Below, piece by piece: positions 1-64,000 of a stretch of 64,000 nucleotides of DNA. This stretch comes from Octopus vulgaris. Lineage: Eukaryota. A program made the translations under genes and the position numbers. A model generated the notes under the pieces. The model did not search any database. It saw only the letters and a list, made by a program, of their open reading frames with translations, and was not told the DNA's origin. The stretch's first letter is position 1, and every line of letters begins with the position of its first letter. The stretch lies in assembly GCA_951406725.2 (NCBI GenBank), contig OX597815.1:152458001-152522000 (forward strand), written 5' to 3'.

Positions 1-1261
1 ATGAAACCTGTTACCATGGTAATGAATCAGATATTATTTATTAACTAATTTACATTTGTATGTCTGAAATTGAACCCTATTTTCTCATAGCATCATCTTG
101 TACTCTCACCCAACATATTTAAACCTTATTACCTTCTGTGTAAGTAATTCTACTGTTTTTCGTGGGCACACAACCACTTCTCTACAAACTGGGATTATTG
201 ACTTCTGTCGTCCAATAATGTCCAGATGTTATTGTCTCCTGAAACAAAATGTGAAAAGTTTCTGTATATTTATGATACTATTTAGATATATTATATAAAT
301 CATTTCTGTGACCATTTGTAATTACTTGGTCTTAATTAACATCAGTGAAAATTTGTAGTGTAACTTTGGTGACATGAATGGAATTAGATATTCCTTTTGA
401 TGTTGTTCTTATATTAACAATAACATTACAAGACAGTTTCTGTCAGTCTGACCCTGCTACACAGGTGTAAGTTCCAAGTCCTCAAGATTAGATACAGGCT
501 GCAAGATGCAAAATAATAAATAGAAAATAATAAATCATAGTGTCATTATTATTCATCATCTACTTTCATGCTTCTAACGATTAGATGGGTCATCAATGTC
601 CTAGTCAGTTCTTATTCAGAGTTAACATCCACTTTGACTGTTTGAGGTACAAATGCATCTCACTTAAATTCTTTGTAGTTTAGATGACAAGATACCCTTC
701 TTAACACCAAACATTATATATAGGGTCTTGGTTATGTTTTATTGTAGCACAGGCACTAATAATATTGTCATCATCATCACCATTTAACATCCTTTGTCCA
801 TGCTGGCCTGGGTTAGACAGTTTCACTAGAGCTGGCAATCTGAGACGCTGCACCAAACTCCAATGTCACCAATTAGATTGAAGGTTCCACTCAAAATTAT
901 GCTGTCTCCTCTCATTCACCAATCACTTTCATGTATGTACTGTGGCCATTTTCTCTTAGTGATAGCACTGGTCAGGTTGTCTTGCATCTCATAATATTAT
1001 ACAATTCTCCTTGCTCTTTGATGTATTTTTACAATCATGAATACATGTTGAGAAAGTGAGCAGTTTACGAGATAACGGAAGAATAATGAGGATTCAGGAA
1101 CTGAAAGTTACCAGAAACTGAGGATAAGAACAATGACTTGAAAGAGATGTGGAGAATGATATGACTGAATGGTTGAAGCTAAGATAAATTTATTTGTGAG
1201 ATGGTTAATGATTTTCTAACATCTTGAGAATTCAATAATCAAAGACAGTGTTTCTTACTAG

Positions 1262-1389
1262 AACATCAATGGCGGCCCTCACTCAGACCTATGCTTGGAA
1301 GCGGAGATTAGTCGACGATGAAGAAGATGATAATTCTGAGAAATATAATAATTTTGAGCTTTTGGATCAAGATACTGAAGTTTATAACG
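1262..1389 (+). pseudogene. Cassette exon A1 (acidic/Tyr), with a 1-nt deletion relative to paralog A2
   Basis: ttactag|AACATCAATGG...TATAACG|gtgagt, 128 nt versus 129 nt for A2. Restoring one base near 1299-1300 gives HQWRPSLRPMLGxRRLVDDEEDDNSEKYNNFELLDQDTEVYN. Either a dead exon or an assembly indel. Confidence 0.6.
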
Positions 1390-1985
1390 GTGAGTATAAA
1401 ACTGAAGTACCAAGCTGATTTCTATAAGTTTTCCTTTGAGCACTAGTATTGGTCAGTTTTTCTTGTATCCAATAAAATTAGACAGGTCTTACTGCTCTTA
1501 TGATGTGTTTTATCATTCAAGGGGACACGTTGAGAAGTGATGACAGAAGAATAATGAGAAAGAAGGGAGTGAACGTTGTGAGAAAATGAGGATAAGAATG
1601 GTGATTTGAAAGAGAGGTGGAGAATGACAAGACTGAGTGACTGTCAGTTGTGTGCCAACAGAAATGATTAATGATGTATTAACATCTTTGGAAACTGACA
1701 ATTAAAGTCAAAAGTACTTATAAGAACATCATTTTCAGCTTTCTAATGTAGGAGATTCAATAACAAATCTAAAGTGAAAATGATTTTAACTAGTAAAAAT
1801 TGTTAAAGATAATTTCATTTGTTTACAAAATCGTCCTCCACAAGGTCTTCTTGATTTATCATCTTATGAAGATGTCAGATATTTACGGTAGTCTGATGTG
1901 TGATATGAGATATCATCACTTACAGGAGTATCTTCCCAGAATGTCTCAGGCTAGAATGAGTATGATAGTCTCTCTCTCTCTCTCT

Positions 1986-2028
<43 letters not shown>

Positions 2029-2452
2029 ACTGAGAATGCATGTATCTGTGCGTGTAAATGTTTGTCTCTCTGCATCACTAAAATTCTAGAACTATCCAAA
2101 TGATTTCATTCAAATTTCACACATGCCTTACTTAAGGTCCATGCAGTATCATGGGCCAAACAAATTTTCAACTTCTTGCTTAATGTGATCCTGGAGCAAT
2201 CTCTTATCTCTAACACTATTTCAGTATTACTTGTCAAAAGTGAAACAATAAAATCACTATTGTAATGTGAGTTAATACTTTCACTGTGATATATCTATGT
2301 ATGTATATGTATATATATGCATATATATGTATACAAATATATATATGTTTACATATATATGCGTACATATCAGATCAAATTGGAGCCTGTTGCAGCCTTT
2401 AGGCTTGCCAGACTTCAGTGAGACCTCAGCATCGAATGCGGATATTAAGCAA

Positions 2453-2469
2453 CAATGATGATGATGATA

Positions 2470-2501
<32 letters not shown>

Positions 2502-2815
2502 GGTGGTGGTCATCGTCGTCATCGTCATCATCGTCGTCGTCGTTGCGGTGGTGATGGTGATGATGGTGATAATGGTGGTGATGATGATGATGATGATGAT
2601 GATGATGTTGATGATGATGATGATGATGATGAAGATGATGATGATGATGATGATCATGATGATGATGATGATGATGATCATGATCATGATGATGATGGTG
2701 GTGTTGGTAGTTGTGGTTGAGGTTGTGGTGGTGGTGCTGGTGCTTGTCCTGGTGGTGGTGCTGGCGGCGGTGGTGGTGGCGGCGCCGCGGCGGTGGTGGT
2801 GGTGATGGCGGTTGT
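2453..2815. repeat. Compound (GAT)n/(GGT)n/(CGT)n microsatellite
   Basis: Seen directly; shorter homologous tracts at about 8488-8650, 10901-10935 and 20175-20220. Confidence 0.95.
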
Positions 2816-3991
2816 GGTGTTAAAGGATGAGGAGGAGAAGGAAATTCTGCAAAAGAGATCTATGCTGGGACATAATCATATTCTCTGTAATGAAAGTCAC
2901 TTATTTTCTAGTCAGATTATATACAATTTGTATAGATATCTTTTATTGCAATGACAGACAGTGTTTTTTTGTATTACATACGAAACCTGTTAACATGGTA
3001 ATGAATCAGATATTATTTATTAACTGACTTACATTTGTATGTCTGAAATTGAACCCTATTTTCTCATAGCATCATCTTGTACTCTCACCCAAAAGATTTA
3101 AACCTTATTACCATCTGTGTAAGTAATTCTACTGTTTTTCGTGGGCACACAACCACTTCTCTACAAACTGGGATTATTGACTTCTATAGTCCAATAAGGT
3201 CCAGATGTTATTGTCTCCTGAAACAGCATGAGAAACATTTCTGTATATTTATGATACTATTTAGATATATTATATAAATCATTTCTGTGACCATTTGTAA
3301 TTAGTTGGTCTTAATTAACATCAGTGAAAATTTATAGTGTAAATTTGGTGACATGAATGGAATTAGATATTCCTTTTGATGTTGTTCTTATATTAACAAT
3401 AACATCGAAGACAGTTTCTGTCTGTCAGACCCTGCTACACAGGTGTAAATTCATGTGTGTACTGGGGTCATTTTCTCATAGCGCTAGCACTGGTCATGTT
3501 GTCTTGCATCTCATAATATTATACAATTCTCGTTGCTCTTTCATGTGTTTTTACAATCATGAAGGCATGTTGAGAATGTGAGAAGTTTATGTGATAACGG
3601 AAGAATGATGAGGATGCAGGGACTGAAATTATAAGAAAATGAGGATAAGAACAATGACTTGAAAGAGAGGTGGAGAATTCCAAGACTAAATGATTGAAGC
3701 TAAGACAAATTTATTTGTGAGATGGTTAATGATTTACAAATATCTTGAGAATCCAATAATCAAAGACAGTGTTACTTACTAGAACATCAATGTTGGTCTT
3801 GGTAAAGTATGAGGCCCAATCACAATATCTCAACAAACATTAGAAAATATAATTGTGAAATCATTTGGTCAGTGTTGCTGTGAATGTCGTTAATTGGTAA
3901 ATGTTTAGATTAATAATTATAGCTTTTTGTGTGAATTTGAATGCTGGTAAATTTTACTATAAATTATATCACTTCATATTATGAATTTCAG

Positions 3992-4057
3992 TCATAGAAT
4001 TGCCGCCTAGAAATGAACGGCCGGGCATATCCCGTCGAAGAACATCACCATCAAATT
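3992..4057 (+). CDS. Cassette exon B1: IELPPRNERPGISRRRTSPSN
   Basis: tttcag|...|gtgagt, 66 nt, phase 1-1, open, more GC-rich than the surrounding intron. Confidence 0.75.
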
Positions 4058-4633
4058 GTGAGTATAAAACTGAAGTACCAAATTCATTTCTATAAGTTTT
4101 CCTTTGAGCACTAGCATTGGTCAGTTTTTCTTGCATCCCATAAAATTTGACAGTTCTTACTGCTCTTATGATGTGTTTTATCATTCAAGGGGACACGTTG
4201 AGAAGTGTTGACAGAAGAATACTGAGGATGCAGGGAGTGAAAGTTGTGAGAAAATGAGGATACAAATGGTGATTTGAAAGAGAGGTGGAGAATGATAAGC
4301 CTGAATGACCATCAGTTGTGAACCAACAGTGATGATTAATGATGTATTAACATCTTGTGAATCTGATAATTAAAGTCAAAATTACTTATAAGAACCTCAT
4401 TTTCAGCTTTCTAATGTAGGAGATTCAATAACAAATCGCAAATAAAAACGTTTTCAACTGGTAAAATTTGTTAGAGACAATTTCATTTGGTTCCAAAATC
4501 GTTATCCAGAAGTTCTTGTTGATTTATCATTTTATGAAGATGTCACATTTTTAAGGTAGTCTGATGTTTGATATGAGATATGATCTCTTGCCGGAGTATC
4601 TTCCCAGAATGGCTCAGATTAGAATATGTGTTA

Positions 4634-5447
4634 TCTATATATATATGAAACTCAACTTGTTTGTCTGTGTGTTTGTCTGTGGGTTTAACTTCCTGGCACA
4701 TCTCCTCCTAGCCAACAGATCGTAGAACCACCAAAAATGGGTCACATAAAGTTTAGGCGAATGAAAATTGAACTGCACTATTTCTGTTCCAAATTCATCT
4801 CGCAATTGCAAAAATCGATAATGTGTTTTTTTAGGCCTTATCCCATGCGTTGAATAGTGAAATTTAATCAGTCAGCTTTTTGACGTGATCTGTGTTCACC
4901 ATGCGTGCAAGCATGCGTAAATTACATGAAAAATAAATAATCAAGATATAAAAACGAATCGTCATAAACATTAGAGAAAAACAGCAAAGAAATGACCTTT
5001 CGGGATATAGCCTGGAGGGTTTTTTCGTATAAATCATTTGGACTATGTGAACACATACCAATTGTTTTCATAACATTTTTAATGCTTTGAATTAAATGTA
5101 AAAATTTTGCATTGAGTCTGCAGTTTGAATCACTTTAACCAAATTTTAGCAGGCAAGATTTTTGATCATCATGATACATCGCCAGCAGCTCCTGGATCTC
5201 TACCCTGAAATTCCCGTTAAGAAATACTGATCTAAAAGAATAATTCAACAATGCAATTATTTGATCAACAAAAATTTATGAAACGCTTCTACGTACTTCC
5301 TATTGAGGGAATAGAACACATAAGGGTATAAAATGCTTGATTTTAAAACCAAAATAATTGAATTTTGATTGAACTTCATCCAAGTTTAGCTTAATTCACG
5401 TGTGCATAGAACACAAGAGCACACGAGCCGGGCAATACTGCTATTTG
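4634..5447 (+). mobile_element. Insertion of about 0.8 kb, possibly a non-autonomous Helitron-like element (second copy at about 7310-8124)
   Basis: Present only in units B1 and B2, at a (TA)n site. Begins TCTATATATAT and ends after a GC-rich cgagccgggc motif with a degenerate CTAG-like end. Class is inferred. Confidence 0.4.
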
Positions 5448-6667
5448 TCTATCTACATATATATACATATGGTTGTGGTGTTAAAGGATGAGGAGAGGGA
5501 GGAGGAGGGGGAGGAAATTCTGCAATATAGAGATCTGTGCTGGGACATAATCATATTCTCTGTAATGAAAGTCACTTATTTTCTAGTCATATCATATACA
5601 ATTTGCATAGATATCTTTTATTGCAATGACAGACAGTGTTTTTTTTGTATTACATATGAAACCTGTTAACATGGTAATGAATCAGATATAATTTATTAAC
5701 TGATTTACATTTGTATGTCTGAAATTGAACCCTATTTTCTCATAGCATCATCTTGTACTCTCACCCAACAGATTTCAACCTTATTACCTTCTGTGTAAGT
5801 AATTCTACTGTCTTTCGTGGGCACACAACCACTTCTCTACAAACTGGGATTATTGACTTCTATAGTCCAATGAGGTCTAGATGTTATTGTCTCCTGAAAC
5901 AACATGTGAAACATTTCTGTATATTTATGATACTATTTAGATATATTATATAAATCATTTCTGTGACCATTTGTAATTAGTTGGTCTCAATTAACATCAG
6001 TTAAAATTTGTAGTGTAACTTTGATGACATGAATGGAATTAGATATTCCTTTTGATGTTGTTCTTATATTAACAATAACATCAAAGACTGTTTCTGTCTG
6101 TCAGACCCTGCTACACAGGTGTAAGTTCATGTGTGTACTGGGGCCATTTTCTCATAGCGCTAGCACAGGTCAAGATGTCTTGCATCTCATAATATTATAC
6201 AATTCTCATTGCTCTCTCATGTGTTTTTACAATCATGATGACATATTGAGAAAGTGAGAATTTCATGTGATAACGGAAGAATGATGAGGATGCAGGGACT
6301 GAAATTATAAGAAAATAAGGATAAGAACAATGACTTGAAAGAGAGGTGGAGAATGCCAAGACTAAATGGTTGAAGCTAAGACAAATTTATTTGTGAGATG
6401 GTTAATGATTTACAAATATCTTGAGAATCCAATAATCAAAGACAGTGTTACTTACTAGAATATCAATGTTGGTCTTGGTTAAGTATGAGGCTCAATCACA
6501 AAATCTCAACAAACATTAGAAAATATAACTGTGAAATCATTTGGTCAGCGTTGCTGTGAAAGTCCTTAATTGGTATATGTTTAGATTAATAATTATAGCA
6601 TTTTGTGTGAATTTGAATGCTGGTAAATTTTGCTATAAATTATAACACTTCATATAATGAATTTCAG

Positions 6668-6733
6668 TCATAGAATTGCCGCCTAGAAATGAACAGCTGG
6701 GCACAACCCGTCAAAGAACATCACCGTCAAATG
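6668..6733 (+). CDS. Cassette exon B2: IELPPRNEQLGTTRQRTSPSN
   Basis: tttcag|...|gtgagt, 66 nt, phase 1-1, open; paralog of B1. Confidence 0.75.
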
Positions 6734-9700
6734 GTGAGTATATAACTGATGTACCAAATTCATTTCTATAAATTTTCCTTTGAGCACTAGCATTGGTCAG
6801 TTTTTCTTGCATCCCATAAAATTTGACAGTTCTTACTGCTCTTATGATGTGTTTTATCATTCAAGGGGACACGTTGAGAAGTGTTGACAGAAGAATACTG
6901 AGGATGCAGGGAGTGAAAGTTGTGAGAAAATGAGGATACAAATGGTGATTTGAAGGAGAGGTGGAGAATGATAAGACTGAATGACCATCAGTTGTCAACC
7001 AACAGTGATGATTAATGATGTATTAACATCTTGTGAATCTGATAATTAAAGTCAAAATTTCTTATAAGAACCACATTTTCAGCTTTCTAATGTAGGAGAT
7101 TCAATAACAAATCGCAAATAAAAACGTTTTCAACTGGTAAAATTTGTTAGAGACAATTTTATTTGGTTCCAAAATCGTTATCCAGAAGTTCTTGTTGATT
7201 TATCATCTTATGAAGATGTCACATTTTTAAGGTAGTCTGATGTTTGATATGAGATATGATCTCTTGCCGGAGTATCTTCCCAGAATGTCTCAGATTAGAA
7301 TATGTATTATCTATATATATACGAAACTCAACTTGTTTGTCTGTGTGTGTGTCTTTGGGTTTAACTTCCTGGCACATCTCCTCCTAGCCAACAGATCGTA
7401 GAACCACCAAAAATGGGTCACTTAAAGTTTAGGCGAATGAAAATTGAACTGCACTATATCTGTTCCAAATTCATCTCGCAATTGCAAAAATCGATAATGT
7501 GTTTGTTTAGGCCTTATCCCATGCGTTGAATAGTGAACTTTAATCAGTCAGCTTTTTGACGTGATCTGTGTTCACCACGCGTGCAAGCATGCGTAAATTG
7601 CATGAAAAATCAAAAATCAAGATATAAAAATGAATCGCCATAAACATTAGAGGAATTCAGCAAAGAAATGGCTTTTCGGGATATAGCCTGGAAGGTATTT
7701 TCGTATAAATCATTTGGACTATGTGAACACATACCAATTGTTTACATAACATTTTTAATGCTTCGAATTAAATGTAACCATTTTGCATTGAGTCTGCAGT
7801 TTGAATCCCTTTAACCAAATTTTAGCAGGCTGGATTTTTGATCATCACGATATACCGCCAGCAGCTCCTGGATCTCTACCTTGAAATCCCCGTTGAGAAA
7901 TACTGATATAAAAGAATAATTCAACAATGCAATTATTTGATCAACAAAAATTTATGAAACGCATCTACGTACTTCCTATTGAGGAAATAGAACACATAAG
8001 GGAATAAAATGCTTCATTTTAAAACCAAAATAATTGAATTTTGATTGAACTTCATCTAAGTTTAGCTTAATTCACGCGTGCATAGAACACAAGAGCACAC
8101 GAGCCGGGCAATACTGTTATTAGTCTATATACATATATATACATATATGTATGTGTATAACTGAGAATGCATGTATGTATGCATGTAAATGCCTGTCAGT
8201 CTGTCTGTATGTGTGCGACACTAAAACTCCAGAACTACCCGACTGATTTCATTCAAATTTCATACATGTCTTACATAAGGTCCATACATTTTGTAATGTG
8301 AGTTAATAATTTCACTGTGATATATCTATGAATGTATATGTATGTAAATATATATGCACATATACGTGTGCATGTATATGTATTTGCATATATATGCATA
8401 CATATAAGATCAGATTGGAACCTGGTGCAGCCTTTAGGCTTCCCGGCCCTCAGTCACACCTCAGCGTGGAAAGCAGATATTAAACAACGATGATGATGAT
8501 GGTGGTGGTGGTTGTGGTGGTGGTGATGGAGGTGGTGCGGAGCCTGGTGGTGGTGCGGGTCCTGGTGGTGGTGCTGGCAGTGGTGGTGGTGCGGCGGTTG
8601 GGGCGGGTGCGGGTGCGGCGGTGGTGGTGGTGATGGCGGTTGTGGTGTGAAAGGATGAGGAGGAGAGGGAAATTCTGCAATAGAGATCTGTGCTGGGACA
8701 TAATCATATTCTCTGTAATGAAAGTCACTTCTTTTCTAGTCAGATTATATACAATTTGTACAGATATCTTTTATTGCAATGACTGACAGTGTTTTTTTGT
8801 ATTACGTATGAAACCTGTTAACATGGTAATGAATCAGATATTATTTATTAACTGATTTACATTTGTATGTCTGAAATTGAACCCTATTTTCTCATAGCAT
8901 CATCTTGTACTCTCACCCAACAGATTTAAACCTTATTACCTTCTGTGTAAGTAATTCTACTGTTTTTCGTGGGCACACAACCACTTCTCTACAAACTGGG
9001 ATTATTGACTTCTATTGTCCAATGAGGTCTAGATGTTATTGTCTCCTGAAACAACATGTGAAACATTTCTGTATATTTATGATACTATTTAGATATATTA
9101 TATAAATCATTTCTGTGACCATTTGTAATTAGTTGGTCTTAATTAACATCAGTGAAAATTTGTAGTGTAACTTTGGTGACATGAATGGAATTAGATATTC
9201 CTTTTGATGTTGTTCTTATATTAACAATAACATCGAAGACAGTTTCTGTCTGTCAGACCCTGCTACACAGGTGTAAGTTCATGTGTGTACTGGGGCCATT
9301 TTCTCATAGCGCCAGCACTGGTCAGGTTGTCTTGCATCTCATAATATTATACAATTCTCATTGCTCTTTCATGTGTTTTTACAATCATGATGACATATTG
9401 AGAAAGTGAGAATTTTATGTGATAACGGAAGAATGATGAGGATGCAGGGACTGAAATTATAAGAAAATGAGGATAAGAACCATGAGAGGTGGAGAATGCC
9501 AAGCCTAAATGGTTGAAGCTAAGACAAATTTATTTGTGAGATGGTTAATGATTTACAAATATCTTGAGAATCCAATAATCAAAGACAGTGTTACTTACTA
9601 GAATATCAATGTTGGTCTTGGTTAAGTATGAGGCTCAATCACAAAATCTCAACAAACATTAAAAAATATAACTGTGAAATCATTTGGTCAGTGTTGCTGT

Positions 9701-9810
9701 GAAAGTCCTTAACTGGTAAATGTTTAGATTAATAATTATAGCTTTTTGTGTGAATGTGAATGCTGGTAAATTTTAGTATAAATTATAACAATTCATTTTA
9801 TGAATTTCAG

Positions 9811-9876
9811 ACACAGAATTGCAGTCTAGAAATGTACAGCCAGGTACAACACATCAAGGTACATCACAGCCACATG
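9811..9876 (+). CDS. Cassette exon B3: DTELQSRNVQPGTTHQGTSQPH
   Basis: tttcag|...|gtgagt, 66 nt, phase 1-1, open; diverged paralog of B1/B2. Confidence 0.75.
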
Positions 9877-12331
9877 GTGAGTATAAAACTGAAGTACCAA
9901 ATTCATTTCTATAAGTTTTTCTTTGAGCACTAGCATTGGTCAGTTTTTCTTGCATCCCATAGAATTTGACAGTTCTTACTGCTCTTATGATGTGTTTTAT
10001 CATTCAAGGGGACACGTTGAGAAGTGTTGACAGAAGAATACTGAGGATGCAGGGAGTGAAAGTTGTGAGAAAATGAGGATACAAATGGTGATTTGAAAGA
10101 TTTGGAGAATGATAAGACTGAATGACCATCAGTTGTGAACCAACAGTGATGATTAATGATGTATTAACATCTTGTGAATCTGATAATTAAAGTCAAAATT
10201 ACTTATAAGAACCTCATTTTTAGCTTTCTAATGTAGGAGATTCAATAACAAATCGCAAATGAAAATGTTTTCAACTGGTAAAATTTGTTAGAGACAATTT
10301 CATTTGGTTCCAAAATCGTTATCCAGAAGTTCTTGTTGATTTATCATCTCATGAAGATGTCACATTTTTAAGGTAGTCTGATGTTTTATATGAGATATCA
10401 TCTCTTGCCAGAGTAATTTCCCAGAATATCTCAGCTGAGAATATGTATGATAGTCTATATATATAAATACAGATATAATTATGAATGCATATATCTATAC
10501 GCGTAAATGTTTATCTGTCTGTCTCTATGTATGTGTGCATCACTAAAACTCGAGAACTACCCAAATTATCTCATTCAAAATTCACACATGTCTTACTTTC
10601 GGTCCATGCAGTGTCATGGGCGAAATAAATTTTCAACTTCTTGCCTAATGTGATCGTGGAGCAATCTCTTATCTCTTACACTATTTCAGTATTACTTGTC
10701 AAAAGTGAAACAATAAAAACGCTATTGTAATGTGAGTTAATACTTTCACTGTGATATATCTATGTATGTATATGTATATATATGCATATATATGTATTCA
10801 AATATATATATGTTTACATATGTATGCATACATATCAGATCAAATTGGAGCCTGGTGTAGCCTTAGTCACACCTCAGCATGGAAAGCGAATATTAAACAA
10901 CGATGATGATGATGATGATAATGATGATGATGATGGAACTTCTACAATATAGATCTGTGTGGAGACATAATCATATTCACTGTATTGAAAGTCACTTATA
11001 TTTTAGTCAGATTATATACAATTTATATAGATATCTAGTATTGCAATGTCAGACGTTGTTTTTTTGTATTACATATAAAACCTGTTAACATGTTAATGAA
11101 TCAGATATTATTCATCAACTGCTTTACATTTGTATGTCTGAAATTTAACCTGATTTTGTCATAGCATCATCTTTTACGCTCACCCAACAGATCTATACCT
11201 TATTACTGTCTGTGTAAGTAGTTCTAAAGTTTTTCTTGGGCACGCAACCACTTCTCTACAAACTGGTATTATTGACTTTTTTAGTCCAATAAGGTCTAGA
11301 TATTATTGTGTCCTAAAACAAAATGTGAAACTTTTCTGTATATTTATGATACTATTTAGATATATTATATAAAGCATTACTGTGATGTTTTGTAATTATT
11401 TGGTCTTAATTAACTTCAGTGACAAATGTAGTATAACGTTGGTAACAAGAATGGGATTAGATATTCCTTTTGATGTTGTTCTTATATTAACAATAACATC
11501 ACAAGACAGTTTCTGTCAGTCTGACCCTGCTACACAGGTGTAAGTTCCAAGTCCTCAAGATTAGATACAGGCTGCAAGATGCAAAATAATAAATAGAAAA
11601 TAATAAATCATAGTGTCATTATTATTCATCATCTACTTTCATGCTGCTATCGATTAGATGGGTCATCAATGTCCAAGTCAGTTCTTATTCAGAGTTAACA
11701 TCCACTTTGACTGTTTGAGGTACAAATGCATCTCACTTAAATTCTTTGTAGTTTAGATGACAAGATACCCTTCTTAACACCAAACATTTTATATAGGGTC
11801 TTGGTTATGTTTTATTGTAGCACAGGCACTAATAATATTGTCATCATCATCACCATTTAACGTCCATTGTCGATGCTGGCCTGGGTTAGACAGTTTCACC
11901 AGAGCTGGCAATCTGAGACACTGCACCAAACTCCAATGTCACCAATTAGATTGAAGGTTCCACTCAAAATTATGCTGTCTCCTCTCATTCACCAATCACT
12001 TTCATGTATGTACTGTGGCCATTTTCTCTTAGTGATAGCACTGGTCAGGTTGTCTTGCATCTCATAATATTATACAATTCTCCTTGCTCTTTGATGTGAT
12101 TTTACAATCATGAAGACATGTTGAGAAAGTGAGCAGTTTACAAGATAACGGAAGAATAATGAGGATTCAGGAACTGAAAGTTACCAGAAACTGAGAATAA
12201 GAACAATGACTTGAAAGAGATGTGGAGAATGATATGACTGAATGGTTGAAGCTAAGATAAATTTATTTGTGAGATGGTTAATGATTTTCTATCTTGAGAA
12301 TTCAATAATCAAAGACAGTGTTACTTACTAG

Positions 12332-12460
12332 GACATCAATGGCAGCCCTCACTCAGACCTATGCATGGAGAGCGGGTATCAGTCGACGATGAAGATGATG
12401 ATAATTGTGAGGAATATGAGGTTCTTGAGCATTCTGATCAATACTCTGAAGTTTATGTTG
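12332..12460 (+). CDS. Cassette exon A2: GHQWQPSLRPMHGERVSVDDEDDDNCEEYEVLEHSDQYSEVYV
   Basis: ttactag|...|gtgagt, 129 nt, phase 1-1, open; acidic with YEVL and YSEV motifs. Confidence 0.75.
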
Positions 12461-14347
12461 GTGAGTATAAAACTGAAGTACCAAGCTGATTTCTTTAAGT
12501 TTTCCTTTGAACACTAGTATTGGTCAGTTTTTCTTGTATCCAATAAAATTAGACAGGTCTTACTGCTCTTATGATGTGTTTCATCATTCAAGGGGACACG
12601 TTGAGAACTGATGACAGAAGAATAATGAGAAAGAAGGGAGTGAAAGTTGTGAGAAAACGAGGATAAGAATGGTGATTTGAAAGAGAGGTGGAGAATGACA
12701 AGACTGAGTGACTGTTAGTTATGAGCCAACAGAGATGATTAATGATGTATTAACTTTTTGGGAAACTGATAATTAAAGTCAAAATCACTTATAAGAACCT
12801 CATTTTCAGCTTTCTAATGTAGGAGATTCAATAACAAATCTCAACTGCACATGTATTTAAGTGGTAAATATTGTTAAATATAATTTCATTTGTTTAAAAA
12901 TTGTTCTCCAGAAGTTCTTTTTGATTTATCATCACATGAAGATGTCAGATTTTTCAGTTGACTGATGTTTGATATGAGATATCATCTCTCGCTGGAGTAT
13001 CTTCCCAGGATGTCTCAGGCTAGAATATGTATTATAGTCTATATATATATACAACTGACGATGCATGTATGGGTGCATGTAAATGTGTGTGTGTCTGTCT
13101 GTCTCTATGTGTGCATCACTAAAACTCGAGAACACCCCATCTGATTTCATTCAAATTTCACATATACCTTTCTTAGGGTCCATGCTGTATCATTATTCAA
13201 ACAAATTTTCAACTTCTTGCCTAATGTGATCCTGGAGCAATCTCTTATCTCTTACACTATTTCAGTATTACTTGTCAAAAGTGAAACAATAAAATCGCTA
13301 TTGTAATGTGAGTTAATACATTCACTGTGATACATTTATGTATGTATATGTATATATATGCATATATATGTATATGTATATGTATGTTTACATATATATG
13401 CATACATATCAGATCAGATTGTAGCCTGTTGCAGCCTTCTGACTTGCCAGACATCAGTCAGACCATCCAATCCATGTCAGCACGGAAAGCAGATATTAAA
13501 CGAAAGACATCATCATAAATAAGTTTTACCTACAGTTGACGTCCATTGTCCATGCTGGCATGGGTTGGACAGTTTGACCGGAGCTGGCAAGCTGAGGGGC
13601 AGTACCAGACTCCAATGTTCACAATTAGATTGAAGGTTCCACTCAAAATTACGCTGTCTCCTCTCATTCACCAATCACTTACAAATGTGTACTGGGGCCA
13701 TTTTCTCATAGTGCTAGCATGCTGTATCATGGGCCAAACTTCTTGTCTAATGTTATCCTGGAGCAATCTCTTATCTCTTACACTATTTCAATATTACTTG
13801 TCAAAAGTGAAACAATAAAATCTCTATTTTAATGTGAGTTAATACTTTCACTGTGATATATTTATGTATGTATATGTATGTATATATATGCATATATATA
13901 TATGCATGTATATGTATTTTTACATTCATATGCATACATACCAGATCAAATTTGAGCCTGGTGCAGCCTTCAGGCATACCAGCCCTGTCAGACTTCAGCA
14001 TCGAAAGTGGATATTAAACGACGATGATGATGATGGTTACAATGATGATGATGATTTGTCAGGTTGACTTGCATCTCATAATATTATACAATTCTCATTG
14101 CTCTCTGATGTGGTTTTACAATCATGAAGACATGTTGAGAAAGTGAGAACTTTAAGTGATAACGGAAGAATAATGAGGATGCAGGGACTGAAATTATAAG
14201 AAAATGAGGATAAGAACAATGACTTGAAAGAGAGGTGGAGAATTACATGACCGAATGGATGAAGCTAAGATACAATTATTTGTGAGATGGTTAATGATTT
14301 ACTAACATCTTGAGAATCCAATAATCAAAGATTGTGTTACTTACTAG

Positions 14348-14437
14348 AACATCAATACCGGCCCTCAGTCAAATCTGATGATGATAATGAAGAAGATGAT
14401 GATGGTGGAGATGATGAAATTGATGATGTTGATAATG
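14348..14437 (+). CDS. Cassette exon C1: EHQYRPSVKSDDDNEEDDDGGDDEIDDVDN
   Basis: ttactag|...|gtgagt, 90 nt, phase 1-1, open; 5' end homologous to the A exons. Confidence 0.7.
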
Positions 14438-16324
14438 GTGAGTATAAAACTGAAGTACCAAATTGATTTCGATCAGTTTTCCCATGAGCACTAGCATTGG
14501 TCAGTTTTCTTGCATCCCATAATTTTAATCAGTTCTTACTGCTTTTATGATGTTGTTTTTCCATTCAAGGTGATACATTGAGAAGTGATGATAGAAGAAT
14601 AATGAGAAAGAAGGGAGTGAAAGTTTTGAGAAAACGAGGATAAGAATGGTGATTTGAAAGAGAGGTGGAGAATGACAAGAGTGAGTGACTGTCAGTTGTG
14701 AGCCAACAGAGATGATTAATGATGTATTAACATCTTGGGAGTGTGATAATTAAAGTCAAAATTACTTATAAGAACATCATTTTCAGCTTTCTAATGTAGG
14801 AGATTCAATAACAAATCTCAACTGCACATGTATTTAAGTGGTAAATATTGTTAAATATAATTTCATTTGTTTAAAAATTGTTCTCCAGAAGTTCTTTTTG
14901 ATTTATCATCACATGAAGATGTCAGATTTTTCAGTTGACTGATGTTTGATATGAGATATCATCTCTCGCTGGAGTATCTTCCCAGGATGTCTCAGGCTAG
15001 AATATGTATTATAGTCTATATATATATACAACTGACGATGCATGTATGGGTGCATGTAAATGTGTGTGTGTCTGTCTGTCTCTATGTGTGCATCACTAAA
15101 ACTCGAGAACACCCCATCTGATTTCATTCAAATTTCACATATACCTTTCTTAGGGTCCATGCTGTATCATTATTCAAACAAATTTTCAACTTCTTGCCTA
15201 ATGTGATCCTGGAGCAATCTCTTATCTCTTACACTATTTCAGTATTACTTGTCAAAAGTGAAACAATAAAATCGCTATTGTAATGTGAGTTAATACATTC
15301 ACTGTGATACATTTATGTATGTATATGTATATATATGCATATATATGTATATGTATATGTATGTTTACATATATATGCATACATATCAGATCAGATTGTA
15401 GCCTGTTGCAGCCTTCTGACTTGCCAGACATCAGTCAGACCATCCAATCCATGTCAGCACGGAAAGCAGATATTAAACGAAAGACATCATCATAAATAAG
15501 TTTTACCTACAGTTGACGTCCATTGTCCATGCTGGCATGGGTTGGACAGTTTGACCGGAGCTGGCAAGCTGAGGGGCAGTACCAGACTCCAATGTTCACA
15601 ATTAGATTGAAGGTTCCACTCAAAATTACGCTGTCTCCTCTCATTCACCAATCACTTACAAATGTGTACTGGGGCCATTTTCTCATAGTGCTAGCATGCT
15701 GTATCATGGGCCAAACTTCTTGTCTAATGTTATCCTGGAGCAATCTCTTATCTCTTACACTATTTCAATATTACTTGTCAAAAGTGAAACAATAAAATCT
15801 CTATTTTAATGTGAGTTAATACTTTCACTGTGATATATTTATGTATGTATATGTATGTATATATATGCATATATATATATGCATGTATATGTATTTTTAC
15901 ATTCATATGCATACATACCAGATCAAATTTGAGCCTGGTGCAGCCTTCAGGCATACCAGCCCTGTCAGACTTCAGCATCGAAAGTGGATATTAAACGACG
16001 ATGATGATGATGGTTACAATGATGATGATGATTTGTCAGGTTGACTTGCATCTCATAATATTATACAATTCTCATTGCTCTCTGATGTGGTTTTACAATC
16101 ATGAAGACATGTTGAGAAAGTGAGAACTTTAAGTGATAACGGAAGAATAATGAGGATGCAGGGACTGAAATTATAAGAAAATGAGGATAAGAACAATGAC
16201 TTGAAAGAGAGGTGGAGAATTACATGACCGAATGGATGAAGCTAAGATACAATTATTTGTGAGATGGTTAATGATTTACTAACATCTTGAGAATTCAATA
16301 ATCAAAGATTGTGTTACTTACTAG

Positions 16325-16414
16325 AACATCAATACCGGCCCTCAGTCAAATCTGATGATGATAATGAAGAAGATGATGATGGTGGAGATGATGAAATTGA
16401 TGATGTTGATAATG
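16325..16414 (+). CDS. Cassette exon C2 (identical to C1)
   Basis: Same sequence and splice sites as C1, 1977 bp downstream. Confidence 0.7.
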
Positions 16415-18302
16415 GTGAGTATAAAACTGAAGTACCAAATTGATTTCGATCAGTTTTCCCATGAGCACTAGCATTGGTCAGTTTTCTTGCATCCCATAAT
16501 TTTAATCAGTTCTTACTGCTTTTATGATGTTGTTTTTCCATTCAAGGTGATACATTGAGAAGTGATGATAGAAGAATAATGAGAAAGAAGGGAGTGAAAG
16601 TTGTGAGAAAACGAGGATAAGAATGGTGATTTGAAAGAGAGGTGGAGAATGACAAGACTGAGTGACTGTTAGTTGTGAGCCAACAGAGATGATTAATGAT
16701 GTATTAACATCTTGGGAAACTGATAATTAAAGTCAAAATTACTTATAAGAACATCATTTTCAGCTTTCTAATGTAGGAGATTCAATAACAAATCTCAACT
16801 GCACATGTATTTAAGTGGTAAATATTGTTAAATATAATTTCATTTGTTTAAAAATTGTTCTCCAGAAGTTCTTTTTGATTTATCATCACATGAAGATGTC
16901 AGATTTTTCAGTTGACTGATGTTTGATATGAGATATCATCTCTCGCTGGAGTATCTTCCCAGGATGTCTCAGGCTAGAATATGTATTATAGTCTATATAT
17001 ATATACAACTGACGATGCATGTATGGGTGCATGTAAATGTGTGTGTGTCTGTCTGTCTCTATGTGTGCATCACTAAAACTCGAGAACACCCCATCTGATT
17101 TCATTCAAATTTCACATATGCCTTACTTAGGGTCCATACTGTATTATTGGCCAAACAAATTTTCCACTTCTTGCCTAATGTGATCCTGGAGCAATCTCTT
17201 ATCTCTTACACTATTTCAGTATTACTTGTCAAAAGTGAAACAAGAAAATTGCTATTGTAATGTGAGTTAATACATTCACCGTGATATATTATGTATGTAT
17301 ATGTATATATATGCATATATATGTATGCATGTATATGTATGTTTACATATATATGCATACATATCAGATCAGATTGTAGCCTGTTGCAGCCTTCTGCCAT
17401 GCCAGACATCAGTCAGACCGTCCCATCCATGTCAGCATGGAAAGCAGATATTAAACGAAAGACATCATCATAAATAAGTTTTACCTACAGTTGACGTCCA
17501 TTGTCCATGCTGGCATGGGTTGGACAGTTTGACCGGAGCTGGCAAGCTGAGGGGCAGTACCAGACTCCAATGTTCACAATTAGATTGAAGGTTCCACTCA
17601 AAATTACGCTGTCTCCTCTCATTCACCAATCACTTACAAATGTGTACTGGGGCCATTTTCTCATAGTGCTAGCATGCTGTATCATGGGCCAAACTTCTTG
17701 TCTAATGTTATCCTGGAGCAATCTCTTATCTCTTACACTATTTCAATATTACTTGTCAAAAGTGAAACAATAAAATCTCTATTTTAATGTGAGTTAATAC
17801 TTTCACTGTGATATATTTATGTATGTATATGTATGTATATATATGCATATATATATATGCATGTATATGTATTTTTACATTCATATGCATACATACCAGA
17901 TCAAATTTGAGCCTGGGGCAGCCTTCAGGCATGCCAGCCCTGTCAGACCTCAGCATCGAAAGTGGATATTAAACGACGATGATGATGATGGTTACAATGA
18001 TGATGATGATTTGTCAGGTTGACTTGCATCTCATAATATTATACAATTCTCATTGCTCTCTGATGTGGTTTTACAATCATGAAGACATGTTGAGAAAGTG
18101 AGAACTTTAAGTGATAACGGAAGAATAATGAGGATGCAGGGACTGAAATTATAAGAAAATGAGGATAAGAACAATGACTTGAAAGAGAGGTGGAGAATTA
18201 CATGACCGAATGGATGAAGCTAAGATACAATTATTTGTGAGATGGTTAATGATTTACTAACATCTTGAGAATCCAATAATCAAAGATTGTGTTACTTACT
18301 AG

Positions 18303-18392
18303 AACATCAATACCGGCCCTCAGTCAAATCTGATGATGATAATGAAGAAGATGATGATGGTGGAGATGATGAAATTGATGATGTTGATAATG
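18303..18392 (+). CDS. Cassette exon C3 (identical to C1)
   Basis: Same sequence and splice sites as C1, 1978 bp downstream of C2. Confidence 0.7.
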
Positions 18393-18973
18393 GTGAGTAT
18401 AAAACTGAAGTACCAAATTGATTTCGATCAGTTTTCCCATGAGCACTAGCATTGGTCAGTTTTCTTGCATCCCATAATTTTAATCAGTTCTTACTGCTTT
18501 TATGATGTTGTTTTTCCATTCAAGGTGATACATTGAGAAGTGATGATAGAAGAATAATGAGAAAGAAGGGAGTGAAAGTTTTGAGAAAACGAGGATAAGA
18601 ATGGTGATTTGAAAGAGAGGTGGAGAATGACAAGAGTGAGTGACTGTCAGTTGTGAGCCAACAGAGATGATTAATGATGTATTAACATCTTGGGAGTGTG
18701 ATAATTAAAGTCAAAATTACTTATAAGAACATCATTTTCAGCTTTCTAATGTAGGAGATTCAATAACAAATCTCAACTGCACATGTATTTAAGTGGTACA
18801 TATTGTTAAATATAATTTCATTTGTTTAAAAATTGTTCTCCAGAAGTTCTTTTTGATTTATCATCACATGAAGATGTCAGATTTTTCAGTTGACTGATGT
18901 TTGATATGAGATATCATCTCTCGCTGGAGTATCTTCCCAGGATGTCTCAAGTTAGAATATGTATTATAGTCTA

Positions 18974-19654
18974 TGGTTATGTGGCGAGAATGGATGAAGA
19001 TAGTTGTGTGAAAAAGTGCCACACCCTAGCGGTTGAGGGAACCTCTGGAAGAGGTAGTTCCAGGAAAATCTTGGACGATGTGGTGAAGCATGGCCTTCGA
19101 ACATTAGGTCTCACCGAGGCAATGACTAGTGACTGAAACATTTGGAAATATGCTGTGCATGAGAAGACCTGGCATGACAAGTGAGGCTATAACCTGTGGA
19201 CTCTACCTTGGATGTAGCCAGCCCACTTATGCATAACTTTCTTTCTAGGGACACAAAACTCTGCTTACGAAGACCTGTTGAGGCAAGTGAAATCGGAATC
19301 GAAATCGAAATCACTCAAAAATCAATGGAAATTGCAGTTGTGACACCAGTGCCTGTGGCACGTAAAAGAACCATCCGAACGTGGCCATTGCCAGCGCCGC
19401 AGTTACTGACCTCTGTGCCAGTGGCACGTAAAATGCACCAACCGATCGTGGCCGTTGCCAGCCTCACCTGGCACGTAAAATGCACCCACTACACACACAG
19501 AGTGGTTAGCGTTAGGAAGGGCATCCAGCTGTAGAAACACTGCCAAATCAGACTGGCCTGGTGCAGCCTCCTGGCTTCCCAGACCCCAGTCGAACCATCC
19601 AACCCATGCTAGCATGGAAAGCAGACGTTAAACGATGATGATGATGAGGATGAT
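18974..19654 (+). mobile_element. 5'-truncated RTE LINE 3' end with (GAT)n tail
   Basis: YGYVARMDEDSCVKKCHTLAVEG..GRG..RK is an RTE C-terminus; same family as 28594-33307. Confidence 0.8.
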
Positions 19655-19960
19655 ATAACTGAGAATGCATGTATGTTTGTGTGTAAATGTTTGTCTGTCT
19701 GTATGTGTGCAACTCTAAAACTCGAGAACTACCCAACTGACTTCATTCAAATTTCACACATTCCTTACTTAAGGTCCATGCAGTGTCATGGGCCAAACAA
19801 ATTTTCAACTTCTTGCCTAATGTGATCCTGGAGCAATCTCTTATCTCTTACACTATTTCAGTAATACTTGTCAAACGTGAAACAATAAAATCACTATTGT
19901 AATGTGAGTTAATACATTCACTGTGATATATTTATGTATGTATATGTATATGTATTTATA

Positions 19961-20052
<92 letters not shown>

Positions 20053-21273
20053 TACACATATATATATGTATGCATATATATGTATGCATGTATATCAGAT
20101 CAGATTGGAGCCTTCAGGCTTGCATGACCTCACATTCAGACCTCAGCATGGAAAGCAGATATTAAATGAAAACGATGACAAACATGATGATGGTGATGAT
20201 GATGATGATGATGATGATGGAATTTCTACTATATAGATCTGTGCTGAGACATAATCATATTCCCTGTAATGAAAGTCACTTAGTTTTTAGTCAGATTATA
20301 TACAATTTATATAGATATCTTGTATTGCATGTCAGACAGTGTTTTTTTGTATTACATATACAACCTGTTAACATGGTAATGAATCAGATATTATTCATTA
20401 ACTGATTTACATTTGTATGTCTGAAATTTAACCTGATTTTATCGTAGCATCATCTTTTACGCTCACCCAACAGATTTATACCTTATTACCATCTGTGTAA
20501 GTTATTCTACAGTTTTTCTTGGGCACAGAACCACTTCTCTAAAAACTGGCATTATTGACTTCTATAGTCCAATAAGGTCCAGATGTTATTGTCTCCTAAA
20601 ACAATATGTGAAACATTTCTGTATATTTATGATACTATTTAGGTATATTTTATAAAGCATTACTGTGACCTTTTGTAATTAGTTGGTCTTAATTAACATC
20701 AGTGATAAATGTAGTATAACGTTGGTAACATGAATGGGATTAGATATTCTTTTTCATGTTGTTCTTATATTAACAATAACATCACCAGACAGTTTCTGTC
20801 AATCAGACATTGCTACACAAGTGTAAGTTCCGAGTCCTCAAATTTTCTGGTTTCTTGGTTACTACCCTATCAATGTCAACCACATTGATAAAGAGATATC
20901 AAAGGGGAAGGTAATTTTGTTTGATGTATAGATGAGATTTGAATAGAGGTAACCTATATTCTTGAGAATCCGTTCTGTTGTACCATTCCAGGTACTTTTG
21001 TTGCAATATATGGATGATATGTTATATGTAGCTTATGATGTTGAGTGCAAATGCATAGTATTTTAGGGCATATTACCACTGTCCATTTCACTTGTGTAGA
21101 ACTAATCATTGCTCACCTTAAAAGAAACTGTTTTTCTAAGGAGGATGAATGACAAGCAAATGTTTTCAAATATTTCAAGAATCAGATGACATTCTGGTGA
21201 ACTGTAATGTGGGTAGTTAAAATTCAAGATTACCAGTGGCAACCTTTAACAGAGAGAGAGAGAGAGAGAGAGT

Positions 21274-21323
<50 letters not shown>

Positions 21324-21803
21324 AGTTGTATGATGATCCTAATTGAAGTGGTGTGTCATGTGTTTGTGGCTAAATCTTAGATGGCCAAGCCCTGGTTGAC
21401 ATTGGAATTAAGCAGATGATGAGAAGAATATTGGTTAGTAAAGTCTAGATGTCAGAGGACAACGGCATATCATAGATATGACAGAAATATAACTAATGAA
21501 AGACAAATCTAAGTGATAAAAATCGTTAGCAAGTGGTAAATAAATGAGATAATTGCAACTTTGTTAGATTAAGTAGGATGTCTTAATATAGAGAGGAGAT
21601 TTAGGAAGTCTAGTTTGCTCTGTTGTGGACCTAGATATCAAGTTATTACATGGTACCACTGTAGAAAGTATAAAAATGTTGAGTGAAATCACAGTGGTCA
21701 CCAGTTGACCATTAATGATAGGAATATCTCACAACAATAAAATATAAATTCTAATAGAGATATAGAAATCTAACTATAAAGTCTAAAACTTTAAATATTT
21801 CAG

Positions 21804-21875
21804 AGGATGTAAGACTCACCAAGGAGAATCTCCAACAGTTGGTTGAAAGTTTAGCACAAAAGTGGAATCATGTTG
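21804..21875 (+). CDS. Exon D1, Death-domain N-terminal helices: EDVRLTKENLQQLVESLAQKWNHV
   Basis: atttcag|...|gtaagt, 72 nt, phase 1-1. The L..L...L...W..(G) pattern joins in frame to the terminal exon. Confidence 0.8.
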
Positions 21876-22902
21876 GTAAGTATAAAATAAGAATACTTGA
21901 TTGTTTTCTATAAGTTTGCTAGAATATCAGTGAACTTGTTCCATTCCTAATTTCCAATTGAAAGATTAACTGTAATGTAATTCTATAAAGGGTACTAATA
22001 TTACTAAAATTCCAACCACGTTGATAAAGGAGATATCAAAGAGGAATGTAATTTTGTTTGATGTATAGATGAGATTTAAATATAGGTAACCTATATTCTT
22101 GAGAATCAGTTTTTTTGTACCATTCCAGATACTTTTGTTGCAATATATGGATGATCGGTTATACGTTGTTTATGACGTTGATTGCAAATGCTCAGTATTT
22201 GAGGGCACATTACCACTGTCCATTTCACCTGTGTAGAACTAATCTTTGCTCACCTGAAATGAAACTGCTTTATTAAGGAGGATGAATGACAAGTAAATGT
22301 TTTCAAATATTTCAAGAATCAGATGACATTCTGGTGAACTGTAATGTGGGTAGTTAAAATTCAAGATTACCAGTGGCAACCTTTAACAGAGAGAGAGAGA
22401 AAGTGAGAGAGAGAGAGAGAGCAGGTATATGATGATCCTAATTGAAGTGGTGTGTCATGTGTTTGTGGCTAGATCTTAGATGGCCAAGCCCTGGTTGACA
22501 TTGGAATTAAGCAGATGATGAGAAGAATATTGGTTAGTAAAGTCTAGACATCAGAGGACAACGGCATATCATAGATATGACAGAAATATAATTAATGAAA
22601 GACAAAACTAAGTGATAAAAATCCTTAGCAAGTGGTAAATAAATGAGATAATTGCAACATTGTTAAATTAAGTAGGATGTCTTAATATAGAGAGGAGATT
22701 TAGGAAGTCTAGTTTGCTCTGTTGTGGACCTAGATATCAAGTTATTACATGGTACCACTGTAGAAAGTATAAAAATGTTGAGTGAAATCACAGTGGTCAC
22801 CAGTTGACCATTAATGATAGGAATATCTCACAACAATAAAATATAAATTCCAATAGAGATATAGAAATTTAACTATAAAGTGTAAAACTTTAAATATTTC
22901 AG

Positions 22903-22974
22903 AGGATGTAAGACTCACCAATGAGGATCTCCTACAGTTGGTTGAAAGTTTAGCACAAAAGTGGAATCATGTTG
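22903..22974 (+). CDS. Exon D2, duplicate Death-domain N-terminal exon: EDVRLTNEDLLQLVESLAQKWNHV
   Basis: atttcag|...|gtaagt, 72 nt; 3 substitutions versus D1, all non-synonymous. Confidence 0.8.
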
Positions 22975-24051
22975 GTAAGTATAAAATAAGAATACTTGAT
23001 TGTTTTCTATAAGTTTGCTAGAATATCAGTGAACTTGTTCCATTCCTAATTTCCAATTGAAAGATTAACTGTAATGTAATTCTATAAAGGGTACTAATAT
23101 TACTAAAATCCCAACCACGTTGATAAAGGAGATATCAAAGGGGAATATAACTTTGTTTGATGTATAGATGAGATTTAAATATAGGTAACCTATATTCTTG
23201 AGAATCAGTTCTTTTGTATCACTCCAGATACTTTCGTTGCAATATATGGATGATCGGTTATATGTTGTTTATGACGTTGATTGCAAATGCTCAGTATTTG
23301 AGGACACATTACCACTGTCCATTTCACCTGTGTAGAACTAATCTTTGCTCACCTAAAAAGAAACTGCTTTATTAAGGAGGATGAATGACAAGTAAATGTT
23401 TTCAAATAATTCAAGAATCAGATGACATTCTGGTGAACTGTAATGTGGGTAGTTAAAATTCAAGATTACCAGTGGCAACCTTTAACAGAAAGAGAGAGAG
23501 AGAGAGAAAGTGAGAGAGAGAGAGGGAGAGAAAGGGAGAGAGAGAGAGAAAGTGAGAGAGAGAGAGAGAGCAGGTATATGATGATCCTAATTGAAGTGGT
23601 GTGTCATGTGTTTGTGGCTAGATCTTAGATGGTCAAGCCCTGGTTGACATTGGAATTAAGCTGATGATGAGAAGAATATTGGTTAGTAAAGTCTAGACAT
23701 CAGAGGACAACGGCATATCATAGATATGACAGAAATATAATTAATGAAAGACAAAACTAAGTGATAAAAATCCTTAGCAAGTGGTAAATAAATGAGATAA
23801 TTGCAACATTGTTAGATTAAGTAGGATGTCTTAATATAGAGAGGAGATTTAGGAAGTCTAGTTTGCTCTGTTGTGGACCTAGGTATCAAGTTATTACATG
23901 GTACCACTGTAGAAAGTATAAAAATGTTGAGTGAAATCACAGTGGTCACCAGTTGACCATTAATGATAGGAATATCTCACAACAATAAAATATAAATTCC
24001 AATTGAGATATAGAAATTTAACTATAAAGTGTAAAACTTTAAATATTTCAG

Positions 24052-24102
24052 AGAATCTAAACCTGAGCAAGCAGGATCTAAAGTTGGTTGAAAGTTTAGC
24101 AC
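24052..24102 (+). pseudogene. Degenerate exon D3: ENLNLSKQDLKLVESLA
   Basis: Acceptor intact, but a deletion removes the KWNHV codons and the gtaagt donor; only a weak gtgtat donor remains. Confidence 0.6.
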
Positions 24103-25298
24103 GTGTATAAAATAAGAATACTTAATTGGTTTCTATAAGAGTTACGTACAGTTGAACTTTTGTTTTCTAGAACGTCTGTGAACTGGTTCCATTCCTAATT
24201 TCCAATTGAAAGATTAACTGTAATGTAATTCTATAAAAGGTACTGATATTACTAAAATTTTATAAAATATCTACAGAGGTTAGCGTGGTTGGTAATACTG
24301 ATAAATGAAACAACACAATAGAGTTGATATTGTCTTTTGGAATTGGGAACTGAAATACACTATTGTGTTGGTGTAAGCAGGTGGGTTAATGGTAATGTTT
24401 TTGTTTGTTTTACCTTTTTTTCTGAGTTTGTCGATAAGTTAGTGTTATTTAACCAGATGTCTATTGTCATCTGGCTGACATATGATAAAAAGTCTTCTAA
24501 GTGTGAAAACCCTGACTTGTTTGTGGGAGCATGTTATCAAATGTATCGTTTATAGCACGTTAGGGTGTATTTTGAGTGAAATTTAGCTGCTATATCTCAT
24601 AGCTAAAGTGATCACGTGAAGGCTGCCTCACTGCCTCATCCTGCATTAGCCTATTGTATGGGCTGCTGGTTGGCAGTGATGGAACAACATATCTTCTACT
24701 GTCCAGTCTGTTGTTTTGTTGGTAACTAAAGTGGAGTTGGTCATGGTGGACATAGCCAGAAGATCATAGATATCTGTCTTTAGTATTTTCTTCCGTTGGT
24801 GTATATCCCAGGAATAAGTGGTGGTCAAAATGGACATAGACAATAAAGCTATTGGTTTGGTGTGTAAATGTTATTTTCTGTTGTAGGAACATTCTGGGAA
24901 ATTATAGATGTGTCTGGGTGTGAAAGTGGTAGGTGTAATGTGTGTTGGATCTTCACACAAACAACAAACTACATCCACTTTATATTCAACTGCTCTTTTA
25001 TTTTCAGTACTGTTGTGCTTGTTGCAGTTGTATAGCCACAGCACCCAACCTCGATCAAGTAATATATTGTACACATGTAGCTAACCAAATGAGAACAGAT
25101 GTAAATCACTGATCCATAGAAGCAGACACAGCATGTTTTCATCTTGTTGAAGTCCACACTTCCCTGACATCCTGTGATTAATTGTATGTGGCGAAATGTT
25201 GCTGTATCTGCCCTGTCCAGTCTGGTTCTCTGTATTTATTGTTATTCTTTACTCTCAGATCAACTTGTAGTTTCTAGTGTTGATTATATTCATGGGTG

Positions 25299-25673
25299 TG
25301 GAGGTGCAATAGCCCAGTGGTTAGGGCAGCAGTTGTAGGATCACGGGTTTGATTCCCAGACCAGGTGTTATGAGTGTTTATTGAGCGAAAACACTTAAAG
25401 CTCCACGAGGCTCTCACAGGGGGTGGTGGTGACCCCTGCTGTACTCATTTCACCACAACTTTCTCTCATTCTTTCTTCCTGTTTCTCTTGTACCTGTATT
25501 TCAAAGGACCAGCCTTGTCACACTCTGTGCCATGTTGAATCTCGCCGAGAACTACATCATGGGTATGTGTGTCTGTGGAGTGCCCAGCCACTTGCATGTT
25601 AATTTCACAAGCAGGCTGTTCCATTGATGGCATCAACTGGAACCCTTGTCGTTATAACCGATGGAGTGCCACA
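25299..25673 (+). mobile_element. tRNA-derived SINE with target-site duplication
   Basis: A box (tagcccagtgg) and B box (ggtttgattcc); flanked by TAT(A/G)TTCATGGGTG at 25285-25298 and 25674-25687; related copy on the minus strand at about 60490-60789. Confidence 0.75.
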
Positions 25674-25869
25674 TATGTTCATGGGTGGATTCTATTCATT
25701 TAATGAAACACCAGTTATAAAATAATTATCCTAACTGATGTAAACTCAACTTGATTTTCTTTCTTGGTTGAAATCATTTCACTCCCCTCTACATTAAAAT
25801 GCAATCTAGAAAGGCATGAAGATCGCAATATAGCATTTCTCCTTGTCTGAAAGTATAATAACATAAAAT

Positions 25870-26291
25870 ATTTATTTCTTTATTGCCCACAGGGGGCTAA
25901 ACTTAGAGGGGACAAACAAGGGCAGACACAGGGAATAAGTTGATTACATCAACCTCAGTGCGTAACTGTTACTTATTTAATTGACCCTGAAAGGATGAAA
26001 GACAAAATTGACCTCAGCACTATTTTAACTCAAAACATAATGGCAGATGAAATACCTATTTCTTTACTAGCCACAAGGGGCTAAACACAGAGAGGACAAA
26101 CCAAACAAGGACAGACAAATGGATTAAGTCGATTATATCGACCCTGTGCATAACTGTTACTCATTTAATCGACCCTGAAAGGATGAAAGGCAAAGTCGAC
26201 CTCGGTGGAATTTGAACTCAGAACGTAGCGGCAGACGAAATACCGCTAAGCATTTCACTTGCGTGCTAATGATTCTGCTAGCTCACCACCT
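25870..26291 (-). mobile_element. tRNA-derived SINE with partial tandem duplication
   Basis: tRNA-like head at the right end (B box gagttcaaattcc on the minus strand); body of about 190 bp duplicated. Confidence 0.7.
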
Positions 26292-28019
26292 TTACAGCAT
26301 AAAATATTATTTATACAATGTTCCTATTATTTACATCAATATCTTGTACCTCCCTATTGCACCTATCTACATCTAGGTAGACTGCACTATAGAGAGTTGT
26401 GTTTATCAGGGACAGAGAGCAGTGCTGGGGCTAGATTTGAACTGTTGACCCTTGACACAGGGAATCAATACAGTATCCTCTCAATCAGCTTATATCAATG
26501 ATTTATTGAAAGTATGTGAGGGCATTATCTATGACATTGTCGACTTGTTATGCTTTTGAAATTGATACAGAATGTACCAGTCATATACTAGGGTAAAACC
26601 AATTCACCAACATCAGTTCATAATTATCATCATCATCTTAATGTCCATTTTTCCATGTTTGTCAGTCTTAGACAACTTCTCCAGCATAACTGTTGTGATT
26701 AACTTTTGCTATGCTTTTCCATCTCTTCCTCCATCGTTTTCTATAGGTTCTTTCCACTTGGAACCTTTATCTTCCATATTCCTTCTATATCTGTATCATC
26801 TCTTTTGTGCACTATCTCTGATTCTTCTGAGATCCACATTTTCTTCCAACTCATCTTTGTTCCAGCATTCCTTCATACTAACATACTTCTAGTGAAGTAT
26901 GCTTACCTTATTTCTTGTCAGTTTTTATACATACTCCGCATTCAATGCAGCATTACACTTTACAAATAAACATCATACAATCTACTCTTCATCTTGGCAT
27001 GGAATCCCTTAGTTGCGAGTGAACATAATAGCTTTCAGTGCATTCTTCACTTAACTTTTTTTTCTCTAACTAAAATGTTACATACAAAGTGCTTTCTCTC
27101 TGTCAGTCTACCTCTGATCCAACTATACCTCTAATGTATAATGGGTATACCATATCGAATTCCTATCCCCACCCCCACCCACCTTTCTTGCATGTCAAAT
27201 ATGATAACTCTCCAGATGATATAGATACTGATTGATGCAGTGATTCCTTCAGGACTTAACTGTTGTAGATGTAAGGTCCAGATGTTGGTAACTCCTGTCT
27301 TCTTTCCTGTTAACTAAAATTCTTTTCATTGCTTGGTTTTCTTTCAGACCTCTCCATTACCAACTTCTCTATAAAACTGTGGCCTTGATCCAGAGCAAAA
27401 TTTCCTATGAGTCATGAACCCTAGTTCATGTTTATAGCTAGTGTGTTTTATAATATATGATGTCTATCTGACAATATTATATTTTGCATTTTGTGTAGCT
27501 GAGATTATTCTGGTATCATATTCGTATTTCATTGGTCTTGCTGCAGCCAATATTACTAGTATTGTTTGGTAGTCTAATCCCTGCTGTCTACATGTTGATA
27601 TGTTATAAATATTAAATAGCCAGAGAAGGAGAGGCATTACATATGCCCTTTTCAGGAATTGATCATGTGATGTTATCAAGTGATCTTCAATGTTAGGAGC
27701 AAATGGTGTAACTGTTGACGATCTATGTTGATTCTTTTGGCTCTGATACACTTTTGCCTACACAAACACTTTTCCTTCCATTTGTTTACCAAAAATTTTC
27801 CCAAAAGTAATTTTCAATTTGTCTTTCATTTCTTCTCCACCTTCATCCTTTCTTTCAACCTCTGATATTTTTATCAACATCTTTAAAAACTGAGAACAAT
27901 GTCTTATACTGTTCATGTTTCTTAACAATGCTTATTTCTCTACTGATAAAGTTTCTTTATTATATTTATATTACTGCTAATGTTGTTGCAATTAGTTCTT
28001 GTTTTTGTGTCTTTTGCAG

Positions 28020-28225
28020 GTATCTCTCTGGGCATTGCTACTGATGCCCTAACAAATATCGACGGGGATAATGGTAATAACGATATAATAAAGAGCTTTC
28101 AGATGCTAGAAACATGGCTTACGCGCTGCAATAGTAACACAAATGCATTTGAAATACTCAGAGGAGCTCTTGAAAATGCTAACTGTTTGCCTGCACTTAA
28201 CTATCTACCATCAGGCAAAAAGTAA
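28020..28225 (+). CDS. Terminal coding exon, remainder of the Death domain
   Basis: Polypyrimidine tract and ttgcag acceptor. GISLGIATDALTNIDGDNGNNDIIKSFQMLETWLTRCNSNTNAFEILRGALENANCLPALNYLPSGKK* matches the Death-fold pattern LG......I..dn.......ML..W..........L..AL (ORF 27980..28225). Confidence 0.8.
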
Positions 28226-28384
28226 ATTTCTGAGTAAATGCAGATGTTGTTTGGCCCCAGGCCAATCCTCGCCAGACAGAAACCTATGATTTAATGCATT
28301 CTGGCTGGAATGCATTAAATCATAAATTCACTGATCATTGCTCATTTTCTACATGAAAAAAAACTTTATGAATGTATATTTCAA

Positions 28385-28390
28385 AATAAA
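28385..28390 (+). promoter_or_regulatory. Candidate polyadenylation signal
   Basis: AATAAA 160 nt after the stop codon. Confidence 0.45.
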
Positions 28391-28593
28391 TCCATGGATT
28401 AAATAACCGTGTTTGAACATTCTGTCACATAAAAATGATGATACAAGGCACTGGGGCAATATAATACTTTTTTCTTTTTTCTTTTTTTTGGGGAGTGGGC
28501 AGTACTGTTTGTCTAACACAATGAAAGAAAAGTTTTTTATGTGTGAATGAATTTGGTAAATGGAAATTGAAAGAAGCTTGTCATACATATTTT

Positions 28594-31500
28594 CATCATC
28601 ATCATCATCATCGTTTAACGTCCGTTTTCCATGCTAGCATGGGTTGGACAGTTCGACCGGGGTCTGGGAAGCCAGGTGGCTGTGCCAGGCTCCAGTCTGG
28701 TCTGGCAATGTTTCTACAGCTGGATGCCCTTCCTAAAACCAACCACTCCGTGAGTGTAGTGGGTGCTTTTTACATGCCACTGGCACAGGGGTCAGAGGAG
28801 GCTAGCAAGCAGCCACGATCGGTAGGTGCTTTTTTTGTGTCACCGACATGGATGCTCGTCAGGTGCTGCTGGCATCAGCCATGTTCAGATGGTTCTTTTT
28901 ATGTGTCAGCAGCACAGGAATCTTAACTACAATTTCCATTTGATTTTTATTTTGATGTTGGTGTTGACGTACTTGACACAATAAGTCTCCTCAAGAGCAG
29001 GCCATCCTGCGTGCCATAAACTCACTTCAGTCGTCGGACCTTCACAGTTACAGCATATCTCAGAGGTCTCAGTCTTTCGTCATTTCCTCTGTGAAGCCCA
29101 ACATGCCACCGGCATGGGTATCACAACTACAATATCCATTTGATTTTTATTTTGATATTGATGTACTTGACTCAATAGGTCCCTTCAAGCACAGCAGGTC
29201 ACCCTACGAACCAAGGTTAGCACAGCAGGCCATCCTGCGAGCCATGAACTCACTTCATTTGTCGGGTCTTCGAAGTCACAGCATATCTCCAGAGGTTTCG
29301 GTCTTTTGTCATTGCCTCTGTGAGGCCCAATGTATGAAGGTCATGCTTGAACACCTCATCCCATGTCTTCCTGGGTCTACTTCTACACCGGATTCCATCA
29401 ACAGTTTGGGAGTGGCACTTCTTCACACAGCTCTCCTCATCTATCTGTAGTACATGACCATACCAACGCAAATGTCTCTCCTGCACACCACATCTGATGC
29501 TTCTTATGTCCAACATTTCTCTTAGGGCGCTTACACTCTGTCATGCATGGACACTGACATTACACATCCAGCAAATCATGCTAGCTTCATTTCTTTCAAG
29601 CCTATGTTTCACTGCCTTGAAGCATGGCAATTTGCACACATGTGTTGTACAATCTACCTTTCACTCTGAGCAAGAGACCCTTTGTCATCAGTCGGGGTAG
29701 AAGCTTTCTAAACTTTGCCCAGGCTATTCTTATTCTAGTGGTAACACTCTCTGAGCATCAACCCCCACTATCAACTTGGTCACCTAGGTAGTGGAAACTA
29801 TCAACTATTTCTAGTTTCTTCCCCTGGAGTGTAGTAGAATCTGTTTTCTGAGTATCTGTGGCGTCTATTGTCCCTGTGAATCTGCTGCACATGAAAGCTA
29901 TCTTCTCGGTTATTTTTCCTTTGATGTTGCTGCACCTCTTATGCATCCATAGCTTACACTTGGTACATTTTATGGAGTTTCTACCTAAACTTTTCTACAG
30001 ATCAAGCAGGGCCACCTACATGAGGGGTGGGGGTGATGAGTTCGCCTTTCTACTTAGTATAACTTTGGTCTTTGCTACATTGACTCTAAGGCCTTTTGAT
30101 TCTAAACCTAGCTTCCACACCCAAAATTTATTTTCTAGTTCCCATAGCGATTCTGCTATGAGGGCCAGGTCATCAGCATAGAGGAGCTCCCAGGGGCAAC
30201 CCATCTTCAATTCTTCTGTTATTGCCTGGAGGACTATGATGAATAAAAGGGGACTGAGGGCTGAACCTTGGTGGACCCCTACTTCTACCTTGAATTCTTC
30301 ACTATACTCGTTGCCAATCCTAACCTTACTAACGGCCTCTCTGTATAGGGCCTGTACAGCCCTTATTAACCATTCGTCTATCTCCAGTTTCCAAGTTTGC
30401 TCACCAGATAAAGGATAGGGGGACTCTGTCAAAGGCTTTCTCCAAGTCCACAAAAGCTAAGTAGAGGGGTTTATCTTTAGCTAGGTATTTCTCCTGCAGT
30501 TGTCGAACCAGGAATATGGCATCAGTGGTGCTTCTACCCGGAACAAAACCAAATTACATCTCATCTAATCAGACTCCCTCCCTAATGAGATGGACTATGA
30601 CCCTCTCTGTGACCTTCATCACCTGATCCAACAGTTTAATACCCCTGTAGTTATTTCTATCTAGAGCATCACCTTGTAGCTTGACGTCGTAGATCTTGGA
30701 GATTTGGATCTCCCTCGAGCCGAGCCACCCTCGCCCCCTCCACGAGTTCAAGAGTGTCACCAGAGATCCAGTTCCTATGATGGCAGCGAGTAGACCCGAG
30801 ATGTTTTCGGGCCACCTCAACTGTTGCTTCCTTCAGCACTTGCCACTCCTGCTCCGGCTGTTGCTCCACCACATTACCAACCAACTGGAATCGAGTTTGA
30901 GTCGCAAGATGCTGATTCTCTTCTTGTGGTTAGGAGGAGGTTTCGCCTGCAGCCACAAATGAAAGGTTGCCCAAACAAGAGTATGGTCTGACCAATGCTA
31001 GCTTCCCTTTATCAGCCCCGCGATATGCACGAGAGTCTACCACTGATCTAGCCCAGTGAGACCTGACCAGTATGTAGTCAATCTGATTGGCTGTTCTCCT
31101 GTCATTGGACCGGGCTGATCGAAATGCACACTGGCGTGCATTTGCGGAGCAGACAGAGAGAGCAGCAGTATGCGGCAACTCACGGAAGCTTTACCAACTG
31201 GTGAAGCAGGGCAGCCGAAGCAATCTGGGTGTCAGCGAGATGATCCATGATCGGAACGGTGTGGTCATTACCAACCTCAGTGACCGGGTGGGCCAATGGT
31301 GGGACTACTTCTCCGAGCTCCTCAATCACCTGCCTCCATCTACGACAACCAATGCGCAGCCGCCTGGAGAAGAGTACAGATGCAACACTGCCCCTCCAAT
31401 GGTCGAGGAGGTGCGTGGTATCCTGAAAAATCTCCAGAACAACAAGGCCCCGTGTGAGGACGGTGTCCCAGCTGAGATCTACAAGACCGAGCCTGATGTC

Positions 31501-33307
31501 TTCGCAGCCTGGCTCCATCATGTTTTCTCTGCTGTGTGGGTGACGGAGCATTTTCCTGATGACTGGAGTGAGATAACTCTTTTACCTTTCTTCAAAAAAG
31601 GTGATAGAAAGCTGTGTTCCAACTATAGAGGCATCATCTTGATCAATGTGGTTGCAAAAACCTTTGCAATCCTTCTTCTGAAGAGGTTCCAGGCCATCCG
31701 TGATGTTCGTACTCGTCCTTCTCAGGACAGCTTCCATCCTGGGAGAGGGTGCGTTGATCAAATCTTCAATCTCCGGCAAGTCCTGGAACAGTGGTGGGCG
31801 CACCAACAACATATCGTTCTCTGCTTCATCGATTTTGTGGCTGCCTTTGACTTGGTGGGTCGGGAGGCCCTCTGGCATATTATGCAGGCGGACGGTATCC
31901 CTGTAAAGCTGCTAAACCTCATACTGGGTTACTATCGTTCAGCGAGGGCTCGTGTGAGGGTCTATGGCAGGGAGACGGAGTCATTTGATGTCACTACAGG
32001 TGTTTGACAGGGTTGTACGCTCTCACCAATTATGCCATCGATTACATTCTCAACACTGTGCTTCGGGATTACCCAGGCATAGAGGCTGGGAGAGGAGTCG
32101 TGGTGACGGACCTGGCCTATGCAGATGACATCACGCTCTTGGGCTCTAACCGGGTAGATGTCCAAGATGCTCTCAAAAGGGTGCATGCGGCAGCGGCAGC
32201 TGTCAGTCTTCAGATCAATACTGGCAAAACAAAAGGGATGACGTCTCTGGTCACAGCAGATGAATGGCAGCCAATCGTTCTTGAGGGCATGGAGCTGAAG
32301 GATGTGGAGTCCTTCGTCTACCTGGGTTCCAACAAGCCAGGGCACAGCCGAGGTCAAGCATCGCATAGGTGTTGCCAGGTCAGCATTCGTGCATCTCCAG
32401 CAGTGCCTGTGGGACAGAAGAGAGATCTCCTTTGTGACCAAAGGGCAAATTTACCAGGCCATCGTTCATACTATCCTCCTCTATGGTTGCAAAACATGGC
32501 CTATTAGGGTAGCTGATCAGCGAAGGCTAGAGGTGTTCGACAATGACTGTCTCTGCCGCATTCTTCACTGCTGACACATTGATCGGGTTCCTACAGTCTT
32601 TGTCATCGCCTGAATCTCCGGCCCCTTCCCTTTGATGCTTTTACAATGGCACTTAAGGTGGTTCGGTCATGCAGCCCACCATCCAGAGGGGGAGCTGATT
32701 CATGATGTCCTCTTCCCAGCTGGCACAAATGCAGAGGCAGACAGCTGAAGACCTGGGCCACGATGATAAAGGAGGACCTCTCCGAACTATCAGGTCCACA
32801 GGTGGTCGGTCTGCGCAGAGGGAACCGCGAATAGCTCGCTATCTTCAGTGACCCCGCACGGGACCGTCAAGCATGAGCCACCATGGTTCGTGATACAGTT
32901 AGGACTAGAGGAGAAGCCGGCTCAACCCGCCCTGGGTGAATGCCATCACAAGTACAAGTAAGTACCCTTGGAGCAGTTGACTATGGTGCTGCTACGCCAG
33001 TTATTGGGTATGACTCCATTATGAACTACCTGGTTTACAATGCGGGTGGCTAGGCCATAGCCCACACCACCAGATGCTTTAAGCATCTCAGCAGTGATTC
33101 TAGATGGGCCGGGGGCTTTTCCTGGCTTCATGCCCTTAATTGCTTTATCTACTAGGGAGCTGTCTATTGGGATATCTGGTCCTTCTACTGGGTCAACATT
33201 TGGCAGGTTCTCCTCCTCCCATTCATTCTCCACATTCAGCAGTCTTTCATAATGGCTTCTCCAAGCCTCTTTCTTTTCAGAAACATTAAAAGCAAGTGCA
33301 TCATCAT
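28594..33307 (-). mobile_element. Degraded, 5'-truncated RTE-clade LINE interrupted by a nested element
   Basis: RT motifs KAPGPS..TAEML, NYRGIKLL, GVHQGSALSPLLF, LLYADDL and LRWYGHV across frameshifted ORFs; (GAT)n tail at 28594. Confidence 0.9.
30676..32963 (+). mobile_element. Nested RTE-clade LINE with an inverted 5' segment
   Basis: Plus-strand RT (31087-32574: KAPCEDG, NYRGI, FIDFVAAFD, LAYADDI) and CAAGTA tail. Segment 30676-31110 encodes the endonuclease end and linker (NQIDYILV) on the minus strand. It splits the host reading NCSKG/KGDALDRNNYRG. Confidence 0.9.
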
Positions 33308-33312
33308 ATATG

Positions 33313-33343
<31 letters not shown>

Positions 33344-33699
33344 GTATATATGTATATATATGTATATATATGTATATATGTATATATATATATATAGTTC
33401 TGTATAGAAAAAAATTGCTCTTTCTAAGGATGTCTTACATCCAAGTGTCCACTGGTTTATCTCTATATCGATTAATGTTTTCATCTTTTAGATATATGAG
33501 AACAGAATTTTTGTAATATAATATAATATTTAAAAAATGGAGTGCTTGAACACAGCAAAATCAATTTCTTTACATAGTTGTCAATTTCATAATGCCTACG
33601 CATGTTTCAATATCTACCATGTAGCACCACATGGACACCTTTATGCAGCACAGCCACCTGTGCTTTTCACCACTAGAAGGGACCAGTCTTAACTCTTCT

Positions 33700-33945
33700 G
33701 CTGCAGAGTATGGGTCTTCTTGGAGTAGAGCATCTCAGTCCTTTGTCATCTTGCCTGAAAGGTTCGTTGCCCTGAGGTTCTTCAGTACTTCATCCCATGT
33801 CTTCCTTGTTCTCCCACTTCCATGTGTTCCACTGAAAGATTGGTACTTCTTTATGGAGCTATCGTCATCCTTCCACATCACAGGACCAAACCAGTGCAGT
33901 CTTCTCTCTTGTACACAACAACCAATTGGCCTTTTCATAACCAAC
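33700..33945 (-). mobile_element. RTE LINE 3' fragment
   Basis: VQERRLHWFG...GRTRKTWDEV. Confidence 0.7.
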
Positions 33946-34149
33946 CTAGTATATATGCTATCTACCTTCTTTGAGGAGACCTATTGAGTCAAGTAAAATA
34001 AAAAATCATGGCATGGGTTGGATGGTTTGACTGGGGACTGGCAAGCCAGGAGGCTGCACCAGGCTCCAATCTGATCTGGCAATGTTTCTATAGCTGGATG
34101 CCCTTCCTAATGCCAACCACTCCAAGAGTGTACTGGGTGCTTTTTATGT

Positions 34150-34450
34150 GCCACCTGGTCAGGTTTGTTGGACACAATGTGAGACAACTGTTGTTATCGC
34201 TAGACCTAATTCATCGTAAAGAAAATACGACCATGACCGATATCCAAACTACAGCAGAAAAGGCTAGCCACTGGATTTGGTTAAAAAGAGACGATGAGTG
34301 ATGACTATAAGAATATTGAGCTTTATTTAATAACCAGTTGATCTAGCAAGCAGGGCCTCATATCAGTGAGTGGGACCAGTGCGCATTGATGCCGTCAAGA
34401 GGTAGGCACTGAAACAGTGCGCATTCTCTCCTGATGACCCCATACACTTG
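34150..34450 (+). mobile_element. 3' remnant of a restriction-like-endonuclease non-LTR element (HERO-like)
   Basis: AEKASHWIWLKR C-terminal motif followed by a short UTR; clade recalled, not searched. Confidence 0.45.
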
Positions 34451-35455
34451 CTGGATTGTGGTATGCAGAGTTCTCGGCTGGTAGCACTTGCATGTGAAGG
34501 TTATTTGCAAAAACCCCAGCATAATTTTCACAGCTACAAAATTATATAACTAAAAACGTTACATTACATGAACTACACTTGAAAATAATGTTATTAAGTA
34601 ACCAACTACTACAATACATAATGAGGCCTGTCAAAACAGTAACATAAATTTTAACCTATTTTTACCTGACTTCGGGCAGCATCTGGTGTGAAACCATGGT
34701 CAACTTGCACAAGCTTACAAACAGATCAGATTTCAGATTCAAAAGAAGCTCCCCTCATTTACTCCTGAATCTTAACCAACAAACAACTAACTGTATTCAG
34801 TTCACTTTGAAGCTAGCTGCTGAACAGACCTTCAACAAATCTGCACAGAAAATCATGCCCAAATGCACTGGAAACACATGTAGGTTGTAACAAGGAATAA
34901 ATTTTGAAGATGTACCAGTTTCTATATTCCATATCATTATAATTATTGCTAATATACACTTCAGATAATGTTAACATCCAGAGAAGCAAACATGGAATTA
35001 CCCAATGGTGGAATTTACTGTGTAGTGATGCTGCTGTGTAAGGTTCAACGCACATGCGCAGAATGGGATTACTTTTGGTTGGCCACCGGAAGTCTTCCCT
35101 ATGTGCATGTGCGGGAAACTAATCCCTAAAACACGGTCCACTCACTCAGTCTTTCTGGCCCCAGCAGCACTCGAGAACGGACGTGTACTTGGCAGTCTCT
35201 GAGGACTTTATACCAACCAAGCAGCGAACCACAACGAATCATTTCGACTAACAAACAAGAATCAGTACTACAGATTCGGCTGTCGGTTTCCCTCCAGAGA
35301 ACACGTACACCAGTTCTACATTACGACGAGAAATAAACAACATTTTGCTGTGTTCGTAGATCGCCTGACTTGTCTGTTATTTTAACTAAAATTGAATGTG
35401 ACGGGATCAGATCGGACACCCCTACAGTGATACCGAATCTAGATCCTGTTACAAT

Positions 35456-35467
35456 TGGTGACCCCGA
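35456..35467 (+). promoter_or_regulatory. Primer-binding site (tRNA-Trp-like)
   Basis: TGGTGACCCCGA 2 nt after the 5' LTR, complementary to the eukaryotic tRNA-Trp 3' end TCGGGGTCACCA. Confidence 0.75.
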
Positions 35468-35818
35468 GTAAAAAAAAAGAACAGAAGACGCAGCGAACAG
35501 GTTTTGCCAGTTAGCACACTGAACACTCAGTTTCATTTTCATTTTCTTTTCCTTTCAGGACGGCGAAGGTGCGTACAAACAAAAGTTTTATCCATCGCAC
35601 TCAGTACACCGAAAAACAAAACAAAAAAACCACACACACATTATTTTTTCTTTTCTGTAGCTTTTGTTTTTCCTTTGTGCACACACACACCTATTTCTTT
35701 ACTACCCACGATCTAGATTCGGTATCACTGGAGGGGTGTCCGATCTGATCCCGTCACATTCAATTTTAGTTAAAATAACAGACAAGTCAGGCGATCTACG
35801 AACACAGCGAGTGGCGCT

Positions 35819-37527
35819 GTGTTACAACACACTGTGGATGATCACACTCGACCTCTGGCTTTCTTTTCCCGCCAACTGCAACCAGCTGAACCACGATACA
35901 GCACTTTTGATCGTGAGCTCCTAACGATCTATCTATCGGTTCGTCATTTCCAGCATCAACTTGAAGGGCGAGATTTTGTGATCTATACGGATCACAAGCC
36001 CTTACGTTTGCCCTGTGTTCAAAAACGGACAAACTCTCGCCTCGTGCTTTCCGGCACCTGGATTTTATCTCTCAAGTCACTAGTAACATTCGACACATAC
36101 CTGGAAAAGAGAACATTCCTGCTGACGCTCTCTTTTGCCTTCCAGTCTGCGCCCTTTCGTCTCCTGCTGCTATCGACTTAACTGACATCTTGCAGGAGCA
36201 GCCACCTTTGGCGTCGTTAGACTTAACTTCTCCCAAGTTCTCCTGTTGCCAGTTTTCCTACCTTCCGCTTCCGTCAGCCGAAGGCACCATTCTTTGTGAT
36301 ACTTCCACTGGTTCTCCCAGGCCACTCGTGCCTGAGAATCATCAACGCTCAGTATTTGAAGCACTGCACTCCTTATCACATCCTGGCATCGCTGCCACCC
36401 TTAAGCTGATCACTGCTCCGTTTTTCTGGCCGAATATGCATTGCACTATTACTTCTTGGACACGCACCTGCTCCAAATGTCAATGGTCCAAGATTCAACG
36501 GCACGTTCGTGCCCCGCTTGGACATTTTCCTCCTACAGAGGCCCGTTTTCGCCATGTCCACATTGATCTTGTTGGACCATGGCCTGTGAGTCACGGGTTT
36601 TCTTATCTGTTAACTTGTGTCGATCGTTTCTCCCGTTGGCCAGAAGCCATTCCGATAGCAGACATTTCTGCTGAGACTGTTGCGCGAGCCTTCGTTTCGA
36701 ACTGGATTTTCCGTTTCGGAGTTCCGTCCAGAGTGACTACTGATCATGGACGTCAGTTTGAAGCTTCGCTATTTCGCGAATTGTCGCGCATTTTAGGTGT
36801 GCATCATATTCACACTACCAGTTATCATCCAGCGTCTAATGGATTAGTTGAACGGTTCCATAGACAGCTCAAGGCCGCTCTTCATGCCTCTTCAGATCCA
36901 CAGTCTTGGATTGAATTTCTGCCAATTGTACTTCTCGGTTGTCACACTGCTGTCAAGGCAGACCTGGGGTTTTTTTCTGCAGAGCTACTGTATGGTACCA
37001 CACTGGCATTGCCTGGTACGATGTTGGTGCCAGACACTTCCCAGCCCCATGATCCAGCGACCTATGTCGCCAAACTGCGTTCCTATTTTTCAAATCTTCC
37101 GCCCATGGTTCCGAGGAAACAATCTCCACCATCCCATCTCCCACCGGATATGGATACTTGGTCGCATGTTTTTGTTCGGGACGACTCTGTCAAGGGATTT
37201 CTTGTTTCTCCTTATAAAGGACCTTTCCGTGTGCTTTCTTGCACACCTAAGGTTTTCACCATTGAAATGAATGGTCATACGGAGACCGTTTCCGTGGACC
37301 GACTGAAAAAAGCATATTTTGAGGCGTCTTCATCTCTTGATTATACCGTTGCCACACCTACCTATGCACCTTTAACAACACCTTCACCTTCACAGACACC
37401 TTTGCCTTCACCGGCTCCCACAACACCACCTTCGCCGTCAACGGATGCCCCAAGCACACCGTATATTACAAGATCGGGCAGAACAGTACATTGGCCCAAG
37501 AAACTCTCAAAGACAATTTATATTTGA
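35819..37527 (+). pseudogene. pol remnant: RNase H C-terminus (frameshifted) and open integrase region
   Basis: PLAFFSRQL..AE.RYSTFDRELL..YTDHKPL; HHCC zinc finger (HSLSHPG..CSKC); DDE core ([19 protein letters not shown]) in ORF 36190..37527. Confidence 0.9.
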
Positions 37528-37645
37528 CTTTCTTTCTTTTAAATTTCTTGTTTTTGTGCCATATTGTGTACCAAATCTTCTGGGGGATCGGCAGCCATCT
37601 GTTTTCTGCAGCCACTAATATTTTCTTGTTTCGTACTTCCGCACT

Positions 37646-37655
37646 GGAGGGGGAG
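37646..37655 (+). promoter_or_regulatory. Polypurine tract
   Basis: GGAGGGGGAG just before the 3' LTR. Confidence 0.8.
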
Positions 37656-38216
37656 CCATGTAGTGATGCTGCTGTGTAAGGTTCAACGCACATGCGCAGA
37701 ATGGGATTACTTCCGGTTGGCCACCGGAAGTCTTCCACATGTGCATGTGCGGGAAACTGACCCCTAAAACGCGGTCCACTCACTCAGTCTTTCTGGCCCC
37801 AGCAGCACTCGAGAACGGACGTGTATTTGGCAGTCTCTGAGGACTTCATACCAACCAAGCAGTGAACCACGACGAATGATTTCGATTAACAAACAAGAAT
37901 CAGTACTACAGATTCGGCTGTCGGTTTCCCTCCAGAGAACACGTACACCAGTTCTACATTATGACGAGAAATAAACAACATTTTGTGTTCGTAGATCGCC
38001 TGACTTGTCTGTTATTTTAACTAAAATTGAATGTGACGAGATCAGATTGGACACCCCTCCAGTGATACCGAATCTAGATCCTGTTACAACTGCATAAATG
38101 ACTACTCATAGAAGTCAGAGATATTAAATACTAATTGAAGCAGATAGCCGTAACCTGGAGCATAACTGAGAGCTATTACAGTATCTACCCAGATAATGTA
38201 TCCCTCTAAAGCACAT

Positions 38217-38252
<36 letters not shown>

Positions 38253-38258
<6 letters not shown>

Positions 38259-38486
38259 TGTTGTGTCTGAGGAGAGTAATTTTCTTTTTGTGCCTTATAA
38301 TGTAACGCACTCACAGATAAAATTTCCACTTTTTTTCTTATTTTTATTTTGCTCTTGAAAAGGTTGCAAGATGCAACGAAAATTTTAGGGAAATAAAAAT
38401 AAGAAATAAGTGGAAATTTTACTGGTGAGTGTGTTACATTATAAGGCACAAAAAGAAAATGACTCTCCCCAGACACAACAGAATAT
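38253..38486. repeat. Fold-back (MITE-like) inverted repeat
   Basis: Arms of about 95 bp at 38253-38350 and 38391-38486. Confidence 0.8.
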
Positions 38487-39184
38487 GCTTCAACACATAA
38501 ACTCATATAAAGAATCTTGCAAACCAAATCCAAAAAAGAAATATATATATATTGAGAGAGAGAGTAGTAATAATAACAATAGTCCTTGGATGAAATTTAT
38601 AAACATTTAATAGATTGAATGCTTATAAATTCTATCCTAGGATTATTGTTATTGGTATTATATTTATCCTACATTATATCGGTACAATTTCAGGCACCCG
38701 CCAAAAACTTGTTCACCAGTCAGTATCATTAGACTGAGGCAGGCATAATGGGATGGGAGCTTTATTTGCATAGTCAAAATGATTCCCATTAACAAATTTA
38801 AAAGATATATATAGAGATAGAGATTTATAATAGTATAAAATACAATTATAATTAAGGGCAGAGAAGAGACCATGCCTATGCTGAAAATAGATGCTAAATC
38901 GTGAAACCACTTAAAATTATCACTTTTATAGTATACATGTGTTGAAATCATGGGAGTAAGTTCACAGAATTTCATAAAATGATTAGCCTTGGCTTGATCA
39001 ATTTCTGGATTAGTCTAATAATTTTTCCTCATCAGCCAGGCATACTAAGGGAAATAAATGAGATACTTATACATACCCACAGGAAAGCAAATGCAAAGCT
39101 ACGATTACATACAAATACTACAAATTTGTCCGCATCGAATATCATGGTCTATTTGATCAGAGAAGTACAGACATGCTAGACTAT

Positions 39185-39590
39185 GCAATTCAATGTCGAA
39201 CCACTAAGCTACAGGTAAGTAAACATACCAACATCGGTTACCACACAATGGTGGTGGAGAGACAAACACAGACACACAAATACATACACACACACATACA
39301 TGCATACATACATACATACATACATACATACATACATACATACATACATACATACATACATACATACATACATACATACATACATACATACATACATACA
39401 CACACACACATATACACACACACATATACAATGGGATTCTTTCAGTTTCCTTCTACTAAATCCACACACAAGGCTTTGGTTGCCCTGAGGCTATAGTAGA
39501 AGACACTTGCTCAAGATGCCATGCAGTGGGACTGAACTCAGAACCATGTTGTTGGTAAGCAAGCTTCTTACCACACAACCACTCTTGCAT
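39185..39590 (-). mobile_element. tRNA-derived SINE with internal (CATA)n
   Basis: Same family as 42925-43323; further copies at about 40068-40200, 48155-48390, 56870-57216 and 59430-60150. Confidence 0.75.
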
Positions 39591-41489
39591 ATATATATGT
39601 ATGTATGTACATATATGTGTGTCTTAGATAGATTCTTCATAGATTTCTGCAAAAAATGTACCAGTCAGTCCCATAAGCCACTGCAGTAATGATGCTTGTC
39701 CCCCTCTCCAATATATATTGTTTTTGCCTCCAAACAATGTGTATATATTTACAATGATAAACAGATGGTGACACTGTATCTTTTTCTTTGTATTATGTAC
39801 TCTTGTTCATTATATACTTTTGATGGTTTCTTGTGAGAAATCTTAGGTCTTGTGCCTCAACTACATGACCTATCCTCATATCATAGTCTTGTGCCACTCA
39901 GACATTTGTGGCAGAGATTTTTCTTTATCAATTTCTCCTTTGTTCAATCTTGCCAAGCAGTGCCATTGTCTTCACATGTCTCTAGTCCTATTTTCAGCTT
40001 AATTTTCTTTTTCTTTGTAAACAGTGAAGGCATAAGAGTGACAACAGGCATAGGTGTGGCCGTGTGGTTAAAACCATTGCTTCCCAGCCACAAAGTTTTG
40101 TGTTCAGTCCCACTGAATGACAACTTGGGCAAGTGTCTTCTAGTATAGTCCTAGACTAAACAAAACCTTATGAGTAGATTTGGTAAATGAAAACTAAAAG
40201 GTCTGCAAATACATACATACATACATTTCAATGACTATAGATACAATCATGGAAACTGTATAAATCTGTAAAACTTCCCAGAAGTTTATCATTGAAATAC
40301 ATATGAGAATATCTAGATATGCAACTATATGCATCAGAATATATACATAAAACATAAAAATCTGCACATATATACATACAAGCAAACAAACAAAAATACC
40401 CTGTTGAAATTCCAATGAAGGAACCTTGGATCTTGGTTAGAAACCGACTCTTTCTCTATTGGCAAGAAATCTTGTTTTATTGCTGGTTTGGTTACTGTTT
40501 GCATAACACTATATTTTTATGTTTCCTATTTGGAAATAGGTAAATATATTTTACTTTTGAAGTAGGAATATATATTGATAAACATGTCACTTATAACTTA
40601 CTTATAAGTGTTATCATTATACATAAATCCTGACTCCAGTTACATAAACATCATAGCGAGAAATATATACTTTGAAACGCTAATGGACATTTTATGCATG
40701 CATGTATGTTGAAGATAAATAAATTTGTGTTTTTTTAACCACAGTTTCATAATTACAGAAATAAATTTCATTAACAATTTGAAGAACGTGAAGTAAGAGA
40801 AAATAATTACTACATTATTTTATTTATGTACATTTAGCATTTATAGTACAATTGGAAAGTAAAGTCATTTTGTCATAGTGCTTTACGACTTAAAATTCAC
40901 ATTAGCTAATCCTTCATACTAACTACTAGAGTTCACAACAATTCAAATAAGTCTTGTAGGATTTTTATCATAGACATGGCATAAAAAATAGCTAATATCT
41001 CAATGAGTGAGTGTCGTGGAGTTTAGTAACATCCTACAAATACTGAGTAATTTCCCAAAACTCAGGATTTTTTATAACTGCTCATATCCAAATTCTAAGA
41101 ACCATATTTTGTGAAAGGTTTCTTTGACGTAAGTTTAGAATTTGTATATGGGCAGTAATTTTAACCAATGAGATTACCAACAATTATACTTGTTTGGGTA
41201 AACAACCATTACATCATATTGCTGCCTTTTATGACTTGCTACACTTGAAATAAAACTGAACAATGGCATACATGCATGCATGCATACATGCATACATACA
41301 TACATACATACATACATACATACATACATACATACATACATACATACATACATACATACGTACGTACATATAAATCTGTAAAACTTATATATATATACAC
41401 ATAAAAACCATACGTCCGTACGTATGCATGTATGTATGTATGTATGTATGTACCATCATAAAGGTCAGCTATCCTGCAGATATAAATAT

Positions 41490-41717
41490 CTCTTTGGAAA
41501 TCAAAGAAAAAGAGGATATCTATGGACAACTACTTCGAAAACTCCAGAATTCATATTCATACCAATAACAATTGGAGCACTAGGTTTTGTTAGTAAATGC
41601 TTAAAGGATAATCTGGGTAAACTAGGATTTTCAGAAAGAGAAATCGGTCTGCTGATTCATACATTACAAGTTCAGTCTGTAAGTGGAACAGTAGAAATAT
41701 GCAAAATTAAAAAATGA
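41490..41717 (+). mobile_element. Non-LTR RLE-domain 3' fragment
   Basis: FIPITIGALG...LQVQSVSGT motif. Confidence 0.55.
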
Positions 41718-41929
41718 TTATATATATATAGATATATAGATATATATATCATCACCATCATCATTTAACGTCCGTTTTCCATACTAGCATGGGTTGGACG
41801 ATTCGACCGGGGTCTGGTAAGCCATGGAGGCTGCACCAGGCTCTAGTCTGATTTGGCAGTGTTTCTACAGCTGGATGCCCTTCCTAACGCCAACCACTCC
41901 ATTAGTGTAGTGGGTGTTTTTTACGTGTA

Positions 41930-41964
<35 letters not shown>

Positions 41965-42120
41965 TATTATCATCAACATCATTTAGTGTTTGCTTTCCAT
42001 GCTGGAAAGGGTCAGGCGGTTTGACTGAAAGTGGTAAGATGAAGAGCTGCACCAGCTTCCAATCAGGAATCGACATGGTTTCTACAGCTGGATGTCCTTT
42101 TTAATGCCAACCACTCCACA

Positions 42121-42531
42121 ATGTTAAAGAGATTAGTCAGTGCTGACTAATATCATACTTCAATGTTGATGGGAAGGTTTATATAGTGTGTTTGAAAGGT
42201 TAAACAATAAAAGCACAATTCACAAATTATGTAACCTTCTTTCTAAAAGGTTTGCGGAATTCTGCAATGGGAAATTGACCCCTAGATATTAGCTAACTCT
42301 AACCAGATGACATCAACGTATCCCTTGTTCTTTTTACACCATTGAATGGACTGCCAAACCCTCAGTACAAGCTCAATGCTTCCTAAAATTTCAAGAACCC
42401 CAATTTTTTATATAGATGTATCAACAAACCTGTTCTTCACAATAATATCCTTCATCCTTCATTCTAATTCAAAACCTTCCCACCAATGTTGAAGTGTTGC
42501 ATTAGTTGGTACTGACTAATCTCTTTAACAT
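42121..42531. mobile_element. MITE-like element with terminal inverted repeats of about 60 bp
   Basis: atgttaaagagattagtcagt... pairs with ...actgactaatctctttaacat. Confidence 0.65.
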
Positions 42532-42924
42532 CCTTCTCAGGAATCCTTGTCATCATCGTCATCATCATCAGCACCATCATCGTTTAAAATTCATGTTCCA
42601 TGCTGGTTGAATGGTTTGACAGGCTCTGATGGTTCCAAGGACTACATCATGCTCCACTGTCTACTTTAGCCTAGTTTCAATGGCCAGATACCCTTCTTAA
42701 CACAAACCACAAGACAACTTGTATTGGGTACTTCGTTTTTTCATGTCACCAGCACTAGTGAGGTTGCCAGGCAGTTTGCACCACTAAGAAACCTATGAGT
42801 GGTAGAGCTTTATGCATGGATCTGAGGGGTTAAAATATGAGAGAAGAGCCCAGGGTAGAAAATCTTCCTTGCTGCAGAAAAACTGCATGGTATGATCTGG
42901 GAAGAGATAAAAATGGTGAGGTGC

Positions 42925-43323
42925 AGGAGTGGGTGTGTGGTAAGTAGCTTGCTTACCAACAACATGATTCTGAGTTCAGTCCCACTGCGTGGCACCTTGG
43001 GCAAGTGTCTTCTACTATAGCCTCAGGGCAACCAAAGCCTTGTGAGTGGATTTGGTAGAAGGAAACTGAAAGAAGCCCATTGTATATATGTATATATATA
43101 TGTGTATATGTATGTGTGTGTATTTGTTTGTGTCTTTGTTTGTCCCCCCCCCATTGCTTGACAACCGATGCTGGTATGTTTACGTCCGCGTAACTTAGTG
43201 GTTTGGCAAATGCGACCGATAGAAGAAGTACTAGGCCTACAAAGAATAAGTTCTGGGTCAATTTGCTCGACTAAAGGCAGTGCTCCAGCATGGCTGCAGC
43301 CAAATGAATGAAACAAGTAAAAG
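42925..43323 (+). mobile_element. Apparently full-length tRNA-derived SINE
   Basis: tRNA-like head (gtgtggtaag...gagttcagtccc), internal (TA)/(TG) tract, 3' end aaacaagtaaaag. Confidence 0.8.
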
Positions 43324-43929
43324 AGGAGATGTCTGGGTAAACCATTTAAAAAGAAATTTTAAAAAACAATGAAGAAATATAAAAAAAAATTACTTTATCG
43401 AAATAATATTTTCTGTTACAAATATTTAATTCAACTGTATTTTTTTTACAGTAAGAGAGTTGGTTTTTCTTTTTTGTTTAAATTTTTCAAATTGATTTTG
43501 TAGATGTAATAAAATGAAAATGCTTTGCTCTCATTTGTGATTCCTCCACCATTTTCTTACATTTCCTGCAAATGGATAAACAAAATTTCATAAATTTTAA
43601 TATAACGAATATGTGTCTATGTATGTAACTATCAAAATAAACAAACTTAAAAGGTATGGTGCATTTTAAACAGCAAAAACAGGTATCAAAATCACACAGT
43701 CATTAGTGAAAGGCCAAGGAATTATTATTATTATCATCAATATTCTTTTATTATTTTACCAGTCCTCTGTATCTATCATGGTATTCACATCCTTTGCAAA
43801 CTGATCGTACATTTTCTTTTCTTTCCATGGTTTTTCTTCTTTTTTTTGTTCATTTCTTGTTTAAATTTTTTCTTTATTTTTATTATGATTATTATTATTA
43901 TTATTATTATAGTTTTTTTTTCCATCTAT

Positions 43930-46662
43930 CTTCAAATTTTCTTCCATTTCTCACCGAGTGTTTTTCGTACACCTAGGGCAGAGAAGCACATTGTATGCAT
44001 TCCTAGATTATACACGCAAATTCACAGGTAAAATATGTATTTAGAAAAATTAACAAATAAATAAATTCATGAATGCTCTTCTCAGTACATGAGTCATTCC
44101 AGTTAACACAATTTTTTGCACTTCTTGTAGGGATGGTAAGCCTGGTATCATTTTCAAATAGGTTTCAGTACCTTTTTCTATCATTCCTAGAGATCCTACA
44201 ATCTCTGGTACTGTAGTCGCCTTGAGATGCCACATTTTTTCAATTTCTATTAGCAAATCTTTATATTTACTGATCTTGTCAAATTCTTTCGGCGCTATAT
44301 TGTGATCGCAAGGAATACTCATGTCAATTAATAAACACACCTTTTTGTCTGATCTTTTATAATATCTGGTTTATTAGCTTTTATAATTTTGTCAGTATGT
44401 ATAGGGAAGTCCCAGAAAATTGACACATTTTCTCCCTCAGTCACAGCTTCAGGATGGTGTTTATACCATTTGTCAGCGGTTTTGATTTTATAATGCCAAC
44501 ATATTGTCCAGTGTTGATTCTGTCATGTCTTGCTTTATATTCTACAGGTGCTAAGACTCATCATCCTGACATTAGGTGATCTATAATTTCAATTTCACTA
44601 CACACTGAGATTAGGTGGTCTATAGTTTCAATCTCAATGTGGTCTGTAGTTTCAATCTCATGGTGGTCTATAGTTTTTCAATCTCATTATTATCATCATC
44701 ATCATCATTATTATTCTATGTTTGACTTTTGCTTTACATTTGTACAAGTTGGCTCCAAGTCTCACCCAGAGACCTCAAGAGACAACAAGTTGGAAGTTCA
44801 TGTTGGTGTTATGCCTAGCGTGCCATATATTTGGTTTTGTACTTAGTGTTGTACTAGTAAATGTCTAAAAAAACCATAGGAAAATTATGTTTGTTTTAAA
44901 ACTTGAGATTACATAGAAAGTATTTTGCATAGGATATGAGCAGTTCCCATGAGCACTATCTTTTGAATTTCTGCCATTTTGGGGTTTCCTGGTATCTGAG
45001 TTACGTAGCAATCAGCCCCTTTTGCTATCATTCCTAGGGCACCTATAACAACAGGTATTGTTTTAGTCTTCAGGCTTACAAAGAATAAGTCCTGGGGTTA
45101 ATTGCTTGACTAAAGGTGGTGCTCCAGCATGGTCATAGTCAAATGACTGAAACAAGTATTTGCATTGTCAACAGTTTTCTTATTCTTCTGTCAATATTAC
45201 ATATTTCAGTAATTCACCAGTTAATGATATTTAAACTGTAAGTCACGTCTGGTATGGCTAAAGCATTGATCGCTTCGATCCTGTTACTCGCATTCAGCTC
45301 TGTCTTAAGTATTGCTCTTACTCTGCAATAACATTCTCTCCTGATCCTTTCCTTCATCACTGAATGCCTTATTCCGTCCCCTTCAATTACCCCTTGGTAC
45401 TTGTAGCTCTCCGCTGGGTCTAATTCTTTTATGACATTCTGCTGGTCAAGGTTAACGTTAGATGTTTCTGTCATTTTTCCTTTGATAAAGGTAGTGTTTG
45501 CACATTTATCGAGGCCAAATCGTACTAGGTTGTTACAAAACATTGTTGTAAAATTTTGTTAGCATATCATAACTCTCTGGGAAGGCATTCAACCAGAAGT
45601 TAGGAATTTTATCCTCTCTTGGAGACTTCCATTTGCTTCACCTCCTGAGAGCAGATCTTATATCTTCAACCTTGACACCCTACCACTTTTGCTCTTCTAA
45701 GGAGTCCAAGTCTGCAGATATTCTATCAATCCAAGGGGCCTTTTCGTTGTGTGTTTTTTCTTCTGCCCAAATTTTATTCCAAAATCCCTGCACTTTTTCT
45801 TTTGATGGTACAGACTTTACAGTAACTGGTGTTTTCCCTATCTTCCTGTAAAAAGTTTTGGAGTTATTTTTGAAGATGTTGTCCTTGAAGAATCTATCAC
45901 ACTTTTCATAGCTCGCTATGCAGGCAGCTTTAGCAGATACCTTTTGCTTGATGGTTTCTATGGTGACATCAATATCAAGTATAGTTTTCATATTATATTT
46001 TTTTCTTTAATTTTGGGGTTTTCGTAGGTTTGGTAGTCTTGTCAACCTTAAGGTTTTTCAAACATTCTATGTCAGACCAAAGTAGTTTAATTTGTTGTTG
46101 GATACACTCTTGCCAATTGTGTTGTTGCAATAAAAGTTGTGTTTACGTATTTGGGTAATATATTAAAGTTTTTAAGTATTTTTGAGATGTTCATTTGTCT
46201 GTCCGTTTGGAAAATACAATAAGACTTTTGCAATGGGAAGAAGAATGTTTACATTTTCGAATGCTCAGGGAGAGTCAAAAAGAAAAGAAAACAAGTTGTG
46301 GCTAGTAAAGTTCTAAGATTTACTAAATATGGTCTTTTGTATGATTGCACAGAGAGAAATGATAGTGTTCTTACAATAAAAATGAGGGTGATATTTACAT
46401 TTTCGAATACTCAGGGGGAAAGGGAAGGATACCTTGTCGTACATTAGTTGTAGATATTAAAGATTTTTTTTTTTTTGTATTTTAAGCTGACCGTTTGTGT
46501 GTTCGATAGCTGTAGGTATGTAAGTTTCCTAACTTATTTTATTTTGAGGGAGATCTAAAATATTTACCTTTTGCTTGATAATTTATTATTATCGTCGTTG
46601 TTATTATTATTATCATTTTCATTTGCCTCTTCTTTCAATTGTTTCCATTTATTATTATTATG

Positions 46663-46703
<41 letters not shown>

Positions 46704-47000
46704 GTTTTGCATTTGTACAAGTTGGCTCCAAGTCTCACCCAGAGACCTCAAGAGACAACAAGTTAGAATTTCATGCTGGTGTTATGCCTAGGGTGCCATA
46801 TATTTGGTTTTGTACATAGTGTTGATCTAGAGAATATTCAAGAAACCATAAGAAAATTATGTGTTTGTTTTAAAATTTGAGATTACAAAGACAGTTTTTA
46901 TGTAGGATATGAGCAGTTACCATGAGCACTATCTTTTGAATTTCTGCCATTTTGGGGTCTTTTGGTATCTGAGCTAGGTAATAATCATCCACTTTTGCAT
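43930..47000 (-). mobile_element. Cluster of degraded R4/Dong-like non-LTR fragments (RT and RLE) among (TAA)n tracts
   Basis: RLE motif LIDMSIP...KISKYKDL..EI..MW...VP..VGSLG (44050-44340); RT pieces FGLDKC, YKY.G and W..IW (45214-45991); 3' ends repeated at about 44715-45075 and 46700-47000. Confidence 0.75.
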
Positions 47001-47150
47001 TCATGGAAATAATATCAGTCAAGGATTAATATTGTTTTATAATTATTTCTTCTTTAGATTTTTACAAATACTCTCTACCTAAAAGTGTTTTGCTTTCTTG
47101 CTTGTTTGAGTTCTCAACTATTTGTAGAGTTGTGGGGTGCAGCTATAATA

Positions 47151-47373
47151 TATGAGGGAGGTACTAAAAATTTCTTCATTTTGGGCAAAAGAAAACACAG
47201 GAAGATCAGTTAATTATGATTTTATTCAACATATCCCCCCACTTGGGTTCACACACTTATTTTAGCTGTCCTTCAGTTTTTCTAAGCCCTGTGAAAGAAA
47301 TCGGAAGACTGGGCCTCAAATCAGGCTTTTAGCAATACCCTGAAAGCCAGTAACTTTTCAGCATCCCCTTGTA
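47151..47373. mobile_element. Tc1/mariner-type MITE
   Basis: Degenerate TIRs TAtgagggaggtactaaaaattt and aacttttcagcatccccttgTA with TA ends. Confidence 0.5.
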
Positions 47374-47791
47374 CTGTCCAGCAGTGTCCCCCATCTGCCA
47401 TACTTGTATGTCTGAACTCAAAGTTCCACTATATATTTGGTTCTTTCTGTTTTGTTCACTACATTTCAATTCCTGGTCTGAATGTCTTCAAGACACATTT
47501 TCTTTTTTATCTTTTACTTGTTAGGACTACAGCTATGAAGGGTTTAATCAAACAAATCGGTCCCAGTGCTTTTTAAGTCAGATATTCATTCTATTAGTCT
47601 ATTTTGCTAAACTGCTAAGTTACAGGATGTAAACATGCCAACACCAGTTGTCAAGTAGTGGTGTGAGACAAAAACAAGCATAAAAACACACACACACACA
47701 CACATACATATTTATATGTATGTGCGTGTGTGTATGTATGAAAATATGTATGTGTGTATGTGTATATATATATATATATGGAAAAAAATTA

Positions 47792-48084
47792 AAGGTAGAA
47801 AATGCTAAAATAATTTTATAAAAAACATTTCAGAACTGGTTTCTCTTGTTTACTCTTGAGGGTTCGACCTCAAACCCACAAGAGTAAACAAGAGAGACAG
47901 AGACATGCAGAAACAATGAAAATGCCACTTGTATTTGAATACTATGCAAATATTCTTTTAAAAACCTTTTCTTTTAACTTTTCCAAAATTTTATTGTTTT
48001 CCATGCTTACAGTTGAAAAAGTCTCAATGACTGAAACTGGTAATGAAATGTTTTTTATAGAATTATTTTAGCATTTTCTACCTT
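47792..48084. repeat. Fold-back inverted repeat
   Basis: Arms of about 50 bp: aaggtagaaaatgctaaaataatt... and ...aattattttagcattttctacctt. Confidence 0.75.
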
Positions 48085-48362
48085 GACTTTTTTATCCATA
48101 TATATCAACTCATGTGTTCCTTTTCATCCTTCTACATATATATATATACTCTTTACTCTTTTACTTGTTTCAGTCATTTGACTACAACCATGCTGGAGCA
48201 CCACCTTTAGTCAAGCAATCAACCCCAGGACTTATTCTTTGTAAGCCTAGTACTTATTCTATTGGTCTCTTTGCCGAACTGCTAAGTTACGGAGACGTAA
48301 ACACACCAGCACCAGTTGTCAAGCGATGTTGGGGGCACAAACACAGACACATAGACACACAA

Positions 48363-48394
<32 letters not shown>

Positions 48395-49361
48395 GGATAT
48401 TTTCACTTGTTTCTTTTATGTCCTGTTTTCAACTCTAGAATGGATTAGATGTGTAGTTTTCAACTGGGGTCCACATGACCCTTGTTAGTTCATATAAAAT
48501 TTTGTTCTTAAAATTTATGTGCAAAAAATTTACCATACTTCTATAATACACAAAATGTTTTAACAATGTTTTTTATGCAGTTCCTCATAATATTTGTTTA
48601 TGGAAATACAAGAGGATTTTTTTTAAAACACCAAATGGTTATGGGGTCCAATAGAATAAAACAGAAACAAAGGGTTTCATAAATAAAAAAATAATTTAGA
48701 AGAATATACTGCTGAAGCATTGTTTTACAGCCAGATGCTTTTCTTGTCACTGACCCTTACTGCTTTTCAAATAAGGGGTCATTGATTCCACAAATCTTTG
48801 AATGTGAAAAGCCAGTGAATGATTTATTGACAGGGGAAATGAAAACAACCTATAGCTCAGGGACTTTCAAAGAGACCCAAATGTTAACAAATGCATAGAC
48901 ATGCACACACACACATACACACATGCACGCACGCATGCACACACACACACATGCACACACATGTAAACACATATGCAAGTGTGTACACATGTATACATGT
49001 GCAGACAGATGCACATGCACATGTGCACACAAAACATGCACACACACACAACAGGCTTCTTTCAATTCCCATCTACCAAATTCACTCACAAGTCTTTGGT
49101 CAGCCTGAGACCATAACAGAAAACCTATCAGACAAGACACTTGACCACTGTGGGACTGAACTCAAAGCTATGTGGTTATCAAGTTAATTGCTTAACCACC
49201 CAGCCATACTTGTGCCCCGATGACTCAGCCTTAGTATTACAAATGATAAGTGCACTTACTTTCAAATACTCCAGTGTTTCTGAAATTTGGTCTTCTTTCT
49301 GTAACATAAAACAATCATGTTTTTTATCATTCAATATAAATCCCTGCACAAATAAACAGCA

Positions 49362-49960
49362 CTCCTACACTTGAATATTACCCTAACACTTAAATACCAT
49401 CCACTTAAATTGTACCCTTACACTTAAATAGCACCCCTACACTTAAATAGAACCCCTACACTTAAATAGCAACCCTACACTTAAATAGCACCCCTACACT
49501 TAAATAGCACCCCTACACTTAAATAGCATTCCTACACTTAAATAGCACCCCTACATTTAAATAGCACCCCTATACTTAAATATACACCTACACTTAAATA
49601 ACACCCTACACTTATATAGTACCCTTACAATTAAATAGCACTGCTACACTTAAATAGCACTGCTACATTTAAATGGCACTACTACTCTTAAATAGCACCC
49701 TTACACTTCAAAAGTACTGCTACATATAAATGGCACACCTACACTTAAATAGCACTGCTACACTTAAATAGAACTACTACAGTTAAATAGCAGTGTTACA
49801 CTTAAATGGCACTCCAACACTTAAATAGCACCCCTACACTTAAATAAAACTCCTACATTTAAGTGATATGCTTACACTTAAATAGCACCCTTACACTTAA
49901 GTGGTACTACTACACTTAAACAATACTTCTAAGCTTAAACAACACTGATACATTTAAACA
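49362..49960. repeat. 19-bp minisatellite (CCCCTACACTTAAATAGCA), about 30 copies
   Basis: Seen directly; degenerates toward both ends. Confidence 0.95.
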
Positions 49961-50641
49961 AGAGTCCTAGAGACAATTCTCCTAAACCCTAAAGACGACA
50001 GTGATATCAACAGATCAGAGAATCTTTCCGGATCAAGCTGCAACTTCTCTGTATTGAGAGGTCACAACCCTGGTACTATGGACTCGAAAGTCATAAGAAA
50101 GAATTACAAGATGGATTCTTCAAGTTGAGTCAACTGGCAGGAGACCTAGAGGTATATAGATATAGAGATGTATATACATATATGTATGCATGTATCAAGA
50201 TATATATATATATGGATGTATGCATCCCCCACACACACACACAGAGTTAGGAGTCTTGTCATTCAAGTAACTTAGTGACCTCACTAGTGCTGGGACCATG
50301 AAAAGCACTCAGTATAGACTCTGAAAAGTGGTTGGCATGAAGAAGGGTATCTGGCCATGGGAACTATGCCCAAGCAAACATTGACCATGGTGTTGTCCTT
50401 CAGATTCTGTCAACCCATCTAGGCATTAAATGATGATGGTTATACAGTTCTCTATTTGAGAGATGAGGAATTATGTACATTATTTACATTATTTACATTT
50501 GATGGATATTTGTCCTCATCTTGTTTGCTTTTAACAAACCATTTCTGATGATGTACTCTCCAGCCTTCATCAGGTGTCCTGAGGGAATTTTGAATCTGGG
50601 TTCTCATTCCAAAGGTATTTTTCCGATGTTATTATTATTAA

Positions 50642-50671
<30 letters not shown>

Positions 50672-50675
<4 letters not shown>

Positions 50676-51285
50676 GAATGAGAGAGCAGTGCATGGCATC
50701 AAAGTGACACCAGGGTAAAATATACGAAGCCCAGTATACCCATCATGACTACCAATCTGATAAGGGTACACTAGGCACATGCATCACGACCATATTTGCA
50801 CGACATGGTGATCTCATATCAAGATAAACAGCGCATGAGCTTGCAGGTGGGGCCCAGTTAGAATTTTCTTCTGGTCGAGTAACCCATCCCGCTCAAAAGG
50901 TCCCTGAATAAGGGTTGTTTAAGGATGTTGAAGGAAACATCCATGTTTTCAGAGGTGAATTATTCAAACCTCAAAGAATCCCTCTCAACACAAGGCTATG
51001 ATGCTCCCCACTACTTCTGCTCATGATCAGAGATGCACATATTGTCACCCACTAAGGGACATGCTCAACATGTTAAGGTCAAACAAATCTGTGGTATTGA
51101 GCAGAATATTTGCTGTAGCCCATCTTTTATACCAAGACAAAACAATGTACATGATAACACCTCCAGTCGGTTAAGATCTGAAGCCTCGAGAGCCACTGCC
51201 TGGTACTGTATCAAGGCATCTGTGGTATTGAGCAGAATATTTGCTGTAGCCCAACTTTTATACCAGAACAAAACAATGTACAGGA
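50672..51285. repeat. Interspersed repeat of unknown class flanked by (ATT)n/(CAT)n
   Basis: Second copy at about 61190-61745. Confidence 0.7.
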
Positions 51286-51365
<80 letters not shown>

Positions 51366-52697
51366 CCATCATTATTATTATTATTATTATTATTAATATT
51401 ATTATTAATCAGGTCACTGCCTGGAATCAAAATCTTGGGGTTAGTAGCCCATGCTGTTGTTAACCACTATGCCTTATGCTTGTGAGCAATTATGGAATGA
51501 ATTTTAGGGATTATAAACCTAATATTTTCCTTTCTGTCCTTAATACCAGTTCCCATATGCTATTCATATTGGCCACATATCTTTTGTATCTATTCAGAGA
51601 GGCCTTTCTCATAGTGTAGACAGAGTGTGGACAGTTTATTGGTTTCATCCTTTCTTTTCTTCATAATTGGAGTGGATAGTATGTTTTTGGGGTAGTTGTT
51701 GCTTAATAGATTGTTACTTAGCTTGATCATTTCTTTGTGGTGGATATCAGGATTGCTACTTATATTCTTTGCTCAATGTTTTAGGTACTGAGCAATCACT
51801 CTCTTTACACTGTGGAATTGAAGTTGAGGTATCATCCAGTGAAGGTTGGCTTGCAGTATACAGATGTCCTGGATCCATAATTGGTGCATGTTAATAATAC
51901 GTCCAGGAATGCTAACTGATTGTCTTTTTCCTTTTCCCTTGTGAACTGTATGGATGGCTTTATTGAGTTCACGTAATCTAACAGTACTTGAACATCTTCC
52001 TGTCAGGTCAGAGTATGAAGGTATCATCAACATATTGCAGCCATAGGATTGGTTTTAGTGGTGTTGATTCTAAAGCCAAATTCTTAAAAACAAATTCCAT
52101 GTATATATTGGCTACCATCAGTGATAATAGTGAACCTATAGCTAAACCCTCTTCTTGTCCACATATATCAGTGTCCATTCTGAAGTAGGTACAAAAAAAA
52201 GATACAAAAGATATGCAGCCCATATGACATCAGGACAGTATTCAAGAGTAATACAACACTTCGCAAATATCTCCTTCGATTAAAACCACCAATAGAAGAG
52301 AATATGACCAAAGACTGTGTAATACTCCATCCCATGCAGCTGTGGTAGGTTATACTAAGATTAAACATGTTGCCCTCTCAAAATAAGGGTAGAGGAACAT
52401 TGCAAAGCTGTGACATGAGGAGATATTGATAAATTGGGTATAGCTAATCATGTATGGAAAAATGGAGACCACCTTTCCCTGTGGGATGAAGTTAAAATAG
52501 ACAGAGAACACCACTGGAAAATATGAAAACTAAAAGAAGCAGTACATATGGTAGGACACAACAACCTCCTAAGCAGACTGAGTGCAGTTAGGAACAGCAT
52601 ATAGAAACCGGTATTAAGGAAGGATAGGAGAATATTAAATTTATAAGCCCTTGTTAATAACAACACCAACATCGAAAAATACCTTTTCCTAAGACAC

Positions 52698-52740
52698 CTG
52701 ATGAAGGCTGGAGTGTATATCAGCCGAAACATTGTGTTAA
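52698..52740 (+). ncRNA. Minimal hammerhead-ribozyme-like motif in the Penelope terminal repeat
   Basis: CTGATGA, stem II GGCTG/CAGCC, then GAAAC; Penelope-like elements are known to carry such motifs; stem III is weak here. Confidence 0.5.
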
Positions 52741-52799
52741 CAACAAACAAGATGAGGATAAATATCTGTCAATTGTAAATTCTTCATCTCTTAAATAGA

Positions 52800-54090
52800 T
52801 GTCCATTCATGCGAATTACCGAACGGATGCCTCTGTACAAGGCATCTATCCAGCTGCGGAAGACGGGACCAAAACCAACCACTATGAGGACAGCCTCCAA
52901 GTATCGATGGTCTACCCAATCAAAAGCTTTGGATTGATCCAAATTGATCAGGGCCCCACTCATTCCAGGTTCCTTAACTACCCTGTCTATGATGTAGCGC
53001 ATCAGATGGAGGTTGTTATGGATGCTCCGGCCTGGCATGGCGCATGTTTTACACCTTGTCAACCAGTTTCTCAATGACAAGCACCAACCTCTTGGCTAAC
53101 ACCATGGCCAAAATTTTCAAGTCTGCATTGAGAATAGTGATGGGCCGTAAGTTATATATTACGTTCCCCTTGTTTAGATCTTTCTTATGCAGTGTTATGG
53201 CTCCTCAGCCAGTTGCAGTACACTGCTGCCAAGACATCTCCGAACAAGTCTGGCATACAACTGTTAAGCTCATAGGGTAGACCATCTAAACCCGGTGATT
53301 TGTCCCTCGAGCATTCCGCCATTATGTCCCGCACTTGCGCCACCATGATGGCACCTTCGCAGCACTCTGCCTCTCTTGTCGAAAGTCGTGACAGGCTGTG
53401 CTGGTAGGCACTGAAATCCACCCTGCGTTCTCGCTCACTACTCGTCCTGAACAGTCGGGCAAAATGTTGTTGAAAAGCCACACACATTTTACTTGGTTTG
53501 AGTAATTCGTGCCCTTATTCATCTACCAGAGACCGAATGTTGGCTTTGTTGCCCTTTTGTGCCTCTGCCACCTGGGCCTCTTATGCGACTCCAACACATT
53601 CGTTCCTTAAAGCACGCATCCTAGCTCTGACAACACACCATTCGTGTTTAGCATTGAAGTGTTGGTCGAGGGTCAACCTCGCCGTCAAAATGTCGAATGC
53701 GAAGCCACTTCTAATCGCTTCTTCTAGCTTCTAAACTAGGTCACCCTCTACACTGTTTCTATCTATTGCTAGTGCTTTACTATAATTAATCGCTTCCGCT
53801 TTTACTGCTCTCAAGGGTAAACCACCATTTGTTGTTGATGATGGCTCCCGTCGAAGCCCTCTTTACTAGTGTGCTAATCCGGTCTCTGAAAACCTGTCTC
53901 AACGGGAAACATGCGTTCAGTTTCCAGTTACCGGGACCCTGCCTATCTGTCTTATCTAAGTCTAGCGTACACGTCACAAATTTGTGATCCGTGTAGCTGA
54001 CTATGTAGAATTGTGGACACCCTACGCTATCTCTATCTACTGTCCTACACAGTATCCTATCTAGATACTATCTCGACGACCCGATGCAGT
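52800..54090 (-). mobile_element. Degraded L1/Tx1-like LINE fragment
   Basis: GPGNWKLN, KSPGLDGLPYE and LDQSKAFDWVDH.YL..VL...GFG motifs. Confidence 0.8.
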
Positions 54091-54477
54091 TGCTCCATCT
54101 GTTTCCAAGGTAGCATTCCAATCCCCCACTCGAGGAGATCACTATAAAGTTTCTTGGAAGAGTACTCCTGGCATCTTCCAACCGCATTGGGGTAATTGGA
54201 TTTTAGTGTGATGCAGGGTTGGTGTGATGTGCAATATTTTAATGTGTTCTGGTGGTGTTGTGTATAGGTGGTTGCTTGTTTTTATGTCTCCATGTGTCAG
54301 GTTTTTTTTTTGTGGTTTTGGCCAACTTATGTGGAGCCCATTTGAATAGCGTTTGTCTAGCAGATAGATAGATTAATATGAATATATATATATATATATG
54401 TATATGTATAAAGATATATATATATATATATATATACGTATATACGTGTGTTTGTATGTATATACATATATGTATGT

Positions 54478-55067
54478 ATATGGGACAGGAAGTAAATATG
54501 TGCCGAGATATCAAAAAGGAGATCTCACGGAGAGTAAGGGCCGGATGGAAGGCATTTAATGGCATAAGGGATATCCTCAAGGGAAGGTTGGACAGGACCA
54601 CCCGTGCCAACCTCATTAACAGTGCAGTTCTGCCTGCAATGTTATATGGTAGTGAAACATGGGCTACCACAAAGAGAGAAGAGCAAAGACTGGTAACGGC
54701 TCAAAGTGCCATGGAAAGGTCAATGCTTGGTATCTCGTTGAGAGAGCACATCAGTAGCGAGATCATCAGAAAGAAGTCCAGTGTGAGAGACGTCATCGCA
54801 GAGTATACACGCAGCAAGTATAGATGGGCTGGACACGTCGCCCGGCTCACCAATAATCGGTGGACCCACGCAGTTGTCGAGTGGTACCCGCGCGAGCGGA
54901 AAAGACCACCCAGAAGACCTCCACGACGGTGGAGTTATGATTTCAGGAGGATGATTTGGATCACGTGGATGATAAAGGCGCGATCCAGAGAGGAGTGGAC
55001 AGCGTGCTGTGACCAGCAGTGTCAAATGGACGCCTGACGGACTGGTCAGTCAAGGTGATCAAGGTGA
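54478..55067 (+). mobile_element. 5'-truncated RTE LINE
   Basis: EISRRVRAGW..F, VLPAMLYGSETW, KYRWAGHVAR and RRPPRRW motifs; TCAAGGTGA tandem tail. Confidence 0.85.
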
Positions 55068-55699
55068 TATACATATATACATATAAAAGACAAAATAAAG
55101 TGAAAAACTTCAGAAGACTTGTTTATATGGTTAAAGAATATATTTAAATCGTCTTGTTTTTAAAAATGCTATAAATTTTTGTGTATAGTAACATTGTTTT
55201 TGGAGAAATAACCGGTTTCGTATTTGCTTCTCAAATTTCTCGAATTTTTTTACCGATACTGTGTCATCTCTTCGCTATGATTTGAAGTATGAGAGTTTCA
55301 GACAGGGGAAGGTAATCAGGGATTTTTTCGGTATAAGAGAGATAATTATAAATATTGGGAATGACTAGGTTTTATTAATTTAAAATGATTTGGGTTAGAA
55401 AGAATAGAATGTTAGAAGTGGTTAGGTTTTGATTTATATATATATATATTTTCCAATGATGTAAGTTTCCTCATTTAAAAATGCTAGAAAAAGTTAACTT
55501 TGGGCTTATATTATAAGTAGGTTTCCTTATTTAATCTAACTTGTGTTGGTGTACCAATAGCACATTGATAAAATGGAAAGATTAGAAATTGTGGCAGTAG
55601 TTATTTTGCTCATTTCTCAATGTGTTTACTAAAGGGTATCATTCTGTATGTTGGGAATGCAATCTGCTGTAAATGCAGAGTGCATCTGCATCTGAGTGA

Positions 55700-56100
55700 T
55701 AATCCCGTGGACCCTATGTAGTTTTGGTGGCAGCCCGAGCATCCAGGGGACCTATAATTACGATCCATTATAGCTGAAATTCAGTTCTGGCTGAATCAAT
55801 ATCCAGAAGAAATACCGTAAAGAATCAGCAAAGAATTCATAATTGAATCGGTTGAATTCATCCTATGAAACAACCACTTTATGTTTGACAACATGTTTTA
55901 TCAACAAAAATCCGGGACTGCCATGGGTACTAGGGCAGTCCCAGTCATTGCGAACCTAACAATGAGCTATCTGTAAATAATAATATACCAGGAATCTTTA
56001 TCTACATTTGGAAACCCTCTTTCCCAATACATAAAAGAAAATTGGAAAAGATTTCTAGATGACTGTTTCAACCTCTGGAATGAAAACACAAATTCCTGAA
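55700..56100 (+). mobile_element. Penelope-like RT fragment
   Basis: FYQQKSGTAMGT...P..ANL.M and WKRFLDDCF, with stops. Confidence 0.7.
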
Positions 56101-58460
56101 ATTCAAAAGACTTGAATATTTTTGTTTAAATTTGTAAAGTATTTCAGAAACTTTGTGATAAGGTTCCTGCCTAGGAACATAGCCATGACATCCCCAAAAA
56201 TATCAACATCTTTATTTTGGTATTTAGGAAGAAATAAGAGGGAAATCATGCCAGGGTCAATACTGCAGTCCTTAACAAAAAAGGTTAAAAGGAACCCTCA
56301 AAACCTCAGTCTACCAACCAATAACCTAAGTTACAGTTGTCCCATTGTGTCAAGGTTACACAAAATATCAGCAAAGGAGTCACATCACCATCATTATCAT
56401 CATTTAACATCTGTCTCCCATGCTGGCATGGGTTGGACAGTTTGAGAGGAGCAGGTAAGCCAGTGGACTGTGTCAAGTTTGAGTCTGTTTTGGAATGGTC
56501 TCTACATCTGGATGCCCATCCTAATGCCAAACACATTACAGGGTGTACTGGATGCTTTTCATGGAGCACCAACATTGGAGACGTCTGTTTTGGCATAGAC
56601 ATGGACAAAAGATGGTGCTACAGGACCAAAGTAGATTAAATCATTGTATAAGAAGAAATAAGACGTTTTCAAATATTTTAAATATTTATTTATTTAAAAA
56701 AAAACAGCCATATATAAGTACATGTTTGGTAAAGTTTTAGTAATATCAGGATCAGTTTTTGTTAATTACATTATAATTCGGTCTTGTTTCTTGACATTTC
56801 ATGACCCACTTTTCCTACAAATCTCATCCACTTATAAAACAGGACCCACACTTATGTATACATTCTTTTATTTATTTCAGTCATTTGACTGTGGCCATGC
56901 TGGAGCACCACCCTTACTCGAGAAAATCGACCCTAGGACTTATTCTTTGTAAGCCTAGAACTTATTCTATCGGTCTCTTTTGCCAAACCGCTAAGTTACG
57001 AGGATGTGAACATATCAGCATCGGTTGTCAGGTGATGTTAGGGACAAACACACACACATATATATATATACGATGGGCTTCTTTTAATTTCTGTCTACTA
57101 AATCCACTCACAAGGCTTTGGTCGAAAACAGTTGACCAAGGAGCCACGCAGTGGGACTGAACCCAGAACCATGTAGTTGGTAAGCAAGCTACTTACCACA
57201 CAGCTACTCCTGCACCTATATGTACACACACACACACACACTTACATACATATGTGTGTGTGCAATCATTAATCCAGACACATTTTTCTTCTCTCTCTCC
57301 GTTTTTTTCTTCATTCCTTTCTGTAGGAAAGCATAGGCTTGAAGTGTCAAAGACTCTTCCATTTTTTCCTGAGCATCAAACTGACACTCCTTGTTTGTTC
57401 TTTTCTTGGCTGTCTTTGTACAATTTTCAACTATACATTTACACACACTAATACTTTTCCCTCAACGAGATATTCCTCTTAGCATGATAAGGCCTCTTGT
57501 GGACAGTTTTTTTTTTATCAATGCCTACTGGTTACTCTGAGTATTGGTCTACATGTGTACCTCATATGCATAACATGCTGCATGTGTGTGCATGTATTTA
57601 TATGTGTTTGTGTGCATGTATATTAGTAAAATTAAAATATTAGTGTATATTAGTAAAATTACAGTAAAGTGAAAAAAAGGTATAGCGAAGCTGACATGAA
57701 GAGTGGAAGATCCAACATTTCAAATAGACTCCTCCAGAGAAAAGTTGCCAAGAAAAAATTAATAAGGGACAACAGCTTTACATCCTCTGCCATGTCTTTT
57801 GAATATCTCTCTGGTCAATTTCTCCATGAAAAAGGATTTCTTTCATTAAGTCTGTGTTAATCTTTTGTTTTACTGAGATAATTTTTGATAAAAAAGGATA
57901 TTTGTTTCAAATGGTTTCTGATGTTGTTTTGGTGCAGTGGTTACTACAGCTGGAAGGGTTTACAAGAGATGCAACATTTGATTTCTGCAGGTACTCTTAC
58001 GACTTATTTTTTATCTGATATGTGTGTGTGAAAATAAAGAAATATGTATGTATAGGTAAAAGTAGAAAATAAACCAGAAGTGAAAGCAACACAAAAAAGA
58101 AGAAAATGACAGGATAAGCTATCATCATCTTAGGAAAATCGAGACATTTTATAAAGGTATATAAATATACTCCCATCACTTCTGGCTTATTCTTCTATCA
58201 TTGTTATGATATTTCACTGTGTACTTTCAAGAACTTTTAAATTATGTACATGTGTATATATATGTATACATACACACACACATACATATATATACACATA
58301 TATAAACAGAGTTAGTGGTTATAGTAACCTACTAAGGGATAAAATATCCGTATATACTATCAGTATCTGTATTATCCCCAGGCGATGGTGTGAAGGCACA
58401 GCATACACATAGAGTATAGATAACAACAGGATAAACAAGAGTTTATCAAGAACCAAGGCA

Positions 58461-58729
58461 AGTAATTAGAAAATGGAGAAAACCATAAATTAACCAACAT
58501 ATCAATTGGACCACATTTATAACTTATTTATTAATACAAAGCATGACAAAACAAATCTTACAGCTGTTTCTAATCAGATTACCAGAATGCAGTCTATACA
58601 TAAATGTGAGAATTCTTCATCTTCATAGGGTATTCGAATTAATTCATGCTGTGTATTAATAAGTAAGCTATAAATGTGGTCCAATCAATGTGCTGGTTAA
58701 TCTATGGTTTTCTCCATTTTCTAATTACT
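58461..58729. repeat. Fold-back inverted repeat
   Basis: Arms of about 85 bp at 58461-58545 and 58644-58729. Confidence 0.8.
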
Positions 58730-59232
58730 CATACATACATACATACATACATACATACATACATACATACATACATACAAAACACACACACACACGATAT
58801 GCATATATGACTGTAAAAAAACATAGACTATTTATTAAGAAAATTAGTTATCAATATTTTCACTAACATATTTCCTATAGAATCATGAAACTAATTCCTT
58901 CCAAGTGTTTTCCTCAGGAGAATATTCTATCATAATATTTCTGTTGGAATATTGAAACCTTTACATCACACCTATTCATTAAATCAAAACAAATTTTAAA
59001 TTTAATTTTTAGAAAAAATTCAATTTTAATGTTAGAAAATCTAACACAAGTATAATCAGTCCATGCCATGACAACCGGCTTAATTTTCAAGATGAAATAT
59101 TAAAAGATCTTTCAACAACTCGTAAGATTGTAGCAATAAACATGACCAAATAATTAAGTTTCCTGTTCTATCTTTCCTGTGTATCAAGTAAGTCTTATCT
59201 CCAAACAAACAAGTTTTCCATCTGATGTTCTG

Positions 59233-59384
59233 CTAGACGTGTTCCAGTAAACTCAGATAGTCTGAAAGGATCTGTGATTCTTCTATAAGTAAGAAATCAA
59301 GGTAATCTTCGGAATCTCTGGGTAGAATTTTCCTGAAATTATCCAACACCTCCTTCTCTTTCATGTCTTGTTCTTGAGTATTTT
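59233..59384 (-). CDS. Candidate terminal exon of a second, minus-strand gene
   Basis: ctttctattttgacag acceptor; open phase-1 frame NTQEQDMKEKEVLDNFRKILPRDSEDYLDFLLIEESQILSDYLSLLEHV*. Confidence 0.45.
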
Positions 59385-60962
59385 CTGTCAAAATAGAAAG
59401 GATTATAAATGTAAAATGTCAGTTATCATTTTATCTTTTACTTGTTTCAGTCATTGGATTGCAGCCATGCTGGAGCACTACCTTGAAGGATTTAATCAAA
59501 TAAATTAACCCCAGGACATATTTTCTTTTTAATCTGATGCATATTCTATCAGTCGATTTTGGTGAACCATTAAGGGGATGTAAATAAAACTGGGACGGAC
59601 CCAAAGGGGGGCCTGAGGGACACATGTCCCTCTCAAGAAAAGAAGTGCACCCTTCTAAATAATATTATTACGCCCTTTTCTCCGGAAATTGTATTCCCTT
59701 CTGAGCTTATGCTCTCTTTTTGAAAAATTCCTGGGACTGTGCCTGTAAACCAACACGTGTTGTCAAGCAGCAGTGAGGACAAACACAAAGACACACACAT
59801 TAGCGTAGCGATCGGGAGTGGGGTGCAGACAGCCCACCCTGAGTGGCACTTTTAAAGAGCACCACTTTTGGGCTTGCTGTAGGTAATATGTGTTTCTTGT
59901 GGGGTCCAGGAGTAGCAAATAGAAGGGCTGCCCCGAGTGGCACACACTCTAGCTACACTATTGGACGCACATACACATATATATATGATGCGCTTCCACA
60001 GAGTTTCTATCTGCCATATTCAGTTACAAGGCATGGCTTGGCCCAGGGTTATAGCAGAAGACACTTGTGCAAGGTGCTACACAGTGGGGTTGAAGCAGAA
60101 ACCATATACTTCGGGAACCAACTTCTTAATCACTCAACCACACCCACACCCATAAAACTCAATTAACTTTCTGACGCCAGGAATCAAACCCAGGCCAACC
60201 AGGTGAAAACCAATAATCCCAACCATTACCCACATCGGAAGTTGGATATGGAAAAAAAAAATCGTTTTTAACACAAAAACAGGCATTTTGAGCAGACAGC
60301 ATTCATTGGATAACAACAGGATACCTGGTGATGGAGTGATTAAGAAAAAGCTGGGCCAGGTGGGGAAAAAAACAAAACATAACAACCAGCTATTCTGTAT
60401 GTATAGTCCAAGGTTAACTTTGATCAAAGGTATTCCAGTTATGGCCACTCCATCTATTTTTCGACATATTGTATCAAGGACTGTTGTTGTTTATTCCTTC
60501 TCAAGCTATGTCTGGCACATAAGGGCCAATTCCCCCAGTTTCATTAGCGTGTATGTTTCCCACCTGGACGGGATGCCAGTCTATTGCAGGTGAGCTGCTA
60601 GATACCGGAGGAAAGAGTGAGAGAAAGTTGTGAAAGAGTCAGCAGAAGCTCACCATTACCATCTGCTAAAGCCACGTGGAGCTTAGGTGTTTCACCCATA
60701 AACCCACTCATCACCTGGTCTGAGATTCGAACCTACATTCCCTCAACCATGAGCCTGCTGCTCTAACCACTAGGCCATGTGCCTCCACTTATGAAGGACT
60801 ACATTATCTAATATATTCCTTTGTTTTTTTTTTATTTTTAGATGGTAGACAATGATTTAAGGAAGATTTGACTACTACTGTTGGCAGGTCATGCAACTCA
60901 AGCTACCTTGGGGTGGTTTGACAACTGGCGTTGGGAGTTGGGTGAAAATATCAAACAATTAC

Positions 60963-61106
60963 TTTGGTGTGATTGAAGGGGTGAAGCTGGATTAAGGGGC
61001 GAAATTCCATCATATTTATTGAGAAGATTCAAGCTTTCTCTAAATCATTTTTGGGTGACTTTAATGCTTCTTTAGAGAATTTTGTTATGTATAGAAGATC
61101 AACAAT
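60963..61106 (-). pseudogene. Candidate exon with a UBA-like motif; needs one base restored
   Basis: tttccatttcttgtag acceptor; IVDLLYITKFSKEALKSPKNDLEKA/LNLLNKYDGISPLNPASPLQSHQ with a frameshift near 61031; donor position uncertain. Confidence 0.3.
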
Positions 61107-61915
61107 CTACAAGAAATGGAAAGAAATTATTATATTTTTAGACATTTATTATTATTATCATTATTAATTATTATCATTATTATTATCATTGAGTGAGAGA
61201 GAAGTACTTGCCATCAAAGTGACACCGGGGTAAAATATACGAAGCCCAGAATACCCATCATGACTACTCATCTGATAAGGGTACACCAGGCACAAGTATC
61301 AGAACCATGTGTGCGACATAGAGATCTGATATCAAGATAAACAGAGCATGGCTCTCCAGGTGGGGCCCAGTTAGAATTTTCATCAGGTTGAGTAGCCCAT
61401 CCCCGTCAAAAGGTCCCTGAATAAAGGTTGTTTAAAGATGATGAACAAAACACCCATGTTTCCAGAGGTGAATTATTTAAACTCCAAAGAATTCCTCTCA
61501 ACACATGGCTATGATGTTTCCCCACTACTTCTGCTCGAAATCAGAGATGCACATATCATCAGTCACTAAGGGAGATGCTCAACTGGTTAAGGTCAAACAA
61601 CTGACAAGTAAATCTGTGGTATTGAGCAGAATATTTGCTGTAGCCCATCTTTTATACAAAGACAAAACAATGTACATGATAACACTTCCAATCAGTTAGG
61701 ATCAGAAGCCATGAAAGCCACTGCTAGGTACTACATAAAGGTGTTTATTATTATTATTGGCACGATCATTAGCACACTGAGCAAAATCTGGTCAAGGTCG
61801 ACTTTGACTTTATCCTTTCAGGATCGAGAAAATATGTATCAGATGACCACTGAGGTCAATGCAATAATCTCATCCCTGCCCACAAAATTGCTGCCCTTGT
61901 GGCACAATTTGAAAC

Positions 61916-61946
<31 letters not shown>

Positions 61947-64000
61947 TGGACAATAATCTTTGTTTGCAAAGACCTGTTGAGACAAATGAAACCAAAATTG
62001 CTAACGTGGGTGATGACAGGACTGCCTGATTGGCAATCGTGCCAGTGGAACGTTAAAAGCACATCCGAGCATGCTCGTTGCCAGAGCTGCTGTTGGCTCC
62101 CATGCCGGTGGCATGTAAAAAGCACCATTCAAGCGTGATCATTGCCAGTGTCGTCTTACAGGCACATGAAAAACAACATTCGAGCATGGTCATTGCCAGT
62201 GCCGCCGGACTAGCTCTCAAGCAGGTAGCACGTAAAAAACACATTTTCTGCGTGGTCGTTGCCAGAATCCCCTGACTGGCCCTCGTACTGGTGGCACATA
62301 AAAGCACCCCTACACTCTGGGAACGGTTGGCATTAGGAAGGGCATCAAGCTGTAGAGACTTTACCAGATCTGATTGGAGCCCAGTGCAGTGTTCTGGCTC
62401 ACCAATCCTCAGTCAAACTCCCTTTTTTCTAACGATCCCTTTTGATCAAAATTCCACCCCCACTATATTTTTCTTCTCTTCTCCAAAAGAAAAGCTCTAC
62501 TTTGTATTTTGTCCCCTCTGTGTTCAGCCCTGTGTGGCCAATAAGGAAACATATCTACCTATCTAATTGCAGTGACACATAGCATTCGAAGCCCTGATTG
62601 GTAATGAAAAAATTAGGCCATGATATATTTGATGGTTTTATCTCCATCGTATTTCAAGTGCAGTCGTATGATCACTTGATTCAAACACTCTCCAAAGTAT
62701 GGAGACAATCGACAATTTTCGAAGTCCTTTCTTCACAATGAACATTGTTCTGCCTGTTGCTCTCGTACCGTCTGTTTTGCCAGGTCTTAGGACACTTCCA
62801 TCTGCCCATCTTGCATTTATTTGTTTCCTATGACATTCTTTGCAGAACCCTACACATTGCAGTTTACCTCCCTTTTCTCTTCTATTAGATGAAACATTCC
62901 GGTTGCTCTTGCCAAATACCTGCATTTGTAGGTATGTATGGCAAAGTTTATTATCCGGTTCATTGGCAGCTTATGGCCACTTGAGATTCTTAGCAGTATT
63001 TGGTCACTCAGATTCTGCTATCCCATCGTGGAGCGGTCAGATTGACTATTGCACATTTCCTCGCATTGTTAAAGCTTTCAAGTGAAGTGACCCCGATGGC
63101 TAAGCAGACATGCCATGATTGCTTCTTCAGTTTAGCTGGCTGTTAGCCCCTACGGAATAGACTCCATGCTCAGTGAACCAGTCATTCCATAGGCTCAATA
63201 GTCTGGCACCTTTGTAGTTTGGCTGGACATGTGTGGGCGAAACCCAACTCCAGTGCTTCATAGTGGTGTCACAATGACTCAGAATATATACACACACATA
63301 TCATATTTGTATGGGTGTGTATTCTTTTATTTGTGTCAGTCATTTGACTACAGCTACTCTTTCGCCTATTTTGCATGCATGAACAGCTTATCCTTGACCA
63401 TCTTGTTTATGGTAATTTGAACCAAAAACCCATACATTTCTTGCATATTTTAACAATACCTACGTCCTGTTTAAGACAGCTGGCAAGGTATATCAGTACA
63501 AGCTTTACTTTTAGCAGCTGAATGAGTCATCAAAATATCTGCTTGGTATATCAACATTGACTTCTGTAAGGTAAAATGATCATTTTCTTTCCTTAAATCT
63601 TGTTTTATTTTGTGATTTCAAATTAACATTGGAAAGATTGCTGCTTTTAATGTTATAGATGCATACATGCTTACATATATGCATACATGCATGCAGTCAA
63701 ACATACATACACATACACACACACTCAGACACACGCATATACATACTTGGTTTGGTTGTCCTTTGGTGCTTAAACCTAAACACCTCTGATGTATCTTGAC
63801 TGTTTTTAGACGCAAGTACCTAGCTCTAACTACACTTACCTTCGCCTCTCAGCTCATCAATATACCACAAATGGAAAACAAATCCTTACTTTCTCAGAAC
63901 CAAAGGAGGAGCTGCAGAGGGTACTAGAAATTAGTTAAATATAACCGTACATATCTGCCTTATCGGCCCTCCCATAAGGTTATTTATAGGGGTTTACACT

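Follow-up and report, generated by a model that had tools for sequence, protein, structure and literature searches.

Fast amino acid replacement relative to introns in the cassette tail and death domain of a probable octopus adhesion GPCR

Fast exon evolution is familiar from secreted toxins and from the outward-facing parts of immune receptors, and conotoxin genes offer a parallel case of accelerated exons. For the venom genes encoding PLA2 and three-finger toxins, the pertinent parts of PMC2711939 and PMC2474615 describe exons that outpace introns after duplication. The octopus locus analyzed here resembles snake venom genes, as portrayed in these parts, in an exon divergence that exceeds intron divergence, in surfaces that vary while the fold is preserved, and in the exchange of exon segments (see cassette B3 below). 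It differs in that venom genes encode secreted toxins, whereas here the intracellular parts are fast and GAIN, which faces outwards, is slow. For the pooled tail and death-domain exons of the family, exons were found to diverge more than introns and dN/dS to exceed 1; the product is a membrane receptor, not a secreted venom-gland toxin. The venom link drawn in the original prediction is thereby reduced to a shared pattern, since the O. bimaculoides orthologue has its highest expression value in skin and a value of 0 in the venom (posterior salivary) gland.

The closest described system is "group 3", an octopus-specific expansion of adhesion GPCRs that, according to the passages of Ritschard et al. 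2019 (PMC6408891) dealing with it, includes Ocbimv22014869m / A0A0L8FLR8. These passages report branch-level positive selection in group 3 but no selected sites, and note the death domain once. In the corresponding part of the supplement, Ocbimv22014869m has a tau of 0.96 and values of 0.71 for skin, 0.17 for sucker, and 0 for posterior salivary gland. The protein encoded (P0047) comprises LRR, GPS, 7TM, and Death regions, and group 3 is the same family as the gene studied here. GPCRs with a death domain are rare, and a single published mention was found. As far as the passages cited go, Ocbimv22014869m is the sole group-3 member of O. bimaculoides with a death domain, and its tail is a short QSTSQ repeat, whereas here cassette tails are present in five copies; the cassette tail, its splicing, and the exon-intron contrast do not appear in these passages. 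The five gene identifiers had no mention in the literature searched, which left out most subscription papers, and within the same scope neither the cassette tail nor selection on it was found in print, PMC6408891 alone being directly relevant. Exon acceleration in venom genes and the GPCR expansion of the orthologue were already known.

Two further systems invite comparison. A profile of octopus death domains matched the solved death domains of RIPK1 (E 4e-15) and PIDD (8e-9), a likeness to the death receptors and adaptors RIPK1, PIDD, Fas, and TNFR1, and the nearest death domains were those of octopus Ank-RING-DD proteins. In contrast to all of these, the domain sits here on a seven-transmembrane receptor, and its first exon is duplicated and fast-evolving. 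Dscam-type arrays, as treated in the relevant part of PMC3364881, share with this locus tandemly duplicated exons and their alternative use, but here the variable part is cytoplasmic and several cassettes are included together. Exon use is therefore not mutually exclusive: in the annotated isoforms the two D exons co-occur with several B cassettes.

The window, namely the 64,000-nucleotide stretch of Octopus vulgaris DNA that was analyzed (contig OX597815.1, positions 152,458,001 to 152,522,000), contains the 3' part of what is likely an adhesion-GPCR gene (1..28225), which lies on the forward strand with all exons listed here. The first 24 kb are tandem units of 1-3 kb apiece, with one short exon per unit. 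The acidic cassette exon A1 (1262..1389, 128 nt) has its counterpart in A2 (12332..12460, 129 nt), which is likewise acidic, carries the Tyr motifs YEVL and YSEV, and differs from the O. sinensis isoforms at 5/42 residues. B1 (3992..4057, IELPPRNERPGISRRRTSPSN), B2 (6668..6733), and B3 (9811..9876) are 66-nt cassettes of phase 1/1. Downstream of A2 lie the Asp-rich E1 (14348..14437, 90 nt), E2 (16325..16414), and E3 (18303..18392), which are identical in sequence. The opening part of the death domain is encoded by the 72-nt exon D1 (21804..21875; LTKENLQQLVESLAQKW), of which D2 (22903..22974, 72 nt) is a second copy and D3 (24052..24103) a degenerate third copy that has lost its donor site. 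The last coding exon (28020..28225) supplies the rest of the death domain and the stop. Since the D exons encode its first part, the start of the death domain is duplicated.

Judged from sequence, an octopus LRR-GAIN-7TM adhesion GPCR likely receives its cytoplasmic tail and death domain from these exons, the tail consisting of tandem, alternatively spliced phase-1 cassettes with the death domain at its end. The last exon matches O. sinensis LOC115232413 at 93%, and the nine retrieved isoforms of the latter combine A, B, E, and D cassettes differently in the O. sinensis annotation. Their presence in these nine isoforms establishes that the exons are real. The original prediction of functional exons holds to this extent; A1 carries a 1-nt deletion relative to A2 that leads to an in-frame TAG in this assembly, and this frameshift leaves its function unsupported. 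An internal AG in A1 might yield a predicted in-frame form of 78 nt. A homologue search with P0009 returned O. sinensis isoforms only, and the best non-self match among 1.84 billion representatives was O. bimaculoides XP_014788728 (E 1e-15), with LRR, GPS, 7tm_2, and Death domains.

The same strand carries the GAIN, GPS, and TM exons of the window gene before the window begins (C2:152378213-152433639). The GAIN and GPS part shares 271/273 residues, including CSCNHLTSF at the GPS, with P0057 (O. sinensis LOC115224769), which marks the animal as an Octopus very close to O. sinensis. In the annotation of P0057, the 7TM region is joined straight to cassettes of paralogue G2. Such a 7TM-to-tail join is annotated in both P0057 and P0012, whereas that of the window gene rests on a phase match: the donor site that closes the TM5-7 exon has phase 1, which is compatible with cassettes that are all of phase 1/1. 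The O. sinensis model of the window-gene orthologue begins within the tail, and no transcript linking TM7 with the window-gene tail was seen. Pfam recognized GPS (E 1e-13), 7tm_2 (E 1e-23), LRR, and Death in P0012, with Death scoring 27.6 against a cut-off of 22.6; in P0002, Death remained under the cut-off (E 0.04), and P0001 alone had no match. A single-sequence structure model gave helices for the death-domain region at a mean pLDDT of only 43. Paralogue G2 and the proteins P0046/P0057 (LRRs) possess a long N-terminal adhesion region with a signal peptide; in the window gene, an assembly gap interrupts the 5' end. All TM exons of the window gene were located, and TM2 carries one additional base in this assembly, which may be real or an error merging two alleles.

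Five tail-bearing copies (G1 to G5, G4 being the window gene) and one further receptor fragment are present within 0.8 Mb (C2:151.88-152.67 Mb). In this cluster 53 cassettes were detected, 49 of which are multiples of 3 nt in length and 48 of which are open. The death domains of G2 and G5 are truncated, the D exon of G3 contains a stop, and two copies other than the window gene have TM3 frameshifts. G1, G3, and G4 each adjoin an assembly gap, and in their 5' blocks G2, G3, and G4 show 98-99% similarity.

Exons that diverge faster than their own introns had been noted from counts of four pairs, all of which were reproduced by alignment. A1 and A2 differ by 23/128 mismatches and one 1-nt gap, affecting 16 codons with no purely synonymous difference, compared with 9/325 in the intron stretch originally counted, and 6/297 and 13/300 in the nearest upstream and downstream flanks. 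The corresponding values are 7/66 for B1/B2 (flanks 14/300 up, 6/300 down), 15/66 for B2/B3 (flanks 11/300 and 8/298), and 3/72 for D1/D2 (flanks 7/300 up, 0/130 down). The units that hold A1 and A2 have a mosaic structure: positions 1-400 and approximately 1700-1950 of the window differ by 9-13%, and a divergence of 2-4% is valid for approximately 400-1600 only. That the substitutions are almost only amino acid-changing is seen in these counts but is partly the neutral expectation, as about 76% of changes are non-synonymous anyway. None of the named pairs deviates significantly from neutrality alone (P 0.24-0.75; A1/A2 0.24, B1/B2 0.49, D1/D2 0.43), B2/B3 has a pS of 0.218 and a pN of 0.216, and the in-window set taken together has 4/29 silent changes against 7.1 expected (P=0.13). 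Significance was reached only once paralogous cassettes and death-domain exons were added.

The larger set was analyzed with a joint codon model on trees derived from flanking introns, using separate multipliers for synonymous and non-synonymous rates. Selection predicts a synonymous multiplier of about 1 and a higher non-synonymous one, whereas intron homogenisation or exon hypermutation would make both high. For the pooled B, D, A, and last exons, the synonymous rate was 1.10 times (0.70-1.58) and the non-synonymous rate 3.71 times (3.55-4.06) that of the introns, both intervals stemming from a coarse grid. The pooled omega was 3.39 (p 1.1e-7) in this model, the single-tree assumption of which is violated by recombination and the trees of which are few. 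By class, omega was 2.5 for B (p 8e-4), 15 for D (p 2e-4), 3.1 for A (p 0.08), and 5.0 for the last exon (p 0.06). The B alignment used 35/39 copies, three frameshifted ones and one with a replaced upstream flank having been dropped, and outside the likelihood test stand two exons of G2 (one D-like, the other A-type and 66 nt long), every E exon, and the last exons of G2 and G5, which are truncated. Exon-only trees in IQ-TREE gave omega values of 3.15 and 3.05 (2dlnL 12.5 and 8.4). The dN/dS analysis among cassette paralogues that had been proposed as a check thus yields an omega above 1 for the pooled tail and death-domain exons.

A tree-free codon count, weighted towards silent edges, led to the same result. 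Only 13/122 single-step codon changes were silent, compared with 29.2 expected (P 1.6e-4), and 0/400 neutral simulations were as low. The deficit persisted without the two gap-adjacent copies G1 and G3 (9/92 against 21.6 expected) and without A1 and the stop-bearing D (13/104 against 25.1), and was seen for the tail only (11/84 against 19.7), for the death domain only (2/38 against 9.5), and for the window gene only (5/44 against 10.2, P 0.04). Last-exon copies 540 kb apart differ at 14/201 bases, with one silent codon, whereas the intron differs at 103/3470.

Not all exons show this excess. In the same copies, the GAIN and GPS exons had a non-synonymous rate of 0.30 and a synonymous rate of 0.75 times that of introns, and the non-synonymous rate was 0.75 times in the non-LRR ectodomain and 2.39 times in the TM5-7 exon, so that the excess increases towards the cytoplasmic end. 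Ectodomain and GAIN pooled had both rates at 0.60 times and an omega of about 1, suggesting that constraint in the family is weak. These control fits used filtered flanks and excluded TM2 and TM3 because of indels, with the LRR exons outside the analysis. An independent assembly agrees: compared with O. sinensis proteins, 2/273 GAIN/GPS residues differ, against 21/205 in six tail and death-domain exons paired by position. Between O. bimaculoides and O. sinensis, 234/272 GAIN residues but only 44/90 death-domain residues are identical. Changes in the death domain avoid its conserved core (5/41 core positions against 18/49 others, p 0.007). Acceleration is thus located on the signalling side, namely in the exon of TM5-7, in the tail, and on the surface of the death domain, with GAIN nearly fixed, and the faster replacement sites likely reflect selection for varied signalling.

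Exon exchange between units was also observed. In distance matrices the flanks of B3 cluster with B1/B2, whereas from about 55 nt upstream through the exon end its informative sites match a cassette that precedes the window by approximately 3 kb. The informative-site scan places a minimal conversion tract at 9756..9873 (maximum approximately 9742-9921). The difference between B2 and B3 is therefore mostly an exon swap; the count of 15/66 is correct, but as a case of acceleration it reflects an exon-centred tract and not point mutation. A1 has 12 private changes in the exon and 10 in approximately 700 nt of flank, and two of the 12 match E-type exons, from which, on this resemblance, part of the A1 change may have been imported. 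Acceleration is episodic, given that E1 to E3 are identical, that 12/13 of the G2 36-mers are identical, and that among the 12 closest disjoint cassette pairs, picked on their flanks, the exon is closer than the flanks in four, three of which are identical.

Gene conversion could also have acted in a different manner, homogenising the introns while exons merely retained older neutral divergence. The mosaic units, the tract over B3, the weak correlation of flank and exon distances (Spearman 0.20-0.25), and the equal pS and pN of B2/B3 would fit such a history, which requires, however, that silent divergence equal replacement divergence. The upper bound of 1.58 for the former lies well short of the latter, intron diversity does not rise beside exons, and the last exon, which is not part of an array, follows the same trend. 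With a synonymous rate equal to the intron rate, intron-biased conversion as the sole cause, one of the two causes originally offered, is disfavoured and appears quite improbable. An unconstrained, disordered tail, in which dN is the true neutral rate and selection on splicing slows introns and silent sites, is an unlikely explanation. As set out in the pertinent parts of PMC1526763 and PMC2784930, the KA/KS test can be misled by short exons that undergo alternative splicing, and the pooled ectodomain value suggests weak constraint. Nevertheless, selection at the RNA level should hit replacement sites as well and cannot raise dN over dS; about 70% constraint would be demanded over entire introns of 1.6-3.5 kb, the divergence of which is flat, and the excess is also seen in the constitutive last exon and the TM5-7 exon.

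Very little probability is assigned to an exon-specific mutation process, be it CpG decay in methylated exons, editing-linked A-to-G change, or multi-base events. Exons are richer in CpG (o/e 0.63 against 0.18), but the GAIN exons are slower than introns. CpG decay, named originally as a potential refutation, was rejected, as CpG transitions account for 5/68 polarised exon changes and dN/dS exceeds 1. An A>G bias was hinted at by the last exon, where A/G accounts for 9/14 differences, and was rejected family-wide (10/68 exon against 31/256 intron changes, p 0.54). Codon changes involving several bases slightly exceed expectation (10.9% against 6.7%; 8/400 simulations), but the single-step test omits them and is still significant. 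It is equally hard to credit that consensus errors or uncollapsed haplotypes created false paralogues or differences. The gaps next to G1, G3, and the window gene, the near-identical 5' blocks of G2 to G4, and a TM2 insertion resembling merged alleles would be compatible with this; errors, on the other hand, would not leave introns and silent sites untouched, O. sinensis models G2 and G4 separately with the contrast repeated there, and the result persists without G1 and G3.

Positive selection combined with conversion best explains the exon-intron contrast (probability about 0.7), and positive selection, the other cause originally offered, is family-wide the best explanation according to both the codon model and the silent-change count. 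Whole exon-plus-intron units were duplicated in tandem, after which replacement sites of the tail and death domain were likely driven by episodic positive selection, with silent sites and introns sharing a single background rate. Now and then, gene conversion would transfer a divergent exon from one unit to another, and copies no longer of use would decay in a birth-and-death process. Unit duplication, exon anatomy, the rates with their slow GAIN control, one exon-centred tract, and broken copies were observed directly; alternative cassette inclusion and the join of 7TM, tail, and death domain come from annotation in other octopuses.

The target of selection may be what the tail binds within the cell. 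Cassettes appear to gain and lose Tyr motifs, Ser/Thr-rich stretches, and acidic stretches, and candidate motifs read from the sequence are YEVL, YSEV, YEEP, and RRTS, which we take to serve docking or phosphorylation. The tail would then be a docking and phosphorylation scaffold, with selection diversifying its partners or evading inhibitors. The receptor likely signals in skin at the surface of the animal, as suggested by the orthologue in another species, O. bimaculoides, and immune or damage sensing is our favoured guess for its role. A more far-reaching and tentative proposal, which we regard as possible but doubtful, is that death-receptor-like GPCRs form a family in octopus skin, near-fixed in the ectodomain and hypervariable on the inside, with diversification driven by an arms race or by partner partition. 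Splicing and exon swapping would build differing phospho-tails and death-domain surfaces; opponents in the arms race would be intracellular inhibitors from pathogens, and partners to be partitioned might be the expanded ankyrin-RING-death-domain proteins. If the exon pattern is confirmed, it would point to a skin receptor family in which output, not input, is diversified, and defined cassette isoforms, the two alternative first death-domain exons, and candidate partners would be testable targets.

Counting against the acceleration, contigs from two other runs across A2 differ at 3/191 and 5/227 bases, similar to the neighbours of A2 in the same runs (2/192 and 5/228).

The paralogue G2, an adhesion GPCR copy with a cytoplasmic tail, carries a tandem array on the minus strand of contig OX597815.1 (152045000-152084000), composed of 13 units of 2.74 kb that each contain a 36-nt exon encoding the peptide PHMRDGNEAPV. 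Twelve of these 13 exons are identical, whereas their flanks diverge by 2-3%, and the corresponding O. sinensis model has 11 copies as compared to the 13 of G2.

Most units of the window carry a recurrent conserved intronic element with the 3' end CTACACAG-GTGTAAGT (window 430-475, 3410-3450, 6085-6125, 9240-9280, 11505-11545, and 20790-20830). It looks like a splice donor, but is used by none of the annotated isoforms. Paired AG-GT motifs spaced by 36 nt (AAACAG-GTAAGT ... TTACAG-GTGAGT), found at 152434620-152434670 of the same contig and at similar sites, resemble recursive splice points. The intron preceding the TM5-7 exon is filled by a degenerate TGGA satellite of about 12-14 kb (152418000-152433000), and the paralogues G2 and G3 each hold a similar block.

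In the paralogue G5 (152535214-152666252), the post-LRR exon directly follows the signal-peptide exon, and tblastn found no LRR exon; its TM region is divergent and its death domain truncated. The death-domain exon had 26 further matches (36-46% identity) on contigs C29, C31, C26, C10, C8, C1, and C30 of the assembly. The relatives in databases are ankyrin-RING-death-domain proteins of octopus, which appear to form an expanded family and are possible partners.

On visual inspection of the translations, window 31087-32507, 35965-37527, and 54372-55037 hold LINE-like reverse transcriptase remnants and the reading frame of a Gypsy-like integrase, all ordinary repeats.
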